Part shown: positions 1 through 64,000 of the stretch, one piece after another
Numbering within the stretch: the stretch's first letter is position 1
Layout of the letters: each line of letters opens with the position of its first letter
Virus record (IMG/VR): IMGVR_UViG_3300045988_138661
Origin: a virus
Reading direction: 5' to 3' (one strand)
Length of the DNA stretch: 64,000 nt
Made by a program: the position numbers and the translations under genes
The notes under the pieces: generated by a model
The model's database searches: none
What the model was told of the DNA's origin: nothing
What the model saw: the letters and a program-made list of their open reading frames with translations, nothing else

Positions 1-200
1 GTGCCTTGGAAACCAGAACCATTATTACCCCAGCCATTACCGCCCCAACCATTGAAGCAGAATAAGAACAGGATAATAATCCACCATGCTCCGTCTCCCC
101 ACATTCCGCCATCATTATTACGATAGCCATTTCCAGAAGCCGCAGCAATATCAGATAATGAATAATTCGGCGTGCTCATTGGATAATTGTAATTAAACAT
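1..200 (-). CDS. Partial small Gly/Asn/Trp-rich protein with a hydrophobic segment. N-terminal 67 aa visible (MFNYNYPMSTPNYSLSDIAAASGNGYRNNDGGMWGDGAWWIIILFLFCFNGWGGNGWGNNGSGFQG); runs off the window.
   Basis: ATG at 200-198 preceded by SD (gaaagaggttttgttATG). No stop before the window edge. Confidence 0.4.
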   Translation of the reverse strand, partial: MFNYNYPMSTPNYSLSDIAAASGNGYRNNDGGMWGDGAWWIIILFLFCFNGWGGNGWGNNGSGFQG

Positions 201-226
201 AACAAAACCTCTTTCTATAATTTTAT

Positions 227-475
227 TTATTTAAACCCCATTTGGGACTTAAAACTATTGAACTCTTTATCGAAATTCAACCCTCTTGATTCAAACAAAT
301 TACGAGCAAATTTTTCAATGTCATCGGATTGACCGTTCCGTGCCATTCGTAATAAATTATTGCCCATTGGCGTTCCGCCCATTTGATTTTCAAGCATAGA
401 TAAAACTAATTGCTATGGATTTTGACCGTTTTTAATCATAGCAATAATTTGCATTGGATTCATTGATTGTGTCAT
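227..475 (-). CDS. Hypothetical protein, 82 aa (MTQSMNPMQIIAMIKNGQNP-TAG-QLVLSMLENQMGG...), with one in-frame TAG.
   Basis: Hand translation: SD ggagagcttcaaATG, in-frame TAG (plus-strand CTA at 413-415), TAA stop at 229-227. Missed by the ORF track because of the TAG. Confidence 0.5.
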
Positions 476-487
476 TTGAAGCTCTCC

Positions 488-934
488 TTAAAAATTAAAC
501 TGCGGTTTGCTCTCTGCTGGTTGCTATGGAGTTGGCTAATCCGTTCCTTGAGATGGCGCAACCGCGTTATTGGATCCCATGATCTATGCAAATACTTCTT
601 TAATAGAAGTTAAGGTAGTATTAAATTCTTCTCGTGTTATATAGTCATTATTAGGCTAAGAAGAATTTGGGATTTCCTTTAATTCATACATATTGATAGA
701 AGCTGTTCCATCCATATTTATTTGTTTTGTATAAATTCTACGATTAGCATAGTCAGGAAAATAAAAAACTGAACCATCAAAATCTATATTCATAGCTCGA
801 ACCTCTTCTAAAGAAGCAACGGGTCTAATTCGCTATGCAGTACTGTTTTGAATCATAGGTGTAGCAGTTGTTCCATAAATAGGTCTATTATTACCTATTG
901 GATACTACTGCTATGGATAACCATAAGTATTCAT
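488..934 (-). CDS. Hypothetical protein, about 148 aa, with several in-frame TAG.
   Basis: ATG 934-932 with SD (ctccggaggtaataacATG). Frame stays open through CTA triplets to a TAA at 490-488 that overlaps the SD of the next gene. Confidence 0.45.
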
Positions 935-1063
935 GTTATTACCTCCGGAGAAATATAATAATGAAAGGTTTTATCTTTTCCTTTCATTATTATATGACTT
1001 TTATTTTGTGTAAATATATTATAATTACTGACACTTTTTGGATAAAAATTTCACTTACTTAAA

Positions 1064-1125
1064 ATTAAATAAATTTGACACTTTATAATTTTTTATTTTA
1101 CAATATTTAAAAATTTTTGTATAAT
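1064..1125 (+). promoter_or_regulatory. AT-rich promoter region upstream of the LytTR gene (TTGACA-N17-TTACAAT; repeated TGACACTTT motif).
   Basis: ttgacactttataattttttattttacaat, with a second tgtataattataat downstream. Confidence 0.3.
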
Positions 1126-1177
1126 TATAATATAGAAAGAATATAAAGATAGAAAAATTTTTTCTAAAATAAACAAA

Positions 1178-1894
1178 ATGAAGGTGATTAAAATTTTTAT
1201 CGTAGGTATTTGCGACAATAGCGATTAGCAAAATGACTCATTGGAAGAAATAATAAATCAGTATTTTAAAGAATTTAATTTGCCGGGATATATATATAAA
1301 TTTACTGATCCTGGAAAATTAATTGATTCTAATATTGATTATGATGCAATCTTTTTAGGAATTACATTCAAAAACATGGATGGCATTGAAATAGCTCATC
1401 TTTTAAGAACAAATGGGTATATTGGAAAAATAATTTTTGTTTCCTCCCAAATAAATTATGGAGTAGCTTCTTATGAAGTAAAGGCATTTAATTTCGTCAA
1501 AAAACCTGTTAATAAAGAAAAAATTTTTTCTATTTTACATGAAGTTAGAGAAGGAAAAAGACGTGAATATAAATATTTAGATACTCCTAACGGAGAAGTA
1601 AAAATTGATTTAAATAAAGTATTATATGCTGATATCCAAAAACGAAATTTATGTTGTCATTTAGAAAATGAGGTTCTAAATAGTAAAACTTTAAAAACTT
1701 CTTTTGAAAATTATATAGGAACTTTAGTTTATCATCCAGATTTTGTCTTTATCCCACCAAGTTTAATTATTAATTTAAATCAAATTAAAATAATGAATAA
1801 AGACAATTTAACTTTTAGAAATGGTGAAATTTTATACTTTCCTAAAAAAGGTTATGAAGAAATTAATCGACGATGGAAAAATCCATTTAGATAA
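1178..1894 (+). CDS. LytTR-family DNA-binding regulator with a degenerate receiver domain (FLGITF in place of FLDI). The long form starts at ATG 1178 and reads through one in-frame TAG at 1226-1228; the alternative TTG start at 1241 gives 217 aa.
   Basis: C-terminal LytTR-like segment (YADIQKRNLCCHLENEVLNSKTLKTSFENYIGTLVYHPDFVFIPPSLIINLNQI). Upstream in-frame MKVIKIFIVGICDNSD-TAG-QNDSLEE resembles receiver beta1/alpha1. TAA at 1892-1894. Confidence 0.6.
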
Positions 1895-1895
1895 A

Positions 1896-1937
1896 AAAAA
1901 ATAAGGGAGACATTCAATTAAGAATGTCTCCCTTATT
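1896..1937. terminator. Bidirectional intrinsic terminator between the LytTR gene and the leftward genes.
   Basis: aaaaaaaataagggagacattcaattaagaatgtctcccttatttttatt: 13-bp stem flanked by A and T runs. Confidence 0.6.
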
Positions 1938-2034
1938 TTTATTACTTTAAATCATCATTTGGAGTACGATAATTATTTACTGTAGATTCAATCTTTTCTT
2001 GTAAATATTTATTTAAATCGCCAAAAGCATTATT

Positions 2035-2349
2035 TAAATATTCTTTAGCGTCATCGCTTAAAATAAGCAATACCGCTTGATAAGTTCTCTAAAATGCTTC
2101 TTTTTGAGCAGCTTCATCAAACTTGCCTTGTTCTTTAAGAGAATTTACATAAGTTTGATTAGTGGCAATAACACAGTTAGTAATTGTGTCAGTAGCCATT
2201 TGCACATATTTATTTAAAATATCATTGTCAGTTTTCTTTTGTAGTTCTGCACTTTTTGCTTTAATCCAAATAACTATAAAAGTAGTTAAAGCACCAAGCA
2301 TAGGAATCAAGCACACTTGAAATAATTGATTAATCAAATTTTGATCCAT
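2035..2349 (-). CDS. Small membrane protein, holin-like (N-terminal TM helix LFQVCLIPMLGALTTFIVIWI, charged C-terminus), about 104 aa with one TAG.
   Basis: The ORF-track piece 2089..2349 ends at TAG (2089-2091). The frame continues to TAA at 2037-2035. SD aggagataatattATG. Confidence 0.45.
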
Positions 2350-2383
2350 AATATTATCTCCTTTTTCTTACAATAAATTTATA

Positions 2384-3412
2384 TTAAATCCAAGCCACTG
2401 GAACAGGTGTCCAAGTGCCTGTGGTAGAAGTCCTATATTTAAAAGTACCAGTTTTAGCAGTTGTATCTATCCATATTAAAGGCGCGGTGCCAGAAGCAGG
2501 CTATGTAGATCCAATATAAATAGAATAATCAGTAGTAGTTCCAACCGTAGGAGGAGTAGCATTATCAACATATTTTTTAGTTGCTAAATCCATATCTGCT
2601 GTAGGAATATAAGTATTATCCATGGTAATTTTACCATTTGCAGTCATTGTATTAGATTTATTTTTATATACTGCTTGTGTTACATCATCAGGAACAGTTG
2701 CTAATTTATCATCAATTTGTTTAATAGCACTACTTACTTTATTATTAATAGTTATTTCAGCATTATCTACTGCTTCCTAAATCTAAGCAACTTTTTCGTC
2801 TACATTAATTGCGGCGGCTCCTTCAATACCCATAACCGCAAGATAATCATCAGCTTCACTGGTCCAACCATTTAAAGTAATAACTTTTCCTTCAATGGTA
2901 TAATGATCTGTTTCTTTTAACATAATACCATTGTAATATAAAGTTAAAGCACTGCTATCATCAAAATCAAAAGGAATGGTAAATGTATTCTAATTTGCTT
3001 TTGCGGTAAATACATATTTATTTATAGGTTTACTTATTATATTAGTAGGACAAGTAACATTATGCTCAATTCCATTAATATTTATTGTACCAATTTTACT
3101 TCCAGTATCATCAATATTTTCATAAGATACTTCTGACAATTCCGCTAAATTACGTCCGTTTTCATCATAAGTAGCATAATCCGCGTGATCAGTATATAAA
3201 TTTAATCTTTTATCTTTAGTATCAATATAAAATTTATGAGTGTCTTCTGTAAAATAAGCATATCCTTCTGTAATAGGAGTACTGTCTGCTGTTGTAAATA
3301 AAGTTTTTCCTGAATCTAAGGCAGGAAAAGGAATTTTACCATTAACTACTTCAGCATTATCATAGGAAACTAAATTATTTGAGTTTCCTTTTAAAATTTT
3401 AAATAGAGCCAT
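2384..3412 (-). CDS. Putative tail fibre or receptor-binding protein, about 342 aa, with TAG.
   Basis: ORF 2990..3412 with SD ggagttattgaagatcgATG. Same frame continues through CTA triplets to TAA at 2386-2384. Confidence 0.4.
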
Positions 3413-3482
3413 CGATCTTCAATAACTCCTTTCTATAAATTAATGGTATAGAATTAATTAATAATTCTATACCATTTAGTTT

Positions 3483-4107
3483 ATTTATTCAAGAACAATC
3501 CAATAAACATCCAACCCATTACCACCAACAAATCCTTCTAAACGAGCTAAACGCTCCCAAATTTGTTGAACTACTTGGCTATCATCAATTACATAATAAT
3601 CTTCTTCTTTTACAATAGAATCTAAATTGAGCTTAGAATAAATCTAAAGACTTGCTGGCAATGTATTTAAATTATATAATAAATTATTAGAATCTTTTTC
3701 TATTTTGTAAAAAGTTATCATATAATTTAAATTACCAGATTTTTTAGTAGCACTATAATTTAAAACCCAAGGAAAAATAATTTTATCTTTATGAGTTAAA
3801 GTATCATAATATGGAACTGGATAAATACGTTTTTCATTGTCAGCATTAATATACTAAATAATACACATCATATTAGTTAAATCCATAGTGTCAAAATATC
3901 TATCTACTTCAAAATAAATAATTTCAGCAGCATGGTCGCCTTCAACTGTAATATAATTATTTTCATTACTAATAGTCCTTGAATTTAAATTTATCTAAAC
4001 TAATTTTTCATCTTCTGGAGCAGGAAAAGCTGGATATTTTACTGGAAAATTTTCATCTTGTATTTGATGTAAAACGCTATAATAATCAGTTGGATTAGTT
4101 ATCATTT
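3483..4107 (-). CDS. Hypothetical protein, about 208 aa, paralogous to the N-terminal domain of gene 4111..5794 (shared AEIIYFEVDRYFD / AETIYFQIDRYFD block). Candidate fibre chaperone or assembly protein.
   Basis: Hand translation from ATG about 4107 (ggtaaaataaATG) through three TAG to a stop near 3483. Not in the ORF track because of the TAG. Confidence 0.45.
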
Positions 4108-4110
4108 ATT

Positions 4111-5794
4111 TTACCTCTTATATCGTAAGTACTCCTGGCTTTGATTTTCTTTCACCTTTTTTAATAATAACAGCCACTTGAGTAATATTTTCATTTATTT
4201 CTATTGCGTTATTAGTCCCAGAAGTAGTTATTTGAGTAACACCTTCAGCATTTTTCCACTAATATTCATAAATTCCATTTCCTAACTCACTAGTATTAGT
4301 GATATTAACAATATATTTTCCATTTTCAGTTTTTACTTCACCAGTAGGCACTAAATTGATAGGATCAAAATAATTAGTAAAATTAATTGGACCATAATCT
4401 ATATTATCTTTATTTTTATACCCATGAACTGTTAAAGTATAATTATCTTCTTGAGTTAAAGTTACAGTTTTTTCATTGCTAAATTCAGACCCATTCTTTG
4501 TCCAAAGATAAGTACATTGAACTCCTTCATCATTCTACCCAATAGCAGTAATTGTATTAGAAGAGCCATAATAACATCCATTATCAGGAGAGGGATCAAG
4601 AATAATTTTAAAATCTTCACTAATACCTTCCACAACAACACTTAATCCTACCCATTTAACTTCTCTACTTACTTGATTTGCGGTCGTACCATAGGCAGTT
4701 ACACTATAACTTCCGCACCCGTCGACTTCACAATATTGGACTTTTAAATAAAGATCATTCTTTTTAGCAACATAATTCTCAAGATTAATATCGCTACTAC
4801 TATTAATATAAGTATCTCCATTTTTAGTGAAATAAGTCAATTTTTCGTTATAGGCCATATCTCCGCTAAAAATACTATTATCATCAACAATTTTTTTGTA
4901 TTCATAGCCAATACCATTTTTTAATTCAGTATTAGTTCCTCTATAATTACAAATCCATTTATATTCAATAGTAGTATTGTCTGGATTGTTTAAAGTATCA
5001 TTATAAGCTAAAGCATATAATTTATCACCAGTTAAATAAACTGATTTATTATTTAAAATACTTGTCAAGAAAGCCACATTATCAGGGACTCCAAAGCCCG
5101 CAGATTTCTTTGAATCAATTAAACTTTCTAAATACCCAGTTAAATAATCAACAGGTTGCGCGGTAATTAAGTCTTCATCAATGTCTAAAGTTTTATTAAT
5201 AACCATTTGCGCGGGTAATGTATTAAATACATACATTAAATTATTATTATCTTTTGGATTTTTTTTGAAGAAAATAATAGAAAACTATAAAGTACCAGGT
5301 TCACTAGTTACTTCATCACTAATTTGCCAACCAAAAATTAATTTTCCAGCAGTACCAATATCGGGGCAAATAGCTTCAGAATAACCTTGAATTTGATCGT
5401 TCAAATAATACTAAATATAAATTTTAATATCATCAGCTGCTAAATCTTGTAAATCAAAATATCTATCAATTTGGAAATAAATTGTTTCTGCCAAATGATC
5501 ATTTTCAACAGTAAGTAGTTGAGTTTTTCCAAATTCTTTAGTTAATTCAATTTGACGAGTATCAGCATTTATATTTATAATAGGCTCATCTAAGGGTATG
5601 CGAAGAACAGATGGATCTAGTTTCTTCATTTGAACAATACCAGTGATGTTACTATAATAGTCTTCAATAGATTTTATTTCAACGATTTTTCCATTAACGT
5701 TTTTTATTTTATTATCTTTAGCTAAAGTATTAATTTTCTTTTGAAGTTCTTCCCACTTAGCTTGTTCGATAACACTATCATTTTTAACTATCAA
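4111..5794 (-). CDS. Structural, tail-fibre-like protein of about 560 aa. N-terminal domain paralogous to 3483..4107, C-terminal domain Asn/Gly/Tyr-rich. TTG start.
   Basis: ORFs 5411..5794 and 4535..5236 are in the same frame. The gap 5237-5410 was checked codon by codon: only TAG, no TAA or TGA. TTG start 9 nt after SD aaaggaagag, with a TAA immediately upstream. Confidence 0.45.
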
Positions 5795-5804
5795 ATCTAT
5801 CTCT

Positions 5805-5845
5805 TCCTTTCTAAAAAAATTAGGTTAAATAGTTTTTTTCCTATT
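5805..5845. terminator. Hairpin plus T-run terminator (aggttaaatag ttttttt cctatttaacct aatttttttt).
   Basis: Perfect inverted repeat flanked by T or A runs on both strands. Confidence 0.5.
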
Positions 5846-5889
5846 TAACCTAATTTTTTTTATATTTAAATCAATGTATTCTGGCCTAT

Positions 5890-6090
5890 TTAAACCTCAT
5901 ACCATTCTTTTAATTCATTTTCAGGAACTAAAGGAGAGATGGAAAAGAATTCTTTTCCATCTCTTGTTAATTTTTTATTGTAATCTGCTATTAATCTATA
6001 TAAAGTAGTTGCAGGAATTCCTGTTAATTGAATAGAAGATTCAATAATACCATTAGAACCCATATATCTATAAACAATTTCTTTTTCCAT
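5890..6090 (-). CDS. Hypothetical protein, 66 aa, TAG-free.
   Basis: ORF track. SD gaggacaaattATG. Real TAA stop at 5892-5890. Confidence 0.55.
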   Translation of the reverse strand: MEKEIVYRYMGSNGIIESSIQLTGIPATTLYRLIADYNKKLTRDGKEFFSISPLVPENELKEWYEV

Positions 6091-6099
6091 AATTTGTCC

Positions 6100-9000
6100 T
6101 CACTTTACAATAGGCTCTTCTTCAAAATTCGCTCTATTGGATATCATTGCTTCATAAATATTATGTAAAGTATTTTTAACACTTTCACCATAACTAGCCA
6201 CATAATAATATCTAAAACGACCTGTGTATCCATTAGCAACAGTAGGCATACCAGTTTGACGAGGAGTAAAAATATTACCAGAACTATCTGCTGTAATTTG
6301 TTTAATTGGGTGTTTATTAGTACCAATCTATACTTGGATAGCACCAGTATAACCTTTAAACTAATTACCAGACATATTTAAAATTGTCTGGCCAGAAAAT
6401 GCATTTATATCAAAATTAAGAATACCGTCTTTGCATCCCTCTATAATTAAATTATAAGGAGAATAAGAACCCATCTTACTTTGATAAAATGCTTGAGCTC
6501 CAAAAGTCAAACCTTCAGTAGAAGAAGAATAAGGAATTATGTTATTACGGCTTAAAGGACATTGATAAAATGCTTTAGTGCCAATTTTCTTTAAACAATC
6601 ACTAAATTGGAAATATTCTAATCCGCTATCTAAAATAAAGGCATAATCATCTATTACAGAAATTTTATTACTATCTTTTGGAGCAAAGAATATAGCAGTA
6701 ATATTAGGATTTACCTGAATACCAACTGCTGCTGAGGGGTTAACTTGACTATATTTAATTCTTGTAATTGGCTAACCATTATAAGTTGTAGGTAAAGTAA
6801 TTTTGCCTTTTAAATTCTTAGCTAAGTCAGTCATTGCAAATGATAATTCTCCATCAGAGTTTATAATATCATAATATTTATGAGTAGCATCATTAGTTAA
6901 AATATTATCATAAACACTAATCGGCTCTCCAACAGCATAAAATTCGCGGTCAGCATAGGCTAGTTGTTTAGTTAAATCAATTTTAACTCCATCCTTATCC
7001 GCCCATCCCGTCTATCTCCAAGTCCACTCTAATGGGTCTTCGCCTTCTGGTAAATCAGATACTTCTGTATTATTAAAATAATAGAATTCTTTTGGAACAG
7101 TAATTTTTTCACCATAATTAAATACTTTCTTTACAGTTGAATCATTAATAATGCGGTCACCATTAACGAAAGTGATCGTATAAGATTTACGCTCAAATCT
7201 CGCTTTAAAAATATAATCCATTTTATTAGGTTGTAAAGACAAAGAATTCCAATCGCTTTTTAAAACAACGTCTTCTTCATTTACATTTTTTCCAACAGTA
7301 ATTACTAATTCTCCCGTATCATCTTCCCAACCTTTAAAATCATAAGTTGGCATTTTTTCTTGTAAGCTACCAAAAGAAATATAAGTTTCACTAGAAGAAT
7401 TTGTTGGATCATCAAAGAATTCACTGCTAGATAAGGGTAATTTCTAAGTTTTTAGAACCTCCTAAATTAACACTCCATCAATATCTTCTTTTTCTAAAAT
7501 AAACTTGGCAGAACATTCTTGTTTAACGTTTTCTACAAAAATTATTAAATCAGGGTATTTATTCTATAACTCAGTCTAGATAATAGATTCATCAATCTAA
7601 TTATTATTTTTTATATACATAACACCAGATATTTCTGGCTTATTAGTATTAAGACCCCTATAATTATTATAAATATCAATTAATAAATTATAATCAGTTA
7701 TTATACTATGATTATTATTGTCTCCATTTATTGTATCTAAATAATAAATCTGATTATTTTTAATATCAGATTTTGTTATTTTATTAACCTAATCTTTTGG
7801 AATAGCTACCAACTAAAAATGTCCATTATCTCTATAATAAGATTTTCTTTCTGGATCAAGAGTTGTTTTAGTGTCAGTCAGAAGTCTATATGGACTCCAC
7901 TAAACATTATTTAAATTAATAATACAATTAGATAAATCTAATTTACTATTTTTACTAGCTGAAATATATTTGCGTAATAATTTATAACTATTATAGCCTA
8001 AATTGCCACCTCGAATATCAAAAGTTCTTATCTCAGTTTTTTCTTTTCCTTCTTCAGCATCGGTAAGACCTTGAATATATAAACCACGATTTTCATCTAA
8101 AATCTCAAGTTTTCCAGTAATCGGATTTTTTTTAGGATATACATAATTAGTTATTAATTTCGTTAATAAATTAGCTTCTATTAAACTTAAATAATTTGTT
8201 CGATTAGTTAAATATAAAGTATTTAAAGCTACTCCAGGAGCGAAATTAACTCTCGGAATATTAGATTTAGTATTTCTAAAGTTTTCAAGTTTTTCACTTT
8301 TAGTTAAATCTAATGCACCCTAGTCTTTTTTAAAGTTAATATTACAAAGATTCATTTCTTTAAGTAAAGGCATTCCACCTTTTGGGAAGGACCAGTCATT
8401 TACATCATTATTAAAATATTCATTACCGCTTTCATCTTTTCCATCATATCCTAATAATAAATCAGTTAAACGCTCCATTTTTCCTTCAGCTGCAAACTCT
8501 TGGAAATATAATTTACTTAAATCACCAAGGGATTTCATTTGATCCATTCCATAAATATAATATAATTGTTCTTTATAATTACCGCTACTCATAATTCCTT
8601 TTTTAATATCAGGAGCTACATATTTAACCGGTTCTAAACCATTATATTTTTTTGAAGGAAAATTTTCTCCATCTGTACCAATAGTAACATAGGCATTACG
8701 CGCGGGTTCCATGTTGATCCAATATTCACCATCAAACATATGATTTTTTTCTTCGAATTCAGCACCATTTTTCCAATACTGAGAATTTGTAATTAATCCT
8801 TCCATATTTTGAGTGTTAGTACCTTCAATCCATTTATCTGATGTATTCTTAGGATTGTTCGCGGAAATACGACTTCTAATATAGCTTCCTCCACCGTTTC
8901 TGGCATAAGTGCCAACAGTCAACCAAGAGTCAATGTAATTAAGACGATTAGCTAAAAATTGCGCGCGATAAAGATTTCTATCTCCTTGCAAAGCATAAAA

Positions 9001-12000
9001 ATATTTATCATCTTCAACCTCATATGAACCTCCATCAGTTAAACGGCCAAATACTGGCATATTTTCAGCTTTAGAATTTGTTGGAATAATATATTTAAAT
9101 TCTTCATCTAAGCTTAAAGCAATAATTGGTCGATCTCCTAAAGCGGCATAACTATCAAGAAATACTGATGGATCAGTACGATACCATTTATCTACAATAT
9201 CGCTCTTTTTAGCCCCTGCTCCTGCGCCTTTAGTAAAAATTTTATTTACTCTTGAATCATTTGGGCTATAAGAATTATTTTGAGTTCCCATTAATTGCTT
9301 ATATTTATCTACCATTTTATTCTTAAAGAAAGTATAAAAATTATTCCAAAGAACACTATCATTAGTCGAAAAACTTCCTTCTTCAGTAGCATCAATATAA
9401 TATTCAAAAGATGGGATACCGGTATTATTAATACCTAGTTGAGTATCAATATCATAAAAGATAGGATACCAAATATAATGCTATTTACCGGTAGATTTTT
9501 GAACATTGCCTTTTTGCGGACCCCAAGAAGCAAACATTGCATTTTTTCCACGAGAATCATAACATTCAAAAATTTCCGTCATCAAAAGATAAGAAGCCAA
9601 ATATTCGATATCAAAGAAATTACTTAATTCATTTTTAAATTTAGCTTGACGGTATTCTTTACTATCTTTAGTATAAGTAATAGAATCATAAGTTACTGGT
9701 TTAGGCAATCTCCATCTTTCATCAATAAGATCTTCATTTTTAACAAAAGAATAATAATCTAAAGAAGAATTAAATTTATCAGAACTTAATACATAAATTT
9801 CATTTTTACTATCAACTAAAAGGTAGTAAGTATTTGTTTTATATACTTTACTCAAATCATTTGTAAGTTTTATACTTATATAATTTACTTTATTATTTTC
9901 ATTAATCTATTTATAATACCTTAATTCAGGATTATAATCTTCAGAAGCTAATTTATAAATAATTTTTCCATCTTTATTAACCCCATCTTCGATGTAATAT
10001 TCATTAGGGGTGTATATAGCTGCTGCAAGTCCTTCAACTTTAGTATAAGTACCCATAGATTGAAGCTCTAATTTCTATCCATCCTCAAACTCAATCTTAC
10101 CACAATCTAAACAGGTACTCCATACCCAACTAACTGCATCTTCCCAGTTAGACATTAAAGCTAAGAGCAATTCTTGTTTACTTGTATTATTACCAACATT
10201 AAATTCTATTTCTTCTCCATCTGGATTTTTTATAATCCATTTAATAGATTTTACACCAGTAATTTCATCAATTATTTCTTTTTTAATAAGCCTATCAGGA
10301 GCTACATTTTTTAATTCTTCTCCAACAATCTTAGTCTATGTTCCATCTGGGTCATCCCAGTCTTTTAAATTAAATAACTATTCAGCAATTAAATCATCAT
10401 TTGGATTATATCTTGGTTCAAAAGAATCAACAACTTTTGGAGCGCCTTTAACTAATTCAGGATTATCTCCATCTGGAGGAATTACCATATTAGGATTCCT
10501 AAATGATAATTTATAACGATTCCAAGGGTCGCGGAAAGAACAATATGTTCTTGAATTATTCTAAAATTCCCAACATTCAGCAATATCTCTTACTTTTGGA
10601 GTTCCATTAATTTGATTCTATAAAACCTTTTTATCAGGCTTAAATCCATAGCATTCATCTGACCCTTTGTCTAATAGCATATTATATTTACCAATAAAAA
10701 TACAATTACTGCTATTTTCTTTAGAATATGTATTATCATCATTAGACATATAATGGAAAGCTAAAACTGGGAATCCTTTCACTGAAGTACGATAATCTTC
10801 TAAATTTCCATATAAATTATAATTATCAAAAGAATCTTTATAATCTTCTACGGGATGTTTAGAATAAATTTCATTAACTAAATTAGCAAACCCTCTATTA
10901 TAATCTCCTGAAGATTCCATAAAATCTATTTTTAAAGTAAACTTAGTAGTACCAACTGTTTTATTATCCATATAAAACCATTCTAAATAACAAGGATGTT
11001 TAGTTATATCTTCATTATACTAATCTCCTGCTTTTTTATAAGCCTCAGCAAATGGGCCTCTATTTAAAAGCATTGATTTTTTACATTTAGCCTTATAATT
11101 ACGACGAGGATAAAATTGTGAAGAAGTGCCTTGGACTTGAAAAGTACATCCATTAAGAACAGTTATAAAACTAGGGCAATGATGTATATAATAATTCTAT
11201 ACAGCAGTATATTTTATTGTTTCTATCCCAGTCTCTTTATTTTTTTCAATTACAGGTTTCCATCCTTCTTTTATAGCAACTTTTTCTAATTCGCCACTAT
11301 TATAAGCAGCATCTAAAGCCGTATTAACAAATTCTAAAGTTCCTTCCTAACTTCCTTTTGCTTTAGAATAAGGTAATCTATTATCTGTGTTGTTTTTATT
11401 ATTTTTAGTAGTTCTTAAAATAATATAAGGCATTAAAGGATCAGTAGGATGATTATCATTATACTTTTTCATTTTAGTATAAGAGAATACATCATCTTTT
11501 AATACCGTGTTATTCTCGTAAAGGTCTTTTTGATCCCATTGTTTTATACTTCTTTTATCAAAAGCATAATTTTGGACTATTTCAGGAATAGTTAAATCTG
11601 TATCATAAACTCTAATACTATAAATATCAATATCACAAGTATTAGACATAAATTTAATGGAATCAGAATCAATATTCCAAACATCACTATTACAACGTAC
11701 AACACTAGTTAAAACGCCATTCATAAAAATTTCTAATAATTTAGAATTTCCGCCTTCTATATCGCTTTTCTTTTTAGTATAAACAAATGAAAGATTTAGC
11801 ATTTCATTTTCAATAAAATCAACTGAAACTGTTTCTTGAGCGCCATTAGCCGTAAATACAGCATCCTATGGACTAAAATAAATACCAGGAGAAACGGAAC
11901 TTCCTAATTTACCATACACACAAACTAAATTCTTTAAATTAAAATCTTGTTCTATTTTATTATACTCTAAATCATCATAACTATAATTAGTTGTCGGTAA

Positions 12001-13716
12001 ATATTCTTTAATTAAAAACTCATCATAATTAAGATATTTATTTTGAGCTTTAAATTTATCCCAAGCATCATCATCTTCCCAATTATCTTTACTTACTTTA
12101 TATCTAGTATATTTAGTTATAACTTTAGCATAATTTTGAGGATTTTTTATTTTAAATTGAACCTCAATAGTAGCAGATGATGATCCATCTTTAAAAGCCA
12201 TTTTCCCAATTGGGATAGACACCTCGGCACCATTACTTACTCGCAAACAAGTCGTATTGTTTTCATCGAAAATCCAGCCATTATTATACCAATTAAAATT
12301 TTTAAATTCTACGTATTTATTATTATTAATTAAATAAGTTTCACGACCTAATTTTCCCTCTGAGTTAGAACGACCAGTAGCTATAAAATTAACTTTTAAA
12401 TTATCTTTTTTTGCTAATTTCATATCTCTTAAAGGATCAATTAAAATTGTAAAATTAAAATTACGAGAATAAGAATAAGGATCAGTACCAACTTTAATAG
12501 TATAATAAGAACTATCATCTACAGTTAAATTAGTAATTTCCCAATATTGCCATTCTCTAACTTGTGAACTATCTAATTCTCTAGTTCCTACTTGGACGCC
12601 ATTCTTATAAAGAGTTATAAAAGCTCCATTATTATTTGGGTCTAATACTTTAAAAGGAATTCTTATTGTCTCATAAGTATAATATTCTGTCTTAAAATCT
12701 TGCACCCAAATTAAAGGCATTTTATTGCCTGGTTCTTGAATAACAATTTCCTTTTGAATAAAATCTGTTCCCGCGCCTTTTTTAGAATTATTCATTAAAT
12801 ATAACTTTGCTTTTATTATATGCTCACCATGAGTAAAATAATTTTTTAAAGTAGAAACTTTGTCAATCCCTAATATATTTGTATCAGGAGTAATAACAAA
12901 AGAATCTTCAGAAGAAGAATCAGTATCACTATAAGTTCTATCTAAAACTAAATAGTCATCAAAATAAACTTCAACAGATCTAGCGATATCTTCAGACATT
13001 AACCAGCTAACAGATATTTGTCCGTTATCAATTGGACTATCATTACTAAAACTACTTTCTTTCCAACTGAAAGAAAGATGGTGCTTATTAATATTAATAG
13101 TGTCAGAGTTTTTCTAAAATCTATTATTTTCTTCATCAGGATTATAATAAATGCTAAAATTAATCTCACTAGAACATGAATTTCTTAAAATATTAGTTAA
13201 ATCAATTTCTTGTGGAACATTATGTTCATAAGTAGTAGGAGGAGAAGTATAATATACTTCTTTTTCTGTAGCACTTTTAATTTCACTTATAGTTATAATT
13301 CCTTGCACAGAAGAAGATTGCGGAATACCACCAACAGTTCTACATTTAACCAAAACTTTTACTTTAACATTTTCTTCATTTAAGATATCAACAGGGCTGT
13401 CAGATGGAATTCTTGTTAAAGAAACAGTTCCTAAAACTTTTTGTTCAGAGTCTCCTTCTCCGCCACCGCCCGCCCCGGCGACAGTTAATTTTTCACATCT
13501 CGCACATTCTTCGCGGTTTTCATTTAAAGCAAAACCTAAAATTCGATAAAAACATCCATCTAAATTTAAAATTAAATCATCTATATGACAATTTGTTATA
13601 GATAATTTTGATAAAAGAATTAAATAAGCCACTGGGTTTTCATCCGCATCATATTCAATTTCCACAGTATTATCTGTACCGTAAATTACCTGAACACCAC
13701 TAGACCCTATTGGCAT
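6100..13716 (-). CDS. Giant structural protein of about 2538 aa (tail-associated or host-recognition candidate), read through about 40 or more in-frame TAG.
   Basis: ORFs 7012..7353, 8320..9315, 9481..9855, 10618..10971, 11347..11802, 11866..12999 and 13114..13716 share one frame. Each ends in CTA on the plus strand. The gaps 7354-8319, 9316-9480, 11803-11865 and 6103-6420 were hand-checked and contain no TAA or TGA. TAA lies immediately upstream of ATG 13716; TGA at 6102-6100. Remaining gaps were not checked, so this could be two or three genes. Confidence 0.4.
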
Positions 13717-13848
13717 TTTATTTTCAGTTGCTGTATCTAAATAAACTCGGCCTGTATCTGTTGCAACATAAAAATATCCATCGCTTTGAGGATATTCTTT
13801 TATTTTTTCTTCTGGGCCCTATACAGGACGAAAACGTATTTTAGACAT
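13717..13848 (-). CDS. Small protein, 43 aa (MSKIRFRPV-TAG-GPEEKIKEYPQSDGYFYVATDTGRVYLDTATENK).
   Basis: SD aaaggagtaaattATG. TAA at 13719-13717 directly abuts the next ATG (TAAATG). Confidence 0.35.
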
Positions 13849-13871
13849 AATTTACTCCTTTCTATCCTAAA

Positions 13872-13915
13872 AAAAATATGGGGAAAGAATATTTCATCTT
13901 TCCCCATAAAAACAT
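13872..13915 (-). terminator. Intrinsic terminator downstream of the tail fibre gene.
   Basis: tatggggaaag aatatttcat ctttccccata, with an 8-T run on the minus strand. Confidence 0.6.
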
Positions 13916-13966
13916 TCTTCTATATAAAATAGAAAAAATTATATTTATTATTAAATAGTATTGCCC

Positions 13967-15628
13967 TTAGAATGTTCCCCACTCTAGCTCAAAATTAACT
14001 TTAGCATCATCAGTCTTAGTTGCCGCGGAAACATTAACCTTTAGACTATTACTTGCGAAAACAAGCGGTTTACCTTCAAGAACAGCACCCGCAACTTTAA
14101 GATTAGGAATTAAAGTATTAGTACCATTTACCGTATAATCTGCATTAGCAATTTCTTGATGAGTATTTTTTACAGTAAAAGTTTTTTGAGTAGATTTAAT
14201 TACATGCCCTTGAGCATCAATTTCAGTTGGCTCATTAATAGTAATAGTTTGTTCATCAGCATAAGATTGAGAAACTGGATCATTTACAGTTAAAGTATTA
14301 CTATGTTTAATAGTAACAACTTTAGAATTAGTAGGTTGACCTTTTGAATCTGTTAAAACTTCTGTTTCTAAAACAATACCACTTTCACCATGAAGAGCAT
14401 AATCTAAAAGTTTTCTGGTAGACCCAAGTTTAATAATAAAACCAGCAGTACTATTATCATTGGCTCCTTCAATTTCAGTAACAGGATCATTAGCAGAAGG
14501 AACATAAGTCCAATTAATAGTACCAGTAATAACGCCATTAACCTCTTCCCCAGAAGCAATAATTAAATCACCAGGGCGTAAATAATGACCATTCCAAAGA
14601 GTATCTTCAGCTCCAGTATAAATAAAGGTATTACCTTCAGTAATTTCAGCAATATCAGAATTATCATAGGCAATAGCTCCATCTTTAACTTGGAATCCGC
14701 CACGGAATACCATAGCATTAATAGTTCTAAGTTGATTATCAATATCTTGCTTACTATAAACAGGAAGAGTTAAAACACCATCTTTAAATTTGTAGCTACC
14801 AGTTTTACCTTCTAAAGCAATTTCCGGATCAATATCAGCAGATAAAGTTGTATTATTACCAGCCCCTTGAACACCAGGACCACTAATAGAAGCAGTAAAA
14901 CCAGTACCAGTAGCATGATTAGCTACATCAATACTATCAACAGCTTTATTTACACTTAAAGTATAATTTCCAGTAGAAGTTTCAGCAATATTAACATTAC
15001 TACCGGCGGTAATATTAAAATTACCTGCACCAGTATCGCCATTATTTAAATTAACATTTAAAGTTTTTTCGTTTAAAGAAGAATTTAATTGATAATTAAT
15101 TCCTTTTAAACTCAATTTAACAGTGTCTACACCGTTATCACCAATAGCAGGAACTGCTTCAATTTGGATATAATCGCTACCTATAATATCATAAGTTTCA
15201 GTAATAATATTACCACTACTATCAGCAATAGTATTAGTTATAGAAGCTCCATTAGGTCTTTCAGGATTGTTATTTACTGATACATTACTATTCTCTTTTC
15301 TAGTATCTAAAACAGTATCAGTATTAGTTTGAATCCAATTTTTACCATTATTGATACATAAAATATTTTTATCTTTTATATAATAAAATTCGCCAGCAGT
15401 ATTTTGGTTAAAACTTTGAGGTAAATCTGCGGTAGTATCAACTACATTAATGCCTTGATTTACAGGGACGCAATTATTTTCATCTACACCATAATAAAGA
15501 CGGCTTGGTTTTTTATAGTCTTCGGCGGACTTATTGTCATTAATTACTAAATAAAACGCACCAGGTTTATATCTACCTGCCACCTTTTCAAATTCGGCTT
15601 GAGAGCCTTTTAAAAACTTAACGTTCAA
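13967..15628 (-). CDS. Tail fibre or receptor-binding protein, 553 aa, TAG-free. N-terminal KFLKGSQAEFEKVAGRYKPGAFYLV anchor motif common to phage fibre proteins.
   Basis: Intact ORF. SD aaaggagtgaaaaaaATG. TAA stop. Gly/Asn/Thr-rich repeats typical of fibres. Confidence 0.65.
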   Translation of the reverse strand: MNVKFLKGSQAEFEKVAGRYKPGAFYLVINDNKSAEDYKKPSRLYYGVDENNCVPVNQGINVVDTTADLPQSFNQNTAGEFYYIKDKNILCINNGKNWIQTNTDTVLDTRKENSNVSVNNNPERPNGASITNTIADSSGNIITETYDIIGSDYIQIEAVPAIGDNGVDTVKLSLKGINYQLNSSLNEKTLNVNLNNGDTGAGNFNITAGSNVNIAETSTGNYTLSVNKAVDSIDVANHATGTGFTASISGPGVQGAGNNTTLSADIDPEIALEGKTGSYKFKDGVLTLPVYSKQDIDNQLRTINAMVFRGGFQVKDGAIAYDNSDIAEITEGNTFIYTGAEDTLWNGHYLRPGDLIIASGEEVNGVITGTINWTYVPSANDPVTEIEGANDNSTAGFIIKLGSTRKLLDYALHGESGIVLETEVLTDSKGQPTNSKVVTIKHSNTLTVNDPVSQSYADEQTITINEPTEIDAQGHVIKSTQKTFTVKNTHQEIANADYTVNGTNTLIPNLKVAGAVLEGKPLVFASNSLKVNVSAATKTDDAKVNFELEWGTF

Positions 15629-15642
15629 TTTTTTTCACTCCT

Positions 15643-16224
15643 TTAAATATCAGCCCAAGAAACAGTTTGTTCAACCGCTTCAACACGAGTTACCAAATTA
15701 TCAGGACCCTTATCTACTAAATATTTATTAGCTATACTAATTGTTTCAATATCTCCCTAAGTTAATGTTCCTACTGGCATATCAATCCATGTACCAGCAT
15801 CAGTGAGGATATGTTTTCCTTTAGTTTCATGCAAAGAAACTGGAACTAAACCTGGAACTCTACCCTTAAAAACAGGAGCTAATTTAGCTAAATTTTCTTC
15901 TGTAGATAATTTTTCAACAATAGAATTAATTAAAGTCTCATTATTTTCTAAACTCTAATTAACCCATTTTTTTTGTTCTTCATTATAAGTTAAAACTTGA
16001 TTTGTCTTAACTTCATTGAGGACAATATCGCTTAAATCACTTAACTTACCTGCGGAACTAATTCCACCACAAATTAGACGACTACCTAAATAAAGTTCTC
16101 CAGAAGAATCATTTTCCCCATAAATAAAATATAAAGTATCATTGTCTCTTTTTGTTCCTAAACTTTCAAAAGCAGTTTTAGAACCTCTGACAAATTTTAC
16201 ATATTTATTTAATGTATTAGGCAA
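15643..16224 (-). CDS. Second protein with the fibre N-terminal anchor motif (KYVKFVRGSKTAFESLG...TLYFIYGENDSSGELYLG), about 193 aa with a TAG.
   Basis: ORF 15955..16224 ends in TAG. Frame continues to TAA at 15645-15643. SD ggaaggagtcgattatcttATG. Confidence 0.5.
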
Positions 16225-16261
16225 GATAATCGACTCCTTCCTATTATTTATAAAATCTTTT

Positions 16262-16300
16262 TAATCAATACTAAAAGGGTTTGGCCTGTTAAGACCAAAC
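16262..16300. terminator. Bidirectional hairpin terminator (aaagggtttggcc tgttaa gaccaaaccctttat).
   Basis: 13-bp perfect stem. Confidence 0.55.
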
Positions 16301-16316
16301 CCTTTATTTAAATTAA

Positions 16317-18586
16317 GTCGTCTCAGATGGAGTATCAGTATTATTTGAGCTATTTTTTAAAGCATCAACATCAGTTCTTAATCCAACAATTAAATTATTT
16401 AATTCAATGTCTTTATTCTATAATGCTTTGATGGTTGTATTTAACTACGTATTTTTATTCTATAATTCTACAATTAAATCAAACATTTCTGCTATTGTTT
16501 TAGCTCCATTATTTCCAGAAGTCGCATTATATGTAAGACTGCGCACCGCGCTTTCATTTAATTTACTATTTGCTAAAGTATTTACATCAGCTAATGTGCC
16601 AGTATAACCACCTAAAAGATTTGCTTTTAAAGTATTTAAACTACTCATAGTAGCAACTTTATTACTATTACTATAAGTTCCATCAAAAGTAATAGGCAAA
16701 TCACTTTCTTGTAAAGCACTTCTTGAAACAGTTATTAAACCATCTTTTTCTTCTACCGCCGTAACAAATTGTTTATCTACCTTGTTATCAGCTTTATCTA
16801 ATTTATCAATAGCCTATTTAATACTATAAGCAACAGAATTAGTAGTAGATACATCTCCATTTAAAATATCAATTTTACTACTTAAATTACTAATACTAGT
16901 TCTATCACTATTAATTCCTTGTCTTAAACCATAAAGAGTTGGGACAGTATCTTTACCAAAACTATTATTAGTTTGACCTAATAAAGTATTATATTTACTA
17001 TCGCTATTATCAATCAATTTAGTAATACTATCATTAAGAGTTGTATCTTTAGTGATAGTATTTAATTTATCGTTAGTAATATATCCAGTTCCTAATGTTA
17101 AAGTACCTAAATAAGATTTCTCACTACTTAAAGCTCCAGTAGTATCAATAAAACTTAAAGAAGTAAGAACATTACCTTCTTTAGTATTTTCATAAGAGCC
17201 TTTTGGGATACTAATTGAGAATGTTTCTTCTTTTACAACATGCCCAGCTCTATCAGTAAACAATTTAGGTAAATTAATGGAAGAACCAAAAGTATTAAAA
17301 TCAACATCTTTACCATAACTTTTTGATGCTTTATTTACATCTAAATTATTATGGGTAATTATAATAGCTCCACCATTTTTTTCAATATCTGCATCTATTG
17401 AAATTAGATTATCTCCCTAAATAGTTGCAGATTTCATATAATTATCATTAATATCATTGTCAGTTTCAGTAGAAAAGTAAATAAGTTTATTGGTCTCTAA
17501 TTTTTCTAAATTCATTTTTTTATTAAGAGTATTTAAAGCTCCCTTAACATTAGTTTTATCAAAATTAGTAACAGAATCATTACGATTTTGACCATAAAGT
17601 AAATCATAAGTTTCACATACCGCATTACCAAGAGCAGGAAGCTTTACTACAAGTGATTTGCGATCATAGCCATCTTCAATCGGTTCACCAACAACATTAT
17701 CCTATTCTACATTATAATAAAATTTATATCCTGACTAACTTAATTTATAATTAATACTATTTTCTGTAATATTATCATAAGAGCGTTTTGTTTTACTAAA
17801 TCCTTCTTTATTATAATAAATATTATTATTATCTAAATCAAGTTGAAAATTAGTAGGAACTCTTAATTTATAAAGTAAATTTGTACTACTTTGATCAGCA
17901 GTTATTGCTGGTCCAAGTTCGCTTTCTAAATAATAAACGCGCCCTTCAGTTTTAGTATCATTATTATCTAATTTATAATGACTGTCAGCTTCATCGTAAT
18001 AATAATACCTACCTGGCTGATATACAATATTAGTACTATCAACCGCAACATATGGGTCTTGAGGAAGTAATGGATAAATTGAAAAATTCGGAACAACAGT
18101 ATTTAATTCAGCAATCTAAATATAAGTTTCTTGGTTATTAACATATTGTTTTATCCAAACTGTAGAATCATATCCTCGTCCATAAACTGGATAATCTATT
18201 TGATAATTTTTATTATACTATTCATCATCAACTCTGTCATTAGTGATTCTAGTAAGATATCTCCAATATGGAGACCCATCAGATTTGGTATCTCCGGTAT
18301 ATAAATACCAATATCTATTTCTATTAACCTTTACCATTTTACCTTTTTCACATAAAATAATGTGAGAATCACTTCTATCAACAGGATCATCATACATAAT
18401 CTCATTATTGTCAAGGTAGCCTATTATATACTAAGAAGCCGGAAGGCCATACTCAACTAAAACATAGCGACCTAAAAATACTCCATCGCTTGCGCAATTG
18501 TTATCCATTTGAAGTCTATTATTATAAATCCTATCAAAAGTGAAGGTCGTTTTTGAAGTATTACTTATATTACCATAAAAACCCAT
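16317..18586 (-). CDS. Tail or baseplate structural protein of about 756 aa, with TAG.
   Basis: ATG 18586 with SD gaggagggttgataATG. ORFs 16814..17263 and 16460..16699 are in the same frame. Confidence 0.45.
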
Positions 18587-18588
18587 TA

Positions 18589-18933
18589 TCAACCCTCCTC
18601 AAATAAATAATCTATAATAAGATATGCTTCTTTATTTTGATTAATCAAATTCATAGAACTTCTATCAAATTTAATTAAATTAATAGTAGAAATACCTTCT
18701 AAATCTAACTCATAAATACCAGTATTCCCAACAATAATAGCATTAGCACTATCATTCAAATAAAATTTTGTTCCTGGTAAAGTCTAAATACCCAACTGAG
18801 TAATCAACACATTTTGATTATTATTTTTAAATGCAGTTCCTGTAATTAGTTTACTCATATTGACATCACTTGGATAGTTCTTAGAATTAAGACCTTCACC
18901 ATAATATCGAATTTGTCTTATCTTTCTTGCCAT
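18589..18933 (-). CDS. Hypothetical structural protein, 114 aa (MARKIRQIRYYGEGLNSKNYPSD...).
   Basis: SD ttaaggaggatcactaaATG. TGA at 18591-18589 overlaps the SD and start of the next gene. Confidence 0.5.
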
Positions 18934-18946
18934 TTAGTGATCCTCC

Positions 18947-21253
18947 TTAATATACTCTTGATATTGCTTTGGTGGCACTAATAGACATTAAACCATTATA
19001 AGTTAATGGAATAGTTATTTTATTAACTAAATATTCTCCTTCAACGCCACTTCTTTTATCTTCAATATAAATTCTATTATTAGGTTCTAAATAATAAACT
19101 GGAATAGTAGAAATTGAAACACTTTCCGTACAATAGGCTGTTGTATAAAGCAAATCTTCAATTTCATCAACTGCGCTCTTACCTTTAGGACTAATTTTAA
19201 AATAATTATCATATCCAGAAGGAATATTAATCCAAATATACCCACTTTCTGTTGGATAATTATTCTAAATAATAGAATCATAATCTGTCTATGTCATAAA
19301 TAATACATCAGGTGTATCTCTATAACATATAACTTTTATATTAGTATCATTAATTGCTTTTGTTCTATCTCCAATTAATTGAACTGAGTATTTAGCGATA
19401 TCCGCGTTTTCTTCCCCAATAAAATCAAACCAAAAATTTAAATTCTCAGGATTATTCTTTACTTCTTCTTTAAAATCTAATTTATCATAATCATAGATAT
19501 CTCTCCAAAAAGAAAATAAATCTACATAATAAGTTTCATAGCCAGTTATTCCAGAAGGATAAAAATCAGGATTCGCGGCTGCCACTTTACTAGTAAAATC
19601 ATCTGCATAATTATATTGGTAATAATCTACAGCCATACGATATAAAACTTCACGCCAATCGCAATAAATAACTCCCGGCTCATTTTCACTTTGATACCAT
19701 TTGTTTTTATAAGTTTTTTGCTCTAATTGTGGATTCATAGTATCAAAAATATCATTATTATACATTGTAGATTTATACCTATTTATATCATTATCATTCA
19801 CAATAATTGTAGTATATTGAATAGGTTTTTGATCTATTGCATATCTTAAATGAATAGGAATTTCCGCCCCACTGGCGCTTTCTCTCTATCCCCAAATAGA
19901 AAAATCATTTCTTAGATTAGCAATCTATGGAGTATTATTAAAAGAAATAACCGTCTATCCATCTCTAAAAGAATAAATTGAAGAAGAAGAATAAACCGCA
20001 GGCTCAATATAATTATCTCCATTAGAATTCTTTACTATATTATTCCAAGATTGGTATTCATAAAATTTCTTTCGCTAAAAAATGAATCTACCATCTATAT
20101 CATAGTAATACTCAAAACAACTTAACATATTTTTAATTTTGTCTAATACGCTAGTTATATTTTCACCAACACTTGTAATAAGTTCTCCTGCATAGACTAA
20201 ATCACAAATACGATAACCAACTGTTTCATTAGTTACTCGACTTATAATAGTGTAAATAGTTCCATTATTTACCAGCCTTACTTTAGTCGGTTCAGAAACG
20301 TCATCTAATAATTTATTACTATCTAAATTATCAAATTTAATACTACTTATATCAGTTATTTCATTATTGTTTATATCTAATAAAGTAGGCATTGTCCCTA
20401 TCGAAGCATTAACTATTCTATTCGTTTGCGCATCTTTAAAGAAATACATAGTTTCATCACATTTATTAGCTAATAACTCATAACCATATTGATCTAAATC
20501 ATTAATAATTATATTACTTTCTTTTTCTTTGCCATAAACTGTAAGAAGTTTTTTAATAATAGTCTAAATAGGGATTGAAATTAAATTCAAATGACTCTCC
20601 CTTAAATAATACTCTTTATTACTAAACTCTTCTTCATCTAAAACATAATAAGTAGTTCGTTTATTCTAAGTAGAAATATAATAAATATTATGTTTTTTAG
20701 CTTCTTCTTCACTATTAACAATATAACAATATTTACCTTTTATATAATTATCTTTAGTTATATTATTTTGTTTATTATAGCTATAAGTAATTACTTCTTC
20801 TTTTCCAAAATCTACAGAAGCAGGTAAATCTCCTCCTAAGTCTCCGTTTAATAGACACATCTTATCTTTACCTTGGATAGAAATATTATATGAGCTAGCA
20901 CTTTGAGAAGTATTAAAAGACGTAATTAAATAAATGCCTTGATTAAACCAAATAATATCTGGATATTTATTATCAATTTTATTTTCTAATCCAATAGCCA
21001 AACTAAATTTAGAATTTAAACCCCAAGAATATTGTTTATATAATTTCTCATTCGTGACCATAGTAAGAGAACAAGACCGGCGGACCGCAGATGTCCCATC
21101 AATATTAATTGATCCGCCGGTTATCTTACCCTCTATACTTTCTATTGGTAATTCATCAAATGTTAGTAGTTCAATACGAGCATAAACTACTTTATGTTTA
21201 AATTCATCTAACTTTTTAAGAAAATCGGTATCATATTGTCTTTGAGTTTTCAT
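18947..21253 (-). CDS. Phage tail protein, possibly distal-tail (Dit) or Tal-like, about 768 aa, with TAG.
   Basis: ORFs 20666..21253, 20075..20449, 19289..19801 and 18947..19153 share one frame. Gaps 19802-20074 were hand-checked: TAG only. SD ggtagaggagtATG. TAA at 18949-18947. Confidence 0.5.
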
Positions 21254-24110
21254 ACTCCTCTACCGCCTTTCTTAAAGTATCAATAAATAAAGTATAAGTT
21301 TCATCTATAGTCTTTTGTAATTCTACTACTCTTCTATTGTATTTTTTTATACAATCCTGAATATTACTTTGATTTACATTATAAAATGGATCATCATTAG
21401 AAAAATCAGGATTGCTTTTATCTTGTTCTAATTCTTTAAAATCTTTTAAAGCCTTTTTAGCTCTTAACCAATTTTGCTTTAATTGATAAATAGTTGTTGT
21501 AGTATAAGTCTAACCATTAAAAATTCTATAAGTAGTTTGATTATCATTTTCAAAAGAATAAACTATTTCTTGACGTTGTACTGATAATTCACATAAAACG
21601 CCAGGATCAATTTCAATAGAAGTAATATCAGTCAAATCTTTTATTTGATATTCATTTTTATGGTCTATACCAATAATCTATTTATTATCTTCATTTATTC
21701 TAATATTACATGCCCAGTTTTTCTCATCTACTAAAATACCTGAATCATAAATTTCCTTTTTAGTATAACCATCAATATAATAATCTCTTTCTTCATTTTC
21801 TTTAACTACATACACATGATAAATTAAGGTTGGATCAAAATCTTCGCGCTTAATCTCCATGGTATAATTATTATCTTCCAATGCCCTATCAGGAGCTATA
21901 TAAAAATTAATTCTATTATTAGTATATAGTTTCTATACTTCGCGTTTCGTAAAACGTAAGAAATAAATTTTTGTGATTTTATATTTGAAATTATCATTAT
22001 AAAGATTTAAAATATTACCTTCAGTACCATAATATTGTTCTAAAGGTAAATCAGCAACTTGAATATCACTAACGGTATCAAATTTACTTGCTTGTTTACC
22101 ATAATAAGAATATACAATAGTTCCTTGCTGTAATCCTATGTCGGATAATTCAATTATTTTTACACTATGAATAGGAGCTACATGATCTATTAAATAAGCT
22201 CCTGTAATACCAATAACAATTTCTTCTCCATCAACATTAAATTTATCTCCAGGAGCAAAACCTTCAAATCGAATAGTTATCGCAGGAGAATTAGCCAAGA
22301 TATCTTTAGTCTATAAACTATAATGATCTCCATTATAAAGTAACTCAAACATAGGATAAAAACTTAATGTTTGTAATAAATTGTCTAAACAAGTTTGTTT
22401 ATTCGCTTGTAATTTCTTAATTTCTGCCTAAGTTAAATTTTCATTTTTTAAATTATCAATATAAGTATTTACATCATCAATATAGCCATTAATTTTATAC
22501 CATCCATCAAAAGATACACTATCCCATTTAAGAATTTCACTTTCAGGCGGGTCCGCATCAATAAATCCATAAGTAGTAAGATTATCAAAACTAACTTTAT
22601 CAATTTCATATGCGGTTCCACTAAATGTGTGAAGCATACGACCTAATTTATCTTCTGGACTTAAACTCACATTCAATAAACGTACAATGAAATTTCCTTC
22701 TGTTGGAGATTTAAATAATTTAGGTTCTCCATCAGTTAAAAACTCTAAAGCCTTAGTTTTAAATTGACGTTCTATATTAATATTATAATCAGTCAAATCA
22801 GTTGATGTAAAATCTTTAATTTCATCATCGCCCAATTTGTCCATAAATAAATGATCTTCATCCATAAGGTAAGAAATTAAACCACTTATAGGAAATTCGT
22901 GATAATAAGTATTTCCATTTCTAAAAATATAAGGATATTGACTTCCAATAGTATCAGTTTTACTTTCAAGAGTATTGATTTTAAAACTACTTACTTTTGG
23001 ATTAAATCTTATTTTTAATAACTGCCCATTACTGTATAAAAAACTATCTTCAAAAATACTATATATCGTATTAGAAAAAATTTTATTACTGCGGATAGCG
23101 GTTTCATCGCTATATTGCTACACCGCATATTGATAACTAAATCCATGCTCAACAGTAAAATCTTTATACAATTCTCTTGAAGGAGTTTCACCAATTAATT
23201 TAAACTTTAATATTGTATTCCAAGTATTAAAATCATCTTCGCTACTGGCTCTTAATAAAGCAAAAGCTCCTGTCGCGGGAATTTCTAATCCTGTCTTTTT
23301 ATCACGAATTCCGTTTAAATTAATTTTTACATATCCATTATTTTCATCCATAATCGCAGAAAGAGTTGCTTGTAATTCTGGGTTAATAGTTTCTCTATTA
23401 ATAATTTGATAACGAATACTTTCTGCTTCATAGTTATTAATAGTGGTTATAGAATATTGAATAAAATAATTTTTATTCTTTTGTAATTCTTTATTTAATT
23501 CAAAACTATCATAACTTTCATTTAATTCTGTATCATTAATTGAATTATGTAATTGCTCTCCGCTATCAGCAAAAATATTACCATTTTCATCATATACTTT
23601 AAATCTATATGAATAAACTTTTTCAGTAATATCATCATTTTTTTCTTTTTGACTATATACTCCAATAAAATTTGTTTTATTTATTCCTACTAAATTATCT
23701 TCAAAACCTTTTATATAAACTGCGGGCTTAGTCGTGCATTTAGCAATACCAACCGTAGAATAATATCCAACTACTCCATTAGTATTAATATATGCTAACT
23801 GAACTTTGTAAGACTATCCTGGATTTAATTTATATTGGATAGGTTTTCCGCTATTAGTAATTGATTTAAGATTTATATTGAAAGTAATAGACCCTTGTTC
23901 CAAACAACCGCGGACTTTGCTTGGAGTAAAATCCGCGGTTGTCCCCTAAGCAATTACGACATTGCTTGACACTGTTTTAATTATATAACATAATCCTGAA
24001 ACTTCTACCATACTAACTGCACGATTCATTTGAAATGGAATAGTAATTTCCTATCCAACAAATGCTGGTAAAGTTCCAGGTATAATAGGTGGATATAATT
24101 TATTAACCAT
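21231..24110 (-). CDS. Large structural protein of about 959 aa, with TAG. Overlaps the next gene start by 23 nt.
   Basis: ATG 24110 with SD ggagggataaaATG. ORFs 23118..23351, 22428..22865, 21933..22298 and 21678..21881 share one frame. Region 21253-21677 was hand-checked. TGA at 21233-21231. Confidence 0.45.
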
Positions 24111-24111
24111 T

Positions 24112-24288
24112 TTATCCCTCCTAATTATTTTCGTTATTCTTCTCCTCTTGAAGACTTACTAATCTATTTGTAAAATCTCTTAATTGTTTTAAACATTCTC
24201 CCATAAGAATAGTATCTTCTCCTTTAGTTGTCACTAAAGAAAGAGTATTATATAAAACTTTTAAAAAATTAATATCTCGCTCATTCAT
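24112..24288 (-). CDS. Small protein, 58 aa (MNERDINFLKVLYNTLSLVTTKGEDTILMGECLKQLRDFTNRLVSLQEEKNNENN-TAG-EG).
   Basis: SD ggagaaaaaggaaaATG. TAA immediately before the next ATG. Confidence 0.4.
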
Positions 24289-24314
24289 TTTCCTTTTTCT
24301 CCTTCTTATTATAT

Positions 24315-27300
24315 TTAACCTGTTATGTCTCGTCCATTAAGAGTTAATGAACCATTTATTACAACAGGGCCGTCTAAATAAATAGAGTTATTAGTTACAT
24401 TTAAATAATATCCTGAACCGCCCATCATACCAACTGTTCCATTTCCCTAAACAATAAATTTAGCGCCTTCTTCATTATTCCAATAATGTAAATAAACATT
24501 TCCTGACCCCTATTTATAATTAAGGATTTGGCTTACATATGCTAATTGGCTAATAGCGTCGTCCGCCCTTGCCTAAGCATTAGCTATATCTTGAGTCCAT
24601 GTGATAGAAGCCGTTGCCAAATCACTAGCTTCTTTGGCGGCTTTTCCAATCTAATTTAAAATATAACTTAAACTTCGATCGCCATAAGTCCATTCATCAC
24701 CCGTGCTACCGGTATAATTAATTATAATGTCGCCTTTAAATGTACCAGTATTGGCAGTAATAGAACCATCATTTAAATTTATATACATTCCTGTAGTTCC
24801 ATCTGTAGTATAATTTTTAGACTTTAAATAATAACTATTATCTCCTACATTCATTAAAGTAGTATTACTAACAGGGTCTTTAATTGTTAAATATGGACTA
24901 GATTTATTTAATAAAAAAGCACTATAATTATTACTTTTACCATCTATTTTACTTTCTTTTAAATCAATTAAAAGACCATTACCGCTATCATAACCAGCGG
25001 ATTTTATTTTCCCAGAATCGCCTTTAATTTCAATCTAACCATTTCCAGATTTACCAAATGTCGCAGTACCATCATCTTTTAAAGCATAAACCTATTTACC
25101 TTGGTAATATCCATAAACACCAGTATTTTTACTAAGACTACTATCTGATTTATTATCACCAAAAGATCCCATTAAGACACCAGTAAATGTATTATTATTT
25201 TCTTTTTTACCAGCCGCGATCTGAGCAACACCAATAAAATTATTATCACTATCTATATTTAACTATCCGTCCCACTTATTTACCATTGCTGATGGATATT
25301 TATTCTAAATGACTAAAATAGGTTGACTCCAAACTATCTTGCTTCCCTATTTTCCTTGAACTCCATAAGTGCTTACTCCATCAACATAAAAGTTCATAGG
25401 ACTTAATCTATATTCTTTTTTCTTATCATTATATTTAATCTATCCAATAAATTTATCGGTAGATCCAGTGGGATAAATACTCCAAGCCGCAGTTTCATCT
25501 ACTTCGCCATCTATAAATAATTTATAAGGCTCTTTAGAAAATGTAGGTTCACCATTACTTAAATAAATTACCTCTGTTGGACCATTTATATAAGCATTAT
25601 CTAAAATCGTAATAGGAACTGGATAATAAGCAGTTAAATCATAATCTCCCCACCCAGATAACTTTACCTATAAAATAATTAAATTATTCATTATAGAATT
25701 TGTGGTATTAACTCTTAACACGCAATTCTAATTATTAGTATTCTATAAATCAACATTATTAACCGTTGATCCAGACATAAAGCTCCAAGTCCAATTACAT
25801 TTTTTAAAATCAGTAATTTCCTTACCTTCATTATCATATAGCTAAGCTCTAAAAGTATAATTATCTCTTACACCACTTTTTATAGCAGTAAATACTTTAT
25901 TATTTAAATTCTCGTGAGCTATCATATCAATTACTAAAGTACAGTCAGTACCATTAGTTCCTGCCTATCCAAAAGTGAAATCTTTAATGGCGGTATAAAC
26001 AATACCATCTTTTTCCACCTTGGCAATTACGGTATTATTAGATTTATTACTACTATAAAAAGTATTAATAGTATAATTTAAAGAAAATTCTCCAGGAGAA
26101 ACATTGACGTTTTCATTAGTTAAATCAATAATAATTTCTTTATAAGTAGCATCAGTTTCATCATCTTTAACACCAAAATTAAGCATAGTATTTTTAATAG
26201 GAATTTGCCAAATTACTCTCTAAGCTTCAACTAATTTACTTTCTCCATCCTAATTTTTACCAATTATACCATTATTAATAGCATAAGTCTTAGAATCAAA
26301 ATGTAAAGTTAATTTACGACTAATCTTTCCATCTGATCTATTCATCAAATAATTAGCCTAATTATAAATTAAATAATTACCGTTAGTCTAATCTCCACAG
26401 TGAATAGACAAAGCATTTAAACTATCAATAGTCGCATCATTAGGAACTTGTTTTTCATTATTAAAAGTAATTATATTACTTCTATAAACTTTTCCATTAT
26501 ATAAAATAATTACTTTAACCTATTCTTGATTTTTATTAGAGCGCGGTTTTAGCTAATAATAAAAATTATTTTTATTATCTTCAATCGCAGTCCAATAGAC
26601 ACCAGAATATTCGTCTGCGGACGGCGCTCCAAATTCATACCTATACCAACGGACTTCAAAAGTATCATCTTTTTTATGCTCGGTTATTTGAGTTCTATTG
26701 CCATCTTCATCAAAATGAACCCATTTTAATCTAATAATTTTAGAATCAATCTAACCTTTATCATCAATTACGTAAGTACTTCCATCTAATGAATATAATC
26801 TTACATATTCATTTTCAATTTCGTCCGCGGAAATACCTAATCCCATATATATATCTTTTACAAAGATATTATTAGGCGGAATTGACATATTAAAATCATT
26901 GGCATAACTAATTAAATTATTATTACTATCTTTAAAATTACCTTTTTGATATAAAAATATTTTTATATTATATATTTTAGCTACTGCGCTAGTATCAATA
27001 ACAATTTCTTGAGAATAGTATCCTTCAAAATTATAAGGATTGCCATACATATCATTAGTATCTAAATCAATAGATGCAATTAAAGGGATTTCTCCATTAT
27101 TTTTAATACTATTTTCTATTTTTTTAATATTATCCGCAGTATCATCTTTAATACCATATATATTTAATTTTAATCCATAATTACCACTTACTACGCCGAG
27201 CGTTTCAAGCCAGGCGCGGAAATCGGCACGCAGCCCTAACCGCGTAAATCCCTATTGCTCATCAGTAAAAGTAATTCCGCCATTTGGGGTAATCTCAATT

Positions 27301-27713
27301 TCCTCTTCATTGCCATTAGCTAAGATACTCCAAACTTCTTTATTATTATCTTTGGCAATAAAGAAATTACCAGTTAAATCAATAAAAGTATTAAAAGGAT
27401 TGACAAAATTATATGGCTTATCTTCATTTTTATCTGTCTTTTTACCGACAATAAATTTAGTGCTATTATAATCTCCTTTTGGGATCTATACATAGACTTT
27501 ATCGCCTTTATTATAAGTGGTTATTTGGGAATAAGCATAAAATTCCGCATAAGATTCATTTTTAACCTTATACTTACCAATAAGTTTATCAGTTGCATCA
27601 ATAATGGTACATTCAATGGTACTATCAAATTTAACTTTATCAACACTTGAATTAGCAATAATACTCATTGCTTGACATAAACTTTCTTGAATATTTAGTG
27701 CCTTATCAGCCAA
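24315..27713 (-). CDS. Very large tail protein of about 1132 aa, with many TAG and a TTG start.
   Basis: ORFs 27486..27713, 26751..27050, 25965..26186 and 24651..24854 share one frame. TAA at 24317-24315 was hand-checked. SD aaaaggagggattattTTG. Internal gaps were not all checked. Confidence 0.4.
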
Positions 27714-27792
27714 AATAATCCCTCCTTTTACTCATTACTCTATAATTTTCTAAAAAATTAATTAGTTTTATTCAATATAATTACCCAAAAAG

Positions 27793-27836
27793 AAAAAGGG
27801 TGAAGCCTATAAGACTTCACCCTTAATTTTATTTTC
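27793..27836 (-). terminator. Intrinsic terminator after the tape measure gene (agggtgaag cctataag acttcaccct plus T-run).
   Basis: 10-bp stem followed by 5 or more T on the minus strand. Confidence 0.6.
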
Positions 27837-30800
27837 TATTGGCATACTAAGAAGCTACATTAACTAATGTATTAAATGCTTCTTGAATTTCGTATCTATC
27901 AGTAGCGTTCGGGAAACTAGCTTCAATTCTAACATTCTGCTCTAATGTTCCATCTTGAGAATTAACAGTAAATCCAGAAGAAGAAAGAGTAGAGATTTGT
28001 TGACTATTGAAGTCTAATTGTTTTGCGATCTATCTAACTAATTGAATAGAAGCTAACATATTTTCCGTGTCATCAGCATTAAGAACTAATTCTTTCTAAT
28101 GTAAGAACGCTAATTTTCCATCATCATTCCAAGTGCCAGTATAACCACCACTTCTAAATCCAACTAATTGTTTCCAAACATTATCAGGAATATCAGTAAA
28201 ATGACTATAAGTTTTTCCATTATAACTAATCGGCAATGCTAATCCTTTACGATAAAAAGCATCAACACGGGCGGTAGTAGCAGCTTCAACGTCATATCCT
28301 CCCCTAATAACGTCTTCACGATTCTAATAATATTCATTATATTTGTCAGAACCATATTCAACTTGACCCATTTTTTCAGACCAATCAACTCTTGTTAAAG
28401 AATTACTACTTCCACTACCAAATCCGCTCTAAGCGCGCAATGTTGCTTGAATAGCGTTCAAAAGCTCTTCATAAGCTCTAATAGTATCAAGTAATTGCTG
28501 ACGATGTTGTGCCCAAGCTTCAGTAGCACTACGAACGGAACTTAACTCGTTTTCAAGAGCAGGAATAACTCTATTAGATACTTCTTGATAAAGTTTATTA
28601 CTTTCATCAGTAACATCTTTAACTTTCTATTGAGTGTCTTTTAAATCATCCCCAACAATTTTACTAATTTCATCCATACTATCTTGCCATTCTTTAAATG
28701 TATCATTGATAATATTAGTATTTTCAGTAATAGTGTCTTTCCAACTATTACTGTTATCTTTGATAATATCAAAAGAATTTACCCAAGCATCTTGAACTAC
28801 TCTACTGTCTTCTTCTTGCGCTTTCGCATAAAGATTTCCAGCAGTAGTAATTAAATCAGTATATTGTTGAATTACTAATGCGCGTTCTTGCTGATATGTA
28901 GTCTCGCGGTAAACGGCATCTTCCGCGGCTTTCTAATCAAGTTCCGCAAGCTTTTCAGCCAACTCTTTCTCATATTGAAGTTTTTGTTGACCATATTTAT
29001 TTGTCGCATCAAGGCGAATATTATATAAGTCATTTTCCGCGTCTGCCAAAGCCTATTGCGCGTCATTTACTTTCTCTTGGTCTGCGGTATACACATAACC
29101 AAAATTACCCTCATTATCACGTTGCAGTCTAACTGTAGACTTTGCGTTTTGAGCTTCCTCTAATGCAATTTGTGCTTCAAGCACTTTATATTTAGCCTAA
29201 GCAATTTCTAATTCTAATTGACTTAATTTATCTTTATCTCTTAACTACTCAATTTCTTTAGTAAATTGCTGGTATCTATTTTTAGCTGCTTGATTATTTG
29301 TCTTATCAATAGCCTAATTAACATTATTAAGTAGTTTATTCATTTCATAAATCTAATTAGTCTTTGTTAAATATTCATCTTGATAAGAAGACATTCTATC
29401 CAAAGCATCATTTAAAGCATCCCAACCAGAAATATTAAAGTTATTACCATTAATACTCACTTTAGTAGTGCTCAATTGCTTATTCATTTCATCCGCAGCT
29501 TGTTCCATCTTTGTAGTAAGAATTTCTTTTAATGCTTCACCATATTCTTCCGCTTTAGAAAGCATATCCTCTTCCGCTTCATCGAACGCGGCTAATATAG
29601 CATCATAATTCTTTTGAAGCACTTCACGCTCAGCCTCATCAGTTGAACTGGCTAAAGCCGCGGCCGCTGCATCACGTTCACGTTTCAAACTTTCATACCA
29701 TTGTTTAGAAGCATCAAAATTATTTTTCTTAGTCTAAGCAGTTCCATTTAAAACTGATAAAACTTTATCATAATCTTTATCTTTACCTAACAAAGTAATA
29801 ATAGAACGATAATGATCCAATACACTAGTCAAATGCTCCATATGATCTGTATATTTAGATAATTCATCATTTGCTAAATCTATAGTATTACCATAATATT
29901 CAAGCATTTCTTTATCTAAATCCTATAAAGCATTTAAATTATCTAATGTATTATCATATACATCTTGTAAGCCTTCAATATAATTTTCTTGAGAAATTTC
30001 TCCATTAGAATAAGCATTATTTAACTGACCATAGAAATTTTCGTAAGTTCCTAACTGACTAATTACTGGATCAAATTGACCTTGTAAATATCCAAGAGCT
30101 TCAGCAGCTTTATAAATATTATCACTTAATTTATCAAAATAATATTCTAATTTCTTAGTATCATTTTCATCTAATTGGACTTTTACTTCAACTTCATAAG
30201 TAAGCATTTGATAATTTTTATCTTGCCACTCATTTATTTTATCTTGAATATTATCAGTTAATTCTTCGACTAAATCTCTTGTATCTTCATATTGACTAAT
30301 GGCGTCTTTTAACTCATCAATTTTCTTTTGAATCGGATCTAAAGTTGCTTCTTTATAAGCATCTTGAGCGTCTTTTGTAGAAAAAGAATTTGCTTTATCC
30401 TAAGCGGCTACAAGCTAATTATAAAGTTTAGTCATCTAATCAGTATAATTAGAAATATCACCATCTTCATCAAATGTGAAAGTAATTCCAGCTTTTTTCG
30501 CAGCTTGCTATAAAGTAGCTTTATCTGTCTTTAAATAAGCCTAAGCTTCTTTTTGCTTTTGTTTTAATAAATCAACTTCCTTAAGAGTTAATTTATTACT
30601 TTTAGCCATTGCATCAAGATGAGCTTTGCCCCAAAGCCTATCGGCAGATTTATTAGCTTTATCTAAAGCACGAGTAGTATCATTGATGCTATCAGTTATT
30701 TCTTTATATCTATCAACGACATCAGATTTTTTAGATTTATCAATTTTAGAAGGCTTAGAAGAAGAAGAACCACCACTTGATTTGCTTCCTCCTCCTGACC

Positions 30801-33800
30801 CTCCAGAATTAGTAGAAGAATGATTGTTCGAACTGCCGGTAGCTTTTCGATGAAATCCCTAAATTTTAGGAGGAGTTTTTCCGCCGCTAAAAGATACTAA
30901 ACGCATACCGCCAGGAGATTTTGTAGGTTCCTCAGCTTTTGTTTCTGTTATTGTTGAAATTGAAGGTAAATTAATAGTATGTTTACCTAAGAATCCAAGA
31001 TCAAAAGTTTTAGGATTGTCAGCCTTAATATCTACTACGCGAGTAATAGTTTCAGCATTTGGCATTTCCGCAGAGGTATCAATATCTTCTGCGTTATAGA
31101 CTGGTTCATAGCCAATTCCTGCAAAATAAGCATTAGCTTCATCTGCAGTCATCTAAGATTCCTTAACTAAGTTATTAGCTGCTTCTAAGAAATCAGCATC
31201 ATCAACTTTTGCTCCAATCTCAATGGTCGGATCAAGTTTAGAGCAAGCATCTTTAACTTTCTAGTCTAAAGAATTTATCTAAGCAGTAAATTCTTCATCT
31301 TGTCCTAAAGTGATTCTAGCAATAATCTCTTCATCCATTGAATTTCTTAAAGAATCAATAGCTTTTTCATCGCCTTTAGCTGCTTTAGCAATTTCATCTA
31401 AATGGCTAGTAACAAAATCATCTGAAATAAACTCTTCTTCAACATCAAGGACATCAGATAAAGCAGAACGGGTTTTAGTTAAAGCATTAAAATATTCTTG
31501 ACTGCCCTTAGTACTATTCTTTAAAATATCATTCCAAGTTTCAAAATTACCTGATAAAGTTTCTACTCCTTTATTCATTCGAGTAATCTAAACTGCTAAA
31601 CGGGCAGCTGCGTTAGCATTCTAAGAAACACTATCATCAAATTCTGATGAATTTTTAGATACTTCAAGAATATAAGAAGCATAATCTTTCATAGACTAAA
31701 CTTCATCATCACTTAGTCCCATTTCTTTACCGGCATTAGTAAAGAAATCAGACATACTATTTAATTCTCCGATAGCATTTAACTCTTTAAGACCATCTTT
31801 AAATTCATCAATGGTTACCTATCCATTAGCTAATTGCTATACTAATCTTTGATAAGCTTCGCTTTGTTTGTCTATATATTTAATACTTTCACTAAAATTC
31901 TATAAATCTTCTTCAGAAGTACCATAGGCTTTAACGATTTTATTAAAATACTTAGTACCTAATTCTGTATCACCAAAAGATTCTTGTAAGCTTCTCTAAA
32001 AACTATCTAAATAATTTAATTGATTTAAATCTAAATTACTTAAATCTATACCGTTTAAAGATTTCTGCAAAGTATTCTATAAAGCTGTAGTAAATTTTTC
32101 AGCTACTTCAGGAGAAGAATAAGCTTCTGCTAACTAACTATAAAATTGATCTGCACTAACTTTTAATTCTTCATCATCGACTTTCAAAATCATATTACCA
32201 TTACGCTAAGCAACATAAGATACATCTTCATATCCTTGCTATTTAAGTAACTAAATATAATCTTGAATTTCTTGCTCATTACCACTATAATTTATATGTT
32301 TATTCCATTTAAAATCTTTCTATAATTTAGATTTCTAATCTGCAACAGTTTGACTATAAATATCTTCTCCATTAAATAAGTCATTTATTTCATCAGCAGT
32401 CCTATCACTTCCAAGAGCTGAAAATTCCGCTTCCAATAAATTATTATATAATAATTTTCCCTATTCTTTTAAAGAAGAATTTTTAATTATCTAATCTTTA
32501 TTTTCTAAAATAAATTGATAAAAAGCTTCAGCAGTCTCATCACTAATAGCTCCAATACTAGTTCCAGTGGCATCTACTATAGCAGTTAATAACTCTCTTG
32601 CTCCTTCTTTAGTATATAACATATTACCAAAGTTAGGATTATCAGCAGCATTCTAAATCATTTCACTTATACCTGCTTTAGTAAGAATACTTTTACTTGA
32701 CACTAAATCAATAATATTCTAAATACCCTAATCACTATCTTTAAATTGATTATAACTATTAGTAATTTGCTAATCATTTACCGCAATCTAGTCTCTTATT
32801 TTTGTCGCAGTAAAAATTTTAAGATTTTCTTTTTGAGATTCTCCTAAATATTTTCGCCCTTCATCACTAATATCCATAGCTCCATTTTCATCAATGCTGA
32901 CGTATTTAGATAACTCAGGATATTTCTCTAATAATTTAGTAATTTCAGCATTAACATCAGAAATGGCTTTATACCATTCAATTGTGCCAGGAACTAAATC
33001 ACCAATTGTATCTTTATAAGACTATAATTTTTCTAATGCTGAGTTAGTTTCATCAATATTATTATTTAATTTATCAAAAGCTTCAGAACTCGCTTTTGCA
33101 TTCTCTTCTAACTTTTTTAATTTTGCTTCTGGAGTGCTTTCCTGCATTTTTTTAAATCCAATAGCAATTAAAGTTACAGCTCCCGCTAAAGCAATAAAAG
33201 CTCCAGCCGCAATAAGCGCAGTTGCGGCAACTAAACTTATACCCATTTTTGCTGCTAATAAAGCTGCCGTCTAAATTAATAAACTATTAGCAAATTTTGT
33301 TGACGCAAGAGCAGCCTAAATCTCTGCTAAAGTCATCTCTTTAGTAATAACTATTTTGCCTTTTCCCGCTGCAGTATTAGCATTTATAGCAATAGTTTCA
33401 AGTAATGTCTATGCTGTTGATTTTAATTGAGCAGCAGTTTTCTTTAATTCTGCTTGTTTAAATTGATTTACAGCAGAAGTTAAAGAAACTAAAGCCATAC
33501 TTAAAGACATAGTAATAGATAATAGTTTATCTCCAATACTCATATCTTCATCTTGTAAGGTATCAATAGCTCCTTTTAAAGACATTAACCCCATTGATAA
33601 AGAAGAAAGGGCTGTAAAACTCTAAGTAATTGATTTACCAAAATCATTTAAAGCACTTTGATATCCGCTAATAGCACTTTTTATCTCGACAAACTAATTA
33701 CGTAATCCTTCGTGACCTTTTTTTACAATTTCAATTTTTTCTTTTAATTTTAATAGAGTATTTCCTAAAGCTTCAGCCAAATCGTCAAATTCTTTAGCAG

Positions 33801-36083
33801 CTTTACCAGTTATTCCAAACTATTCTTTTAAAAATTGTACTCGAGCACTTATTTCAATCGCAGTATCAGATAATAAATCCCCCGCATTTACATTTTCTAA
33901 CTTTTCGAATTCTTCTCTAAAAGCTTTGACATCTAATTCTCCATTTTCAAAACGAGCTGATAAATTTCTCACTGCTTTAGCGGATTCTGTTAAATGTACC
34001 TAATCTAATGCTTTAGCTAATATTTCAAACTCAGCATGAAGCTCGGTAGATCTATTTTTTAAAATCCCAATTTTTTCATTAATGGTATTTAAAGCAGCCG
34101 CTCCTTGGTATCCTGTATCTACGACACCATTTAAACTTTGTCTTATTTGTGAATAACTTTTTAAATTATTTTCTATACTACCATTTTTAGAATCATTTCT
34201 TATAATTGATCTTAAATCAGTATTAATGCTCTATAACTCTTCAGTTACCTAGTCTTTAGCCTAAGCCGCCTTAATAACCTAATCTCCATAAGCCTAATTA
34301 ATTTTAATTAAATTTTCTAACTATTCTCTTTCTTGTGAAGTTATATCACCAGAAATTTTCTAAATTTCTTTTTTTAATTCTAAAGTATATTTTAATTGTT
34401 CACCAGAAACAGCATCTGCTTCAGTAACATTATCAAAAGCCATATTAGATGCTCTAGTATAAGCTTCTTCTTTCATCTACTCAGCAGAGCGTTTAGTGTA
34501 TCCTACCAAAGACTATATACCAAATCCAACATTACTTAATCCCTAAGCGATTTGCTTATTAAAAACTTTGGTAAATATAATTCCAACAGCAGCAATTACT
34601 CCTGGTAAGCCACCCATACTTTCTATTAAATCATTTATTTTATCTAAAACGTCGGCTAATAAATCGTTTAATGTAATAAAAAATTTATCATTAATCAGCT
34701 CAGCATAGACGCTCTATGCAGCTGCTTTTACTCTGTTACTAGCAGCTTCCCAAGATTCCGCATAAATATCAGCTTGTTTTTGAAGAGATCCATCAGCACT
34801 CTATGCTCTAGCAAGATTTTCTTTATAATAATCAAAATGGTCCATCAAAGCAATTAATTGAGTATATTGACGGACACCCGCAACCTATTGTGCTAAAGCC
34901 ACTTGCTAATCTTTATTAATACTCTGCCATTTATTACCCATTTCTTCGATGATGTTATCCATATCTTTTAATTCACCATTAGAATCTTTGATATTAATTC
35001 CAACTTTTTCAAGAGCCTATGAGTATTGATTTAATGTAGTACCATCTTCTAAAGTTTCGCCAAGCTTCAAGCCTTGAATACGAGCAAAGATAGTTTTTAA
35101 AGCTGTACCTACGACATCTTCACTTTGACGAGTAGTAGCAGTAATAGTAGCTAACGCGGCAGCTGCGTTATCAAAGCTTAAACCAATAGTATCAGCGACA
35201 GCGGCGAATTTTTCAAGACCGCCAGCAATTTCGTCAGAGCTAGATGCGGTATCTACACCTAAGCGCACCATCGCATCAGCGTAATGCTCTAATGATTGAC
35301 TTCCATCATAAAAGTTATTCCAAACAGCAGTCATCTGATCTGAAACTATTTCAGCACTTTCACGAGCTACATTTGCCATTTTAATAGTAATATCAGTGCG
35401 TTCTTTTACCTATTCATCATTTAAACCCTATTGATAATAAATTAAAGCAGCGTCAGTATATTCAGTAGTAGTTGTGCTTAAAGTTCTGGCCGCGATATTT
35501 GCCTATTTAGCAAATTTAGCCATCTAATCAGAGCTCTAACCTGTAACAATACGGATATTATTTAAAGATTTATTTAAATCTTGAGCGTATCCATAAGCAG
35601 TCTAAACTGCTCCCATAAAACTATGAATTGCACTTGAAGAAATCTGCCAACGAACTGTATTCTTCATAACAGTCCACATTTCAGATACTAAAGCACTTGT
35701 TCTTTTTAATGGAACGTCAGCCTCAATAATAGATTGAGATAAAGTCATAAAGGCCTTTTGGCCTTCTGGTCCTAATTCCATTAAATTACTCTATAATTTT
35801 TCTAAGTTTAAATTACTCTATCTTAAAGACTAAGAGAACTTAGTCAAATCCATTTTCCCAGTTTTTATATTTACCGTTTGAGATAAAATAGTCTATAACT
35901 TAGAAGCGGCTATTTGTGCTTCCGTCAATTCTTTTGTTATAGGTAATTTTTGAGTTTGAACTTCATTTATTGAAGACTTCAATAAATTATCTAACTAAAA
36001 TTGCAAATCTCTAATTTGATTCTAAGCTGATTTAGCATCAGTAGTAAATTGTAAATTAACCTAATAACTATTTAATTGTTTAG
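27829..36083 (-). CDS. Tail tape measure protein of about 2751 aa, coiled-coil rich, with dozens of in-frame TAG.
   Basis: All ORF fragments between 29353 and 35379 share one frame and each is bounded by CTA (checked at 33022 and 33409). SD gagaaaggagatttctATG at 36083. TAA at 27831-27829. The size and position after the chaperone genes match a tape measure protein. Confidence 0.6.
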
Positions 36084-36209
36084 CCATAGAAATCTCCTTT
36101 CTCTCCAAGTTTTATCTTTATATAAAAATAAAACGGGGATAAGAGCAATTATACTCTTATCCCCATCACTCTATTATTTTTCAAAAAATAATATTATTAA
36201 CTAATTTAA

Positions 36210-36743
36210 TTAGCCCAATTTAGTAAGCACATCTTTCAATAAAGCCATATTATCTGGATCATTTAACTTCTTTTGAATGTCTGTCGCATCCAAATCTAAA
36301 TTACTGTAATCTGCGGAAATTGCTTCCATAATACCCATAGCAGAATTGCGATATGTCACAATATTATTAGCCATTTCATGAGTCGTTTTATTTAAATAAT
36401 AAAATTCTCCATCTGGCACAAGACCAATAATAAGATTAAGCACTTTAGAAGCATTAAGCATATCATAAAGCTTCATTGGATCTTCCTTTTGTTTTTCAGT
36501 AAATGAAATATTACTATAAGCATAAACAATCTCTAAACCAAGATTCATATCTAACTTTAAAAGATTATAATATCCAGTATTTTCATCCACTGAGTTATTC
36601 AATACACGAGTAATCAATTCACTCTTTTCCGCAATGGGAAGATATTGCTTTACTTCAATAGTCTAATCATTGTATTCAACAGTTTGAACTTTATTAAGTT
36701 CATCCTTAGTAATTCCTAATTTATTATATGAAATTTTAGCCAT
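36210..36743 (-). CDS. Tail assembly chaperone-like protein, 177 aa, with one TAG.
   Basis: ATG 36743 with SD aaaggaggctaattATG. Hand-checked through a TAG at 36663. TAA at 36212-36210. Sits immediately upstream of the tape measure gene. Confidence 0.45.
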
Positions 36744-36804
36744 AATTAGCCTCCTTTTACTCTTTATTATATTATACAAAAAATTTTTTATTTAGTCAAA
36801 ATTC

Positions 36805-37848
36805 AATTATTTTTTATTAAATAATAATTCTTCAGTTAATTTTTCGCCATGATAGCGGACTAATCCATCAATACTTTTTTGACTTAATTCTCTTATCTAA
36901 CTAATTCTTTTTTCTTTTTCTTCAATAGTGAAACGATTTATGAAATCAGCAAAACTTTGAGGTGAAAACTATTTATCTCTTAAAATTTTTAACCATTTTA
37001 TTATAGTAGTATATTTCTATGGAGATCCGCCTTCACCCTTAACTGCATATTGGATTTTCCCTCCAGATACATCTCCAATTAAAAATCCATTCATATTATC
37101 AGCATTAATCGCACCCATAGTAGGATCTAACATAAAATAATCAATATTTGTTTCAAGATCTGAATTAAATTTAATATTATTTATATAAAAAGATACAAAT
37201 GCTTCATTAATAGGACCACGAGTAGACATTGTATATCCTTTCCACGAATCTTTATACCATAATATTCTCTTTTTATATTTATTATATCTTAATTCTACTT
37301 GCATTGCTGTATTCTATAATCCTTTATTATCATCATCCGGCAAAGCATTTTTTAAATTTTCATAATGCTAATTCATATCATATTCTAATTTAGCATAATT
37401 ATAACCCTATACAGACGTTTTTTTAACTGCTTGAATATTTTTTATATCATTATCCATTAATCTAATTTCTCTTTGGCCTGTAATTGGATCGACATAGACA
37501 GCAGTAATTTTTATTTCTTGATTTAAAAACTCATTAATTAAATTCTATAAATTAAAAAATTCCTAATAGATTAATATTTTTTTCTACTCTAATAGATTTA
37601 AAGTCATAGTCATTGATTTATTTATTTTACTATTATACTTTTTCTAAATATTATCAAAAATAGTAAAATGATTAATTAATATTTCTGATGATTTTCTTAT
37701 TTTTTCATATAATTCTTTAAAATGTTCCTACTATAACTACTCTTTTACCATATCTTCAGTCCAATAAATAAAATCTTCGGCAATTTTCTAACTTTCTTGA
37801 CTATTATCGCTATAATTATTTTTAATTACCAAATTTAATCCTCCTTTT
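36805..37848 (-). CDS. Hypothetical protein of about 347 aa, TAG-dense (13 or more TAG); possible second chaperone.
   Basis: Continuous frame from just after the terminator at 37858 (SD aaaggagg plus TTG) through ORF 37017..37304. Boundaries are approximate. Confidence 0.3.
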
Positions 37849-37857
37849 CCGCATAAC

Positions 37858-37895
37858 AAAAAAATGGGAGAGAATATTTTTATTCTCTCCCATTA
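37858..37895 (-). terminator. Strong intrinsic terminator after the major tail gene cluster.
   Basis: aatgggagagaat aaaaata ttctctcccatt plus a T-run on the minus strand. Confidence 0.65.
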
Positions 37896-37896
37896 A

Positions 37897-38079
37897 TTAA
37901 TCTTTTTTATCTAATTCAGATAAAATCTTACTTACCTCATCTTCCTCTTGAAGAATTACTTCCTCAATAGGTTCGATAAGCTCTTTCTTTACAGCCTTTT
38001 CTACTTTTGGCTGCTTTTTAGTAGATTCTTTTTTAGGCTGTTTTGGTGGAGTATATTTTACTGGACCTTTTACAACCAT
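37897..38079 (-). CDS. Small Lys/Glu-rich protein, 60 aa, TAG-free.
   Basis: SD attggaggctaattaatATG. TAA stop. Confidence 0.5.
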   Translation of the reverse strand: MVVKGPVKYTPPKQPKKESTKKQPKVEKAVKKELIEPIEEVILQEEDEVSKILSELDKKD

Positions 38080-38084
38080 ATTAA

Positions 38085-39068
38085 TTAGCCTCCAATAGCA
38101 ATGGTGCTATTAGCAGCGGTCTTTCTACGAATATCGTTGTCAACAGTTTCGTCTTCTTCAATAATCTGAATAGCAGCCAAAACTTTCTTACTATGATCGA
38201 AACGAGTATAATCAGGGAATGCGTCCATAGTAAAAGTGAAAGTGGAAGGATCACCAGAAGAAGCCATTGTAAAGTTAAAGTTGGATTGAATCTTGCAGTT
38301 AGGAATAATAAATTCAGCAGGCATATCTACGCCGTCTTGATTGCGGAATAAGGTAGAAGCTTCAAGATAGTAGTTACCACCGAACTTATCAGCAGTAATT
38401 TCAATCTGCTTAGCGCCAGATTCACGCTCAGTATAATAATCAACCATTACGGAGTCGCATTTAGCATAATCATTCTCTAAATCGTTAGTGGTATAAGCCA
38501 CTCCACTAGCACGATCAAATCCTTTTACGGTAATACTAAAACCAGTCTCTCCCGTAGTAACTCCTTCATGCGCCAGATAAGGCTCAGAAATAATTTCGCC
38601 ATCTTTCATAAAGAAAACATAAACATAATCGTCATCTTTATGCTCATTATCAAGATAAGGGGCATAAGAAACAGGAACGATTAGTCCATCAGTCTTAATG
38701 TTTTTTCCAGCGTTAGCAGGGACAATGTCTTTAGTCTTATCAACAGTTTGAGTAATATGTTGCTTAATCTTATTATCAGCAGAAGCCTCAACAAGACCAG
38801 CACCGGAAAGAATCATGAAACCTTCAGGAGAAATAAGAGCATCTTCCATTGTGAAGGTAACAGTACGCTCGCCTTCCCATGCGACTAAGTTAGTATTACC
38901 ACGACCACCTTGTGCGTATACGGTGGTAGCAGCGCCTTCCATACTGGAAGTCTTTAAAGTGTCGAAATAAATAACTGGCTCATTCTTATAAAATTGCTTA
39001 TTACCAATCTTTTGATTAGCCTTTGCCTTTAAAACGACATCGCAAATTTCGCGTACACCAAATTTCAT
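38085..39068 (-). CDS. Putative major tail protein, 327 aa, TAG-free.
   Basis: Strong SD ggaggaaaaaaacctATG. No TAG in a TAG-dense region. Followed by a small gene and a strong terminator. Confidence 0.45.
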   Translation of the reverse strand: MKFGVREICDVVLKAKANQKIGNKQFYKNEPVIYFDTLKTSSMEGAATTVYAQGGRGNTNLVAWEGERTVTFTMEDALISPEGFMILSGAGLVEASADNKIKQHITQTVDKTKDIVPANAGKNIKTDGLIVPVSYAPYLDNEHKDDDYVYVFFMKDGEIISEPYLAHEGVTTGETGFSITVKGFDRASGVAYTTNDLENDYAKCDSVMVDYYTERESGAKQIEITADKFGGNYYLEASTLFRNQDGVDMPAEFIIPNCKIQSNFNFTMASSGDPSTFTFTMDAFPDYTRFDHSKKVLAAIQIIEEDETVDNDIRRKTAANSTIAIGG

Positions 39069-39092
39069 AGGTTTTTTTCCTCCTTAAAAAAT

Positions 39093-39818
39093 TTAATGGA
39101 TATTTTTCATCCAGTTATCCGGCTTATTATCAGGCTTTGCGCCTGCTAATCTAGACCGGATATCAATATCCCAATTAATATAAAGTTGATATCTTTCAAC
39201 AAGGTCATAGAGTTGGAACATTGTTAAATCCATTAAATCCTGTAAAGACATTGAATCAAGACCTATAGTAAGCATTGAAAGATACTAACTAAATATACTA
39301 GCATTAGCCGTGCCGTTTAATTCAGCGACACGTTGTCTACCTCGCATTAATTTATCGGCTATCTTTTTCGCGGCCGCACTTCCAGGATTAAATCCCATTT
39401 CTTGCGAAGCATTAGATTTAAAACAAAATATTTCTTTAATATATTCCTATAATATATTAAAATTGCTTTCGTCAATCATTATTTGTGGGTCACCTTGTAA
39501 AACAATTGACCTAGGGGTAAATAAAACATTTTGCTTTGGAAACAATAATGTAAGAACCTACATAGATGCTTGTTTTTTATCGGCCATCTCTTTTTCTTTC
39601 ATCATTGTCATAAATATCTAAAAATTATTTGTTTCTCTTAAAAGACTTTCGCCCGAATTCTCTATTATGTTTTTATCAATACATAAACACTAAATCCCCA
39701 AGAAAAGATCTTTTTCACCTATAAAAGAAATTTCTTTTATAGATGGCTAATGAATAGTGACTTCTAATTCAGGTATTGGTAAATCAATACCTGTCATTAA
39801 TCCAAGTCTGATATCCAT
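39093..39818 (-). CDS. Hypothetical tail or connector protein, 241 aa, with 7 TAG.
   Basis: Codon-by-codon check from 39276 to 39818: TAG only. ATG 39818-39816 overlaps the TAA of the upstream gene (TAATG). Confidence 0.5.
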
Positions 39819-40399
39819 TACTCTTCAGTTCTTTTTTTAAAATCTTCTATAAATCTTTCCTCGTCATTAGGATTTGGCATAGATTTTTTATCTTCTTCAC
39901 CATGAACTGCCTGATACATAAGACACAAACCCGCATATTCATCAGTTAAAATAATTTGATTTGCTCCAAGAAATTCTAACTTACCAATACCGGTTAAATG
40001 CGTTTTATCTATCATGCTATCAATTTCTGCGGCAATACGATAAGGGCGCAATTGGTAATCTTTTAAATGCCATTGATCAAAATGACAAATAATATCGAAT
40101 TCAATAATATTGTCTCTAAACTCAGGATTTCCACTTTGTGTAAAATTATCAAAATTAATAATTAAATAATTTAATACACTTCCATCAACATAAAGCTTAG
40201 GAATTAATTTAATATTTTTATTAAATAATTGAATCATTTGTTCATCATTTAGATCTGGCTTATCAATAGCATCTTTTGTTGTATAATACAATAATCGCTT
40301 TAATCTCTCATTTTTACAGAGATGTCTTACAATAATTTCTAAATCTTTTTCAACAGAAAGAAAACTTGATTTAGGTAAATTTACACCATTAATTTTCAT
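39818..40399 (-). CDS. Hypothetical structural protein, 193 aa, TAG-free.
   Basis: ORF track. SD ggagtaaaaggtgttATG. TAA stop. Confidence 0.55.
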   Translation of the reverse strand: MKINGVNLPKSSFLSVEKDLEIIVRHLCKNERLKRLLYYTTKDAIDKPDLNDEQMIQLFNKNIKLIPKLYVDGSVLNYLIINFDNFTQSGNPEFRDNIIEFDIICHFDQWHLKDYQLRPYRIAAEIDSMIDKTHLTGIGKLEFLGANQIILTDEYAGLCLMYQAVHGEEDKKSMPNPNDEERFIEDFKKRTEE

Positions 40400-40414
40400 A
40401 ACACCTTTTACTCC

Positions 40415-41479
40415 TTAAAACAATGATTGAACTACAATCGTTTTCTTATAATCTCCATAACATAAATCGAACTATCCACTATATCCAGAAGTCCAACTTA
40501 TTTCAACTGTTGGCTTTTTTGCTTCTTTAATAACTTTTAAAGAAACTGGCAACTTTTTATTATTCTTTATTTTCCATTCTAGAACAACTTCACCATCAAA
40601 ATAATAAGTATAAGTTTTCTTTGGGAAAATAAATGTTTCCCCTATAATATCAGTTGTCGTAGGATTTGGATCAATTGGTTCCGCAATTAAAGAACCAACA
40701 GTCTTATTATCTAAATTATCTTCCTACTCATTAATATAATATTCAGTCGCATTAACTTCTAAAATACCTGGCATACTTATTGAATCTACAGCTTCAACAC
40801 GCCAACAAATTAAATTGTCTCCCTCATCCTAACCATCTAAATAAAATTTAGTATAACGCCTAAAATAACTTAAAGTATCTTTATTTTTTGGCATTAAAAT
40901 ATTTAATGAATAATTAGGATTATCTACACTAATTTCATGTTTCTAAATATAATTAATTTTCGTTTCTACCGGACCGCGGATTGCTGCATAAGTAGATTTT
41001 TTCTCTCCATTATCTACCCAATTTATTTTATAAGAGCATTTTCTAATATCTCCTCTAAAATAAGCCAATTCAGTTAAATCCTAAAGATAACAAATCCAAT
41101 AGGTATTAGTTCCGCACCATTCAAAGATATCTCCCGGTTTAAACTAATACTCATTTCCAACAGACAAAATCTTGTCATCATAATCCTATTTTAATTTATT
41201 GGGATTAATTAAACACCTAATAGGTTTTTTATATTCCGCATCCTATTTAATAATTTCTGCGGCTTGATATGAATTCCATACTGCTCTATCCAAGCTTCTG
41301 CGCTTAGATAAAATCATACGCTCTTGTTGGCGGTTTCCGCCCATTTGACCGAGCCGAACCGCCATATAATTAACGCCTTCAACAGGGCTACCTTCAAAGG
41401 GTGGTTTATCATAAATTCCTAAGCGACCTTGCTATAATCTAAAAGGTTGCTTACTACTATAATCAAACCCTGACGCCAT
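40415..41479 (-). CDS. Structural protein of about 354 aa, with TAG.
   Basis: SD ggagataaattATG at 41479. Hand translation continuous through TAG to TAA at 40417-40415. Confidence 0.4.
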
Positions 41480-41760
41480 AATTTATCTCCTATAAAAGAC
41501 TGATCGTTTCAAATACAGTCTTACGATAAAAATTAAAATCAGTATCTCGATTCTACAATCCCTCAAGTTTATTTAATAACTATAAATAAAGGGGTTCAGC
41601 GTTAAAAATCACACTAAACCCCACAATTTCATTTATAACAGTTTCTAGCTATTTATGCCAATCTTCATTATTTTCGCGCATTGGAATTAATTTCCATAAT
41701 TGATTGGTTAAGCGCAAACAATTTACCTTTATACTCTCTATTGGAATATCAAAATTATAT

Positions 41761-42333
41761 TTAGTAATCATATCGACTTTTAAACACATCCCAATTAGAT
41801 TCATACTCACCTTTGTCATTTAGACGTCTGCGTTTATATAAACGCTACATATGGTGAGATTGTCTTTGGCATTCACTTAACAAACTTAACAGCTTTGATA
41901 GATGATTTGCCTAAGAAGTAAATTTAAAATCAGAGCCACTATATTTCATTCGAGTATTCTCAATTGAAGTGACTTGCCTTTGCGTCCAACCGCACATCAT
42001 TAAAATAGCTAAAATATTAATTTCTTCTTCAGTTAGATCACAATTAAAACTAGATCTATCAACTAAAACTTGAGGTTCTTCACCCGGTTCTGGAAGTTCT
42101 CCCCATACCGTTCCTACAATAAAATCATCCGGCATAGCATCAGATTCATTAATAGTAGCAACATCTAAATTATAATCTAAAAGATTTTTTCGCGGAAATT
42201 CAAATCCAGGAATAGCATCTATTATAAGATTCTATAAATCTCTTAAAGTATCTTCAGGAGTCAACTCCAGATACATGTCATCAGTAACCTTGTTTAGAAA
42301 GCGATTATAAACAGCTGAGAATAATGTTCCCAC
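41761..42333 (-). CDS. Hypothetical protein of about 190 aa, GTG start, two TAG.
   Basis: SD taggagggcgattaaGTG. Includes ORF 41911..42135. TAA at 41763-41761. Confidence 0.45.
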
Positions 42334-42352
42334 TTAATCGCCCTCCTATAAA

Positions 42353-42946
42353 TTATTTCTTGGAGGAAGTTTCCTCGGTTTTATTAATTACTTTATATCC
42401 AGAACCGCTTGTGCGACGACCTTGAGTAGTAGGTTCTTCTCTTACTACACGGCGCTTAGCTGCTGGTTCTTTCTCTACAATAGTATCTTCTTCTTTACTA
42501 GCGATATCATTAGCAATAGCTTTATCAACATCAAACCCAGTTTTTTCCTTCAAAGCTCTACGCTTATTAATATCAGTAATAGGAAGGCTAACAGATAAAT
42601 TCTTGATTAAGTCAATAATTCCAATAGGAGCAAAATCAAGAGCATCTAAGAAAGCATCTAATGAGCCATTAAGAATTAAATCAGCAACTTGTTGCTCTGA
42701 CATATTATATTCAGGTTCAGTATGAACATTAAGAGTATGAGTTACTTCTGGCTCTAAAATTTGTAAAAAATTAGCAATCAATTCGCGGCCGCCTGCCTGA
42801 TAAGTTAACTTCTCTAACTCACCAAATGGAATACGTTTAGTTTCACCGGGCGCAAATTCACGACGCAAATTAGTATCAGGAATAGTATAAACAACTACGC
42901 TAGTGCTTCTATTTTTTACATTATAAATATCTTCATTATTAATCAT
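42353..42946 (-). CDS. Hypothetical head or connector protein, 197 aa, TAG-free.
   Basis: ORF track. SD aaaaggagaaattgaATG. TAA stop. Confidence 0.55.
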   Translation of the reverse strand: MINNEDIYNVKNRSTSVVVYTIPDTNLRREFAPGETKRIPFGELEKLTYQAGGRELIANFLQILEPEVTHTLNVHTEPEYNMSEQQVADLILNGSLDAFLDALDFAPIGIIDLIKNLSVSLPITDINKRRALKEKTGFDVDKAIANDIASKEEDTIVEKEPAAKRRVVREEPTTQGRRTSGSGYKVINKTEETSSKK

Positions 42947-42974
42947 TATTCAATTTCTCCTTTTACTCATAAAA

Positions 42975-43020
42975 CAAAAATATGGGGAGAGGGAGTTTAA
43001 TCCCTTCTCCCCATGGAATA
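42975..43020 (-). terminator. Strong intrinsic terminator after the major capsid gene.
   Basis: ccatggggagaagggattaaactccctctccccatatttttgtttt on the minus strand. Confidence 0.65.
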
Positions 43021-43032
43021 ATTTATATTAAA

Positions 43033-44139
43033 TTAGACATTGCCATCAAGACGGCCATCATAAGTGACAACCTTACCGGTGACTCCATCATAATTCCAAG
43101 TATACATCTGACCGAGAAGTGAAGTATCAACATAGGCACAGATGTTATTAGCAAGCATACAAACTACGCCAACCTTCTTGTAAACCTGAATCTCACGAGA
43201 ACGATCATAATTGTTAAACTCGTCAACAATAGTGCCGCCTTCGAAAGCAATCTTTACAGGCTTACCATCAGCGCCCGTAGGAATAACCCAAGCATAACCA
43301 GGATCAATAACCTTACGAGTATTGGTTTCATCTTCAAAGCCCTGCTCAAGAATAATAACCTTAGTGCCCTTGTAAGTAGCAAGACGACCATTATTCCAAA
43401 GCTCGTTCTTCATAGCTTCAGTATATCTCCAAGCCTCATGAGGAATCATCTTAACAGCGAACTCATAAGTGCAATAAATAGTAGGAGTACCATAAGCAGA
43501 AGCAATAGTAATCAAACGATCCATAGCCGCTTCATCAAATCCGGCAGCCGCAACGCGGTTAGCAGGAGGAAGTTGATTGATAGAAGATCTAAGAGCAGCA
43601 GCAACTTCTTTATAAATAAGTTCATCCATACCATCCATGATGATCTTGGTTACTTCACCAAAATCAACACGACCATCAAGGAACTCTTCGAAGCCAATCT
43701 GAGCAGCTCCGCCGATAGCGCTAGTACGTACCTCGAAGGCTTCATTCTCTTTAGGTCCGAGCTTGAAGACTTCATAAATACCAGCAAGACCAACGCGAGT
43801 TACAAACTGTTTAGCACGAGCACGATTATTAAGAGGACGACGGAAGACAGGCTTATCACCCTGAGCGAAAGTCTTAACCTCAGCAAACTGATCATATTGC
43901 TGAATAACTTTCTTAGGAAGAACCTCATCAAGAGTCTCCTCAATCATAGAGAAAATAAGATTCTTATTTTCACGATAAAGAGCGTAAGTACCAGCCAACT
44001 CATTCATTTCATTACGAAGAGTTTCATTTAAGGCTTCATAACTAAGATTTTTTCCCTCATAACTATAAGCAACAGGAGCAGAAGGATCAGCCTTAGCAAC
44101 TTGCTTCATAAGAGCAACTAAATTATTTTTATCTAACAT
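43033..44139 (-). CDS. Putative major capsid protein, 368 aa, TAG-free and with higher GC than neighbours.
   Basis: Intact ORF. SD aaaggagaaaaggataATG. Sits downstream of scaffold and decoration-like genes and before a strong terminator. Confidence 0.55.
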   Translation of the reverse strand: MLDKNNLVALMKQVAKADPSAPVAYSYEGKNLSYEALNETLRNEMNELAGTYALYRENKNLIFSMIEETLDEVLPKKVIQQYDQFAEVKTFAQGDKPVFRRPLNNRARAKQFVTRVGLAGIYEVFKLGPKENEAFEVRTSAIGGAAQIGFEEFLDGRVDFGEVTKIIMDGMDELIYKEVAAALRSSINQLPPANRVAAAGFDEAAMDRLITIASAYGTPTIYCTYEFAVKMIPHEAWRYTEAMKNELWNNGRLATYKGTKVIILEQGFEDETNTRKVIDPGYAWVIPTGADGKPVKIAFEGGTIVDEFNNYDRSREIQVYKKVGVVCMLANNICAYVDTSLLGQMYTWNYDGVTGKVVTYDGRLDGNV

Positions 44140-44156
44140 TATCCTTTTCTCCTTTC

Positions 44157-45074
44157 TTACTTAATACGCATTACCTTGACGCCCTTTTGACCATCAGGCA
44201 TAGTATAAACTTTAACAACCTGCCAGATCATTGAATCGTCACCAGTTTTGCTAAGAATACCCTTTGTAGCAGCAGAAGGAGAAAGTTTATCTCCAACAGC
44301 AAGAGTCTCTTCATTAATCATATTAGTAGTGTAAAGATCACCAATCATGGTCTTAAATACACGAGGAACCATAGAAGTGCCAGATTCCATGAACTTCTCA
44401 TGATAGATACCTAACTTATGATATGGATCATTGGTCCAATTTGCTTCATATATATCAGGAACATCAGTAAGAAGTTTATCATAGTAATACTTTACAGGAA
44501 CATTAGCAACCTGATGATTACTATCAAGAGTATATTCATTACCATCATAAGTAAACTTGCCAGTTTCATCAACATCATAAACACGGCCAGCAATAGTAAC
44601 AGTCTTTAAACCCTGATCAGCGGAAACGGTCTGATTGATCAATTTATAAGTTTGACCCTTATCATCAACGCCGTTCCAGAAACGACCACCATATTCAACC
44701 TCGGTATGCTCCCAATCATAAGGGCTATAAACACGAGCCTGATAGTCATCCTTAAGCATAGCAAATTCGCAATCCCACTGCTTACTGCCATCAGAATGAT
44801 CACGATAAAGCTTAATCTCGTTATAAACGAGCATCCATTCACCTTCGCCAGTAAAGTTGACTTCGCCGATACCATTACCATTAGCAGCATAGTCATACTT
44901 TACAAACTGACCGTTTTCAAGAATCTCAATGTCTTTATTGGCGGGAAGTTGAGCATAGATTTGAGCATTTCTTTGTGCGGAAAGGTGATTAGGCTCGACC
45001 TGACCGTAACCAAACTCAACATACTTTGCCTGAGACTTAATAGGAAGATTCTTATTCAAAAAGTCTTTAAACAT
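44157..45074 (-). CDS. Capsid-associated protein, possibly decoration, 305 aa, TAG-free.
   Basis: Intact ORF. SD taaggaggacatactaaATG. Confidence 0.45.
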   Translation of the reverse strand: MFKDFLNKNLPIKSQAKYVEFGYGQVEPNHLSAQRNAQIYAQLPANKDIEILENGQFVKYDYAANGNGIGEVNFTGEGEWMLVYNEIKLYRDHSDGSKQWDCEFAMLKDDYQARVYSPYDWEHTEVEYGGRFWNGVDDKGQTYKLINQTVSADQGLKTVTIAGRVYDVDETGKFTYDGNEYTLDSNHQVANVPVKYYYDKLLTDVPDIYEANWTNDPYHKLGIYHEKFMESGTSMVPRVFKTMIGDLYTTNMINEETLAVGDKLSPSAATKGILSKTGDDSMIWQVVKVYTMPDGQKGVKVMRIK

Positions 45075-45091
45075 TTAGTATGTCCTCCTTA

Positions 45092-46138
45092 TTAATTTTT
45101 GTTGGCGGTAGCAAAAGCCGCCTTCACCCAAGCGGGCATATCATCATCTTCTGAACCATTATTGTTCAAATTAAAAGTAGTAGCACCATTGGGCTTATTA
45201 TTTTCGTCAAGGTCGAAACTCACCTTGTTGCGAACACAAATAACAGATAATTTAGCTTCAATATCATCAAGAGAATATTTATCAATATTTTTAACAACAT
45301 CAGCCTTATCTTCATCAGAAAGCATATAGAATTTAGCAATCATATCTTCTTTATCTTTCTTCTCAGCAGCATTTTTAAATTCAGCAAGTGGAGCAATTTG
45401 CTCTTTCAAGCTATTATTTTCAGTTTCAAGAGCCGCGAATTTAGTCTGTAATTCATCATACTGAGCTTTAAGTTCAGTATATTCAACGACATCTTCAAGA
45501 GAATAATTTTTCTTTTTCTTTTTATCATCGTCATCATTCTCGCCTTTGTCGCCTTTGTCAGACTTATTAGAGGGTTCTCCATTATCAGGATTCTTCTTAT
45601 TATCATTGCCCTCTGATTTATTATCAGGGTTTTGGCCATTAGATTTATTATTTTTGTCCTCTTCCTCAGCCTTTTTCTTTGAAGCATAATTAGTCTCAAA
45701 AGCTTCAATATCAGCAAGAGCAAACTGAGGCTCTGCTGCCGGAGTATAAGACTTAGTTACTTCAGTTAAAGCGTCAGAAGGAACAAAGCCTTCTGCATCG
45801 GTAAGAGAAAAGTCCATGCGATAATATTTTTGATCTTGTCTATTTTGAAGAATAGCAAACTTTTGTCCAGCATCTTCATAAACGCCTTCAATGCGATAAA
45901 TAGAACAATAACTACTAGGCTCGCCAGGATACTTAGTCTCAATATAAGACCAGAGAGAATTCCACAAACTATCGCCAATTTCAACAGCATATTGTGTAAA
46001 CACTTTGGGTCCTCCTTCTTTCATAAATTCTTTAAGTTCATTCATCATGGAGAACAAAGTGTTCTTAAAACCATCATCGAATGAAAAATTCACATTGATT
46101 TGGGAGCCTTCGAAACAAGGTTCATTTTCTTCTCCCAA
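45092..46138 (-). CDS. Scaffold-like protein with a highly charged Lys/Asp/Asn/Glu low-complexity region and a coiled-coil C-terminus, 348 aa.
   Basis: ORF track. Composition (NNKSNGQNPDNKSEGNDNKKNPDNGEPSNKSDKGDKGENDDDDKKKKK; LKAQYDELQTKFAALETENNSLKEQ). Start uncertain: TTG 46138 or downstream ATG. Confidence 0.45.
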   Translation of the reverse strand: MGEENEPCFEGSQINVNFSFDDGFKNTLFSMMNELKEFMKEGGPKVFTQYAVEIGDSLWNSLWSYIETKYPGEPSSYCSIYRIEGVYEDAGQKFAILQNRQDQKYYRMDFSLTDAEGFVPSDALTEVTKSYTPAAEPQFALADIEAFETNYASKKKAEEEDKNNKSNGQNPDNKSEGNDNKKNPDNGEPSNKSDKGDKGENDDDDKKKKKNYSLEDVVEYTELKAQYDELQTKFAALETENNSLKEQIAPLAEFKNAAEKKDKEDMIAKFYMLSDEDKADVVKNIDKYSLDDIEAKLSVICVRNKVSFDLDENNKPNGATTFNLNNNGSEDDDMPAWVKAAFATANKN

Positions 46139-46168
46139 AATACAAAGTTTAGAAATAATTGCCTTATT

Positions 46169-46681
46169 TATAATAAAAAACTAAGGCTTTCCATTACTAT
46201 CTTTTGCCCACGTAGCATTTAATGTTTTTTCATCAAGCTCCATAGAATGATTATTCCCTTTATCAACTACACGTTTACATTCAGGATACTAACCAGTCCA
46301 CAAATAACCTTCAGTCATTAAATATTCACGTTCGACAACACCATCATCCAAAAATTTCTAGAACCAAACTTTAGCTCCAAGATCAACAAAACCATAAGGG
46401 CGAGTATTATCTCTCATTCTAAATTCGCCATTAGATAATTCAATTATCCTATTATGTTCTTCAAAATCTTCGGTATTTTCGTTAAAAAAGCCAACAATAG
46501 GACTGCCTGGAAGACTATTAGCCATCTCAGTCGCTACATCTTTAGTGATTACGCTTTTATTACGATTAGGCTTATCATCTACATAGCAAACCTTAATTTG
46601 GCATTTAGAAATTAAAGGATTTACAGGAGTTATATTTATAAACTCACAAGGTGTATTTAATTTAATACTTGTATGTTTCAT
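46169..46681 (-). CDS. Head morphogenesis protein, 170 aa, with two TAG.
   Basis: SD ataaggaggatttATG. ORF 46358..46681 continues through TAG to TAA at 46171-46169. Confidence 0.45.
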
Positions 46682-46690
46682 AAATCCTCC

Positions 46691-48334
46691 TTATTTCATT
46701 GCTTCTTTATTTTGAATAGTTTTTTCACTTTTCTAATCATCAGGTTTTTCCGGACGTCCTGCTTCGCCATTAGAAACTTTAGCAGTTCCAGAACCTGAGC
46801 TTCCTGAATTATTTTGAGTTTTATTATTAGATGATGAACCTTTTAAACCCAAAATATCTTCACTACCCATAGTAGAACTCATAAGAGGAGGAATCATAAT
46901 TTCACTTAAATGTAAAATCTCATTTTCAAAATGAGCTGCATTAAGAATAAAACTCTATGAATGTCCAAGAGCAATCTAAGACAATAGTTTTGATTGTCCC
47001 ATTTGCGCTTGTTCTTTATACATTTTAGAAAGTGTTTGATAATTATTCTGAGTAGTTTCTAATAAATAAAATCTAAAATTATATTTCTTATTACTACTCT
47101 TTTTTTCAATAATTCTATTAAAGAATATATTAAACTATAAAATTAAACTTCTTATTGTAGATTCATCATTTAATACTGATTTTTCTAAAGCCATATTGCC
47201 ATCAGTATTAAACAAATTCTATGAAATACCTAATGAATTATAAACACTACGTTCAACTTTAGCTAAATCATCTGTCGTTGTAGTAGTATTTTTATCAGAC
47301 ATATCAATAGAATCTACATCAGTAAATGTAGTTAAAACATCTACTCCAATAGCCCTCTATAACATCTAAACGGCATTATTATGGATATCTCTGGCTTCAT
47401 CAACATCAAATATCAAATCACCATTTTTATCCATTGGGAGCTTTTGGACTAAAATTTTAAGCAACTTCTACATTTGTTTCTTGCGGTCAAGATCTTGCGC
47501 TGCATCTAAATCCATAATAGTAGGAATGGAATTTACAAAAATAGGAACATCACTATTATTAATATTAAATTTAATACAATTTTCTGGCTCAAGAACATAC
47601 CAACTACCAGTATGCTAGCATCCAACCGCATCTTCTAAAGCAAGTTTTCCTTGCTTATATAAAACATAACCTTTAGCAAATTCTTCTGGGAATAATTTTA
47701 ATACTTTTAAGCGATAATTCATATCTTTAAAAGTATCAAAAAATCGCATATCAAATTCGACAACTGGGATATTATTTACACTATAACGTGTTCTACAATA
47801 TCTAACTGGCAATTCTTGTAAAATTAGATTTTTCTCTGAAGGAACTATATATCCATAATAGCATCCATTTTTAACAACTTGCAAAGCAATATCTCCACAA
47901 ATCTTTTTAATATAACTATTATCAAAATAATTCAACATTCTATAAAAATCTTTTAAAACTTTTTCTTCTTTTACATTATCATCATAAGTTTCGGCTGCAA
48001 TATACCAATCATAGCGGTATAAAAAAGCAACATAATTACAAACTCGTTGATATACACCACTTATATCATAATAAAAATTAGAAATGTATCGCAAAGTATT
48101 TAAATCTCTTTCTGCGAGTGCGCGAAGCACATCAGGTTTCGTAATAATACGATTTTGACCTGGGTATCTAATCTTACTATAATCACCAAGTTTTAAAATA
48201 GCATCATCTAAAGTTTTTGTGCCAACTTTTATTTTTCTATTGGCATAATCCGTAGCATCATTATAATTATATTCACAACGACCATTATAAATATCAAAAC
48301 CTTTAGCATGAATCTAATCATTACGATCTTGCGT
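46691..48334 (-). CDS. Putative portal protein of about 547 aa, with TAG and a TTG start.
   Basis: Position between terminase and scaffold. SD taaaggaggtggaacTTTG. Contains ORF 47615..48130 in frame (LRALAERDLNTLRYIS...). TAA at 46693-46691. Confidence 0.5.
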
Positions 48335-48353
48335 ATCCAAAGTTCCACCTCCT

Positions 48354-48710
48354 TTAATAACCTGCTAATTTCATTATATAATCATAAGAAATAAGGTTTT
48401 CGTCGGTATATGGAATCTCTATTAATCTAAAATCATGTAAAGCGCAAAAACGTCTTTTTTGATTATCATTATATTGCTACTGGTATAAACCGCGTTTTCC
48501 GCCAAATTTAGAACTGGCTTCATAATGCTATTTTCCCTAATACTCAATAATGAAATCAATTTTTCCATCATCATCAAATATAACAAAATCAAAACGAAGC
48601 GGACGCCCGCTGGGGCTTTTTAAATCTGGAAAGATATATTCCATTTTAAAAGGTAGTCCTGCTTCTTCTAAGATTTCTTCAATTTTAATTTCTCCTCTTG
48701 AAGCACGCAT
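48354..48710 (-). CDS. Small PD-(D/E)xK-type nuclease-like protein, 118 aa, with TAG (LRFDFVIFDDDGKIDFIIEY-TAG-GK-TAG-HYEAS...). Candidate free-standing homing-endonuclease-like insert.
   Basis: SD taaattaaggagggtggaaaATG directly after the terminase stop. Motif resembles the core of Vsr/DUF559-type endonucleases. Confidence 0.45.
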
Positions 48711-48722
48711 TTTCCACCCTCC

Positions 48723-50462
48723 TTAATTTAAAAAGCACCAATCAGCTGCATTAAACTTTTTACGTTTTTTCTTTTTATCTTCTTCAAGTTTTAAATAATA
48801 TAATCCATATTCAAAAGCCGAAAATTTATCTTTACGAATTCCGCGATTTGCTTGTTTTAGAATAATATTAATACCTTCATTTTCTTCGCGTAAATTCATC
48901 ATTTCTTCTTTTAATATGGAGGTTAAAGTAAATGGTTTTAAATAATCTGCCCTTTGTTCAGGAGTCATTTTTGAACCTTTTTGAGTAGCTAATAATTTTT
49001 CTTTAGCCGTTCTCTCATCTATTAAGAATTTTACCTTACCCGCTTGTAATTGAGTCTGAGCATTAGCATGACATTCAGTATTTATTGGAGCATTTGCTTT
49101 AATAACATACATAGCATCAAATTGAGTATTTGGTGTGCGATATTTTTTATAATATCCATCATCATCATTCTCAACGCCAAAATCAGGTAAAAATTCACCA
49201 TCTTCATCATTTTGAGATTTTACCATATAATCTAAAAGCCCAATACCTAAACCATTACCGTCTATAACTAAAGTTTTAGCTTTATATTTATAAAATAATT
49301 TCTTTAATTTAATAGCCTAATCTTCAAAATGATCATCTGACATAGTATACATATTTACTAATGATTTAATAGCTGGACCTTGAGCTTGTGGTGTTACTTT
49401 AAATACACAAACTACTGAATCGCATCCCTTACGGCCTACATCTACAGAAAGCACATAATAAGCTTGCGCGCCCGCACGTCCAGAAGCTTCATACTCAGGC
49501 TATAATAATTTTCTATTTCTATCAAAATGCTCTCCATTAAAGAAAGCATCTTCAACAGTTCCTGACCACTTAGATTCATATTCACGCTCAAATGAGGCCT
49601 CGTTATAAGTTCCTTCATTCTTTTGGTCAGTAATAAATGTCTTACTTTGTAATCCTACCGCAACAGGAGTTCGCCATGTTCCGCCTAATACCATACAACG
49701 ATCGGGCTAAGTTACCATACGAACTAAGAAACCAATAAGTCTATCATAAGGGAACGTGCCCTTATAACCAGCAGTAGTAATATAGATTTGTGATTTATTT
49801 AATGGCTCTTGCTCATTGGTAGTGCCATCTTTAGCTCTACGGGAAATTGCCATAACAGGAATAATAACTTCACGAAGGATGGCATCATCAATACCAACAC
49901 ACTCTTCCATTAGTCCACCATGACGACGCTGACCACGAGTGCTTTCACGAGCTGCGAGGTTATCTAAAACTGAACCATTTTTAAATACATATCTAACTTT
50001 ATCTTTTCCTTCAAGAGTTTTTCCTCGGCTCCAATCAATTTCTCGATTAAAACTTGGAATAAGTTCACATATTTCTTGAACTTTATCATGAAGAATACTA
50101 GCACCTTGTTCTTTACCTCCAGAAGTAACGAATAGATGCGCACCAGGATACAAAATACATCTAATCATTAATGCCATAACAGACAAAAATGATTTAGAAT
50201 AAGCACGAGGAAAAACCGCGTAAACATACTAATAACGCATAACAGAACGGAGAAATACTCTCTAATAAAAATAAAAATTAAATTCTCCATCTTTTATTTC
50301 AGTGCGTCTTCCTCGCACCATAAAATCTACAAATAAATCAGGATATTCTCTCCAAAAAGCAACGTATTTTCGGATGATGGGCATTACCGCCTCTACTCGC
50401 TCCGGTGATAAACCTATTTTTCTACGGCTATCACTTAACTACAGTAAATCTTGTAATGCCAT
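48723..50462 (-). CDS. terL: Terminase large subunit of about 579 aa, with TAG.
   Basis: Three ORF pieces (48723..49226, 49500..49694, 49707..50186) share one frame. Upstream extension was hand-translated to ATG 50462. Terminase-like segments (LFVTSGGKEQGAS; nuclease region ASFEREYESKW). TAA stop at 48725-48723. Confidence 0.65.
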
Positions 50463-51649
50463 TATTTATTCAAACCCTATAAGAACTCATTATCTTGCGC
50501 GGACTCCTATTCTTTAAATTCCTCAAAGTCCGCGTAATCACTATCTTTAATAGTTTTTTCAAGTTCTTCAATACTTAAATCAGCATCATCAACGATATCA
50601 CTTTCCACGTTCTTTGCTTTCTCTTCATCTTCTTTAGCATTTTCGCGTAAAGCCTTTTCTACCATTGTGCTAATATTAGTTTCATCTTCAATAAGAGTGC
50701 GAGTATAACGTTGCATATCTTGAATAGTTAAATCCACTTTATCATGTGGCTATTCAACATAATATCTTTCAATATATCCTTCTTTTTCACACAATTCAAT
50801 TAATTCACCAATTGAATCAACAAATTCACCTGATTCTGCTTTATTTTGAGCAGCGGTAAATTTACCAGACTTCATTAAGCTATCGTATACTTTGCTCATC
50901 TTTTGGAAACCTTCAATATCACCAATATCGATCAATTGATTTGCCTTTAAAGATGTCTTACATATTAATTTTAGCGTATCTTTGTGTCCGGCACCTTGAA
51001 TATCATAAGAAGCCATCATTTCTTCATACAACTATTCAAGCTTAACCCATTCTTCAGGCTTATAAGTTTTGCCCCATTTAAGTCTTAAATAAGTGCGGTC
51101 TTCATCAGTTAAATCTAATTCTTGTTCCACTTCACCACTCTATTGTGCGAAATAATCTTCCGTAGGAGCATTAGGTGGTGGAGCATAAACCGGCTCTTTT
51201 AGTTCTCCTTCTGGAATAGCGATAGAACTTTTTTCAATAGCAGTTGCAATCTATTGAGCGTCATATCCTTGGCGTTTCATAGTTTGCTCTAATTTATTAT
51301 TTGCCATCTACTGTAAAAATTCTGTATCTTTCCAACGATAATCTTTAAACTATTTGAGTTTCATTTTTGACAAATAACGTCCAAGAATTGTCATACCGGT
51401 CATAGACTGCGGATCGCGCCCATATTTTTCCATTAATTTATTCCATTCGTCTGGGACATAAGGAACATCCGCTTCTTGTAAAATCCATAAATAAGTATCT
51501 GGATTCCAATTATCGACGTGCATTGTCATACATTTTTTGCACACAGGGAATTTACCATCATTAGGATATTTTTCTAAATTATTAGATGAATAAAATTCCG
51601 TGCCATTCATTGTGCGGTTACATTTTTCGCAATAATATGTTTCAGCCAT
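50462..51649 (-). CDS. Protein with an N-terminal zinc ribbon (CEKC...CKKC) and an acidic C-terminus, 395 aa, with 6 TAG. Possible terminase small subunit or DNA-binding protein.
   Basis: ORFs 51350..51649, 50750..51031 and 50507..50737 share one frame. All intervening codons were hand-checked (TAG only). TAA at 50464-50462 overlaps the terminase ATG (TAATG). SD aaggagaatatcttatttATG. Confidence 0.45.
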
Positions 51650-51698
51650 AAATAAGATATTCTCCTTTCAATTATTTATTATAAACAAAAGGACAATA

Positions 51699-52754
51699 TT
51701 AAGATTTTTTGGCCTTAGAATTTCGACAACTTTTACAAATACTATAAAAGCCATCTTTACTTGTTTTATTTTTACTAAAATATTTATTGTGAGCTAATTT
51801 TATTTTGCCACAACGACTACATTTTTTATATTTACCTTTTTCAACATTTAAATAATAATTATCTAAGTATTCATCTTCCGCAGTCGAAGCAATTAATTTT
51901 GGAATTTTATTACGCCATAAACTTGAAATATATTCAAGGCTGTGCTTAATACCAAATTCCATTTGTATTTTCTCTTGAATGTCAATATTTTGTAAACCAT
52001 CAATTTTATATTCAACGATTCTATCATAAAGAGGATAATTAGCTAAAGCTTTATCACAAAGTTTATCAAAATCCTCCATTAAATACCATAAATCTTTATC
52101 ATATTCGCCCCAACTATCTTGCTTTAATCGGGAATAATTACATAAAATCGCAGAACATATCTCAGGTCTTAATAAACTAATTCCATCAGGAATGGGAAAA
52201 CCATCATCATCAAAAATAAATGTTTCATCATCTAATGGAATATAAGACTTTGATCTGGTTAATTTTGTAGGCACTATTGGACGACGATAAGCATTTTTTA
52301 TAACATACTAATCTTTACGCATTTCAATAAGAGCCTTTTTAATAACAAAAGCATCTTTACCTTCTGTTACTTTTAATTTAGCCTCCCAAACATTAATGGC
52401 TTCTCTTAACTAATTTAAACTTGGTATCTCTTCTAAATCTTTTTTTGTAATTGTAATATGTGGTTGAAATATTGTATTTCTATTATCTGTAATTAAATTA
52501 TAAATTCCATCTTCGCCATTTTCGAGTTGGGAAACAAGACCTTCAAAAGAAGTCTCACGTTTATTAACTGTAGCCATACGATTATCAGTTAATAATTTTT
52601 TCTCCTTTTTTTCTTGTTTCTCCATACAAAGAACCAAATAGTCTGCTAAAATTTCTAAATACTTTTCAGGCGGATCTGGATTATCAGCCAAAATTTGTTC
52701 GACTAATTGATTTCTTTCTTCTGGAGTTTGTAAAGAATAATCAAGTTTTATCAT
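51699..52754 (-). CDS. Hypothetical protein, 351 aa, with a C-terminal zinc ribbon (CSRCGK...CKSCRNSK) and 2 TAG. First gene of the leftward arm.
   Basis: ORFs 52410..52754 and 51699..52274 share one frame; the gap was hand-checked. SD ggaggtaaaaaATG. TAA at 51701-51699. Confidence 0.45.
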
Positions 52755-52946
52755 TTTTTACCTCCAGTCTATGTTTATATTATACTCGAAAAAATTTTTT
52801 TTGTCAAGTTTCATTTAAAAATTTTTCTTTTTATATTTAAAAATTTTTTTAACAAAACAAATAACTTTTGCCCAATCACGCCCTACGATTTGACATTTTT
52901 TATTTTTTATTTTATTATTATTATAAGAAAAAGAAAAGGAGTATTT
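52755..52946. promoter_or_regulatory. Divergent promoter region separating the leftward recoded arm from the rightward standard-code arm.
   Basis: Minus strand: TTGACA-N18-TATAAT then SD. Plus strand: TTGACA-N17-TATTAT then aaaggag and ATG at 52947. Very AT-rich. Confidence 0.5.
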
Positions 52947-53339
52947 ATGGAAATTATTTTTATTGTATTATTGAGTTGTGCGTTAGTAGTATCCCTCCTT
53001 TTTTTATGGTTATACAGAAAAGCCTTTTGGGTATTATACCAAAAAATGGCAAATCAGCAAAAAGAATTAAATAAATGGCCAATCGCGCAATATGAGTGTA
53101 TGTTATTATTAAATATATTTTATAATTATGACTTTGAGGGAAGAGCAGTAGATTTTTCGCGATATGAAACGCAAGGACTAATTGTTTATAATTGTTTTCA
53201 TGAAGCGAAAAATAGTCCAAAAGGAATTACAAATGATGGAATTGTTTCATCATTTTATAAACAAGCATTTGTATATGAATTAGATGATGGAACATTTGAA
53301 TGGGAGGATATTGAAAATGGGTCGGAACCAGCCTTTTGA
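52947..53339 (+). CDS. Small membrane protein, 130 aa (N-terminal TM helix IIFIVLLSCALVVSLLFLWL).
   Basis: ORF track frame. ATG at 52947 has SD aaaggag. Confidence 0.55.
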   Translation: MEIIFIVLLSCALVVSLLFLWLYRKAFWVLYQKMANQQKELNKWPIAQYECMLLLNIFYNYDFEGRAVDFSRYETQGLIVYNCFHEAKNSPKGITNDGIVSSFYKQAFVYELDDGTFEWEDIENGSEPAF

Positions 53340-53712
53340 AGTAAGAGGAATAGATGCGGTAATATTTAGATTAGAACAAGAATATTCTAACGCAACAAGA
53401 GATAAAGATCCTTTTGTAAGAGATTGGAAATTATTTAAAACAATACGTATTGAGAAAAAGGATAATGGGTCAAGAACAATTACTTACAGACCTTTATCAG
53501 ACGCGGAAAAGGCTCAATTAAGCACCAAAGAAGAACAAGAAGAATATCAGTTAAACAAATACAAATATGTATTAGAGCACTTAATGGAAAAATATGATAT
53601 AAATACTATTAATAGATATATTGATAGTTGTAAATATAAAGATAAATTAATTGAATATATTGAGAAAAAATTAAATGCGGAAACCACTCAGCCCTTTGAA
53701 GGCAATTGCTAA
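53317..53712 (+). CDS. Hypothetical protein, 131 aa.
   Basis: ATG 53317 with SD gaggatattgaaaATG, overlapping the previous gene end. Confidence 0.5.
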   Translation: MGRNQPFEVRGIDAVIFRLEQEYSNATRDKDPFVRDWKLFKTIRIEKKDNGSRTITYRPLSDAEKAQLSTKEEQEEYQLNKYKYVLEHLMEKYDINTINRYIDSCKYKDKLIEYIEKKLNAETTQPFEGNC

Positions 53713-53802
53713 AAAGTGTCAGCAGAAAGTCACTTATTCTGTTACTTCTGGATTATACACTCTTATGCAGGGTGAGAAACCTAAAAGAGGTAGAAAAAAG
53801 AA

Positions 53803-53920
53803 ATCATGATTTGAAATTAAAAATTGATTTGTTGTTTTAACCGTATTCTGAAATTGAAAATTGATTTAGATAAATTTAAATTATTCTTCGTGATTTGAAA
53901 TTGAAAATTGATTTAGATTG
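53803..53920. repeat. Three direct repeats of about 25 bp (core GAAATTGAAAATTGATTT), spaced about 42 bp apart. Iteron-like.
   Basis: tgatttgaaattaaaaattgattt / ctgaaattgaaaattgatttagat / tgatttgaaattgaaaattgatttagat, inside a 570-bp non-coding stretch. Confidence 0.6.
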
Positions 53921-54092
53921 CGTTTTGACCACGCAAAAGGAAAAACACAAATAAAAAAAAATTTTTTCCCGAAATACACCCCCGCCCTATAAGGTTCTAA
54001 CTTGTTTATTCTCTGAGAGTATACCAGCCTTACTCTCGCTCTTTTGCGGAACGCAAGACCCCATCCCGCATAAATGCCCCGGTAAACGTTGC

Positions 54093-54135
54093 TCGGCTCG
54101 CTGGCGGTAGTGGCGAGCCGAGTTTTATAAAAATC
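54093..54135 (+). terminator. GC hairpin plus U-tract (ctcggctcgc tggcggtagtg gcgagccgag ttttat); copy E of the GC-hairpin module.
   Basis: 10-bp stem. Followed by TTGCACAAA..ATGCACAAA and a promoter. Confidence 0.5.
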
Positions 54136-54289
54136 AGCAGTTTGCACAAATTTCTCGCCGAAACTTCGTCATAATGCACAAACATCAAAATGCCCGAAAC
54201 TACGCCATCACATTTGGGTAAAATGACTATTGACAATCCAGTAGCCATGTGCTATACTTGTATCATCAAAAAGAAAGAGGTAAATCAAA

Positions 54290-54655
54290 ATGAAGAACAT
54301 TTCCAAAATCATCACCATGGCCATTGCTATCATTCTCTCCGTGTCTTTCTTTGGCCCGTTCCACGACCACACAACCGCGGAAGCCTGTGAGGAAGCGCCC
54401 CAGTCCTACGACCTCTCGGTCATTGAGAATTGGTGCGGTTCAGGCACGGAGCGCGGAAGTATCCGTTTCGTCGGCGCAGAGGTCTATGAGCGCGAGGGCG
54501 ATACACTGACGCTCATTGATGAGCAAGGCAATCTGTGGGACGTGGAAGCACTCAACATTGATGACAACGACTTCTTGCTCTTGTGGATTAACGACAATGA
54601 CACTGACACTGTGGAAGATGATACAATCATTAAGGTATGGAGAGAGGCTTACTAA
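54290..54655 (+). CDS. Secreted small protein, 121 aa, with a signal peptide (MKNISKIITMAIAIILSVSFFGP).
   Basis: ORF track. Promoter tattgacaatccagtagccatgtgctatact. RBS aagaaagaggtaaatcaaaATG. Confidence 0.6.
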   Translation: MKNISKIITMAIAIILSVSFFGPFHDHTTAEACEEAPQSYDLSVIENWCGSGTERGSIRFVGAEVYEREGDTLTLIDEQGNLWDVEALNIDDNDFLLLWINDNDTDTVEDDTIIKVWREAY

Positions 54656-54684
54656 GTCTCTCTCTTTCTTGCGGATCGGCGAAG

Positions 54685-54702
54685 ATTGTTAAAAAATTAA
54701 CA
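54685..54702. promoter_or_regulatory. Perfect palindrome TTGTTAAAAAATTAACAA (operator-like), about 25 nt upstream of a -35 hexamer. Also at 55109-55126, and a variant at 59041-59058.
   Basis: ggcgaagATTGTTAAAAAATTAACAAg and ggcgtagATTGTTAAAAAATTAACAAa are near-identical 27-mers. Confidence 0.5.
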
Positions 54703-54783
54703 AGCAAAGAAGAGTAAAAAACTCTTGACAAATGCGCAATGATGTGCTACAATGTAGATACAATAAGAAAGGGGAATACTCAG

Positions 54784-55074
54784 ATGACTAATAAGAATTT
54801 TTATAATGCTCTCAAAGCAGAAAAGGAACGGTTGATGAACGAAAGCAAGCAGGCATCCCGCGACTGCCAGATTAAGCATGGTGAGATGTCAAAGGCATGG
54901 AACATTGTCAATGCCCTTGAAAGCTTGGGTAAGTTTGGCACGCAGGAACTCAGCAACGCGTATGATAACTATGAGGAAGCCAGCTACGCAAGTATGTTAG
55001 CAGACAACCACTTCGATGACATTGATGAAGCCATTGATAAGATAAATGGATTGATGGGTCTTTACGAAGAATAA
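54784..55074 (+). CDS. Hypothetical protein, 96 aa.
   Basis: Promoter cttgacaaatgcgcaatgatgtgctacaat. RBS aaaggggaatactcagATG. Terminator agggagcagtaatgctccct. Confidence 0.6.
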   Translation: MTNKNFYNALKAEKERLMNESKQASRDCQIKHGEMSKAWNIVNALESLGKFGTQELSNAYDNYEEASYASMLADNHFDDIDEAIDKINGLMGLYEE

Positions 55075-55204
55075 GGGAGCAGTAATGCTCCCTTTCTAAC
55101 GGCGTAGATTGTTAAAAAATTAACAAAGATTTTTCTCAAAAAGGTCTTGACAAATCAGTTAGAATGTGGTATTCTATAATCACAAAGGGAAAGGGGAAAG
55201 AAAA

Positions 55205-55414
55205 ATGATTTATGGCATTGTTTATTATACTAAGGGCGGTCAGGGCTATCTCTTCCAGCAAGCGTTCGAAGAACAGCGCGCTATGGAGATTGCAGGTAAG
55301 ATGAACGACTTACTCGCGACAGGTGCTACGATGTATAATGATAAGTCCTATGGCAAGCTCGACTTGCGGAACGTTGAGTATTTCACAGTTGAACCCAGTA
55401 GCGAAATGTATTAA
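55205..55414 (+). CDS. Hypothetical protein, 69 aa.
   Basis: Promoter cttgacaaatcagttagaatgtggtattctataat. RBS aaaggggaaagaaaaATG. GC hairpin plus T-tract terminator follows. Confidence 0.55.
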   Translation: MIYGIVYYTKGGQGYLFQQAFEEQRAMEIAGKMNDLLATGATMYNDKSYGKLDLRNVEYFTVEPSSEMY

Positions 55415-55599
55415 GGGCGGGAGCGGGCTCCCCGCTCTTTCTCTTGCGCCGTGGGGCGCGTGTAGAGCGTCCCAGCCCGAACTTTATCACAGTAAAGCAT
55501 TAAAGCAAAATTTTTTCCATTTTTTGCCAAAAACCACTTGACATTCCTATCCCGAAATGCTATAATAGTATCATCAAAAGAAAGAAAGAGGTAAATCAA

Positions 55600-55722
55600 A
55601 TGTCTATTCACGATGGTCTTGTTCTTCTCGCTATCTATGTTGGTGTTATCGGCGCGGGCGCGCTCATCGAATACGTGGAGCACCGCGTAAAGAGAGCGGT
55701 TCATCGCAGAAAGAGAAGTTGA
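55600..55722 (+). CDS. Hydrophobic micro-protein, 40 aa (MSIHDGLVLLAIYVGVIGAGALIEYVEHRVKRAVHRRKRS): one TM helix plus a basic tail.
   Basis: Own promoter (cacttgacattcctatcccgaaatgctataat), RBS and terminator (agagaagtt gaaaa aacttctct ttttttt). Confidence 0.4.
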   Translation: MSIHDGLVLLAIYVGVIGAGALIEYVEHRVKRAVHRRKRS

Positions 55723-55776
55723 AAAACTTCTCTTTTTTTATAAAAAACACTTGACAAATCCAACAGCCGGTGCTAT

Positions 55777-55925
55777 ACTATAATTGTCAAGAGGGGAAGA
55801 GATAAGTTACTTCCCAAAGGGTGTGTGGCAAGTAGCCATTTCCTTTGATAAAACGCTTAGTTGGAGCGACCAGACAGGGCGCGCACTGTCCGCAAAAGTA
55901 GAGAATAAAAAAATTCCAACTTCTC
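55777..55925 (+). ncRNA. Candidate non-coding transcript from promoter 55751-55776; begins UGUCAAGAGG and contains hairpins.
   Basis: No credible ORF (track ORF 55784..56023 runs across the next promoter). Stem gggaag/cttccc and gacag-ggcgcgca-ctgtc. Confidence 0.3.
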
Positions 55926-56104
55926 AAAAAAACCTCTTGACAGACCCCTTAGAGTGTGATACAATAAGGATGTCAAGAGGCAGACAGGAGCGAACAACCT
56001 CTCCCCAATGCGTAGTTGGGTGAAGTAAAACAAAATCTCCCTACCGAACAAAAAAGTTCAAAAAACCTCTTGACAAACCCCTTAGAGTGTGATACAATAA
56101 GGGT
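55924..56104 (+). repeat. Tandem duplication of a 44-bp promoter unit (aaaaacctcttgacaNaccccttagagtgtgatacaataagg) at 55924-55967 and 56061-56104.
   Basis: Near-identical copies. The first is followed by AUGUCAAGAGG..., the second by the tRNA-like element. Confidence 0.6.
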
Positions 56105-56110
56105 ACAGAT

Positions 56111-56222
56111 GGCGGTGAGGTAGAACGGTTCTACTTCCACAAAGATGGCTGAGATACAAAAGTGTCGCTCACTTGGAAACGTTCGCTATTGGAAAATGTG
56201 GGTTCAACTCCCACCACCGCCT
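56111..56222 (+). tRNA. tRNA-like element of 113 nt: 7-bp acceptor stem (GGCGGTG/CACCGCC), D-arm (GTAG-AACGGTT-CTAC) and canonical T-arm (GTGGG-TTCAACT-CCCAC). Has an insertion of about 40 nt in the anticodon region, so either an atypical or intron-containing tRNA, or a tRNA-like RNA.
   Basis: Arms identified by hand. Possible anticodon stem 56136-56140 / 56189-56193 enclosing the insert. The promoter places the TSS about 5 nt upstream. Length is atypical and the anticodon is unresolved. Confidence 0.45.
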
Positions 56223-56302
56223 CAAAATTTTTTGAAAAAACACTTGACAAATCCAAAAGTAGATGTTATAATGTAGATACAATAAGAAAGGGGATAAAAA
56301 CC

Positions 56303-56566
56303 ATGACTACTTACAACATTCTCACTATTGGCCCTTCTCGTGAACCGAAGCTCGCGGGCAAGTTCAACGTTGCGGATACTGAAAACTTCCTTGACCGGTT
56401 AGAGGAAACGCTCTACATTCTCTTTGAATTAGAGCCGAAATCCCGCGAATGGAAACGCGAATTTCTCAAACATCTTTTTGCGGAATTCACTTATCACTTT
56501 TGCGAAGATTCCCGCGTTGAAAAGCAAGGCAACAATATTATCGTTTATGAAGAAAATGAGGGCTGA
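56303..56566 (+). CDS. Hypothetical protein, 87 aa (MTTYNILTIGPSREPK...).
   Basis: Promoter cacttgacaaatccaaaagtagatgttataat. RBS aaaggggataaaaaccATG. Terminator gggctgaaaaagccc plus T8. Confidence 0.6.
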   Translation: MTTYNILTIGPSREPKLAGKFNVADTENFLDRLEETLYILFELEPKSREWKREFLKHLFAEFTYHFCEDSRVEKQGNNIIVYEENEG

Positions 56567-56682
56567 AAAAGCCCTCATTTTTTTTCAAACTTTTTTCAAA
56601 AAACTATTGACATTTACTGCCCTAAGTGGTATTATAATATCAGAAAGGGAAAGGAAAATCCCGAACACCAGAAAGGTTAGCT

Positions 56683-56874
56683 ATGGATACTTTCGAAATG
56701 TATTACGAGAAATTCATGAAGATGCGCAAGGCTGACATTATTCGCGAGGGTCAGACTTGGGATATTTGGGCAAACTGCCAAAGCACTGCCGATAGCCTGA
56801 TGAAGTGGACAAAGCCCGTTCTTGCGAGAGTTCTTGCTGGACGCCTGGACCGTTTGGAAAAGCGGGGCTACTAA
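56683..56874 (+). CDS. Hypothetical protein, 63 aa.
   Basis: ORF track. Promoter ctattgacatttactgccctaagtggtattataat. Terminator agcggggctactaagccccgct. Confidence 0.55.
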   Translation: MDTFEMYYEKFMKMRKADIIREGQTWDIWANCQSTADSLMKWTKPVLARVLAGRLDRLEKRGY

Positions 56875-56959
56875 GCCCCGCTTCTTTCTTGAAAAAAGTT
56901 CTTGACAAATCTCGAATCTATGGTATAATAAGAGTATAAAAGGAAAGGGGATAAACAAA

Positions 56960-57199
56960 ATGACTTTGGACATGATTAAAAATGTAATTGGCACGGTAAA
57001 AGGCGCGCTGATGTTCTATGAGGGGAATGGCGTCGAAGTGATAAACGAAAACACTTGCGGTCGCTATCTCAAAGACCGCAAAGGTCGCATGACTTTGAAT
57101 GGTGATGTGTTAGACGCAAGCGAAGAGTGGGTGCTGGGATTGCCGGTCAGCGATTTGAAAGCCAGAGATAACGTTCTCATTATTTATGTTGATGGCTAA
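56960..57199 (+). CDS. Hypothetical protein, 79 aa.
   Basis: ORF track. Promoter cttgacaaatctcgaatctatggtataat. Terminator atctcccc aaaaa tggggagat plus T7. Confidence 0.55.
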   Translation: MTLDMIKNVIGTVKGALMFYEGNGVEVINENTCGRYLKDRKGRMTLNGDVLDASEEWVLGLPVSDLKARDNVLIIYVDG

Positions 57200-57253
57200 A
57201 ATTAAATTTTTTGAATTAAAAATCTCCCCAAAAATGGGGAGATTTTTTTGTAC

Positions 57254-57440
57254 ATTTTATCTATTGACAATCCCAAAACTTCATGGTATAATCGGCCGGC
57301 GCGCGAACGGACCTGGCGCGCCGAGTTTTTGTCAATAGGCGGGTTGCACAAATTTTTGGGGCAAATCTTTGTGCATAATGTCAATAGACAGAATCCCGAA
57401 TTGGTGCTATACTATAATCACAGTAAGGGAAGGAAAACCT
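57254..57440 (+). promoter_or_regulatory. GC-hairpin module copy A: promoter P1 (TTGACA 57254 / TATAAT 57277), GC hairpin 57283-57315 (cggccGGCGCGCgaacggacctgGCGCGCCgag) plus T5, TTGTCAAT, dyad TGCACAAA-N17-TTTGTGCA, then promoter P2 (TAGACA-N17-TATACT).
   Basis: Read directly from the sequence. Comparable modules at 60790-60960 (B), 62828-63010 (C), 59041-59250 (D) and 54093-54280 (E). Confidence 0.5.
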
Positions 57441-57464
57441 ACCAAACCGGAAAGGGATAACAAC

Positions 57465-57773
57465 ATGATTAACATTCGTTCTATTCTCAAACTCGCTGAA
57501 AATGACGGTCTGACCCTCAAACATGGCAAGAAGGTCAATTACAAGTCCGGCTGGCAGGTCGCCACTAATGGCGTTGAATGTAAGACCGCCCGCGAAGCCA
57601 TTAACGCGGTCAAGGAATATGGCGGCAACTGCGGCGTGTGGTTTGCGAACGGCATTTATTATGTTGACAAGTCCAAGAGGGTGCAGACCAAGAAGCAGGC
57701 GCTTGAAATCGGCAAGGCGTGCAACCAAATCAGTGTATATGGCTGGGCGCGCGGCAATCTGGCTTACTGCTAA
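57465..57773 (+). CDS. Hypothetical protein, 102 aa.
   Basis: RBS ggaaagggataacaacATG. ORF track frame. Confidence 0.6.
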   Translation: MINIRSILKLAENDGLTLKHGKKVNYKSGWQVATNGVECKTAREAINAVKEYGGNCGVWFANGIYYVDKSKRVQTKKQALEIGKACNQISVYGWARGNLAYC

Positions 57774-57851
57774 AAAATTAAATAGAGGGCTTGACAAAAC
57801 AAGCCCTCTATGCTATAATAAAGGCACAATAAAGGAAAGGGAGAAAACAAC

Positions 57852-58121
57852 ATGGAAATTAAATATGCTCACGAAATGGCGGCTATCGCTAAGGACATCC
57901 GCACCGCCAAGCGCGCCAAAGATACTGCTACGGCCCGCGCCTATCTTGAAGAAAACCTGATGAAAGATATTGAAGACCACGCGGAAAAAGGCGAGAATTA
58001 TCTGTCTCGCTGTCTCGTTGCCATTGAAGATGAAGCCGTGAAAGAAGCCTTAAAAAATCTTTTGCGGAATTATGGCTATACAACTTCTTATTCAAACGGC
58101 GTTCTCACCGTAAGGTGGTAA
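57852..58121 (+). CDS. Hypothetical protein, 89 aa.
   Basis: ORF track. Promoter with the -35 hexamer inside the palindrome agagggcttgacaaaacaagccctct. Terminator agagggaaaatttttccctct plus T. Confidence 0.6.
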   Translation: MEIKYAHEMAAIAKDIRTAKRAKDTATARAYLEENLMKDIEDHAEKGENYLSRCLVAIEDEAVKEALKNLLRNYGYTTSYSNGVLTVRW

Positions 58122-58225
58122 GGTAAAAGAGGGAAAATTTTTCCCTCTTTTTCTAAAAAACTTCTTGACAAATCCAAAAGCAGATGTTATAATAAAAGCA
58201 CAATAAAGGAAAGGGGAATAAATTA

Positions 58226-58297
58226 ATGGAATGTCCTTATTGCGATGGAAAGTGCGGAACACATGCTCAATGCGTTAAATGCGGAAAAGGGAAATAA
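58226..58297 (+). CDS. Candidate 23-aa Cys-rich micro-protein (MECPYCDGKCGTHAQCVKCGKGK), a zinc-ribbon-like peptide.
   Basis: Strong RBS aaaggaaaggggaataaattaATG. Four CxxC-type Cys pairs. Confidence 0.3.
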   Translation: MECPYCDGKCGTHAQCVKCGKGK

Positions 58298-58299
58298 AA

Positions 58300-58656
58300 A
58301 TGGGAACGGAATTCTTAATTATTGGCGGAATTTTTAGCGCAGTCCTTGCGCTGTTTGTCTGCCTTGTCTGTTGGTGCCGCATGGAAAAGTCTCACCCAAT
58401 AGTCAGATTGTTAGTTGGTATCCTTATTTCGTGCGCCATCGGTTATGGCATGACGGGCGCGTTAGTCGCAGAACATAATGCCGATAGAAAAGCATGGAAC
58501 AACGGCTATTGCTCCATTTGCGGAAATGAAATGGAATTTGTAAATGCTTCTCATGGTCGGCATGGAACAGTTTATTACTATTGGTATTGCGATGAGTGCG
58601 GTCATACGTTAGAGTTAACTTCTAACTTTGCAAAGGGGGAAACAGATAATGAATGA
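58300..58656 (+). CDS. Membrane protein with two TM helices plus a C-terminal zinc ribbon (CSICG...CDECG), 118 aa.
   Basis: RBS ggaaaagggaaataaaaATG. ORF track frame. Confidence 0.55.
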   Translation: MGTEFLIIGGIFSAVLALFVCLVCWCRMEKSHPIVRLLVGILISCAIGYGMTGALVAEHNADRKAWNNGYCSICGNEMEFVNASHGRHGTVYYYWYCDECGHTLELTSNFAKGETDNE

Positions 58657-58855
58657 AAAAACTATCCCACAGGCTTTGAGAGAACAGGCAGACGCCATTG
58701 AAAAGTTAGCTCAAAGAATTGCGAAAGAAAGCAAGGAATTTCCAGACGAGGAAGACCGCAGAGACGGCGGAGAACTTGCGGACGCTTTATTTGCGATTCA
58801 ATCAAAGCTCCGCTATGAGTACTCTTGGATTGCGGAAACCATGTGGGACGTGTAA
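58649..58855 (+). CDS. Hypothetical acidic protein, 68 aa.
   Basis: RBS caaagggggaaacagataATG, overlapping the previous stop. Terminator tcaggcgagat ttaat tatctcgcctga plus T. Confidence 0.5.
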   Translation: MNEKTIPQALREQADAIEKLAQRIAKESKEFPDEEDRRDGGELADALFAIQSKLRYEYSWIAETMWDV

Positions 58856-58934
58856 TTTTCAGGCGAGATTTAATTATCTCGCCTGAAAATTTTTTTCAAA
58901 AAACTATTGACAAACTCACCCCGTTGTGGTATTA

Positions 58935-59036
58935 TAATCATGTCAAGAGGAAGTGGTAAGCCTCTTGAAGTAGTGAACAAATTTCTCATACTATGGTTTG
59001 CGCGGTAGCCGATAATTACCGCGCCCTTTCTATTTC
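58935..59036 (+). ncRNA. Candidate small RNA or leaderless micro-ORF transcript. Starts AUGUCAAGAGG, has a 5-prime hairpin caagagg/cctcttg and a terminator gcgcggta-gccgataat-taccgcgc plus T-run.
   Basis: Promoter ctattgacaaactcaccccgttgtggtattataat immediately upstream. A possible 22-aa leaderless ORF (MSRGSGKPLEVVNKFLILWFAR) ends at TAG. Confidence 0.3.
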
Positions 59037-59258
59037 ATTTTTGTTAAAATTTTAACAATGATTGTTCGGCCGGGCGCGCACGGACCACGCGCCCGGAATT
59101 TCAATTATATCACAGGGCCAGCAATTTGTCAAGCAAAAAGTCGCGAAAATTTGCATAAATTATTTTTCCCAATTTTGTGCGATCCGTCAATAGACAAATC
59201 TCTAAGAGTGTGTTATATTATAATTGTTCCAAGGGAACAGAAAGATGAGGTAAATAAA

Positions 59259-59465
59259 ATGACTAACTACAACATTCACTCTTTTATCAAGACCCAGCTT
59301 CTCCATGCCGAGCAGATGCCCAGCGATGCCGAACTTTTCAAGCATAACGCCTATGGCGCAGTCTCGTGGGAGTTATATCGCACGAATGACCATGCCCTTG
59401 AAGAACAGTGGGCAAATGTATATGCTCCCAAGTTCGACGCCATCATCAGAAATTATCATTTCTGA
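59259..59465 (+). CDS. Hypothetical protein, 68 aa (MTNYNIHSFIK...).
   Basis: RBS gatgaggtaaataaaATG. Promoter tagacaaatctctaagagtgtgttatatt. Confidence 0.55.
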   Translation: MTNYNIHSFIKTQLLHAEQMPSDAELFKHNAYGAVSWELYRTNDHALEEQWANVYAPKFDAIIRNYHF

Positions 59466-59534
59466 TAAAAAGGGCTTGACAAAAGCCCTTTCGCATGATA
59501 TAATACATATACAATCAAGAAAGAGGTAAAACAA

Positions 59535-59873
59535 ATGCTTATCAAAATGTCAAAACACGCCACGCAAGACCGCATTGACCGCCTGCTCTTCATCTACGAT
59601 AATGTAGGAATCGGCGAACCGTATATCGACAGTGTTGAGGACGATGTTCTCTACACTATCACTACAACAGGTATTCTTCTTGTTCGTAGTGCTAAGGACG
59701 GAACACTCATTACAGCCTATATCGCGGATATTGATAAAATCACCGCAATATGGAGAAATAAGCACGGCGAGCGCCCTATGCCTGATAACCTTTACAAGCG
59801 GGTTCTCGCAAACGCGTTCTTTGATAGAATGTGGAATAAGCAAGAAAAGGAGAAAAAGAAAAATGTTCGGTAA
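59535..59873 (+). CDS. Hypothetical protein, 112 aa.
   Basis: ORF track. Promoter with the -35 hexamer inside aaagggcttgacaaaagcccttt. Confidence 0.6.
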   Translation: MLIKMSKHATQDRIDRLLFIYDNVGIGEPYIDSVEDDVLYTITTTGILLVRSAKDGTLITAYIADIDKITAIWRNKHGERPMPDNLYKRVLANAFFDRMWNKQEKEKKKNVR

Positions 59874-60216
59874 GAAAAAGAAGCCTTTCAATCCATATGA
59901 AAAACGCGCGGACGATGCGCTTTATGAAGTATGGGAAACGCGCGACCGCCTTTATGAAAAGACAAGGCAAGTCATTACGCGCGTAGGGGTGATTAACCTT
60001 TACCCCAATGGCGCTGACCGCGAGAAAGCCGTCTCTGACGCCGAAGAAGCGAAGCACGCTTTGCTTGTAGCTATTGGAGCATACGACACCGCGCGCATGG
60101 AATACAATGATTATGTTGAAAAAAACGCGGAAAAGTTTGACAACCATAAAGAAAAATGGACTACCACGAGCCATGAAATTATCGAATGGGCTTACAAATA
60201 CTATTATAAAGGGTGA
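59863..60216 (+). CDS. Hypothetical protein, 117 aa.
   Basis: RBS aaaaggagaaaaagaaaaATG, overlapping the upstream gene end. Confidence 0.55.
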   Translation: MFGKKKKPFNPYEKRADDALYEVWETRDRLYEKTRQVITRVGVINLYPNGADREKAVSDAEEAKHALLVAIGAYDTARMEYNDYVEKNAEKFDNHKEKWTTTSHEIIEWAYKYYYKG

Positions 60217-60221
60217 ATAAA

Positions 60222-60455
60222 ATGAAGATTACTATTAAGAATAATAAACTCGCCCCCTTTGGAGAAATTGCCAAGGGCGTAGTTTTCAAAGACCCGACCG
60301 CCGAAGATTATTACATCAAAATCGCCGCAGAGGTCGATGAAAATACCGGTGATGATGAATGGAATTGTCTCCATTTGGACAATTACGCTCTCGACTGTTT
60401 CGGCCTAAAAGATATGGTTCTCCCCATCTACGATGCGGAACTGATTATTCCCTGA
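60222..60455 (+). CDS. Hypothetical protein, 77 aa.
   Basis: RBS aaagggtgaataaaATG. Hairpin ggcggttgt-accccaaaaa-acaaccgcc follows. Confidence 0.55.
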   Translation: MKITIKNNKLAPFGEIAKGVVFKDPTAEDYYIKIAAEVDENTGDDEWNCLHLDNYALDCFGLKDMVLPIYDAELIIP

Positions 60456-60568
60456 TAAAACCGGACTTTGTCCGCGTTTCTCTCCCCCTTTCCTATGGCT
60501 TTGGCGGTTGTACCCCAAAAAACAACCGCCACCCTTTCCAAAAAATAAATTGAATGGAGATAAAAAAG

Positions 60569-60745
60569 ATGAAGAATGAGAAACTTAGTGAGGTTGTTAA
60601 AACTGTGTGCTTGATGGCACGATACGGCATTCAGAAGGGATATCCCTCGGGCGGGACAGAAGCAAATGACATGATTGAACGTGTCGCGCTTCTTGAAAAC
60701 AAGCTCGTTCCCATTCTCGTCGACCTTGAAGCCGTAGAAAACTAA
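60569..60745 (+). CDS. Hypothetical protein, 58 aa.
   Basis: RBS aatggagataaaaaagATG. Terminator aatcacccaa tttgggtgatt plus T8. Confidence 0.5.
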   Translation: MKNEKLSEVVKTVCLMARYGIQKGYPSGGTEANDMIERVALLENKLVPILVDLEAVEN

Positions 60746-60967
60746 ATGAAAAATCACCCAATTTGGGTGATTTTTTTTGTTTACTTTCACTATTGACAAA
60801 GTTCCTTGAATGTGATAAAATCGTCGGCGCGCGGACGATTGTGGCGCGCCGAGTTTTTTGTCAAGAGGTAAGTTCAACAAATTTTCGCACGAATTTTTGT
60901 GTAAAATGCCAATAGACAAAAATCCTATAATGTGGTAAGATGTATACAACAAATAGAGGGGGCTAAA

Positions 60968-61315
60968 ATGATGGTTGCATGGTATTGGTTAATTCTCGCG
61001 TTTTGCGTGGGTATTGCGTTCGCTACAATCACTGATGAGTGGTATGATTGGGAAAACACTTTAACTGACATTCTTGCATGGATTGCTCTGATTATCGGCT
61101 TCGTTCCTTTGACTTTCTATTGCATATTTCTCAAACTGACGGTTTTCCACCCCACTACGCGAGAGAAGTTTGAGGAAGTCAAAAAGGTTAGCGAAGAAAC
61201 TTGTAAAATCTATCGAGTATGCGGAAACGTGTATTTCTGGATTGACCTTAAAGCAACAAAAATCTATAACAAGGTATTCTTTATTCGAGTAAAGGAAACT
61301 GAAAACAATGGGTGA
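60968..61315 (+). CDS. Small membrane protein, 115 aa.
   Basis: RBS aaatagagggggctaaaATG. Preceded by GC-hairpin module copy B. Confidence 0.55.
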   Translation: MMVAWYWLILAFCVGIAFATITDEWYDWENTLTDILAWIALIIGFVPLTFYCIFLKLTVFHPTTREKFEEVKKVSEETCKIYRVCGNVYFWIDLKATKIYNKVFFIRVKETENNG

Positions 61316-61466
61316 AAGAGTTAATGTTTTATGTTTAATTGAGTGGTTGCGCGCTTGGACGGAAACCTTTAATGACTGCGCTTGTTGTCCTTTGTCCAAC
61401 GAGTGCGACCGCCGGAGCATCAGTTATGAATGTGCTGATGACCTATTAGAAAAATTAAAGGAGTAA
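61308..61466 (+). CDS. Cys-rich 52-aa protein (…FNDCACCPLSNECDRRSISYECADD…).
   Basis: ATG overlaps the upstream stop. RBS-like ggaaactgaaaacaATG. Confidence 0.4.
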   Translation: MGERVNVLCLIEWLRAWTETFNDCACCPLSNECDRRSISYECADDLLEKLKE

Positions 61467-61539
61467 ATTAAAAACTCTCTATTGACATTTTTGTTATAAT
61501 ATGATATTATTATAATAGAAAAAGGAAAGGGTGATAATA

Positions 61540-62013
61540 ATGAATACAATTCTTCTGTTCGCGCTTTGCACGGCGGTGAATGTTATTCTGTCAACTATCA
61601 AAAGCATTTTGACTGTTAAGGGCGGAAAACTTAGCGCGTCTTTCATCAACGCTCTCACTTATGGTTTTTATTCCTATGTGATTGTGCTGACTTCTGCGGA
61701 CGGTATGCCTATTTGGTTAAAAATGGCTATTACTGCCATTTGTAATTTCGTAGGCGTTTACCTTGTCAAGTGGATTGAAGAAAAAGCGCGTAAAGATAAA
61801 TTATGGAAAGTCGAGCTTACCGTACCGACAAGATACACTAATACCATTGACTTTGACTTACATGATGTTCCACATTCTTACATTGAATTGAGCGATAAAC
61901 ATACGCTTTTCAATTTTTACTGCGCGACCCAAAAGGAAAGCGCAAAAGTCAAGGCTATCGCTAATCAGTATGAAGCAAAATATTTTGTTGCGGAAAGCAA
62001 AAATCTTGAATAA
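61540..62013 (+). CDS. Membrane protein, 157 aa (N-terminal 3-4 TM helices plus a soluble C-terminal domain).
   Basis: Promoter ctctattgacatttttgttataat. RBS aaaaggaaagggtgataataATG. Confidence 0.6.
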   Translation: MNTILLFALCTAVNVILSTIKSILTVKGGKLSASFINALTYGFYSYVIVLTSADGMPIWLKMAITAICNFVGVYLVKWIEEKARKDKLWKVELTVPTRYTNTIDFDLHDVPHSYIELSDKHTLFNFYCATQKESAKVKAIANQYEAKYFVAESKNLE

Positions 62014-62077
62014 AGGGCTTGACAAAAGCCTTTTATTCTGCTATACTTAACGTATCAAGTGAAAGGGGAAAATTAAA

Positions 62078-62530
62078 ATGAAAGCTACTGGTATCGTTCG
62101 CAGAATTGATGACCTTGGACGTGTGGTCATTCCGAAAGAGATTCGCCGGACTTTGAAGATCCGCGAGGGCGACCCGCTTGAAATCTTCCTTGGAGAGGAC
62201 AACTGCGTTTGCTTCAAGAGGTATTCAGTGCTTGGTTCGTTGACCGAAGAGGCTCTGCGAACCGCTATTACAATGGCGTCAAATTCCGGTCTACGCCCTA
62301 TCGCAATTTATGATACTACTGTAAAACTGCGGGGCATGGAAAACTTTTCGGCCTATGTCCCGACCCAGTGGGAATTTGAAAGAAAGCCATTTGTTTTCAA
62401 TAATACCTATGGCGTTTATCCGGTTTGCGCGGACGGCGACCTTGTGGGTTATGCGGTTTGCGACCAGCAAGACATGGGGTGTGAAATGGACATGATTGTT
62501 CGCTACCTCAGCATTGTGTCTGAACGTTAA
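62078..62530 (+). CDS. AbrB/SpoVT-family transcriptional regulator, 150 aa (N-terminal swapped-hairpin domain MKATGIVRRIDDLGRVVIPKEIRRTLKIREGDPLEIF).
   Basis: The N-terminus matches the hallmark AbrB/Abh/SpoVT N-domain almost residue for residue. Own promoter and RBS. Confidence 0.75.
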   Translation: MKATGIVRRIDDLGRVVIPKEIRRTLKIREGDPLEIFLGEDNCVCFKRYSVLGSLTEEALRTAITMASNSGLRPIAIYDTTVKLRGMENFSAYVPTQWEFERKPFVFNNTYGVYPVCADGDLVGYAVCDQQDMGCEMDMIVRYLSIVSER

Positions 62531-62606
62531 AAAAATAGCACAAGGGGCTTGACAAAACAAGTCCCTTGTGCTATAATAAAACCATCAAAGGAAAGGGGCA
62601 AATAAA

Positions 62607-62783
62607 ATGGAAATTGAAAAGAAATTCCAGGTTGATTATAGCGGTAAAAATCCTTGGGACCAGTATTACGACAATCGGGTTAATTTTGATTCCGAAGAAA
62701 AAGCCGATGCTTTTATCCAAAAGTTGATGGAAGATGAAAATATCTATCAAATTTTCAAAACCATTACTGCCAGATACAGATAA
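62607..62783 (+). CDS. Hypothetical protein, 58 aa.
   Basis: RBS aaggaaaggggcaaataaaATG. Terminator ggtgaaaattcacc plus T7. Confidence 0.5.
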   Translation: MEIEKKFQVDYSGKNPWDQYYDNRVNFDSEEKADAFIQKLMEDENIYQIFKTITARYR

Positions 62784-63021
62784 AATTTGAGGTGAAAATT
62801 CACCTCATTTTTTTGGTTATTTTGCCTATTGACAAAAATCCAATAGTGTGATAAAATGGCCGGCCGTTTACGTATGCCACGGCCGGAACTTCAATTATAC
62901 CAGAAGCCAGCAAATTTGTCAATCGGCAAAATGCACAAAAATCTAATTAGTTTTTTTCCCAAAATGTGCTTGACAAAATCCAGCAGATGCGCTATAATGT
63001 ATTTAGAAAGAGGTGAAAAAC

Positions 63022-63180
63022 ATGGATAATTTCAAGAAAGCCACTGTAAAAGATTATACTGCTTGGGATTTGAATTGTAGAAACATTTGCCCTCACGATA
63101 AATCTTCTAATAAACTGGAAAAGCGTATCAAGCGCAAGGCTCGCAGAAGTCTTAAACAAAATTTGAAAAAAAAGTATTGA
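63022..63180 (+). CDS. Small basic protein, 52 aa.
   Basis: RBS agaaagaggtgaaaaacATG. The stop lies inside the -35 hexamer of the next promoter. Confidence 0.45.
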   Translation: MDNFKKATVKDYTAWDLNCRNICPHDKSSNKLEKRIKRKARRSLKQNLKKKY

Positions 63181-63237
63181 CAAAATACAGCAAATGCGCT
63201 ATAATGTAAGTACAGTAAAGGAAAGGGGTAAACACCA

Positions 63238-63738
63238 ATGAAAATCACTTACATCAAGTCTCACGTTGTGACCACTCGACGCTCTATCAACTTTGACATG
63301 GACGGCACTATCGCTGACCTCTACGGCGTCAAGGATTGGCTCGCGCTTCTCCGTTCGGAAAATCCCACACCCTATCGGACTGCCGCTCCTATGTGCGATA
63401 TGGCTGAATTGAATGAGGTTTGCGAACTTCTCCGCGCCGAGGGTTGGGAAATCAACATCATCACTTGGCTTTCCAAAGATTCGAGCGAGGAATACAAAAA
63501 CCTCGTGCGTAAAGCAAAGCGTGCGTGGCTTGAAGAACAGGGCTTCCACTATGACCACTTCCACGGCGTCCAGTATGGCGCGACCAAAGCCGACAGCGTG
63601 CGCGACCGCTATGACGTGTCCATCTTGGTTGACGATAATGAAAAGGTTCGGAATGGTTGGCACTTGGGCGCTACCATTGACCCGACCGCAGTAAACATTA
63701 TCGAAAAACTTTCGGAACTTTTGGAGAAAAGGGCTTGA
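63238..63738 (+). CDS. HAD-superfamily 5-prime(3-prime)-deoxyribonucleotidase-like protein (NT5C-type; FDMDGTIAD motif I), 166 aa.
   Basis: DxDGT motif near the N-terminus and a size typical of the NT5C family. Promoter attgacaaaatacagcaaatgcgctataat. Confidence 0.55.
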   Translation: MKITYIKSHVVTTRRSINFDMDGTIADLYGVKDWLALLRSENPTPYRTAAPMCDMAELNEVCELLRAEGWEINIITWLSKDSSEEYKNLVRKAKRAWLEEQGFHYDHFHGVQYGATKADSVRDRYDVSILVDDNEKVRNGWHLGATIDPTAVNIIEKLSELLEKRA

Positions 63739-63792
63739 CAAAGCCCTACTCCAATGGTATAATAAATACATCAAATGAAAGGGGAAAATAAA

Positions 63793-64000
63793 ATGTTTGT
63801 TCTTTTAATTCTGCTGTCTCTCACAATTTCGTTCCTGCTTATCTCTGGTTTAGTTTGGCTTCTCTGTTGGCTTCTCCCTGCCATTGGTATCACCGCAATC
63901 GGCACTTTCACCATCGTGTTCTCGTGGAAGCTGGCACTCGCAATTTGGATTATTCTCCTGCTTCTGAGCACTATCTTCCCGAGCGGTAGTAATAGGGGGT
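63793..64000 (+). CDS. Partial membrane protein (multi-TM; MFVLLILLSLTISFLLISGLVWLL...), running off the window.
   Basis: RBS aaaggggaaaataaaATG. Promoter with the -35 hexamer inside the agggcttgacaaagccct palindrome. Confidence 0.5.
   Translation, partial: MFVLLILLSLTISFLLISGLVWLLCWLLPAIGITAIGTFTIVFSWKLALAIWIILLLLSTIFPSGSNRG

What the first reader, a model, noticed from the sequence alone, without database searches (positions are those of the whole stretch)
53713..54289. 570-bp non-coding region with an iteron array, a candidate origin or control region
Three 25-bp direct repeats (GAAATTGAAAATTGATTT core) with about 42-bp periodicity lie beside an A/T tract and a structured GC-rich segment that ends in a hairpin plus U-tract. 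No ORF is present. This matches iteron-type origins or an array of regulator binding sites.
Basis: seen in the sequence. Interest (0 to 1): 0.55.

Follow-up and report, generated by a model that had tools for sequence, protein, structure and literature searches.

The report
Conserved phage packaging-site-like boundary element
The three repeats are real, but they are extra copies of one box of a 106-bp non-coding element conserved in dozens of lineages of large gut phages; it sits between the DNA-packaging genes and the early genes, so it is more likely the site where the genome is cut and packaged than a replication origin.

Summary
The three 21-bp repeats exist at 53810, 53847 and 53894 (3 matches against 0.10 expected). 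Their spacing is 37 and 47 bp, not a 42-bp period. The first 97 bp of the flagged interval holds a conserved 44-aa ORF. The GC hairpin with a T-tract (54092-54128) is real.

The window is part of a ~190-kb human-gut phage that reads TAG as sense. The last repeat belongs to a ~106-bp element (53885-53990) that occurs once in the window. It consists of CGTAAT/GAAAT-GAAAAT, TGYCCAGACAAAAG, an A-run/T-run and TTTTTCCCGAAATACACCCCC. I found 58 full copies, with length varying by at most 1 bp, in 53 diverged lineages. No RNA structure is conserved and there is no Rfam match. The repeat box was multiplied independently in at least three lineages; most lineages carry one copy.

In every lineage the element lies 1.7-4.6 kb from a TerL/portal operon of SPbeta type. 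It also marks a jump from AT-rich DNA to a GC-richer early module full of consensus promoters. SPbeta's mapped pac site lies in the equivalent intergenic region. Phages with related TerL have measured 284-323-bp terminal repeats preceded by AT-rich repeats.

- **Best reading:** terminase recognition and genome-end region (~0.45).
- **Rivals:** iteron origin (~0.2); transcription control or small RNA (~0.15).

Physical DNA ends were not testable here.

The parts
53675..53809 (+). Conserved 44-aa ORF with a basic, AT-hook-like tail (KPKRGRKKKS). It overlaps the first 97 bp of the flagged interval and stops 1 nt before repeat 1.
   Evidence: called as a gene in ENA assemblies; conserved in relatives; a homologue sits elsewhere in L042.
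53805..53834 (+). Repeat copy 1 (21-mer at 53810-53830, 1 mismatch). Its upstream flank CATGAT is a degenerate Box 1.
   Evidence: nhmmer partial hit 53804-53831.
53842..53871 (+). Repeat copy 2 (CGTATT + 21-mer at 53847-53867). Its TTGAAA, together with TAAATT at 53877-53882, makes a moderate sigma-A-like promoter (9 of 12) pointing at copy 3.
   Evidence: nhmmer partial hit 53840-53870.
53885..53990 (+). Clade-wide element of ~106 bp, constant in length and present once in the window. It contains Box 1 CGTGAT (53889-53894), Box 2 = repeat copy 3 (53894-53914), a small hairpin TTGCGT/ACGCAA (53918-53936) overlapping Box 3 TTGACCACGCAAAAG (53925-53939), an A9T6 tract (53953-53967) and Box 4 TTTTTCCCGAAATACACCCCC (53963-53983).
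   Evidence: 76.4 bits, one full copy in 64 kb; 58 full copies, indel 0 or -1; 53 diverged representatives.
53984..54091 (+). GC- and C-rich non-coding spacer. Sequence homology between the two sub-types of close relatives ends about 15-25 nt right of Box 4. The 3' part carries CCCC motifs.
   Evidence: GC rises from 0.20-0.25 to 0.39-0.53.
54092..54128 (+). GC hairpin (10-bp perfect stem, 11-nt loop) followed by TTTTAT. It looks like an intrinsic terminator or insulator on the + strand.
   Evidence: z = -3.96. Hairpins with different stems occur at the same place in most lineages.
54158..54208 (+). Two 15-nt direct repeats, CCGAAACTTCGTCAT and CCGAAACTACGCCAT, 36 bp apart. They echo the CCCGAAAT core of Box 4.
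   Evidence: not statistically enriched.
54230..54258 (+). First early promoter (TTGACA-17-TATACT with TG extension), followed by a ribosome-binding site and gene 54290-54655. It is the first of about 24 such promoters in the 43% GC early module.
52779..52918 (.). Divergent consensus promoters (- at 52807-52779, + at 52890-52918). This is where the gene strand switches and the GC-skew turns.
46691..52757 (-). Packaging operon, TAG read as sense: 351-aa phrog_5767 protein (51699-52757), 395-aa YonG_N-like protein (50462-51667), 579-aa YonF-type TerL (48723-50465), 415-aa portal (inside the 46691-48370 open frame). A YonD_N-like gene follows at 45092-46690.

Best explanation
The repeats are extra copies of the left-hand box of a conserved cis-acting DNA element that marks the packaging start and genome end of this phage clade.

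Proposed mechanism (inferred, not shown):
1. A small-terminase-type protein of the adjacent operon (the YonG_N-like 395-aa protein and/or the 351-aa protein) binds the CGTAAT-GAAAT-GAAAAT boxes.
2. The A-run/T-run helps bending or opening of the DNA.
3. The YonF-type TerL cuts at or just right of the invariant TTTTTCCCGAAATACACCCCC box.
4. DNA is packaged leftwards, through the boxes toward the terminase genes, as in SPbeta.
5. The GC-richer non-coding block to the right would then be a short terminal repeat or lie next to one. The early module would be packaged last and injected first.
6. The hairpin at 54092-54128 insulates the early promoters from read-through.

Shown here: the conservation, the constant length, the single copy in the window, the copy-number behaviour of the box, and the synteny.

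Inferred: which proteins bind, where the cut falls, the direction of packaging, and the presence of a terminal repeat.
For: 1. **A duplex-DNA element rather than an RNA.**
   - 58 full copies vary in length by at most 1 bp, across 53 representatives that differ by more than 10%.
   - RNAalifold predicts 0 conserved pairs.
   - Rfam finds nothing.
   - The boxes have no significant fold.
2. **Single copy.** The window holds one full copy in 64 kb.
3. **Linkage to the packaging genes.** In every lineage the 351-aa / YonG-like / TerL / portal operon lies 1.7-4.6 kb upstream on the - strand. TerL and portal were identified.
4. **Synteny with SPbeta.**
   - The order yonD-yonE(portal)-yonF(TerL)-yonG on the - strand, followed by the divergent yonP|yonR gap, matches the window.
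   - SPbeta's pac site and genome opening point were mapped to that gap, with packaging running toward yonP (bioRxiv 10.1101/2021.11.22.469490, sections 18 and 24).
   - That gap holds 5 of the 10 ATCGTAA heptamers in 35 kb. This heptamer resembles Box 1 (TCGTAAT).
   - The GenBank record of the SPbeta-like phage BUCT082 starts inside that gap and reads toward yonP.
5. **TerL relatives have measured defined ends.**
   - Tsamsa has a 284-bp terminal repeat, Thrax1-5 284-285 bp and Sundance 323 bp (PMC9703825 section 8).
   - TerL identity to these phages is 33-35%.
   - At the Thrax1 junction, an AT-rich repeat tract (16-26% GC) with TGGTGRAATTTTTG repeats abuts a 41-45% GC, C-rich terminal repeat. 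The window has the same layout.
6. **A boundary in composition and in homology.**
   - GC is 7-13 points higher to the right of the element in all 17 loci tested.
   - Two unrelated right-hand modules join the same element a few bases after Box 4.
7. **Recurrent amplification of the box**, with periods of 37/47, 29 and 31 bp, as expected for a cooperative binding site.
8. **A distant relative shows the same pattern.** Enterococcus phage H1 (TerL 47% identical) has a ~1-kb repeat-filled gap at the same position, followed by an early promoter.
Against: - No physical end was observed. Contig ends near the element scatter and do not pile up at one nucleotide. These are mostly bulk metagenomes, and conserved DNA itself breaks assembly graphs, so this test is inconclusive.
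- Sequence similarity to the SPbeta pac region is limited to one heptamer. There is no similarity at the presumed cut point.
- In Tsamsa-like phages the ends lie ~28 kb from TerL, and the ends of phage c-st are not syntenic either. Closeness to TerL is therefore not a rule in this TerL clade.
- The loci were retrieved by an exact 17-mer (one more lineage entered through the repeat 18-mer), so the near-invariance of Box 4 is partly selection. The other boxes and the constant length are independent of that.
- The phAss-1 phage (TerL 45% identical) lacks the element in the 92 of its 136 kb that I searched.
- The basis for the start of the BUCT082 record is unknown.
Confidence: 0.45

Rival explanations
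1. Iteron-type origin of replication. An initiator binds the repeated boxes, the A9T6 tract melts, and replication starts beside the early genes.
For: - Direct repeats lie next to an A/T tract and a GC-rich flank, laid out as at the lambda origin and plasmid origins (own knowledge).
- The element is single-copy and strongly conserved.
- The box multiplies recurrently.
- The cumulative GC-skew minimum lies within ~1 kb.
- One lineage (L036) has three perfect DnaA boxes 320-350 nt downstream of Box 4.
Against: - No initiator gene is linked. The neighbouring + strand genes have no family match and are not conserved with the element.
- Most lineages have one box only.
- Spacings of 37, 47, 29 and 31 bp are neither regular nor in helical phase.
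- There are no DnaA boxes in the window or in 18 of the 19 other loci checked.
- The skew turns where the gene strand switches (~52.8 kb), already upstream of the repeats, so it carries no information.
Confidence: 0.2
2. Transcription-control unit or small RNA. In this lineage the 47-bp repeat units create sigma-A-like promoters (TTGAAA-17-TAAATT) that would start an RNA near 53889. That RNA would run through Box 4 and the C-rich segment and end at the 54092-54128 terminator (~240 nt). Its CCCC motifs could pair with Shine-Dalgarno sequences, in the manner of RsaE/RoxS. Alternatively, the region only insulates the early module.
For: - A promoter-like site at 53854-53882 (9 of 12) predicts a start at Box 1 of copy 3.
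- There is a significant terminator hairpin.
- GC hairpins with different stems occur at the same relative place in most lineages.
- C-rich runs lie upstream of the hairpin in several lineages.
Against: - No sigma-A promoter is conserved upstream of Box 1. Seven of the 22 loci tested had no candidate reaching the scan's threshold, and the candidates in most of the others were weak and placed inconsistently.
- In several lineages an upstream terminator abuts Box 1.
- No consensus RNA structure exists, and the whole segment folds no better than shuffles.
- There is no Rfam match.
- The T-tract is short in several lineages.
Confidence: 0.15
3. Operator array for a regulator of early transcription, or a T5-like stop signal for DNA injection at the edge of the first-injected module.
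For: - The position is exactly at the inner edge of a module of ~24 consensus early promoters.
- In many lineages the box is partly palindromic, and its two halves vary together.
Against: - The boxes lie 330 bp from the nearest early promoter and are absent from all other promoters.
- The spacing between the palindrome halves varies (3-7 nt), which is unlike a site for a protein dimer.
- No evidence bears on stepwise injection.
Confidence: 0.08

Closest known systems
pac site / genome opening point of Bacillus phage SPbeta (yonP-yonR intergenic region)
   Same: - The packaging genes are homologous (YonD_N, portal, YonF-type TerL, YonG_N) and lie in the same order and on the same strand.
- The site lies in the divergent non-coding gap at the head of that operon.
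- Short repeated motifs with a CGTAA core are clustered there.
- An A/T-rich stretch lies toward the presumed cut.
   Different: - SPbeta has ~8.5 kb more genes (yonH-yonP) between yonG and the site.
- SPbeta has five ATCGTAA copies (three direct, two inverted) spread over 230 bp, not tandem 21-mers.
- SPbeta has nothing like Box 3 or Box 4.
- SPbeta is temperate and uses the standard genetic code.
- Function here is inferred, not mapped.
Short direct-terminal-repeat junctions of Tsamsa/Thrax (Tyrovirus) and Sundance phages, which package in the T7 manner
   Same: - The TerL belongs to the same clade (33-35% identity).
- A non-coding AT-rich tract with direct repeats abuts a GC-richer, C-rich non-coding block of a few hundred bp.
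   Different: - The ends of those phages are ~28 kb from TerL.
- The repeat sequences differ (TGGTGRAATTTTTG against TTTGAAATTGAAAATTGATTT).
- Their terminal repeats were measured from reads; here no read data were available.
cosB/cosN of phage lambda and pacL/pacR of phage SPP1 (terminase small-subunit binding repeats next to a cut site)
   Same: - Repeated binding boxes lie on the terminase-gene side of a conserved cut region.
- Spacing is fixed, and a bendable A/T segment lies between boxes and cut region.
   Different: - The proteins are unrelated in sequence.
- The site is separated from the packaging operon by a small + strand operon and is not inside or directly upstream of terS.
- Copy number varies from 1 to at least 4.
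Iteron origins (the lambda origin, iteron plasmids)
   Same: Direct repeats of about 20 bp lie beside an A/T-rich stretch and a GC-rich flank.
   Different: - There is no linked initiator gene.
- One box suffices in most lineages.
- The spacing is irregular.
- There are no DnaA boxes.

Membership tests
Iteron-type replication origin | Several (usually at least 3-4) directly repeated initiator sites at regular, helically phased spacing | tested here: not met
   The window has three copies, spaced 37 and 47 bp. Close relatives have 1-4 copies. Most lineages have one copy.
Iteron-type replication origin | Adjacent A/T-rich region that can unwind | tested here: met
   An A9T6 tract lies at 53953-53967 inside an A-rich stretch (53940-53967). 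An A-run/T-run is conserved across lineages.
Iteron-type replication origin | Cognate initiator (Rep, O-like or replisome-organiser) gene containing or flanking the iterons | tested here: not met
   The flanking + strand proteins have no Pfam or PHROG match. The upstream genes differ between lineages (FolD-like, Pth2-like, AbrB-like and others; these labels are my own reading of the translations, not tool matches). Replication genes elsewhere in the 190-kb genome were not examined.
Iteron-type replication origin | Supports replication; copy-number peak during infection | not testable with these tools
   This needs marker-frequency data or a plasmid replication assay. The GC-skew follows gene orientation and carries no information.
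Terminase recognition / genome-end region of YonF-type (SPbeta/Tsamsa) packaging systems | The phage encodes a TerL of the clade whose members have a mapped pac site or short terminal repeats | tested here: met
   PHROG terminase and portal hits. tblastn gives 35% identity to Sundance YonF and 33% to Thrax and Kirov; unlisted Bacillus records, presumably including SPbeta-like phages, also match. Pfam YonD_N and YonG_N domains are on record for the neighbouring genes. Measured ends are reported in PMC9703825 and in the bioRxiv preprint.
Terminase recognition / genome-end region of YonF-type (SPbeta/Tsamsa) packaging systems | Single non-coding site in the divergent gap at the head of the packaging/late operon (the SPbeta arrangement) | tested here: met
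   single copy; SPbeta map; same linkage in all lineages.
Terminase recognition / genome-end region of YonF-type (SPbeta/Tsamsa) packaging systems | Sequence homology to a mapped pac or terminal-repeat region | tested here: inconclusive
   Only the CGTAA(T) core is shared with SPbeta, where the heptamer is enriched 5 of 10 in 2.7% of the DNA. One ATCGTAAT and some GAAATT-type repeats occur at the Thrax1 junction. There is no alignable homology.
Terminase recognition / genome-end region of YonF-type (SPbeta/Tsamsa) packaging systems | Virion DNA ends (pile-up of read starts, doubled-coverage block) map to the site | not testable with these tools
   No reads were available. As a proxy I looked at contig ends, which show no pile-up; that proxy is confounded.
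Described RNA families (Rfam 15) | Covariance-model score at or above the gathering threshold | tested here: not met
   The best match is fstAT on the - strand, at 23.6 bits against a gathering score of 72 (E = 0.085). RNAalifold predicts 0 pairs.
Intrinsic terminator (for 54092-54128 only) | GC-rich stem-loop followed by a U-tract, downstream of a transcription unit | tested here: met
   A 10-bp perfect stem with z = -3.96 is followed by UUUUAU.

The most novel reading that the evidence does not exclude
The 106-bp element is not an ordinary pac site. It would be a clade-wide 'genome boundary' signal that combines several roles: packaging start, leading end for injection, and a barrier between two expression regimes. 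On one side lies a GC-richer early module in the standard genetic code, driven by ~24 host-type promoters. On the other lies the AT-rich remainder, in which TAG is read as sense. The element might act as a T5-like first-step-transfer stop, or it might be read by an unknown phage or host factor, which would explain why it stays nearly invariant while every neighbouring gene changes.
Probability: 0.08. Interest if true: 0.8.

Novelty: new member of a known kind. Interest (0 to 1): 0.45.

Why it matters
- **Genome ends.** If the element marks the genome end and packaging start, its sequence (for example TTTTTCCCGAAATACAC preceded by the CGTAAT-GAAAT box) could serve as a marker. It would orient and cut open assemblies of a large, uncultivated clade of 80-200-kb Clostridia phages from gut and other metagenomes (mostly human gut by record name).
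- **Injection order.** It would predict which end enters the cell first.
- **Code switch.** It would locate the edge between the standard-code early module and the TAG-recoded late genes. That edge bears directly on the idea that stop-codon recoding times late gene expression.
- **Experiments.** It gives a defined DNA ligand for testing which of the unannotated YonG-like and 351-aa proteins is the small terminase.
- **If it is an origin instead.** It would be a conserved origin with no linked initiator, which would also be useful to know.

Tried and rejected
- **Known RNA families.** The Rfam gathering scan of the window and the permissive scan of 53700-54320 gave nothing credible.
- **Conserved RNA structure.** RNAalifold on 14 lineages predicted 0 pairs. 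An imperfect hairpin over Box 1-2, with G·U pairs on the + strand, looked attractive: the + strand is more stable in 14 of 17 lineages (mean -6.4 against -4.3 kcal/mol). It is not significant against shuffles in the window, so I dropped it.
- **A conserved sigma-A promoter upstream of Box 1.** Not general.
- **Other promoter types.** I compared the sequence by eye with promoter consensus sequences recalled from memory for SigD, SigH, sigma-54, ECF sigma factors and SPO1 gp28. None fits with conserved spacing.
- **DnaA boxes.** Only lineage L036 has them.
- **CCCGAAA as a repeated operator.** Three + strand copies in 64 kb is not above my rough estimate.
- **Nucleotide similarity to GenBank phages.** None was found.
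- **phAss-1.** This TAG-recoded gut phage was opened at ends predicted by PhageTerm, but it lacks the element in the 92 of 136 kb that I searched.
- **c-st.** Its 404-bp terminal repeats are not syntenic with this locus.
- **Genome-collection scan.** The 15-mer was too short, and nearly all matches were chance. Only L177 and L074 are real.
- **Contig-end pile-up as a proxy for physical ends.** Inconclusive.
- **Solved structures.** The PDB sequence search for the YonG-like and 351-aa proteins found nothing.
- **Chimeric assembly as the cause of the GC jump.** Rejected. The junction is identical in five independent assemblies, and the jump recurs in all lineages.

Full report
**1. What is in the sequence**

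- The 21-mer TTTGAAATTGAAAATTGATTT occurs at 53810, 53847 and 53894. It occurs nowhere else in the window at up to 3 mismatches. Shuffles give 0.10 expected matches.
- The start-to-start spacing is 37 and 47 bp. The '42-bp periodicity' is only the mean of these two values.
- The flagged interval is not free of ORFs. A 44-aa ORF (53675-53809) was called in public assemblies and is conserved in relatives. The non-coding stretch is 53810-54289.
- To the right lie, in order:
  - a small hairpin (53918-53936);
  - an A9T6 tract (53953-53967);
  - a GC- and C-rich segment;
  - a perfect 10-bp GC stem with TTTTAT (54092-54128), at -23.7 kcal/mol and z = -3.96.
- The GC-rich segment as a whole folds no better than shuffles.

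**2. Where the window comes from**

- The window belongs to a 190,948-bp human-gut contig. The junction is base-for-base identical in the four complete copies, apart from one substitution in L004; a fifth, shorter contig (L001) covers only its first 430 bp. The sharp compositional break is therefore not a chimera.
- Left of about 53,960 the DNA is ~29% GC and the genes are on the - strand. Long ORFs (up to 2,760 aa) appear only if TAG is read through.
- Right of that point the DNA is ~43% GC. It carries small + strand genes, each behind a near-consensus TTGACA-17-TATAAT promoter. There are about 24 such promoters in 10 kb.
- The - strand operon that starts at the divergent promoters (~52,800) encodes four proteins:
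  - a 351-aa phrog_5767 protein;
  - a 395-aa YonG_N-like protein;
  - a 579-aa terminase large subunit;
  - a 415-aa portal protein.
- The closest isolates are large siphoviruses of Firmicutes, which share this TerL type: Enterococcus H1/VRE9/EF1, Geobacillus E3, phAss-1, Sundance, Tsamsa/Thrax and further, unlisted Bacillus records.

**3. The repeats are part of a clade-wide element**

- Exact-pattern scans of IMG/VR and JGI/ENA metagenomes retrieved the repeat core and, independently, the 17-mer TTTTTCCCGAAATACAC from many contigs of 1-400 kb.
- Aligned on the 17-mer, the upstream ~85 nt line up almost without gaps, although the flanks cannot be aligned.
- A profile built from 16 lineages finds 58 full copies in the metagenome loci. 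Their length differs from the model by 0 or -1 nt. After merging copies that differ at 12 or fewer of 120 positions, 53 representatives remain.
- Conserved blocks, in order:
  - Box 1, CGTAAT;
  - Box 3, TGYCCAGACAAAAG;
  - an A-run/T-run;
  - Box 4, TTTTTCCCGAAATACACCCCC.
- The near-invariance of Box 4 is partly a result of how I searched. The other boxes and the constant length are not.
- The window holds one full copy (76 bits) and two partial copies of Box 1-2.

**4. Behaviour of the box**

- Close relatives of the window phage carry 1, 2, 3 or 4 copies, built from two unit types of 37/38 and 47 bp.
- Other lineages amplified the same box independently:
  - two copies at 29 bp in L177;
  - at least four copies at 31 bp in L288, and two copies in L255.
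- Most lineages have one copy.
- The boxes show no conserved RNA structure, no significant fold and no Rfam match.
- This is the behaviour expected of a protein-binding site on duplex DNA where extra copies are tolerated or useful.

**5. Position**

- In every lineage the 351-aa / YonG-like / TerL / portal operon lies 1.7-4.6 kb upstream on the - strand.
- A variable set of small + strand genes separates that operon from the element.
- The DNA to the right of the element is 7-13 GC points richer. It begins with 150-500 nt of non-coding DNA that usually contains a strong GC hairpin, followed by early promoters.
- Among close relatives, two unrelated right-hand modules are joined to the same element. 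Their homology ends 15-25 nt after Box 4.

**6. Comparison with mapped systems**

- *SPbeta.* It has the same gene order (yonD, yonE portal, yonF TerL, yonG on the - strand) followed by the divergent yonP|yonR gap.
  - Restriction mapping and PhageTerm place the pac site and genome opening point in that gap, with packaging running toward yonP (bioRxiv 10.1101/2021.11.22.469490).
  - A precise ~250-bp block of raised coverage follows the opening point in that study.
  - The gap holds 5 of the 10 ATCGTAA heptamers found in 35 kb. This heptamer resembles Box 1.
  - The record of the SPbeta-like phage BUCT082 starts inside the gap. I do not know how its start was chosen.
- *Phages with related TerL and measured ends.* Tsamsa has a 284-bp terminal repeat, Thrax1-5 284-285 bp and Sundance 323 bp (PMC9703825).
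  - At the Thrax1 junction an AT-rich tract of repeats (16-26% GC, with TGGTGRAATTTTTG copies) directly precedes a 41-45% GC, C-rich terminal repeat.
  - The window shows the same layout: 20-25% GC at the repeats, then 39-53% GC after Box 4.
- *Enterococcus phage H1.* It has a ~1-kb repeat-filled gap at the corresponding place.

**7. Interpretation**

- **Terminase recognition and genome end (about 0.45).** This reading explains the most facts:
  - the single copy;
  - the linkage to the packaging operon;
  - the fixed architecture;
  - the variable number of boxes;
  - the coincidence with a boundary in composition and in sequence homology;
  - the position of the early module, which would be packaged last and injected first.

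  It remains an inference. I could not examine reads, and contig ends gave no signal.
- **Iteron origin (about 0.2).** This is not excluded, but it lacks its defining partner, a linked initiator gene. It also lacks regular spacing and DnaA boxes, which appear only in L036. The GC-skew turn follows gene orientation.
- **Transcription control or small RNA (about 0.15).** A promoter-like site created by the 47-bp unit, together with the terminator, could yield a ~240-nt C-rich RNA in this lineage. The promoter is not conserved across lineages.
- **Operator array or injection-stop signal (about 0.08).**

**8. Novelty**

- I found no description of this element. The only paper on related TAG-recoded gut phages (PMC10607447) does not discuss ends beyond a PhageTerm cut, and its phage lacks the element in the 92 kb I searched.
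- The kind of feature is known: a cis-acting packaging or genome-end region, or possibly an origin.
- This particular element is new in its clade-wide near-invariance, its constant length and its position at the boundary between the two genetic-code regimes. It is also easy to test.

Noticed in passing
window 1-52757 (- strand) versus 54290-64000 (+ strand): TAG is read as sense in the AT-rich left part. ORFs of 2,583 and 2,760 aa, TerL, portal and others become intact only with TAG read through. Long ORFs that need TAG read-through are confined to the left part; the GC-richer right-hand module consists of short genes. The switch in composition and in coding regime falls at the element under study.
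   Followed up: partly
window 54230-63800: About 24 near-consensus sigma-A promoters (cTTGACAAA-N14-TGnTATAAT, often behind a terminator and an A-rich upstream element) lie in 10 kb, each driving a small gene. Parts of the 5' leaders are repeated (…TATAATGTAGATACAATAAGRAAGG), which shows up as a recurring 'CYNVDTIRKG' in spurious ORF translations. The layout resembles the host-takeover modules of SPO1/Twort-like phages and T5.
   Followed up: partly
window 56111-56222 (+), promoter 56070-56098: A tRNA-like RNA of 112 nt matches Rfam tRNA at 37 bits and folds with z = -3.63. It has acceptor, D and T arms but about 50 extra nt inside the anticodon arm. ARAGORN does not call it. It could be an intron-containing or decoy tRNA, and is of interest in a TAG-recoded phage that needs a suppressor tRNA.
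   Followed up: partly
window 55414-56110: About 700 bp holds four consensus promoters (55538, 55751, 55937, 56070) but no convincing ORF. These may be small non-coding RNA genes.
   Followed up: no
L036, +323 to +354 relative to Box 4: Three perfect DnaA boxes (TGTGGATAA, TTATCCACA, TTATCCACA) lie within 35 bp, just upstream of the first early promoter. They occur in this one lineage only.
   Followed up: partly
L011 and L049 (both from IMGVR_UViG_3300032167_000002, 402,311 bp): One 402-kb 'viral' contig carries two different versions of the element. This suggests a concatenation of two related phage genomes or a misassembly.
   Followed up: no
all lineages, 4 kb either side of the element (for example L006, L034, L035, L042, L064): The early module is 6-13 GC points richer than the packaging/late side in every lineage examined. 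The difference in composition is therefore a property of the clade, not of this genome.
   Followed up: partly
window 53675-53809: The 44-aa protein ends in KPKRGRKKKS, which resembles an AT-hook (my own reading). Its gene stops 1 nt before the AT-rich repeats. A homologue exists in L042 but is not adjacent to the element there.
   Followed up: partly
L199, about 110 nt upstream of Box 4: A second TTTTTCCCGAAAT motif and two extra CGTAA boxes lie just upstream of the regular element. Box 4-like sequence can therefore also be duplicated.
   Followed up: no
L074 (Oscillospiraceae MAG contig, 1,653 bp): A diverged copy of the element lies next to what I read as a Cro/CI-type (XRE) repressor gene on the opposite strand (a translation by eye, not a tool match). 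Some relatives may therefore be temperate, and the host range probably includes Oscillospiraceae.
   Followed up: no

Follow-up and report, generated by a model that had tools for sequence, protein, structure and literature searches.

Candidate Rex-type operators in the early region of a large gut phage

The early region of a gut phage with a genome of ∼191 kb and a recoded TAG codon, in which we saw no evidence of lysogeny, carries three short inverted repeats of the form TTGTTAA-N4-TTAACAA, raising the question of which protein reads them. The first-pass annotation had proposed that the repeats form an operator for a dimeric regulator, possibly an AbrB-like phage protein or a host factor. 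Rex is an NADH/NAD+-sensing repressor of the Bacillota, which occupies TTGTTAA-N4-TTAACAA at a low NADH/NAD+ ratio and is released when NADH rises. As described below, the evidence points to a host Rex as the probable ligand, and suggests that this phage and many of its relatives link early transcription to the redox state of the host.

Three inverted repeats and the Rex box

The window (the whole stretch of DNA analysed, 64 kb) contains exactly three matches to the motif, starting at 54686, 55109 and 59041, where dinucleotide-preserving shuffles gave an expectation of 0.00 exact matches to TTGTTAANNNNTTAACAA with the centre left free, and the AT-rich 54-kb part of the window, in which chance matches would be likeliest, contains none of them. 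The first two boxes are exact copies of the 18-mer TTGTTAAAAAATTAACAA (the first begins one base later than the earlier coordinate of 54685, and the second begins at 55109 as annotated), while the variant reported at 59041 was found there as TTGTTAAAATTTTAACAA. The description of the repeat as a perfect AT palindrome needed adjustment, since only box 3 is a perfect palindrome; in boxes 1 and 2 the 7-bp arms (TTGTTAA/TTAACAA) match perfectly but enclose an AAAA centre that is asymmetric, and every arm contains one G or C. The conserved 27-mer around the first two copies, cggcgNagATTGTTAAAAAATTAACAA, was confirmed, with 26 of 27 bases identical between 54677-54703 and 55100-55126.

Comparison with known Firmicute operator motifs, a check that the first-pass annotation had suggested, gave an exact match, since TTGTTAANNNNTTAACAA is the published Rex consensus of the Clostridiaceae. 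All three boxes agree with it at each of its 14 specified positions, with centres made up of only A and T. The Rex motif of C. thermocellum, obtained by DAP-seq and validated by EMSA, agrees with TTGTTAANNNNTTAACAA, and Rex sites with the same consensus have been predicted in Caproicibacterium (Oscillospiraceae, class Clostridia). In S. aureus, sites without a mismatch to the local Rex consensus bind with high affinity, and NADH weakens the binding. Our literature search turned up no account of Rex boxes in phage genomes.

Placement relative to promoters and terminators

The positions of the boxes and the neighboring features are listed below; promoter positions throughout are consensus predictions.

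Table 1. Features around the three inverted repeats, with coordinates in the window
Feature	Coordinates	Strand	Remarks
Intrinsic-terminator-like hairpin and T-run ending gene 1	54640..54669	+	From sequence; invariant in relatives
Flank cggcgaaga, 5' part of the 27-mer	54677..54685	+	From sequence; one-sided, conserved
Box 1, TTGTTAAAAAATTAACAA	54686..54703	.	Exact clostridial Rex-box consensus; ∼-74 to -57 of gene-2 promoter
Gene-2 early promoter, TTGACA-17-TGcTACAAT	54725..54753	+	Consensus prediction; A-tract just upstream
Gene 2, 96 aa, acidic, helical	54784..55074	+	74-80% identical in relatives
Terminator-like hairpin after gene 2	55073..55094	+	From sequence
Box 2, TTGTTAAAAAATTAACAA	55109..55126	.	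Exact Rex-box consensus; ∼-73 to -56 of gene-3 promoter
Gene-3 early promoter, TTGACA-17-TGgTATTCT	55147..55175	+	Consensus prediction
Gene 3, 69 aa	55205..55414	+	Clade-restricted; 95-100% identity within phage clade
Terminator hairpin and T-run of short non-coding transcript (promoter at 58907)	59000..59040	+	Directly precedes box 3
Box 3, TTGTTAAAATTTTAACAA	59041..59058	.	Perfect 18-bp palindrome; exact Rex-box consensus; between convergent transcription units
Consensus promoter (59132..59104), then GC-rich hairpin (59103..59070)	59070..59132	-	Directed towards box 3
Two winged-helix paralogues	65062-65436, 67413-67790 (window-equivalent)		Just past window end, in 10-kb extension

The annotated position of the motif upstream of promoters was correct for boxes 1 and 2, which precede predicted consensus sigma-A early promoters, but not for box 3, which is separated by 132 bp from the next promoter on the plus strand (59191). 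The -35 hexamer starts 21 bp past the end of box 1 (at 54725) and 20 bp past that of box 2 (at 55147), rather than the ∼25 bp initially estimated. The remaining ∼43 early promoters examined carried no box. Genes 2 and 3 are without known relatives beyond this phage clade, and gene 2 matched no Pfam or PHROG family.

Each box also follows a terminator-like hairpin, starting ∼21 nt (box 1) or 15 nt (box 2) past the stem, or 17 nt past the stem at 59000-59024 (box 3). This arrangement, together with the 27-mer common to copies 1 and 2, which could reflect duplication, could be explained if the repeats had no protein-binding role, and were instead weak RNA hairpins or terminators in read-through transcripts, or passively duplicated intergenic DNA. 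However, the predicted RNA hairpins of the boxes (-3.3 to -4.1 kcal/mol) are no better than those of shuffled sequences (z -0.8 to -1.3), and the motif is found again at bacterial operons of a type under Rex control and, with fixed promoter geometry, in dozens of phage contigs, in unrelated contexts. Such an explanation is disfavoured on the present evidence, and we consider it exceedingly improbable.

Boxes in related phages and in bacteria

Boxes 1 and 2 are unchanged in eight relatives found via similarity to the gene-2 protein. Five of these eight IMG/VR relatives also have box 3, in two of them as TTGTGAAAAATTTAACAA, a T-to-G change within the Rex consensus, and so do four further metagenome contigs (L054-L057); the order box, hairpin and minus-strand promoter is present even in a distant phage (L030). 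Whole intergenic regions are 93-97% conserved in the relatives, so the boxes do not stand out from their surroundings in this respect.

The motif recurs in dozens of phage contigs, in unrelated sequence contexts, and dense arrays of boxes are present in other phages of gut and rumen. In one locus, L007, 24 boxes with no more than one mismatch lie within 12.5 kb (0.03 expected; 24-32 boxes given as a range), placed ahead of nearly every transcription unit. L004 has 10 boxes within 1 kb and L025 has nine in 1.7 kb; some arrays, in L004 and L025, have no recognizable promoter next to them. Variant half-sites in L007 are mostly TTGTGAA/TTCACAA, which is the Rex half-site of other taxa, and arrays in another phage lineage (L059) are of this type only. 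Across 29 independent promoter families that have a box no more than 70 bp upstream, the gap between box and -35 was most often 20-22 bp (nine families, with 20 bp preferred) and was 31 bp in three; box-to-box spacing within arrays peaks at 33-35 bp, and these distances imply that the boxes lie on one face of the helix. Three features support the proposed dimeric-regulator operator: the site is an inverted repeat that is kept in relatives, it is massively over-represented in related early regions, and it is phased with promoters.

Exact tandem boxes were found at 21 loci in the viral collection, compared with only five in 596 Gb of bacterial genomes scanned, of which three are phage-like early regions. 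One bacterial locus (L046) has its tandem boxes between a bcd-etfBA-hbd-crt operon and a thiolase gene, and another (L044) upstream of a NuoE/NuoF-type hydrogenase operon, with spacings of ∼31-34 bp at both; genes of both kinds, butyrate-pathway and hydrogenase, have been reported to be under Rex control. Phage-like array contigs were binned with genomes of Christensenellales, Acutalibacteraceae and other Bacillota.

The phage boxes resemble the Clostridia Rex operator (ROP, Rex box) in sharing its 18-bp consensus exactly, A/T-rich centre included, in their intergenic position ∼80-100 bp upstream of start codons, in tandem occurrence at the spacing of the two bacterial loci (bcd/thiolase and hydrogenase), and in tolerating G at position 5, which yields the TTGTGAA half-site of other taxa. 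They differ in preceding phage genes rather than fermentation or redox genes, and in forming, in related phages, arrays much denser than those of these bacterial loci. Rex sites described in the literature consulted overlap the promoter, that of C. difficile fdpF covering the -35, whereas the proximal phage box is fixed 20-22 bp upstream of the -35. Flank conservation is an additional difference: the extended consensus of phage boxes has A[G/C][A/T] adjoining each arm, and boxes 1 and 2 have a GGCGNAGA flank in common on one side (GCGR-AGA flanks like theirs were also found in unrelated phages), both being outside the published Rex consensus and seen in none of four bacterial boxes examined.

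Candidate binding proteins and a proposed mechanism

Rex genes are rare in viral sequence collections. Of 2.9 million viral contigs scanned by alignment, only two, which are small and unrelated, gave a Rex match, and the one Rex match examined in a phage database came from a contig that is bacterial. Searching with Rex proteins by tblastn gave no match in the loci searched or in the window with its 10-kb extension (74 kb of the ∼191-kb genome). Because no phage-encoded Rex was found, host Rex is the likeliest binder; the evidence favours the host factor of the earlier proposal, and the exact Rex-box match gives it a name. On these grounds, all three repeats are probably Rex-type operators bound by a host Rex dimer, and we infer, with similar confidence, that the binder is host Rex and not a phage protein.

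Several observations do not fit easily with Rex. Repression from a single site centred at ∼-65 is not what one would readily expect, the putatively regulated genes 2 and 3 are phage genes rather than redox enzymes, and a winged-helix protein family is encoded in every box-bearing phage locus of judgeable length. The boxes could be read by a phage-encoded protein that shuts off or times early promoters, the best candidate being this family of small proteins (∼110-125 aa), with the Rex-box identity arising by convergence or by mimicry, in which the phage protein would also occupy the host Rex regulon. The family occurs in this phage and in the box-rich loci L007, L010, L030, L031 and L074, has weak MarR-like matches (Pfam E ∼4e-4, below curated cut-offs; PDB profile E 0.005-0.1), and is most conserved at Q(K/R)xSALxRQM in the putative recognition helix. 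Box arrays precede the winged-helix genes in L007, L010 and L031, as autoregulation would predict, and the extra flank conservation, absent from the few bacterial boxes examined, would also be accommodated. However, no relationship between this family and Rex could be detected (hhalign probability 0.9%), so that the exact match to the Rex consensus, and likewise the G/T alternative at position 5, would have to be coincidence or special pleading. In addition, the L007 boxes do not mark winged-helix genes specifically, the phage studied here has two paralogues and only three boxes in 74 kb, none near those genes, and canonical LexA boxes in box-bearing relatives point to the use of host regulators. 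We regard a phage winged-helix binder as the main rival to host Rex, although a rather unlikely one.

The AbrB-like protein (62078-62530), put forward in the first-pass annotation, is encoded in the same early region as the boxes and has an AbrB/MazE-type DNA-binding domain (Pfam PF04014, E 5e-10; PHROG antitoxin family), but this N-terminal domain is its only one, and swapped-hairpin domains of this type are not known to read a TTGTTAA-N4-TTAACAA palindrome. The TGGNA element is absent from both 27-mers, the fetched, partial loci of box-rich L007, L010 and L031 contain no homologue, and the L002 group of loci shows similarity over 42 N-terminal residues only. This protein would also leave the exact Rex-box identity unexplained. 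The suggestion is not supported, and we regard it as very improbable. It is also conceivable that Rex binds, but that the boxes are decoys on multi-copy phage DNA rather than promoter control elements; Rex would be drawn off host operators, derepressing fermentation and NAD+-regenerating pathways to the benefit of the phage. The very many exact-consensus, presumably high-affinity boxes in L007, L004 and L025, the arrays in L025 and L004 without an adjoining recognizable promoter, and the excess of viral over bacterial tandem-box loci are consistent with titration. On the other hand, three boxes in 74 kb would be a weak sponge, and strict 20/31-bp phasing and 33-35-bp spacing, superfluous for a decoy, argue for interaction with promoters, making titration as the main role improbable in our view.

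If host Rex is the binder, dimers at boxes 1 and 2 would lie on a fixed helical face, centred at ∼-65 and just upstream of an A-rich UP-like element, and could modulate recruitment of RNA polymerase at two strong early promoters. The sign of regulation and the host are both putative; repression appears likeliest, either through hindrance of the C-terminal domain of the alpha subunit (alpha-CTD) where it meets the UP-like element, or through a block to transcription reading past the upstream terminator, in which case full expression of genes 2 and 3 would be confined to reduced, NADH-rich cells. Box 3, which is ∼40-57 nt downstream of the inferred start from the minus-strand promoter, may act as a protein roadblock between the terminator of the plus-strand small RNA and this convergent promoter. 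Titration of Rex by replicating phage DNA would then be a side effect, and perhaps the main effect in box-rich relatives.

CRP/FNR-family sites (TGTGA-N6-TCACA, TTGAT-N4-ATCAA) are similar in palindrome length, the TTGTGAA-N4-TTCACAA variants in relatives contain TGTGA-N6-TCACA, and the upstream, face-specific placement recalls a class I activator site. The boxes in the window, however, read TGTTA-N6-TAACA, which fits neither consensus; their centre at ∼-64.5 is also off the classic -61.5/-71.5 positions.

Host global-repressor operators at phage promoters, through which a host physiological signal decides phage transcription, have a precedent in Bacillus thuringiensis phage GIL01, where host LexA boxes control promoter P1 with the helper protein gp7 (PMC4551915). 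Here the phage would respond to redox state (NADH/NAD+) and not to DNA damage, and, unlike GIL01, the present phage is large and TAG-recoded, shows no sign of lysogeny, and has no identified helper protein and no LexA box in the 64-kb window. Its relatives do have consensus (Cheo) LexA boxes right beside the Rex-type boxes (11 in L010, compared with 0.23 expected), and the two together fit a general wiring of early regions to host global repressors. In Alphaproteobacteria phages, binding sites of the host master regulator CtrA are reported to be similarly enriched and are proposed to time expression to host state in a 'lytic deferment' pathway (PMC9437464), with a different regulator, host phylum and signal.

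Sequence and placement of the boxes

The first-pass annotation had suggested comparing the inverted repeats of the early region with known operator motifs, and this comparison gave an exact match, in all three repeats (boxes 1 to 3), to the operator of Rex, the NADH/NAD+-sensing repressor of Bacillota. Against TTGTTAANNNNTTAACAA, the published Clostridiaceae Rex-box consensus in the form quoted by later papers, each box has 0 mismatches at the 14 specified positions, and all three centres agree with the A/T-rich W4 centre. The clostridial consensus also agrees with the Rex motif derived by DAP-seq and validated by EMSA in C. thermocellum, and the corresponding S. aureus site is TTGTGAA-W4-TTCACAA, where sites with zero mismatches bind best, and where binding is enhanced by NAD+ and reduced by NADH. 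By sequence, boxes 1 to 3 therefore match, and are predicted to be, clostridial-type Rex operators. When the four central bases were left free, the window contained exactly these three matches, compared with 0.00 in dinucleotide-preserving shuffles, and none of the three falls in the AT-rich 54-kb section.

Positions of the boxes and associated features (window coordinates unless a contig is named)
Feature	Position	Strand	Details
Box 1	54686-54703		TTGTTAAAAAATTAACAA; exact 18-mer, perfect 7-bp arms, centre AAAA
Box 2	55109-55126		TTGTTAAAAAATTAACAA; exact 18-mer, perfect 7-bp arms, centre AAAA
Box 3	59041-59058		TTGTTAAAATTTTAACAA; centre AATT; intergenic
Gene 2	54784-55074	+	96 aa; downstream of box 1
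Gene 3	55205-55414	+	69 aa; downstream of box 2
Consensus promoter facing box 3	59132..59104	-
Winged-helix-like paralogues	L053 11825-12199, 14176-14553 (window-equivalent 65062-65436, 67413-67790)		Just past the window end
Direct repeats, ~23 bp	53808-53920		Three copies
AT-rich promoter and leader	61482-61531; 52890-52939		Early region; AT-rich part
Promoter-hairpin cassette	57223-57330, 60749-60860, 62785-62922, 59070-59132, 54094-54127
tRNA-like cloverleaf	56108-56228
Short non-coding stretches	55751-56100; 58907-59040

The repeat had been described as a perfect palindrome placed upstream of promoters. The first property was found in box 3 only, since the AAAA centre makes boxes 1 and 2 asymmetric; the second holds for boxes 1 and 2, which leave gaps of 21 and 20 bp to the -35 elements of predicted promoters, whereas box 3 is not promoter-proximal on the plus strand, the nearest following promoter there being 132 bp away. 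Boxes 1 and 2 lie in non-coding promoter regions, 15-21 nt past the terminator of the preceding gene, and start 98 and 96 bp before the start codons of genes 2 and 3, respectively; the 27-mer that surrounds them is identical in 26 of 27 bases. Box 3 lies 17 nt past a terminator stem and is faced by a minus-strand consensus promoter, which transcribes toward it through a GC-rich hairpin. At the other ~43 early promoters no degenerate box was detected, the best candidates having 3-7 mismatches and no fixed gap. A reading of the boxes as RNA hairpins or intrinsic terminators was rejected because their folding energies, -3.3 to -4.1 kcal/mol, do not surpass those of shuffled sequence (z -0.8 to -1.3), and neither Rfam nor ARAGORN returned a known RNA family or tRNA that would account for them.

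The source of the window is a 190,948-bp metagenome scaffold, identical to it across the 10.7 kb available for comparison, whose sample label, LIJU14-1, we take to indicate the Li 2014 human-gut dataset. Megablast of both window halves against 50,697 phage records gave no nucleotide match. From position 1 to ~53,930 the G+C content is 28%, and the genes, virion proteins among them, are on the minus strand, with long open reading frames (up to 2,760 aa) only when TAG is read as a sense codon; from ~53,950 to 64000 it is 43%, with the standard code and densely packed small plus-strand genes. The jump, abrupt at ~53,930, recurs in eight related IMG/VR contigs and is therefore not an assembly artefact. 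Each early gene is served by a near-consensus sigma-A promoter (TTGACA-17-TGnTATAAT) preceded by an A-rich element, and also has a terminator and a strong ribosome-binding site; when the 10-kb extension of the scaffold past the window end is counted in, ~45 such promoters are predicted in 17 kb. Genes 1-3 have no Pfam or PHROG match, and gene 3 has close relatives only, all inside its own phage clade. Genes 2 and 3, being without a Pfam or PHROG family, are thus not recognizable as fermentation, NAD(H) or redox genes; that property describes the content of a Rex regulon, not the operator itself.

Boxes in related phages and in bacteria

The 21-mer AGATTGTTAAAAAATTAACAA was found at 32 IMG/VR loci, which include orthologues of boxes 1 and 2, another promoter family (the group of contig L002) and box-rich early regions of other large phages. 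With at most 2 mismatches allowed, boxes in these relatives numbered 32 in the 12.5 kb searched of contig L007, 12 in 11.5 kb of L010, 10 in 12.4 kb of L031, 10 within 1 kb of L004, and 9 in 1.7 kb of L025; at most 1 mismatch still gave 24 boxes in L007, compared with 0.03 expected. Among the variant half-sites, TTGTGAA/TTCACAA predominates. A logo built from 122 phage boxes, which were not chosen via the search string, reads A[G/C][A/T]TTGTTAAWWWWTTAACAA[T/A][C/G]T, and nearly all of their centres are A/T.

Boxes 1 and 2 are exact in all eight relatives found via the gene-2 protein; five of them also retain box 3, which in two reads TTGTGAAAAATTTAACAA, a Rex-compatible change. The intergenic stretches 54656-54783 and 55075-55204 share 93-97% nucleotide identity with the relatives L034-L041, a figure that applies to the stretches overall and not to the boxes alone, and in the same relatives the gene-2 protein is 74-80% identical, below its flanking intergenic DNA, and that of gene 3 95-100%. 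Among 29 independent promoter families with a box at most 70 bp upstream, in which many of the promoters are predicted, the commonest distance from box to -35 is 20-22 bp (9 families, seven of them at exactly 20), with 31 bp in a further 3, and inside arrays the box-to-box spacing is 33-35 bp. The boxes therefore appear to be kept on one helical face with respect to the predicted promoter. The order of box, hairpin and minus-strand promoter seen at box 3 was also found in a distant phage (L030).

A 103-kb phage contig of 32% G+C (L059) carries eight boxes (2470-3825), all of the TTGTGAA-N4-TTCACAA type, suggesting that box subtype may follow host lineage; they adjoin what we take, by eye from N-terminal sequences, to be recA-like and peptide-deformylase-like genes. 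Consensus LexA (Cheo) boxes, CGAACATATGTTCG, are abundant in L010 (e.g., 1939-1973 and 10896-10951; 11 observed, 0.23 expected) and also occur in L004 and L007, mostly 30-70 bp upstream of a Rex-type box. None was found in the window.

Bacterial and archaeal genomes (596 Gb) were scanned for two exact boxes 12-19 bp apart, and five loci were obtained. Both purely bacterial ones adjoin operons of a Rex-regulated kind: in an Erysipelotrichaceae genome (L046), a thiolase gene is separated from a bcd-etfB-etfA-hbd-crt operon by an interval with three boxes, and at L044 two boxes lie directly upstream of a NuoE/NuoF-type hydrogenase operon, the gene identities at both loci being confirmed by Pfam. 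Reported Rex targets include butyrate-pathway and hydrogenase genes. The remaining three resemble phage early regions and were binned with Christensenellales, Acutalibacteraceae and a further Bacillota genome. Run on IMG/VR, the scan yielded 21 loci, so that exact tandem boxes produced more matches in the viral collection than in the bacterial genomes. A tandem scan for the TTGTGAA type gave three loci, L059 among them.

Candidate binding proteins and proposed action

In tblastn searches with Rex of B. subtilis (its identity checked by Pfam domains) and with Rex proteins from gut bacterial contigs, no Rex homologue was detected in the window, the 10-kb extension or the related loci retrieved up to that stage, which for this phage covers 74 kb of the ~191-kb genome. 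A single-sequence scan of IMG/VR for Rex returned nothing relevant and an alignment-based scan only two unrelated small contigs, so that viral collections, as gauged with one degenerate peptide pattern, contain very few Rex genes. The one Rex match examined in the phage database, MT835478, proved to be a contaminating bacterial contig and was discarded as a phage Rex. The LexA boxes beside Rex-type boxes in the relatives suggest general use of host global repressors, and, together with the lack of a phage Rex homologue in the sequence searched, they favour host Rex as the candidate binder. The array-bearing phage-like contigs are binned with genomes of the class Clostridia, and in Caproicibacterium, a member of that class, Rex sites have been predicted using this same consensus.

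The main rival to host Rex is a family of small phage proteins (110-125 aa, winged-helix-like), a candidate phage regulator whose MarR-like signature is weak and whose Q(K/R)xSALxRQM helix is conserved. All box-rich phages (L007, L010, L030, L031 and L074) have members of it, and two paralogues are encoded in this phage; however, profile-profile comparison gave no relationship to Rex, and neither of the two genes has a box nearby. The AbrB-like protein (62078-62530), named in the first-pass annotation as a possible binder, is not supported: it has a generic AbrB/MazE domain only and no link to the motif. AbrB-type targets are loosely defined, A/T-rich and contain TGGNA, which is absent from both 27-mers and from the surroundings of box 3, whereas the box motif is a strict palindrome equal to the consensus of a different regulator. 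A CRP/FNR core (TGTGA-N6-TCACA or TTGAT-N4-ATCAA) is likewise missing from the window boxes, which read TGTTA-N6-TAACA; the G/C variant that matches the CRP-type core was seen only in variant boxes of the relatives.

If host Rex is the binder, a dimer on boxes 1 and 2 would cover about -74 to -56, right upstream of the A-rich UP-like element, where it could hinder the C-terminal domain of the alpha subunit or stop transcription that runs through the preceding terminator, and a rise in NADH would release it. Box 3 might act as a roadblock between convergent transcription units, and in the box-rich relatives replicating phage DNA could plausibly titrate Rex. A box centre near -65, as measured from predicted promoters, is unusual for a repressor site, and an activator-like contact, which for Rex has been raised in the literature as a suggestion only, would also agree with the constant helical phasing.

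Taken jointly, these features raise the possibility, which we consider rather unlikely, that phages of gut and rumen Clostridia, a large group that would include this ~191-kb TAG-recoded phage, use host Rex as a gauge of the NADH/NAD+ ratio and soak it up with box arrays. Early promoters would then be fully active only in a reduced, metabolically active cell, so that they would work as a dormancy switch or metabolic checkpoint; or else they would respond to an NAD+-depleting defence that shifts the ratio, and counter-measures, genes 2 and 3 for instance, would be induced. The dense arrays of the relatives would simultaneously sequester Rex and reprogram host fermentation, and adjacent Rex and LexA boxes would integrate two host stress signals without a phage repressor.

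Binding by host Rex would mean that phages read the host NADH/NAD+ ratio directly at early promoters, a new input to phage developmental decisions beside LexA (DNA damage), CtrA and quorum signals, with a bearing on how abundant uncultured gut phages handle hosts that are starved or have activated their defences. Hosts could also be predicted from the box subtype (T or G at position 5).

To our knowledge, Rex operators are known solely from bacterial redox regulons, and no account of Rex boxes in a phage genome turned up in the papers searched. The operator itself is of a known kind; what appears to be new is that phages use it systematically, and in phase, at their early promoters. The closest precedents are the use of host LexA by phage GIL01 (PMC4551915) and CtrA sites in alphaproteobacterial phages (PMC9437464).

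Other elements of the early region

Several further elements were observed in or beside the early region. Direct repeats resembling TGAAATTGAAAATTGATTTAGAT coincide with the junction of the AT-rich and GC-richer parts; iterons, an origin element or a packaging element are conceivable. An unusually AT-rich promoter and leader (TTGACATTTTT...ATTATTATTATAA...AAAAGG) occurs once on each side, with 76% identity, and links the two compartments. A recurrent cassette combines a terminator and a consensus promoter with a GC-rich hairpin (CGGCGCGCG...CGCGCGCCG followed by a T-run) that begins ~4 nt past the -10, and two copies have a convergent minus-strand consensus promoter on the opposite side. Its transcript, if any, would be just ~30-40 nt, and possible roles are an RNA polymerase trap, an origin primer RNA or an insulator.

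In the tRNA-like cloverleaf a long central arm accompanies a T arm (GTGGGTTCAACTCCCAC) and a 7-bp acceptor stem, and the structure folds better than shuffled sequence (z -3.5). ARAGORN made no call for it and its Rfam match to tmRNA is weak (16.8 bits, E 0.0019); an unusual suppressor tRNA and a tmRNA-like RNA are possible identities in a TAG-recoded phage. Several consensus promoters also precede short non-coding stretches, each with a hairpin resembling GTCAAGAGG first and a terminator last, whose transcripts are probably phage small RNAs; one of these predicted RNAs terminates right at box 3.

Follow-up and report, generated by a model that had tools for sequence, protein, structure and literature searches.

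In the window, which is the whole 64,000-nt stretch of DNA that was analyzed, 26 promoters with at least 11 of 12 consensus positions were found within 52.5 to 64 kb, most of which have an upstream A-tract and a TG ahead of the −10 box; they show the Gram-positive TRTG −16 motif. Three promoters on the plus strand, each matching the sigma-70/sigma-A consensus at 11 of 12 positions, had been put forward in a preliminary description as sharing a start motif, and we confirmed this. P55751 (55751 to 55779), the driver of RNA1, has a TTGACA −35 box (55751 to 55756), a 17-nt spacer in which TG precedes the −10 box, and a TATACT −10 box (55774 to 55779); P55937, the driver of RNA2, has its −35 box at 55937 to 55942 and its −10 box at 55960 to 55965; and P58907 (58907 to 58935) has TTGACA (58907 to 58912), a 17-nt spacer, and TATTAT (58930 to 58935). 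The 10-mer TGTCAAGAGG begins exactly 5 nt after the −10 box at all three, at 55785 to 55794 (RNA1), 55971 to 55980 (RNA2), and 58941 to 58950 (RNA4), and is preceded by T, A, and A, respectively. A further plus-strand promoter, P56070 (56066 to 56098), which drives a tRNA-like RNA, has CCTCTTGACA at 56066 to 56075 plus a −10 box and is without the 5' element.

Read as its reverse complement, the 10-mer is identical to the extended −35 box CCTCTTGACA, a mirror relation that had been missed in the earlier reading. With at most one mismatch, it was matched 12 times in the window against 1.93 expected, a count of at least 12 being reached in none of 100 shuffles. Six matches are exact, and two of these, on the minus strand (55933 to 55942 and 56066 to 56075), are the CCTCTTGACA −35 boxes of P55937 and P56070. 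The element is absent from about 25 equally consensus mRNA-driving promoters in the window. The preliminary description had also placed the shared motif at 60858; the 11-mer TTGTCAAGAGG is present there (60858 to 60868), but in a distinct context that had gone unnoticed. This plus-strand copy of TGTCAAGAGG (60859 to 60868) follows the GC hairpin and T-run of a repeated module that also includes a promoter. In an alignment with the sister modules (W62829, L011, and L024), it takes the position of the −35 box of a convergent minus-strand promoter and is its homologue by place; 60859 does not represent a transcript start.

The array in the window carries RNA1, RNA2, and the unusual tRNA-like RNA. 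RNA1, a non-coding unit at 55784 to 55942 (plus strand), is closed by a 10-bp helix of 55785 to 55794 with 55933 to 55942, and its 3' arm, CCTCTTGACA, doubles as the extended −35 box of P55937. The closing helix lies within the minimum free energy structure (−51.1 kcal/mol, z of −4.6), and in the relative L223, G-C replaces A-U at pair 34-62 of an internal helix. RNA2, likewise non-coding and on the plus strand (55970 to 56075), is closed by a 10-bp helix of 55971 to 55980 with 56066 to 56075, the latter being also the −35 box of P56070, and folds at −28.9 kcal/mol (z of −3.9); its start has a weak local alternative, AGAGG/CCTCT (55976 to 55980 with 55998 to 56002). A partial RNA2 homologue in L030 has CCTCTCCC..TTGG..AAGTAAAA in common with it. 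At RNA4, a plus-strand unit of about 100 nt (58940 to 59040) that ends at a terminator hairpin (59000 to 59024) and a T-rich tail, the element finds a local partner, CCTCTTGA, within 58941 to 58968, with which it forms an 8-bp helix (58943 to 58950 with 58961 to 58968) around a 10-nt loop. Thus, the CAAGAGG/CCTCTTG pairing described for two of the promoters holds, but the count does not, the complement being present at all three starts. The RNA4 unit is kept in six IMG/VR relatives, and compared with L011 it is a 130-bp insertion that begins directly after the −10 box. Besides, a local hairpin at position 434 of L037 is doubly compensated, TCGGGAGG/CCTCCCGA standing there for the TCAAGAGG/CCTCTTGA of the window. 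In a search of Rfam 15 at the gathering score, the units were without a match, and only the tRNA model matched, at 56111 to 56222.

At about 90 related loci of phages and MAGs, the motif was found 5 to 6 nt after a −10 box; most of these loci were retrieved by a pattern that required the canonical 10-mers, so that the sample is biased toward the consensus. The offset was 5 or 6 nt in 84 of 108 promoter-linked cases (at most two mismatches; window plus 38 phage loci). At this distance the motif should form the first 10 to 11 nt of the transcript, with the start predicted between −1 and +2 relative to the motif. Among sequences in which GAGG stands at this place, 67 of 95 have C as the fourth base of TGTC. 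The arrangement CCTCTTGACA-N-TGTCAAGAGG is present in 38 IMG/VR stretches, always with a gap of 28 or 29 nt (22 to 36 permitted), and also in Clostridia-type MAG contigs. The terminase of the window phage, a gut phage, comes nearest to those of Enterococcus, Geobacillus, Bacillus, and SPbeta-like phages. Large TAG-recoded Firmicutes phages make up the clade to which the cassette belongs. The array (55742 to 56240) is 97.6% identical to L223, the late genes are 76% identical, and in L011 an ORF replaces the RNA array. Whole cassettes have been swapped between relatives, as with the promoter-early stem-loops (PeSLs) of T4.

The element is also related to what lies downstream. All 10 of its positions pair with the next −35 region in 44 of 89 non-coding units versus 2 of 25 coding units, and pairing drops off beyond 10 bp; arm-to-arm distances are 10, 28 to 29, and 41 to 215 nt. 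At loci with both promoter kinds we counted 32 GAGG-CCTC, 12 GGGG-CCCC, 1 GGGG-CCTC (G·U), and no GAGG-CCCC combinations, and GGGG elements mismatch their own −35 extension. The covariation score, carried mainly by one helix position, was 0.108 versus 0.087 in shuffles, and no shuffle among 500 scored as high; cells with changes on both sides numbered 26 versus 16.7 (reached by 1 of 500 shuffles), counts that overstate independent events since the sequences are related. The AGTCAAGGGG/CCCC pairing may descend from a single ancestral arrangement. One-sided changes were more often G·U on the sense strand (31) than A·C, the antisense wobble (13); in one family of six orthologues an A·C mismatch occurs, TGTCAGGAGG being followed by CCCCTTGACA. 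Furthermore, all five members of one orthologous family keep a 13-bp closing helix through one compensatory change (A-U to G-C) and two wobble changes (C-G to U·G and A-U to G·U). The closing helix had an ensemble probability of at least 0.65 in all 56 of 56 units (mean, 0.92). In the sequences compared, the element is plainly complementary to the −35 box downstream, and both covariation and wobble on the sense strand can be seen. The shared RNA 5' element considered in the preliminary description thus stands, on its fixed distance from the −10 box and on variation that preserves pairing with the downstream complement.

On balance, we lean toward a promoter cassette whose transcript closes each non-coding unit by pairing its 5' end with the next −35 box or a local copy. 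The cassette would be a reusable early promoter laid out as an A-tract, CCTCTTGACA, a 17-nt spacer with TRTG, TAnAAT, 5 to 6 nt, and then TGTCAAGAGG, which would make up about the first ten transcribed bases. In tandem cassettes, the RNA 5' end UGUCAAGAGG would pair with CCUCUUGACA, transcribed from the −35 region of the next promoter; with no promoter downstream, it would pair instead with a nearby copy such as CCUCUUGA (58961 in the window). A non-coding unit of about 50 to 215 nt between promoters would thereby be closed by a stem into a domain that leaves next to no free 5' tail. Some motif-bearing promoters (e.g., in L006, L013, and L028) are followed directly by an mRNA and lack a partner downstream, and in such cases the element may simply be carried along with the cassette. 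We infer both the exact start site and read-through into the next promoter. The TGTCAA half would be invariant because its partner must stay a TTGACA promoter box, and the GAGG/CCTC extension alone would be free to covary, as it does. The helix likely serves in 5'-end protection or in insulation between units, and the protection would be against 5'-dependent RNases, i.e., RNase J, RppH, and RNase Y.

Several known systems resemble parts of this arrangement. In phage T7, the tandem strong early promoters A1 to A3 are accompanied by downstream RNase III processing hairpins; here, too, two to four strong host-type promoters stand about 100 to 130 nt apart where early transcription begins, with RNA helices between the units, but these helices measure 10 to 13 bp and are built from the promoter boxes themselves, and no stretch of about 20 bp that would suit RNase III can be seen. 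With the 5'-terminal stem-loop stabilizers of E. coli ompA and papA and of the B. subtilis aprE and ermC leaders (PMC3997798), the units would share a helix within about 1 to 2 nt of the 5' end, as estimated from the −10 distance, in some units a simple local hairpin (e.g., 58943 to 58968), and here base pairing has been kept in evolution. In contrast to those leaders, the 3' arm often stands at a distance of 50 to 215 nt and is at the same time a promoter element of the DNA, many unrelated transcripts carry one fixed sequence, and stabilization is putative. Passages in the literature on Bacillus describe mRNAs stabilized by an occluded 5' end or by a Shine-Dalgarno (SD)-like sequence without a start codon (PMC3997798; PMC7509114). 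As in the latter type, which includes cryIIIA STAB-SD and the SP82 early-RNA polypurine sequence (Hue et al. 1995, cited in PMC3997798 and PMC7509114), AAGAGG(GGAA) purines lie very near the 5' end of an early phage RNA in a Gram-positive setting, the variant TGTCAGGAGG is closer to an SD sequence, and a start codon seldom follows, ATG being found 4 to 14 nt downstream at 3 of 42 TGTCAA-class sites versus 24 of 53 other GAGG sites. However, ribosome binding leaves the invariant TGTC and the −35 complementarity unexplained, the SD core is only GAGG (4 nt), and the SD-like bases would be hidden when paired, as predicted in the closing helix.

It is possible, though we think it unlikely, that the 10-mer is a cassette part acting at the DNA level, an initial-transcribed sequence that aids initiation or escape and is uniform through recombination, its −35 complementarity having no function in RNA. 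The constant −10 distance would fit this, as would the documented swapping of cassettes and the range of transcripts that the element precedes, namely, mRNAs, non-coding units, and a tRNA precursor (L017/L054). Purine-rich initial-transcribed sequences (GAGAGG) are also known from strong phage promoters such as T7 A1 and T5 N25. A DNA-level part, however, does not explain why GAGG/CCTC and GGGG/CCCC covary with the next promoter, why G·U is favored on the sense strand, why the 13-bp helix and the L037 hairpin are compensated, or why some 25 equally consensus window promoters drive mRNAs without the element.

We consider it improbable that the CCTCTTGACA ... TGTCAAGAGG inverted repeat is a PeSL-type stem-loop that attenuates or processes upstream read-through RNA or terminates antisense transcription. 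The 48-nt palindrome at 55933 to 55980 does fold at −19.3 kcal/mol (z of −5.0), and antisense termination is proposed because the palindrome is followed on the minus strand by a T-run (TTTTTTT), the complement of the upstream A-tract. The promoter hairpin also competes with the unit-closing helix in the ensemble, about equally when the next 5' element is present (0.42 versus 0.55). In T4-type phages, PeSL stem-loops overlap the −35 or −10 box and act as attenuators (PMC2839356). With these elements (Arbiol et al. 2010, PMC2839356; Comeau et al. 2014, PMC4122927) the window shares dense near-consensus sigma-70-type early promoters with AT-rich upstream sequences, stem-loops overlapping promoter elements (55933 to 55980; other −35 boxes lie in a hairpin loop, e.g., 57782 to 57811), a position before small ORFan genes in a plastic region, and indels or replacements between relatives that end at the elements. 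PeSLs, however, belong to T4-type myoviruses of Gram-negative hosts, whereas the window phage resembles large Firmicutes siphoviruses by its terminase; and here the conserved arm is in the transcribed region (+1 to +10), and the pairing under selection joins the transcript 5' end to the next −35 box rather than forming a terminator-type hairpin with a G/C run. Terminator activity is not implied. A U-tract is lacking after the helix in the sense direction, and the loop measures 28 to 29 nt. Besides, the covariation partner is the next promoter and not the element's own −35 extension, which at many motif-bearing promoters is non-complementary (e.g., TCAATTGTAA, ACAC, or ACTA), and wobble favors the sense and not the antisense strand.

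A DNA operator half-site, bound at −35 and +1 by a phage or host regulator that tunes early promoters or shuts them off, seems to us quite improbable. A perfect 10-bp inverted repeat brackets the promoter core, and the same 10-mers occur in Acidobacteriaceae as operator-like palindromes before putative PadR-like genes (a visual assignment based on how the reading frame begins). Half-site spacing is nevertheless not fixed, ranging from 10 nt to about 215 nt, the variable extension covaries with no single consensus held, and no candidate regulator was identified. The one-sided changes, being of the G·U type and strand asymmetric, suggest RNA pairing rather than protein contacts.

The leaderless micropeptides beginning MSRG that had been suggested for these starts are scarcely credible: the two ORFs quoted exist, ATG precedes TCAAGAGG at two of three window sites and 42 of 95 distinct sites, and the 22-codon ORF of the 58941 unit has the same length in six relatives, but the base before TG varies among the 95 distinct motif-bearing starts (A 42, T 31, G 16, and C 6, i.e., not A in 53), ORF length is ordinary (median, 23 codons, with 19 and 18 for the two other frames), several consist of no more than MSRG*, MSRGE*, or MSRGK* and stop after 4 to 5 codons, nothing is conserved past SRG, TCA AGA GG is without synonymous variation, and the motif stands before a tRNA too. 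In the six relatives, the putative 58941 ORF has two non-synonymous substitutions and one synonymous substitution, and in one relative its ATG is TTG.

Returning to the promoter cassette whose RNA 5' end is captured downstream, we tentatively suggest, as a step that we hold with less than even confidence, that a single 10-bp sequence is read twice: in DNA as a −35 box, and in RNA as the 3' arm that captures the 5' end made by the previous cassette, such that recombined inserts would automatically be expressed as stem-closed, 5'-protected RNA domains. If this is true, the cassette would be a built-in platform for the evolution and exchange of phage non-coding RNAs.

On the minus strand, positions 1 to 52,800 of the window carry the late genes at ca. 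29% G+C, including those for the large terminase, the portal protein, and very large structural proteins, and long reading frames appear there only when TAG is read as sense; no suppressor tRNA was found within the window. The nearest relatives of the terminase are in large Firmicutes phages (Enterococcus, Geobacillus, Bacillus, and SPbeta-like) and a human-gut phage. The early region (52,800 to 64,000, plus strand) has ca. 43% G+C, uses the standard code, and is dense in near-consensus TTGACA-17-TATAAT promoters, one before each small open reading frame (ORF), mostly with TG preceding the -10 box and an upstream A-tract. The region had no blastn match among 50,697 phage records. At several promoters (57782-57811, ca. 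59468-59491, ca. 62012-62034, ca. 62541-62572, and ca. 63727-63750), a terminator-like hairpin (GGGC TTGACAAA GCCC) holds TTGACA in its loop, implying that the terminator of one gene overlaps the promoter of the next.

Six exact copies of the 10-mer TGTCAAGAGG were found in the window, and 12 copies with up to one mismatch, compared with 1.93 expected; none of 100 shuffles reached 12. Three plus-strand copies (55785, 55971, and 58941) lie exactly 5 nt past the -10 boxes of promoters P55751, P55937, and P58907 (named by the start of the -35 box), which bears out the conserved sequence just after three promoters noticed in the preliminary description; a fourth lies at 60859. The sequence downstream of these three promoters lacks a Shine-Dalgarno (SD)-ATG arrangement, whereas some 25 other consensus promoters in the window have short SD-ATG leaders without the motif. 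The two minus-strand copies coincide with the -35 boxes of P55937 and P56070, read as CCTCTTGACA, and the motif is thus the reverse complement of the phage's extended -35 box. This relation, overlooked earlier, is the key to the finding.

The copy at 60859 is the same -35 box sequence in a different role. It lies in a module of ca. 170 bp, repeated at 57264-57420, 59060-59225, 60793-60945, and 62829-63000, in which a promoter on the plus strand fires directly into a GC-rich hairpin made from 8-bp palindromes (GGCGCGCC or GGCCGGCC); two copies have a convergent minus-strand promoter (59132 and 62922) opposing it, and the module continues with a spacer, which is conserved, and another promoter whose -35 box is TAGACA. 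A five-copy alignment gave the order plus-strand promoter, GC hairpin, minus-strand promoter, and second plus-strand promoter, and TTTGTCAAGAGG at 60859 aligned with the -35 box of the minus-strand promoter, whose spacer and -10 box are absent from the copies at 57264 and 60793. Thus, the sequence is indeed present after the module hairpin, as had been noted for 60858, but does not belong among the transcript starts. An origin, a decoy, and a tiny RNA are possibilities for the module.

We further found the pattern CCTCTTGACA-N(22-36)-TGTCAAGAGG in 38 stretches from IMG/VR phage contigs 17 to 400 kb long; the gap was 28 or 29 nt in every match, although 22 to 36 was allowed, and nearly all matches had a TAnAAT box 5 to 6 nt ahead of the second arm. 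Among bacterial genomes and metagenome-assembled genomes (MAGs), the pattern occurred in Clostridia-type bins, apparently from the same phages, as well as at a Lachnospiraceae hsp20 promoter and in unrelated Acidobacteriaceae palindromes. In the window and the 38 phage loci, most of which were retrieved by the canonical 10-mers, the motif (up to two mismatches) was present at 108 distinct promoter-like sites, at an offset of 5 or 6 nt in 84. Promoters with a different -35 extension of their own, such as TCAATTGTAA or CCACTTGCAT, also carry it downstream, and it is found ahead of non-coding units, some mRNAs, and a tRNA-Ile precursor. The motif is thus a promoter-linked transcript start, not a single RNA gene family. 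A literature search with both 10-mers returned only primers and shRNAs, Rfam at permissive E-values only terminator-like chance matches, and a sequence-pattern search for homologues of RNA2 (a non-coding unit at 55970-56075) only one locus, L030. After a motif-bearing promoter in three Oscillospiraceae MAGs from termite gut (L045, L058, and L085), a conserved GC-rich sequence (GCTTAGCGCTGTGGCGC..GCAGCTCCTC..CTAACCGCTACC) was seen, which matched no Rfam family.

The partner of the motif is the -35 region of the next promoter. Among 89 distinct non-coding units, all 10 pairs could form in 44 and 9 of 10 in 18, whereas 10 of 10 was reached in only 2 of 25 coding units. Where CCTC- and CCCC-type promoters share a locus, GAGG elements were followed by CCTCTTGACA 32 times and never by CCCC, and GGGG elements by CCCCTTGACA 12 times and once by CCTC, which leaves a G·U pair; the GGGG elements mismatch the extensions of their own promoters (CCGC, TCTC, TCTA, CCAG, and CCAC). 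Across 73 distinct arm pairs, the covariation score was 0.108 versus 0.087 in shuffles (none of 500 as high), and 26 cells had changed on both sides versus 16.7 (reached by 1 of 500), counts that overstate independent events because the sequences are related; pairing dropped off past 10 bp. The covariation rests mainly on one position and wobble changes. One-sided changes were mostly A-to-G or C-to-U, retaining G·U in the sense RNA, and sense G·U pairs numbered 31 versus 13 for A·C, the antisense equivalent. In one orthologous unit family, a 13-bp closing helix was unbroken in all five phages, with one change each of C-G to U·G, A-U to G·U, and, compensated, A-U to G-C; one family has an A·C mismatch in the helix, and mRNA leaders bearing the motif have no pairing partner. 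A local version at 58943-58968 (TCAAGAGG-10 nt-CCTCTTGA) is doubly compensated in a relative, L037 (TCGGGAGG/CCTCCCGA). In thermodynamic prediction, none of 56 units had an ensemble probability below 0.65 for the closing helix, and it is contained in the minimum free energy structures of RNA1 (55784-55942) and RNA2 (z-scores, -4.6 and -3.9); in silico, a promoter-spanning hairpin competes with it.

These observations suggest an RNA helix that closes each non-coding unit, a reading that we hold to be somewhat better than evenly supported. The 3' arm would be pinned to TTGACA by promoter function and the 5' arm thereby held at TGTCAA, so that the four-base extension alone could drift, which it does, both arms changing in step. 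Such a dual constraint would conserve the RNA start to the base among otherwise unrelated transcripts. Transcription is expected to start at -1 to +2 of the motif, and the helix would then leave almost no free 5' tail. An occluded 5' end and an SD-like sequence without a start codon are the recognized stabilizers in Bacillus-type RNA decay (PMC3997798; PMC7509114), on which basis we infer that the helix may protect the 5' ends of non-coding early RNAs and insulate these as domains. The rest of our confidence is divided among a cassette that works as DNA only, an attenuator of the PeSL type, an operator, and peptides.

The units behave as cassettes. In L011, a relative 70 to 79% identical, a small protein gene replaces RNA1, RNA2, and a tRNA-like RNA between orthologous flanking genes, and the 130-bp RNA4 unit (RNA4, 58940-59040) is missing; this insertion starts directly past the -10 box of P58907 and stops before a GC hairpin. 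A perfect 18-bp palindrome, TTGTTAAAATTTTAACAA, lies near the right end of the insertion (59041-59058). A gut-metagenome contig, L223 (OBLI01000030.1), shares window positions 55742-56240 at 97.6% identity, compared with 76% for the late genes, and the shared block spans promoter to next promoter. The L223 array (minus strand, 1030-1960) has an extra stem-closed RNA of ca. 95 nt (GGGTGG...CCACCC) just 5' of the tRNA-like RNA, and ca. 330 nt more non-coding sequence past the next promoter. Such exchange is on record for the PeSL cassettes (promoter plus stem-loop) of T4-type phages (PMC2839356), which are the closest known system: promoter cassettes are swapped between relatives in both, but host group, arm position, and pairing partner differ.

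The tRNA-like RNA (56111-56221, plus strand) matches the Rfam tRNA model at 37 bits and shows the acceptor stem, the D-arm, and the T-arm, with a 50-nt insertion at the expected anticodon loop position; ARAGORN called nothing there. Since it has no conserved U33, anticodon-like loop, or CUA, it is not a TAG suppressor. It is conserved in L223, L091/L219, L220, and L222, with three compensated pairs in the extended arm.

Both 10-mers were also seen together in bacteria. In Acidobacteriaceae contigs (L040-L088), both 10-mers flank an inner ATCTAGA...TCTAGAT repeat directly 5' of the start codon of genes that look PadR-like by eye from the first few residues; these 20-base palindromes have no -10 box and look like unrelated protein operators. 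In Laedolimicola, Merdisoma, and Anaerosacchariphilus genomes (L039, L051, L073, and L079), CCTCTTGACA ... TGTCAAGAGG surrounds the promoter of a chromosomal putative Hsp20-family gene, with the -35 box within a CIRCE-like inverted repeat, TTAGCACTC-N9-CAGTGCTAA (L039, 1549-1596; both assignments by eye), which may be chance or a hint of the same device in the host. The Spo0A box, TGTCGAA, resembles the motif, whose consensus here lacks the CG core.

Leaderless MSRG micropeptides had been offered as the alternative to a shared RNA 5' element; the latter stands, with its fixed promoter offset and preserved pairing, and the peptide family does not. Of 95 distinct starts with the motif, TG was preceded by A in 42, T in 31, G in 16, and C in 6, with no synonymous variation in the TCA AGA GG codons. 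Past SRG, the peptide is unconserved. Median length was 23 codons in the NTG frame, compared with 19 and 18 in the other frames, and several NTG ORFs end right after MSRG; in six relatives of the 58941 unit, the putative ORF shows three changes, of which two are non-synonymous and one is synonymous, and ATG is TTG in one. When sites were selected for GAGG at the proper spacing from the -10 box, TGTCAA preceded it at 42 of 95; a working SD was rejected because an ATG seldom follows (4 to 14 nt downstream at 3 of the 42 TGTCAA sites versus 24 of the other 53). An antisense -35 box at +1 would have its -10 box in the plus-strand spacer, where TCTAAG or GGGATT-like bases leave none usable; a MITE with terminal inverted repeats fails because the repeat-flanked units lack internal similarity; and a scan for local hairpins (TCAAGAGG-N3-25-CCTCTTGA) in 120 stretches appeared dominated by chance matches, only nine lying behind a promoter-like site.

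A tempting yet unsupported micropeptide annotation is thereby removed, and the PeSL concept of mobile promoter cassettes is extended beyond T4-type phages. The arrangement of -10 box, 5 to 6 nt, TGTCAAGAGG ... CCYCTTGACA provides a search signature for non-coding early RNAs in uncultured Firmicutes gut phages and hints at a natural part for insulating tandem promoters. If the RNA-helix reading is true, the element would clearly exemplify a short sequence under two constraints at once, sigma-factor recognition in DNA and base pairing in RNA.

Follow-up and report, generated by a model that had tools for sequence, protein, structure and literature searches.

A tRNA-shaped RNA gene with a conserved structured arm in place of the anticodon loop in the early region of a TAG-recoded gut phage

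The window, i.e. the whole stretch of 64,000 nucleotides of the IMG/VR virus record IMGVR_UViG_3300045988_138661 that was analysed, contains in its plus-strand early arm a gene for a tRNA-like RNA that is preceded by a sigma-70-type promoter (see Table 1 for coordinates). The element reads GGCGGTG AG GTAG AACGGTT CTAC TTCCA (insert) TGGAA AAT GTGGG TTCAACT CCCAC CACCGCC T, with the insert CAAAG ATGGC T GAG ATACAA AAGTG TCGCT CACTT GGAAACG TTC GCTAT. Its 7-bp acceptor stem, D arm and T arm can be read directly from the letters, and in the covariance search proposed in the earlier note the Rfam tRNA model (RF00005) matched positions 56111-56222 of the plus strand with 37.0 bits (gathering score 29; full model, 1-71; E=3.7e-4, computed for the whole window versus all Rfam families); the tRNA-like element described there is thus confirmed at its place. 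Its dimensions had to be adjusted: with the discriminator counted, the length is 112 nt (formerly given as 113 nt), and the extra material comprises about 44-50 nt (formerly about 40 nt), the RF00005 alignment placing 50 inserted nt between the two strands of the anticodon stem. This match was the sole one at Rfam gathering level in the 64 kb, and ARAGORN called 0 tRNA and 0 tmRNA genes in the whole window, in agreement with the previous observation by eye that it is the only tRNA-like structure there. The minimum free energy fold of the element is an extended cloverleaf (−39 kcal/mol; z=−3.6 versus dinucleotide shuffles), the anticodon side of which is composed of stem A, a 5-nt bulge, stem B, an internal loop and a hairpin with a UCGC loop instead of a 7-nt loop; the hallmark of a decoding tRNA (5-bp stem plus 7-nt loop, U33, purine at position 37) is absent.

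Table 1. Positions of the tRNA-like element, its structural parts, its promoter and the surrounding cassette in the window.
Feature	Positions	Strand	Remarks
tRNA-like RNA gene, whole	56111..56222	+	112 nt including discriminator T at 56222; no encoded CCA
Acceptor stem, 5' strand GGCGGTG	56111..56117	+	partner 56215-56221 CACCGCC; 7 perfect pairs, 5 compensated across the family
D arm GTAG AACGGTT CTAC	56120..56134	+	GG in loop; A8 G9 precede
Stem A, 5' strand TTCCA	56135..56139	+	partner 56190-56194 TGGAA; U-A to C-G at two pairs
One-sided 5-nt bulge CAAAG	56140..56144	+	consensus xxAAG; family alignment
Stem B, 5' strand ATGGC, bulged T, GAG	56145..56153	+	partner 56182-56189, TTC GCTAT; three compensated pairs
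Conserved core GC-U-GAGAUAC ... distal hairpin ... U-GGAAACGUUC-GC	56148..56186	+	invariant alignment columns
Distal hairpin, stem C AAGTG/CACTT, loop TCGCT	56160..56174	+	compensatory changes at two pairs
T arm GTGGG TTCAACT CCCAC	56198..56214	+	three compensated pairs
Sigma-70-type promoter TTGACA, 17 nt, TACAAT, extended TG	56070..56098	+	11/12 consensus match
Accessory cassette with element	55757..56220	+	blastn break points versus L292-L303; missing in 12 close relatives

Homologues were retrieved by exact-pattern scans with the core of the insert through IMG/VR, JGI/ENA metagenomes and one set of species-representative genomes, the matches being filtered for the tRNA frame before distinct members were counted. 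About 10 distinct homologues belonging to 3-4 lineages were found in phage contigs of gut metagenomes. The window type includes the window, L075 and L127, and the L001 type includes L001 (identical with L036) and L082; L062, L068 (5' end cut), L033 and L123 are singletons, and the V2 type is represented by about 30 near-identical copies in gut phage contigs of ~150 kb. The contig of L123 has been assigned to a Bacteroidales MAG by binning. R1, a covariance model built for the family, scored the window with 131 bits and detected one copy in it. There was no family member among 50,697 GenBank phage records; scanning of the early arm versus Rfam 15 at E<=5 gave no match to the insert (the only overlapping match listed was tmRNA, from the two ends of the element), and a scan of eight member loci at the Rfam gathering scores returned nothing on the insert. 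The family, with the covariation support presented below, is undescribed and contained in no database.

Covariation statistics were obtained from an alignment of 11 family sequences. Pairing is kept across the members in spite of complete divergence of the acceptor (GGCGGUG, GCAAGUA, GGUGAUA) and T stems, and the acceptor, D and T helices of the cloverleaf frame all covary; likewise, all three helices of the insert change with compensation, stem B occurring as AUGGC/GCCAU, AAGGC/GCCUU, AAAGC/GCUUU, UCUGC/GCAGA and UCGGC/GCCGA. Paired cells amounted to 94.3% versus 44-50% (~47%) when the partners were slid by 1-3 columns, 16 pairs were altered on both sides, and the observed covariation score was reached in 0/500 shuffles; an independent RNAalifold run resulted in the same structure with 17 compensated pairs. 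The core of the insert (GCUGAGAUAC ... UGGAAACGUUCGC) is invariant: the 11 aligned members do not differ in the strands GCTGAGATAC and GGAAACGTTCGC, and GCUGAGAUAC and GGAAACGUUCGC (plus the U two bases 5') are invariant in 11/11 and flank the equally invariant internal loop AUAC.A / GGAAACG, although part of this invariance stems from kinship, since only about 10 distinct sequences of 3-4 lineages make up the family. In the distal loop, every member except L033 (CUCAUUA) has UCGC(U/A). The arm that replaces the anticodon loop is structured and under selection, and the more cautious of the earlier proposals, an atypical tRNA or tRNA-like RNA, is borne out as a conserved structured RNA gene with its own promoter.

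Compared with canonical tRNA, the 7-bp acceptor stem, the 4-bp D stem with GG in its loop, the 5-bp T stem with a TTCRAxT loop and the discriminator are shared, the nucleotides of the tRNA elbow (D-loop GG, T-loop TTCRA) being kept in the family; some members (V2, L033, L062) have an encoded CCA, and two lineages are located in tRNA arrays. The differences consist in the conserved 51-nt structured arm in place of the 7-nt loop and in A8 instead of the usual U8, present in at least 90% of the aligned family members; furthermore, the element receives no ARAGORN call, and the V2 copies were absent among the listed matches that reached the Rfam tRNA gathering score. Most window-type copies are without encoded CCA; this and A8 for U8 could weaken their recognition by tRNA enzymes.

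The strong promoter immediately 5' of the element, already recognized in the earlier note, stands as described (11/12 consensus positions, TG present), and from its spacing transcription likely starts near 56105, giving a leader of ~6 nt. The tandem duplication of the promoter unit had also been reported: a copy indeed exists at 55937-55965 (~43 nt identical but for one base), but it serves a different small unit and not another copy of the element. Homology of the window to element-less relatives ends at ~55756 and restarts at ~56220-56228 according to blastn; the element is therefore part of an accessory cassette of ~465 bp, which additionally contains two small promoter-driven units (about 55786-55941 and 55972-56074) and both break points of which fall in repeated terminator/promoter modules. 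Pairing of the element with these two upstream units was considered and rejected, as the matches are 7 nt long and show no compensatory change (judged by eye). The sigma-70-type promoter 5' of the element is common to five genomes (window, L127, L075, L001 and L082). In L127 a single promoter copy is present at the element, and in L075 an extra G+C-rich segment of ~95 nt is located between promoter and element, which gives a leader of ~100 nt, such that the RNA must there be excised from a longer transcript.

The genomic settings in other phages are different. In the V2 phages the element resides inside a tRNA array, with tRNA-Thr on one side, an over-long "tRNA-Phe" call on the other and TCCA directly 3'; in L033 it is flanked by tRNA genes as well. 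Genes for an RNA ligase, a polynucleotide-kinase-like P-loop kinase and a nucleotidyltransferase, beside primase and helicase genes, are found a few kb from the V2 array. No protein gene was specifically tied to the element in the neighbourhoods compared; a HAD-like gene located 3' of it in L001, L082 and L123 was rejected as partner, since it occurs also without the element (it lies 7 kb away in the window and is present in element-less relatives and in Phass-1). Presence in unrelated ~150-kb phages, absence from 12 close relatives of the window phage (±10 kb around the syntenic gene) and the break points at repeated promoter modules indicate that the element is accessory and horizontally mobile among phages.

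The codon usage of the window has to be considered for the question of a decoding function. On the minus strand (1-52800), the longest ORF grew to 2760 aa with TAG read-through (555 aa without it) and the summed ORF length almost doubled, while no such ORF gain resulted from TGA read-through of the same strand; the long late ORFs contain per 1000 codons 14.9 TAG, 3.4 CAG and 24.5 CAA, and the plus-strand early arm from 52800 onwards has 0 in-frame TAG and normal CAG use. This pattern is code 15 (TAG = Gln), in the late genes only. The recoding, together with a 64-kb window that is without any other tRNA, speaks in favor of the central claim of the earlier note, according to which the element would be the phage amber suppressor tRNA, either directly or after loss of an intron, reading UAG in the late genes. 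By the criteria given in that note this claim is refuted, and it is regarded as extremely unlikely. L075 and L127, which are near-identical to the window's element, have CCA in place of the single CTA of its insert (56186-56188); this CTA is situated in the 3' strand of stem B, in a G-U/G-C pair, and not in any loop. ARAGORN with introns allowed, as had been proposed, made 0 calls in 8 members at default thresholds and at 80% thresholds gave the mutually inconsistent anticodons ACU, UUC, CGC, AGA and UAC, never CUA. Virtual splicing, in which every internal segment of 20-62 nt was deleted (~1,500 deletions per member) and ARAGORN rerun, yielded CUA in none of the 8 members and no anticodon common to all of them.

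The relatives of the window phage argue in the same direction. Close relatives were identified through two window proteins, and one of these relatives has 94.5% nucleotide identity to window positions 15-11890; 11 relative contigs are TAG-recoded (longest ORF 206-528 aa, about 1900 aa with TAG read-through) and are without the element near the syntenic site, and in none of the 12 early-region loci inspected (L292-L303) does it occur up to 10 kb to either side of the syntenic neighbour gene. A canonical 90-nt tRNA(CUA) with a long variable arm is located in a tRNA array in five of these contigs (161-197 kb). Similarly, the element is missing in Phass-1, the genome of which has three annotated tRNA-Sup-CTA genes and about 35 other tRNAs; the R1 matches in this genome were all to ordinary tRNAs (<=27 bits). 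A search anchored on nrdD retrieved only Phass-1-like contigs. The suppressors of code-15 phages (tRNA-Sup-CTA of Phass-1, the 90-nt tRNA(CUA) of contig IMGVR_UViG_3300045988_126669) thus occur in the same TAG-recoded gut phage clade as the element, but they have a normal CUCUAAA loop and are placed in tRNA arrays of another genome module, whereas the element is without CUA. Moreover, the presence of the element does not track TAG recoding: it is found in V2 phages with standard-looking stop usage (TAG terminates 14/170 local ORFs) and not in Phass-1. Judged from these distributions, the element is dispensable for recoding. By collinearity with contig _126669, the canonical tRNA(CUA) of the window phage would be expected ~47 kb to the right of the window (the 9.7 kb right of the window contain no tRNA), and, as in the phages closest to it, its TAG decoding most likely depends on such an ordinary tRNA(CUA) located beyond the window. 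The suppressor lead is removed as false for this element; in a wider sense, the annotation of recoded phages should avoid the term suppressor for covariance-model tRNA matches that have a large insertion at the anticodon.

The results of virtual splicing also bear on a second reading, a decoding tRNA with a novel short intron, in which excision of ~41 nt directly 5' of the invariant UUCGC would create the 7-nt loop UUCGCNN with the anticodon CGC that reads GCG. CGC was the only recurrent anticodon in virtual splicing (5/8 members) and appeared in the relaxed ARAGORN calls as well, GCG is the commonest Ala codon of the early arm (26 per 1000), and genes for an RNA ligase and a polynucleotide kinase are present in the V2 phages. 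Pre-tRNA introns of eukaryotes and archaea base-pair with the anticodon loop, and the covariation of stem B is therefore compatible with an intron. Nevertheless, this reading is considered quite unlikely, and the earlier idea of an intron-containing tRNA finds little support: ~41 nt are far too short for a group I intron, the self-splicing core of which (P3-P9) usually exceeds 200 nt, Rfam lists no intron or ribozyme at E<=5, and bacteria are not known to possess a mechanism for the removal of a ~41-nt tRNA intron at position 31/32. No excision produces a consistent plausible anticodon loop, and for three members none of the deletions led to a tRNA call; at position 37, where a purine is nearly universal, most members would have U or C. 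G3:U70, the identity pair of Ala, is missing (3:70 is C:G, A:U or U:A), the acceptor stems and discriminators vary by lineage, and the invariant core is larger than an intron would require.

Alternatively, the element might be a degenerate tRNA relic with a functionless insert that has been kept as an RNase P/Z processing or punctuation signal, or as a stabilizer of the neighbouring early RNAs. The absence of a terminator-like site between the element and the next gene (56303-56566) would fit, as would the situation in L075, where a further structured segment lies ahead of the element within one transcription unit. However, a 38-nt invariant core and compensation in three insert helices, despite fully diverged acceptor and T stems, are not expected for a functionless insert, and the element has either its own promoter or a place among tRNAs where punctuation already exists; the relic is thus an unlikely explanation.

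A miniature molecule of the tmRNA or Y-RNA type, acting in ribosome rescue or RNA quality control, has to be weighed as well, and we judge it very unlikely. The tmRNA model matched weakly over both ends of the element, and the element has A8, as does E. coli tmRNA. However, the search with the tmRNA model, another of the checks formerly suggested, reached 16.8 bits versus a gathering score of 47 (RF00023), and 112 nt, compared with ~350 nt of tmRNA, leave no room for the tag reading frame or the pseudoknots, with G3:U70 missing in addition. The tRNA-like domain of tmRNA and YrlA resemble the element insofar as the acceptor/T-arm elbow is kept and another helix takes the place of the anticodon arm. 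Ro/Y-RNA modules with tRNA-like RNA do occur in phage RNA-repair contexts (PMC7824862). In YrlA, the 5' and 3' ends form the Ro-binding stem and the acceptor is closed (PMC4201824); the topology of the element is the opposite, its ends forming the acceptor stem. Moreover, YrlA needs Ro, and the proteins scanned near the element gave no match to a Ro/TROVE homologue; there was no Rfam match to such an RNA either.

The nearest analogues are phage RNAs encoded together with tRNAs: the species 1 and species 2 RNAs of T4 (rnaC, rnaD), stable small RNAs the function of which is still unknown (PMC9697503), share with the element the tRNA-type T arm and 3' end and a length beyond that of tRNA. Since the words GGAACGUUCGG and GAGAUAU are common to rnaC and the core of the element, rnaC was tested as a homologue; this was rejected, R1 giving 14.8 bits on the T arm only, with the shared words lying in plain helices and rnaC being composed of different long hairpins. 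On these comparisons rnaC is to be seen as an analogue of the element and not as a homologue. By visual inspection, the insert also did not fit a hammerhead ribozyme (CUGAGAU and not CUGANGA; only two helices at the junction), HDV-like or theta ribozymes, a K-turn or the sarcin-ricin motif.

The same design is seen in the engineered tRNA scaffolds of Ponchon and Dardel, in which replacement of the anticodon arm resulted in stable chimeric RNAs that were nuclease-resistant and correctly processed in bacteria (PMC3753655). As in the element, the acceptor, D and T arms are retained and a hairpin-closed insert replaces the anticodon stem-loop; the chimeras are, however, artificial, whereas the element is natural, conserved and under selection. 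In view of the fold, the covariation and the distribution described above, the element is probably a gene the product of which is a small RNA of tRNA shape without decoding function, belonging to an undescribed phage family, a reading that we hold with moderate confidence. The RNA would be made in quantity from the near-consensus early promoter or, in other phages, within tRNA arrays; host RNase P, 3' trimming and CCA addition would cut it out and stabilize it. Such maturation would fit the leaders of ~6 nt (~100 nt in L075), the encoded CCA of V2, L033 and L062 and the location in tRNA arrays. The tRNA frame would then serve as a natural "tRNA scaffold" for processing and stability, and the invariant module of ~38 nt on the long arm would be the working part that binds a host or phage factor. 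If so, the element shows a natural use by phages of a design devised by RNA engineers, and it would join the small set of RNAs from tRNA clusters such as T4 rnaC and rnaD.

As to the purpose of such an RNA, the early, accessory and mobile cassette, which is placed among genes of early host takeover, and the association with tRNA arrays and RNA-repair genes make a role in a conflict over host tRNA or translation the most likely one to look for; that the element acts there as a decoy, sponge or adaptor is put forward as a guess that we would rather doubt than assert. Taken together with the proposed architecture, a new class of phage ncRNA can be tentatively envisaged, in which a tRNA body as scaffold and an effector of ~38 nt travel as a mobile promoter-plus-RNA cassette and act as decoy, sponge or adaptor versus a host factor that handles tRNA. 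In this speculative scheme the target may be, for example, a defence nuclease directed at tRNA, a toxin modifying the 3' end of tRNA or a translation factor; a role of the element in translation after some further processing may be considered too. Its accessory nature, the near-consensus early promoter and the location in tRNA arrays or near RNA-repair genes elsewhere render it a tractable candidate for an RNA of host takeover or counter-defence.

The affiliation of the phage itself is as follows. The window has a G+C content of 32%, and matches to PHROG virion families were obtained for its structural proteins. By tblastn, the closest relative in GenBank was Phage Phass-1 (OQ749652, "Caudoviricetes code 15 clade"), followed by Enterococcus and Bacillus phages of ~135-160 kb; a crAss-like identity was rejected, the relatives being Phass-1 and large phages of Firmicutes. 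Clostridia have been proposed as hosts of phAss-1 (PMC10607447). The consensus sigma-70 promoters of the window are consistent with its Firmicutes-phage relatives. Positions 53238-64000 of the window are 100% identical with part of a human-gut metagenome scaffold of 190,948 bp (ENA ERZ28595197 scaffold_23).

The two arms of the window differed sharply in coding: in the late genes of the minus strand (1-52800), TAG amounted to 14.9 and CAG to 3.4 per 1000 codons, whereas in the plus-strand early arm (52800-64000) no in-frame TAG was present and CAG use was normal. GCG was the top alanine codon of the early arm (26 per 1000, versus 7.6 per 1000 in the late genes). About two dozen near-perfect sigma-70 promoters were densely packed into these 11 kb. 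Upstream of the 112-nt tRNA-like RNA gene (the element), small promoter-driven units were found (see Table). GUCAAGAGG stands at their start and CCUCUUGAC at their end; the two form a 9-bp terminal inverted repeat, and CCUCUUGAC overlaps the -35 box of the next promoter. The counterpart at the homologous locus L082, GUCAAGGGG...CCCCUUGAC, revealed a compensatory change in the terminal repeat; GTCAAGAGG occurred six times in the window versus 0.11 expected. One possibility is that the units are small RNAs whose ends pair in a closing stem; alternatively, they could represent a cassette boundary at the DNA level.

At the homologous locus L075, an extra segment, GGGUGGGCCGGCG...CGCAUCCGCCACCC, shares a transcription unit with the element; its two ends are complementary, and it had no Rfam match at gathering level. 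Within the element itself, the invariant 3' strand of the conserved core contains the 6-nt palindrome AACGUU (window 56178-56183), which could in principle mediate dimerisation and may well be due to chance.

In the tRNA arrays of the V2 phages (the approximately 150-kb gut phage contigs carrying near-identical copies of the element), several more tRNA calls were longer than usual and had an atypical anticodon region; these may represent further tRNA-like RNAs with insertions. In L017, one of the V2 loci, a skipping-rope RNA is positioned one gene upstream of the element's neighbourhood. The V2 array is adjoined by an RNA-repair-like gene set (listed for the V2 locus L004, with the same genes in the other V2 loci); mobile-element genes are located within and around the arrays. 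In one close relative (L191), a tRNA call with TCA anticodon was found near the tRNA(CUA); this call could be spurious or could represent an opal suppressor.

Coordinates of RNA and protein features in the window and in related loci
Feature	Location	Strand	Match or context
Small promoter-driven units	window 55786-55941, 55972-56074	+	upstream of element
Small-unit sequence, further sites	window 58942, 60860; L001, L082		in L001 and L082 upstream of element
Extra G+C-rich segment, about 95 nt	L075, roughly 1494-1590	-	between element's promoter and element
'tRNA-Phe(gaa)' call, 92 nt	L017:5354-5445; equivalents in other V2 loci		Rfam tRNA, 43 bits
'Ile(tat)', 'Gly(gcc)', 'Tyr(ata)' calls, 90-91 nt	V2 tRNA arrays
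Skipping-rope RNA	L017:4669-4748		RF02924, 77.9 bits; within V2 tRNA array
Class-V aminotransferase	L004:5435-10100 (gene set)
RNA ligase	same gene set		PF09414 + PF21189
Nucleotidyltransferase	same gene set		weak RlaP match, phrog_388
Polynucleotide-kinase-like P-loop kinase	same gene set
TnpB-like protein	L096:2084-3358	-	Cas12f1-like TNB domain
GIY-YIG SegE-like endonuclease	L015:71-1078	+
HNH endonuclease	L014:12126-12935	-
tRNA, TCA anticodon ('SeC'), 80 nt	L191:7726-7805 (IMGVR_UViG_3300045988_110853)		ARAGORN
Response-regulator receiver-domain protein	window 1280-1894	+	PF00072 on 98.5%-identical copy in L260
MazE/AbrB-type antitoxin-like protein	window 62078-62530	+	PF04014; early arm
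HAD-like protein	window 63238-63738; L001:2-286; L082:1603-2043; L123:3700-4152; L134:30051-30485	+; -; +; -; -

Among the remaining proteins, the response-regulator receiver-domain protein is encoded at the left edge of the window's late block. A small HAD-like protein (FDMDGTIAD...NTLARKLN) recurred in early regions of the window phage's clade; in three lineages its gene is the element's immediate downstream neighbour, but the gene occurs also in loci without the element.

Follow-up and report, generated by a model that had tools for sequence, protein, structure and literature searches.

Described systems closest to the modules

Promoters that face each other at close range, interfere mutually and yield short non-coding transcripts are known from coliphage 186 (pR/pL), P22 (Pant/Psar), the countertranscripts of pT181 and pIP501, and RnaG/icsA; there, either both promoters have genes to serve, or the antisense RNA is directed at a defined target, over its ribosome-binding site or attenuator. 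The modules discussed here, five of which (A to E) lie in the window (the whole 64-kb stretch of viral DNA that was analysed), differ in that the overlap comprises the hairpin only, that the neighbouring genes are not constant, and that each genome has the arrangement five to seven times. A constitutive promoter with a hairpin or terminator close by and a short transcript is found at lambda PR'-tR' (6S RNA) with Q, at nut/boxB, and at HK022 put. In lambda there is one site per operon, with a long operon downstream and a dedicated antiterminator. In the modules, by contrast, a separate promoter serves the gene, promoters use the hairpin from both sides or not at all, and a Pfam search of 20 early proteins found no antiterminator.

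The PeSLs (promoter-early stem-loop cassettes) of T4-type phages resemble the modules in being repeated intergenic cassettes of about 100 bp in a plastic early region with small genes of unknown function (PMC2839356, PMC4122927). In both, a strong sigma-70-type promoter is accompanied by a stem-loop rich in GC that ends upstream transcription (predicted for the modules); gene shuffling between relatives goes with the PeSLs and may go with the modules. The PeSL stem-loop, however, overlaps the -35 and -10 of a single promoter serving the next gene or sits between them, while the module hairpin lies at the predicted transcription start. The PeSL arrangement, a stem-loop upstream of or overlapping the -35 and -10 of the promoter that serves the gene, was found in none of the modules; it is the ordinary junctions of the window (GGGC-TTGACA-AAAGCCC, e.g., 57782-57811 and 62540-62565) that fit this layout. 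The modules differ further in their promoters, of which up to two point inward without a gene to serve and a third drives the gene, in the box upstream, in the conservation of the loop, and in the host, which is of Gram-positive type.

With the type I toxin-antitoxin locus par of pAD1 (Fst) the modules share convergent promoters around one bidirectional intrinsic terminator, an RNA product of about 40 nt (predicted for the modules), complementary terminator loops, and a Firmicutes setting (PMC7472228). Predicted convergent promoters with a common bidirectional terminator were recognised in module C and in 19 unique copies from relatives. Unlike par, the modules have no toxin reading frame nor room for one (the -10 boxes of the two promoters are about 37 bp apart) and no DRa/DRb direct repeats, and many copies carry one promoter or none. 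Engineered composites also place a terminator before a promoter aimed back at the upstream unit, but these are synthetic E. coli parts without an equivalent of the first module promoter (P1), the conserved loop, or the upstream box (PMC4731013).

The original prediction could assign the hairpins to no known element class, and our searches agree. No Rfam family covers the modules at gathering and E-value thresholds, the module matches being sub-threshold and terminator-like. The only window match to pass a gathering threshold is tRNA-like (56111-56222); fstAT reaches 23.6 bits at 53900-53994, outside the modules and below its 72-bit cut-off. Megablast and blastn against 50,697 phage records gave no module-bearing relative, the sole match lying in the AbrB-like gene. 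The cassette is absent from Enterococcus phage EF1, which has a sigma-like protein of 41% identity, and from the complete phAss-1 genome (covariance-model scores of at most 15.4 bits). For cultured or published relatives we found no applicable experimental literature, and the phAss-1 paper is silent on promoters, hairpins and terminators. The parts of the modules are ordinary (host-type promoters, a terminator-like hairpin, an upstream box); their arrangement matches nothing that we found described.

Five modules in the window

Modules A to E are real copies of one undescribed regulatory cassette of an uncultured gut-phage group, and all five lie where they had originally been placed. A scan of the 64 kb for perfect stems (at least 7 bp with at least 6 GC pairs) returned 13 hairpins. 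Five of these are the A-E hairpins, whose stems of 8-10 bp consist wholly or almost wholly of GC pairs and whose loops measure 9-11 nt, and among the 13 only those of A-D have an abutting consensus promoter. A covariance model trained on 82 non-identical copies, with module E left out, gave five significant matches in the window (D, 45 bits; A, 39.5; B, 37.6; C, 32.4; E, 27), all on the plus strand and in the early block. The reverse strand scored at most 11.7 bits, and the search of positions 1-54 kb gave no matches. A generic terminator scan with a loop limit of 8 missed the module hairpins, whose loops of 9-11 nt are atypical. A possible sixth, degenerate copy at about 55440-55540, with an imperfect stem containing a G.T pair and a decayed leftward promoter, is not counted because the covariance model did not detect it. 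The predicted parts of each module are as follows.

57220-57250, both strands: module A, Term0-A, terminator of the upstream gene (A-run, stem, T-run), predicted at 57223-57240 on the plus and 57242-57225 on the minus strand
57247-57292, plus strand: module A, P1, box-class consensus promoter (box TTTGTACA 57247-57254; -35 TTGACA 57264-57269; TGg TATAAT 57287-57292)
57297-57323, plus strand: module A, GC hairpin with 8-bp stem CGGCGCGC/GCGCGCCG and 11-nt loop gaACGgacctg (39.5 bits)
57324-57330, plus strand: module A, AG and TTTTT, which with the hairpin resemble an intrinsic-terminator end of the P1 RNA (expected length about 33 nt)
57329-57352, minus strand: module A, truncated leftward promoter (-35 TTGACA 57335 to 57330; box TTTGTGCA 57352 to 57345; spacer and -10 deleted)
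57368-57413, plus strand: module A, P2, gene promoter (box TTTGTGCA 57368-57375; weak -35 TAGACA 57385-57390; TGc TATACT 57408-57413; gene start 57466)
60748-60776, both strands: module B, Term0-B, predicted upstream bidirectional terminator
60776-60821, plus strand: module B, P1 (box TTTGTTTA 60776-60783; -35 60793-60798; TGa TAAAAT 60816-60821)
60824-60852, plus strand: module B, GC hairpin with 9-bp stem TCGGCGCGC/GCGCGCCGA and loop ggACGattgtg (37.6 bits)
60853-60859, plus strand: module B, G and TTTTTT tract
60858-60881, minus strand: module B, truncated leftward promoter (-35 TTGACA 60864 to 60859; degenerate box 60881 to 60874)
60896-60941, plus strand: module B, P2 (box TTTGTGTA 60896-60903; -35 TAGACA 60913-60918; TGg TAAGAT 60936-60941; gene start 60968)
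62788-62814, both strands: module C, Term0-C, predicted upstream bidirectional terminator
62812-62857, plus strand: module C, P1 (box TTTGGTTA 62812-62819; -35 62829-62834; TGa TAAAAT 62852-62857)
62860-62886, plus strand: module C, GC hairpin between face-to-face promoters, stem CCGGCCGT/ACGGCCGG and loop ttACGtatgcc (32.4 bits)
62894-62939, minus strand: module C, P-, perfect leftward promoter, 12/12 with TG present (-35 TTGACA 62922 to 62917; TGg TATAAT 62899 to 62894; box TTTGTGCA 62939 to 62932)
62970-62998, plus strand: module C, P2 (TTGACA 62970-62975; TATAAT 62993-62998; gene start 63022)
59041-59069, plus strand: module D, decayed P1 (TTGTTA, no -10); P1 is intact at the orthologous site in relatives L030 and L016 (W_59070 compared with L030_1093 and L016_3913)
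59070-59096, plus strand: module D, GC hairpin with 9-bp stem CCGGGCGCG/CGCGCCCGG and 9-nt loop cACGGaCCa (45 bits)
59104-59132, minus strand: module D, P-, perfect leftward promoter, 12/12 (-35 59132 to 59127; TGa TATAAT 59109 to 59104)
59174-59219, plus strand: module D, P2 (box TTTGTGCG 59174-59181; -35 TAGACA 59191-59196; TGt TATATT 59214-59219; gene start 59259)
54092-54126, plus strand: module E, GC-rich hairpin followed by TTTT, 10-bp stem CTCGGCTCGC/GCGAGCCGAG and loop tggCGgtagtg (z = -4.9; 27 bits)
54143-54182, plus strand: module E, two direct TGCACAAA copies, at 54143 and 54175
54213-54258, plus strand: module E, P2 (box TTTGGGTA 54213-54220; -35 TTGACA 54230-54235; TGc TATACT 54253-54258; gene start 54290)

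The anticipated promoter directly 5' of the hairpin in A, B and C and the second promoter ahead of the gene in every module are both present. Scored against the sigma-70/sigma-A consensus (TTGACA, 17 nt, (TGn)TATAAT), the predicted promoters P1 of A, B and C and P- of C and D match at 11-12 of 12 positions, and the five P2 at 9-12. Across the 80 related loci the -35, TG and -10 elements are conserved while the spacers drift, as is also seen for P1 of module A. The stem begins 2-4 nt after the -10 of P1 on the plus strand and 7-8 nt after that of P- on the minus strand (7 nt in module C). Modules C and D have a complete P-, and A and B a truncated one, module A showing an alignment gap of about 23 nt against C and D; relatives have intact forms. 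Term0-A is homologous to the upstream terminators of B and C, and the hairpin of E has an abutting promoter on neither side. A TTTGTGCA-like box lies exactly 17 nt upstream of the -35 hexamer in P1, P- and P2. Eight promoters have it at this distance, each of them part of a module, and no ordinary promoter in the early block of the window does; as predicted promoters, P1, P- and P2 are a separate class marked by this box.

Several motifs of the original prediction take on another meaning in this light. TTGTCAA, claimed for all five modules, occurs in A, B, C and D (with TTGTCAAGCAA in place of the GG ending in D) and is missing from E; it is no free-standing motif, being the -35 box of the leftward consensus promoter P-. 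The dyad or direct repeat of TGCACAAA that was described for all five exists as an exact TGCACAAA/TTTGTGCA pair in A only; E has two direct copies and C one, with degenerate forms in B and D. Rather than an element of its own, the dyad is the pair of upstream boxes of two back-to-back promoters, and the copies in E are interpreted from their sequence as remnants of such boxes. Convergent transcription had been dismissed on the ground that all genes run rightward, but modules C and D carry perfect (12/12) predicted promoters on the minus strand, and leftward transcription is therefore to be expected. In module D the P- RNA would start at the base of the hairpin and cross the non-coding unit 58940-59030 in antisense.

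The proposed covariation check on aligned copies gave a positive answer: paired C-G to G-C and C-G to U-A changes (in either direction) occur at four stem positions, with a score of 0.454 against 0.14 in shuffles and at most 0.117 in slid registers. Stems differ at orthologous sites in relatives and among the copies of one genome; a sequence-specific partner would therefore have to read only the loop. The GGAC(C/G) noted in the loops is not the conserved feature, since relatives keep an (A)CG core instead: among 44 unique 11-nt loops the C is present in 43 and the G in 41, and the 9-nt loops read cACGGnCCw. A loop of 9-11 nt with a conserved core is unusual for an intrinsic terminator and unneeded by it, which suggests a partner. 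Wobble counts (22 for T.G plus G.T against 28 for C.A plus A.C) are uninformative as to the strand of function. From these sequence patterns, the view of the modules as a homologous, structured and selected family holds up.

The U-tract reported 3' of the hairpin in A, B and E is there, and these three have the layout of an intrinsic terminator (stem, 0-2 nt, then T4-T6) with predicted termination; in C and D the stem is followed only by AAyTTCA. The hairpin-only transcript foreseen for such modules would, from the geometry of promoter, hairpin and U-tract, measure about 33-35 nt in A and B.

The cassette in related phages

The covariance model found 163 further copies at 80 related phage loci, all of the same polarity and all in early blocks. 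The carriers are an uncultured clade of TAG-recoded, Firmicutes-type gut phages with an early block of host-takeover type, and the cassette occurs only in this block, which uses the standard code; the late genes of these phages depend on TAG suppression. Each genome holds several copies, at a quasi-regular spacing of about 2 kb. Among viral contigs the loose pattern TTGTCAA-N40-65-CAATAGACA gave matches nearly all due to chance, and four real extra copies.

Hairpin and promoter are associated throughout the family. The share of promoters with a GC hairpin starting no more than 10 nt from the -10 is 4% for 546 ordinary rightward promoters, against 54% for 61 rightward and 83% for 23 leftward promoters of the box class. 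TAAAAT serves as the -10 in 25 of 56 hairpin-abutting P1 (45%) against six of 551 other rightward promoters (1%), and in none of 42 hairpin-abutting leftward promoters. Module E and many of the relatives' copies do resemble plain terminators, so that one might think of ordinary intrinsic terminators that came to lie near promoters by chance; the difference in promoter association (54-83% against 4%), the fixed spacing, the conserved loop and the fixed polarity make this highly improbable. The same low standing applies to solitary CRISPR-repeat units (RNA anti-CRISPRs), in which a promoter drives a single hairpin in a phage genome. The suggested comparison with CRISPR repeats spoke against a CRISPR-repeat mimic, and likewise against a host REP-like repeat: the commonest hairpin, searched against 185,579 species genomes, gave 40 single matches and no arrays, nine being in phage-like contigs with the same cassette and 31 in genomes with a GC content of at least 0.64. 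Stems that differ among copies would moreover be intolerable for a repeat mimic.

A function at the level of DNA, with transcription incidental, has more to recommend it. The hairpin of module C is enclosed by an inverted repeat of 27 nt, 85% complementary, formed by the P1 and P- arms. The early blocks are strongly mosaic, the gene behind a given module changes from phage to phage, and at least one deletion joins the g58649 terminator directly to module B (L218/L038). With the regular spacing and the PeSLs as precedent, these traits would suit a quasi-palindromic recombination hot spot or mobile cassette (PeSL- or MITE-like), or else a cruciform or protein-binding site. The other rearrangement junctions, however, lie at ordinary promoter cassettes and not at modules, and shuffling is therefore not module-specific. 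Target-site duplications and clean empty sites were not recognised on a non-systematic look, covarying stems that differ within a genome speak against a sequence-specific DNA-binding protein, and recombination leaves the exact spacing from -10 to stem and the TAAAAT bias unexplained. We consider a DNA-level element improbable.

Predicted transcription into and across the cassette

The copies differ in what follows the hairpin. A T-run of at least 4 follows the hairpin in 81% of the copies with P1 only and in 16% of those with both P1 and P-; 22 of 27 P1-only copies have at least four U within 9 nt of the stem. P1 would be blocked in nearly every copy, by a U-tract or else by a head-on P-. On the minus strand a U-rich tail is found in 10 of 19 copies with both promoters against none of 17 with P- only. 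The latter have no U-tract after the hairpin, and a terminator-like signal within 100 nt leftward in three of 17. An abutting promoter is lacking altogether in 37 of 100 unique copies, which keep perfect stems; this promoter-independent persistence of the hairpin fits a terminator function. Two further readings were rejected. A 5' stabiliser of the downstream mRNA does not agree with a P1 that would be blocked in nearly every copy, and a relic of a gene deleted between P1 and the terminator does not agree with the 2-4 nt junction, which paralogous and divergent copies have in common.

One of the functions first proposed was control of the downstream gene, by regulated attenuation or by an antitermination switch. 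At lambda PR'-tR' and at the nut and put sites a hairpin or terminator comes immediately after the promoter, and the modules share this layout, in A and B with the terminator included. The hairpin RNA might thus load or modify RNA polymerase in the manner of nut, put or Q, or be an overridable terminator, with P1 adding to downstream expression; the many downstream terminators are possible targets, and the conserved loop core a possible site for protein binding. We do not favour this reading and hold it to be quite unlikely: the downstream gene has its own P2 in every copy, 37% of unique copies have the hairpin but no promoter, promoters on the opposite side serve it just as well, and where the U-tract is absent a consensus promoter meets P1 head-on. 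Nor did Pfam show an N-, Q- or other antiterminator-like protein among the 20 early proteins, or the comparison of relatives a conserved boxA-like element beside the hairpin.

Our preferred reading, put forward tentatively and at somewhat below an even chance, is that of a polar transcription-boundary cassette with dead-end promoters, which resets transcription at P2. Its order would be Term0; an optional P1; a GC hairpin of 7-10 bp with a 9-11-nt loop; a U-tract or P-; and P2, back to back with P-. For rightward RNA the hairpin would act as an intrinsic terminator. Leftward RNA would probably end there too where P1 is present, because the complement of its TAAAAT gives an AUUUUA tail. The start sites of P1 and P- are predicted inside or at the foot of the stem, and only short hairpin-capped RNAs would therefore result: P1 of A and B would yield some 33-35 nt, and P-, in copies that also have P1, some 40-115 nt. 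On the plus strand the P1 starts would lie near 57298-57299 (A), 60826-60827 (B) and 62862-62863 (C), and on the minus strand those of P- near 62887-62889 (C) and 59097-59099 (D); RNA ends are expected near 57330 (A) and 60859 (B) and, on the minus strand, near 62850 (C), while P2 RNAs should begin about 7 nt past 57413, 60941, 62998, 59219 and 54258. Since the face-to-face start sites would be only some 23 bp apart, P1 and P- should exclude each other. As a net effect rightward transcription would never cross the cassette, and the next gene would be reset at P2, which may then be controlled separately through the box. A candidate for binding the box is the AbrB/SpoVT-type protein encoded at 62078-62530, the only one of the 20 early proteins with a Pfam domain above the curated cut-off; the link is a guess. 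Terminator and antisense-promoter composites work by promoter competition and RNA polymerase collision, with bidirectional terminators confining the antisense arm (PMC4731013), and promoter/stem-loop cassettes are boundaries in T4-type early regions (PMC2839356).

Some observations count against this reading. One is the long loop with its conserved core, described above. Only a weak T-tract (e.g., AATTT) is present in 24 of the 37 promoterless unique copies, and barrier strength would therefore vary. In copies with P- only the leftward RNA appears unconfined, and antisense RNA to the upstream unit would be a further product there. Finally, a pure boundary needs no P1, yet mini-units of P1 and U-tract are kept in several lineages, which points to a function of the short RNA or of the firing itself.

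The mini-RNA may then be the product, with P1 and/or P- as genes for abundant 5'-triphosphate GC-hairpin RNAs of about 33-45 nt acting in trans, for instance by sequestering, in the manner of a sponge or decoy, a host protein of RNA binding, RNA decay or defence, or else a phage protein specific for the (A)CG loop. Consensus promoters are kept directly on the hairpin at tight spacing, most P1-only units have a proper U-tract end, the loop core is conserved though a terminator needs none, and a genome has several copies. Yet over a third of unique copies keep the hairpin without a promoter, stems that vary within one genome would leave a sequence-specific partner only the loop to read, either strand may be transcribed to give complementary and different loops with no bias between G.U and A.C, and no recognisable RNA-binding protein was found among the early-block proteins searched with Pfam. 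We see this, and with it the originally suggested abundant small hairpin RNA or protein-binding RNA, as rather unlikely, though a serious contender. Slightly less probable still is the related proposal that the firing itself is selected, at dead-end promoters whose sole output is a mini-RNA of about 33-45 nt from either strand, abundantly produced early in infection, or which are RNA polymerase capture-and-release sites feeding a weak P2.

The copies with P- only, the commonest form in divergent lineages and in MAG-binned contigs, would allow a cis-antisense or transcriptional-interference switch, in which P- makes a stable hairpin-capped antisense RNA and competition between P1 and P- times the early genes. 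Leftward RNA from these copies shows no sign of termination at the hairpin (0 of 17), and the distance of 7-8 nt from the P- -10 would place the full hairpin at the 5' end of the RNA. In Bacillus subtilis a hairpin at this end protects RNA from 5' exonuclease. Precedents are the face-to-face promoters with antisense RNA of icsA/RnaG and the convergent promoters with a common terminator in par of pAD1 (PMC7472228). The target would be the 3' end of the upstream unit (in D the whole of 58940-59030) or the first 23 nt or so of the P1 RNA. However, A, B and E have no functional P-, the overlap with the P1 RNA includes no ribosome-binding site or other obvious regulatory target, and upstream genes differ among copies and phages, so that there is no common antisense target. 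We regard such a switch as unlikely.

Returning to the proposed boundary cassette, its peculiarities are predicted start sites in or at a putative bidirectional terminator, promoters of consensus type without a gene of their own, and a -10 that apparently doubles as the U-tract of the opposite strand. If it is a barrier, it would be a compact natural insulator design, reusable in Gram-positive synthetic biology; if the short RNAs are functional, they would be a new class of phage small RNA. Either way the start sites and RNA ends are predicted precisely and can be checked in existing gut metatranscriptomes. Given its conservation in one polarity (at least 163 copies at 80 loci) and only in the standard-code early block, the cassette is likely to take part in organising or timing the early transcription of these abundant uncultured gut phages.

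The phage and its early block

TAG is a sense codon in the late region of the window phage (1-54 kb), where the longest frame grows from 555 to 2760 codons once TAG is read through. The large terminase shares ~47% identity with those of Enterococcus phages EF1/VRE9_4 and Geobacillus E3, and 60% with its counterpart on a human-faecal contig. The late genes occupy the minus strand at a GC content of ~0.28-0.33; at ~54 kb strand, genetic code and composition switch together, and the early block (54-64 kb) lies on the plus strand with the standard code and a GC content of ~0.40-0.44. TAG reassignment is limited to 1-53700, as opposed to 54000-64000. The early block carries ~25 small genes. Nearly all have a consensus TTGACA-17-TGnTATAAT promoter, a strong ribosome-binding site and a terminator of their own, an organisation reminiscent of host-takeover early regions in large Gram-positive phages. 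At five ordinary gene junctions (57782-57811, 59470-59490, 62013-62033, 62540-62565 and 63727-63747) the -35 box of the following promoter sits within the terminator stem-loop (GGGC-TTGACA-AAAGCCC), a composite layout shared with T4-type PeSL cassettes.

Features in and beside the early block
51699-52754, minus: sigma-factor-like protein adjoining the block (phrog_5767, E = 9e-55), with a zinc-ribbon-like C-terminal tail; an in-frame TAG interrupts the gene
53808-53920: three ~25-nt direct repeats, GATTTGAAATT(A/G)AAAATTGATTT, in the AT-rich gap at the late/early boundary, directly upstream of module E
55415-55600: possible degenerate sixth module, with an imperfect stem (GGGGCGC/GCGTCCC, one G.T pair) and a decayed leftward promoter; not picked up by the covariance model
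55600-55722: gene behind it; its 40-residue product has one hydrophobic stretch, is basic at the tail and is thus shaped like a type I toxin or holin-like peptide
55785-55905, 55970-56060 and 58940-59030, plus: promoter-driven units lacking a frame, each starting with GTCAAGAGG and matching no Rfam family; the third shows good folding (z = -2.7) and a terminator of its own
56111-56222, plus: tRNA-like gene with its own consensus promoter
62078-62530: AbrB/SpoVT-type protein, the only recognisable DNA-binding protein of the block

The tRNA-like gene scores 37 bits against the Rfam tRNA model (cut-off 29) and has good acceptor, D and T arms, with ~50 nt in place of the 9-nt anticodon-loop region; ARAGORN makes no call there. 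It could be an intron-bearing or unusual suppressor tRNA.

Module copies in the window and in related phages

On inspection of the sequence, the five gaps of the original prediction do hold the elements it described. Among 13 strong hairpins found in the 64 kb by an unbiased scan for perfect stems, five belong to these modules; their stems, of 8-10 bp, are pure or nearly pure GC, their loops measure 9-11 nt, and of all 13 hairpins only those of A-D have an abutting consensus promoter. A covariance model trained on 82 non-identical copies, with E left out of the training set, matched the window significantly at exactly five sites, each on the plus strand; scores on the reverse strand were at most 11.7 bits, and the late 54 kb held no match. 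No Rfam family matches the modules.

Module copies, with covariance-model scores
A: 57254-57440, plus, 39.5 bits
B: 60790-60960, plus, 37.6 bits
C: 62828-63010, plus, 32.4 bits
D: 59041-59250, plus, 45 bits
E: 54093-54280, plus, 27 bits

With the string GGCGCGCCGAGTTTTT as query, modules A and B turned up in about a dozen viral contigs of 97-222 kb. With the sigma-like protein as anchor, which has 481 relatives in the viral collection, 80 loci with 72-99% identity in that protein were examined (1.44 Mb in total). The model finds 163 copies in them, every one inside the early block and in one and the same orientation with respect to the sigma-like gene. Nine more copies occur on short contigs in genome bins of Clostridia, Acutalibacteraceae, Lachnospiraceae and Eubacteriales, in keeping with promoters and ribosome-binding sites of the Firmicutes type. 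The element is missing from the complete genome of phAss-1, a published relative, and from 37 kb of Enterococcus phage EF1 surrounding its sigma-like gene, and is therefore specific to this uncultured clade. EF1 (MF001358.1), a cultured distant relative, has one junction of this type, near 27925 of the reverse-complemented locus, where TTGACA-17-TAAAAT is followed after 2 nt by a GC hairpin (6-bp stem, 4-nt loop); the likeness may be due to chance or to remote kinship with the cassette.

Even phages with 98-99% identical sigma-like proteins have strongly mosaic early blocks, and one and the same module is found before different genes. Successive copies are quasi-regularly spaced (median 1979 nt, interquartile range 1768-2214; 79 intervals, many from closely related loci). 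In the window the hairpins lie at 54107, 57310, 59083, 60838 and 62873, and the spacing of ~1.8-2.2 kb, about one hairpin per four to five small genes, is seen also in loci L016, L026 and L037. In one relative the terminator of gene 58649 is fused straight to module B with a deletion of 1.9 kb, similar to the behaviour of PeSL cassettes; other breakpoints fall at ordinary cassettes. A role at the DNA level, in recombination or binding, is very unlikely.

Promoters, upstream box and hairpin

The module unit takes in the terminator of the upstream gene, predicted on both strands, and three kinds of promoter.

Consensus anatomy across divergent copies, left to right
Upstream terminator
P1, an optional rightward promoter abutting the hairpin: TTTGTGCAttttgccTATTGACAA-N17-TA(T/A)AAT
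Gap of 2-4 nt between P1 and the stem
GC stem of 7-10 bp, loop cACGGnCCw or nnACGnnYGnn
P-, a leftward promoter facing the hairpin, read backwards: aATTTcc-ATTATA-ccac...gcaa-TTTGTCAAtaggcaa-TTTGCACAAA
P2, the promoter of the next gene: tTCCCGAAA-TTTGTGCA-atttgac-(T/A)TGACAA

The TTGTCAA that had been taken for a motif in its own right is, in C and D, the -35 box of P-, a minus-strand promoter with 12/12 matches in the promoter scan (62922->62894 in C, 59132->59104 in D) that points back at the hairpin. A and B retain this -35 box and its upstream stretch; the ~23-nt segment with the spacer and -10 box is absent and a T-tract follows the hairpin instead. Eight early-block promoters (A-P1, A-P2, B-P1, B-P2, C-P1, C-P-, D-P2 and E-P2) have a TTTG(T/G)NNN box at a distance of exactly 17 nt before the -35 hexamer; all eight are module promoters, and none of the ordinary gene promoters has the box. 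The supposed TGCACAAA dyad thus resolves into two such boxes, one each for the back-to-back P- and P2. P2 of some modules in relatives drives units with the same start as the window's frameless units, GTCA(A/G)GAGG.

Among 100 unique copies, 27 have P1 only, 17 P- only, 19 both face to face and 37 neither. Promoters decay singly: P1 of D is dead by comparison with L030 and L016, P- is truncated in A and B, and the hairpin persists throughout. A test of selection on the promoters and their geometry, independent of how the hairpins were found, took all unique consensus promoters in the family: a GC hairpin begins no more than 10 nt from the -10 box in 54% of 61 rightward and 83% of 23 leftward promoters with the box, as against 4% of the 546 ordinary rightward ones. 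That the hairpins are plain terminators or mimics of CRISPR repeats is essentially excluded.

Stem sequences vary among copies and among orthologous sites; before gene 57466 the arms read CGGCGCGC/GCGCGCCG in the window and CCGGCCG/CGGCCGG in L015 and L016. In the 82 unique sequences C-G and G-C pairs exchange frequently at three stem positions (46:31, 45:32 and 49:26), and C-G with U-A at one more (66:10). Covariation scores 0.454, compared with 0.14 for shuffles and at most 0.117 for slid registers; the copies were chosen by perfect stems, which makes the percentage paired circular but not the paired changes. Loops of 11 nt carry C in 43/44 and G in 41/44 at the constrained positions, and the predicted loop GGAC, though present, is one variant of this conserved core.

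Predicted transcripts and proposed function

Transcription usually starts ~7 nt after the -10 box. The stem begins 2-4 nt past that of P1 and 7-8 nt past that of P-, so the P1 RNA would begin a few bases into the 5' arm and the P- RNA at the stem foot. A T-run of at least 4 follows the hairpin in 81% of P1-only copies, compared with 16% of those where P- faces P1, so in nearly every copy P1 would be halted, its RNA running into a terminator or into a head-on promoter with its start site only ~23 bp off. TAAAAT serves as the -10 box of P1 in 25/56 hairpin-abutting cases, of 6/551 other rightward promoters and of 0/42 hairpin-abutting leftward ones. On the opposite strand it reads AUUUUA, 2-4 nt past the stem, and accordingly 10/19 copies with P1 and P- give the leftward RNA a U-rich tail, against 0/17 with P- only. 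From these counts the hairpin looks like a bidirectional terminator between two promoters, the AT-rich -10 region of each providing the tail for the other's RNA. P1 of A and B should yield RNAs of ~33-35 nt, and P- RNAs of ~40-115 nt in copies that also have P1. Where P- stands alone, as in D, the predicted product is a hairpin-capped antisense RNA of undefined length, which in D would cross the non-coding unit 58940-59030.

Hairpins with perfect stems are retained in copies lacking any promoter and therefore have a promoter-independent role, most naturally that of a backstop to the upstream terminator against rightward read-through. Rightward transcription would be blocked at nearly every copy, and the next gene is in every case served by a promoter of its own, of the special class bearing the box; the attenuator or antitermination switch of the original prediction is possible yet disfavoured, and quite improbable. 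P1 and P- have nevertheless kept their consensus sequences and exact spacing; either the firing of these promoters or their product therefore matters. Taken together, these three points lead us to favour, tentatively, a polar boundary cassette: a terminator plus inward-facing dead-end promoters that would exclude each other and any passing polymerase, with expression reset at P2, which would remain controllable via its box. The AbrB/SpoVT-type protein as binder of the box is speculation. Engineered composites of terminator and antisense promoter behave as proposed here, and boundaries made of a promoter and a stem-loop are familiar in early regions from T4-type PeSL cassettes. Neither the conserved long loop nor the mini-units of P1 plus U-tract would be needed for a barrier, which keeps alive two rivals of the boundary cassette: a trans-acting mini-RNA, somewhat unlikely, and a cis-antisense or interference switch, unlikely.

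The modules are a real, conserved, polar and previously undescribed cassette, made of known parts in an unusual arrangement, and the precise predictions of RNA ends make its function directly testable.
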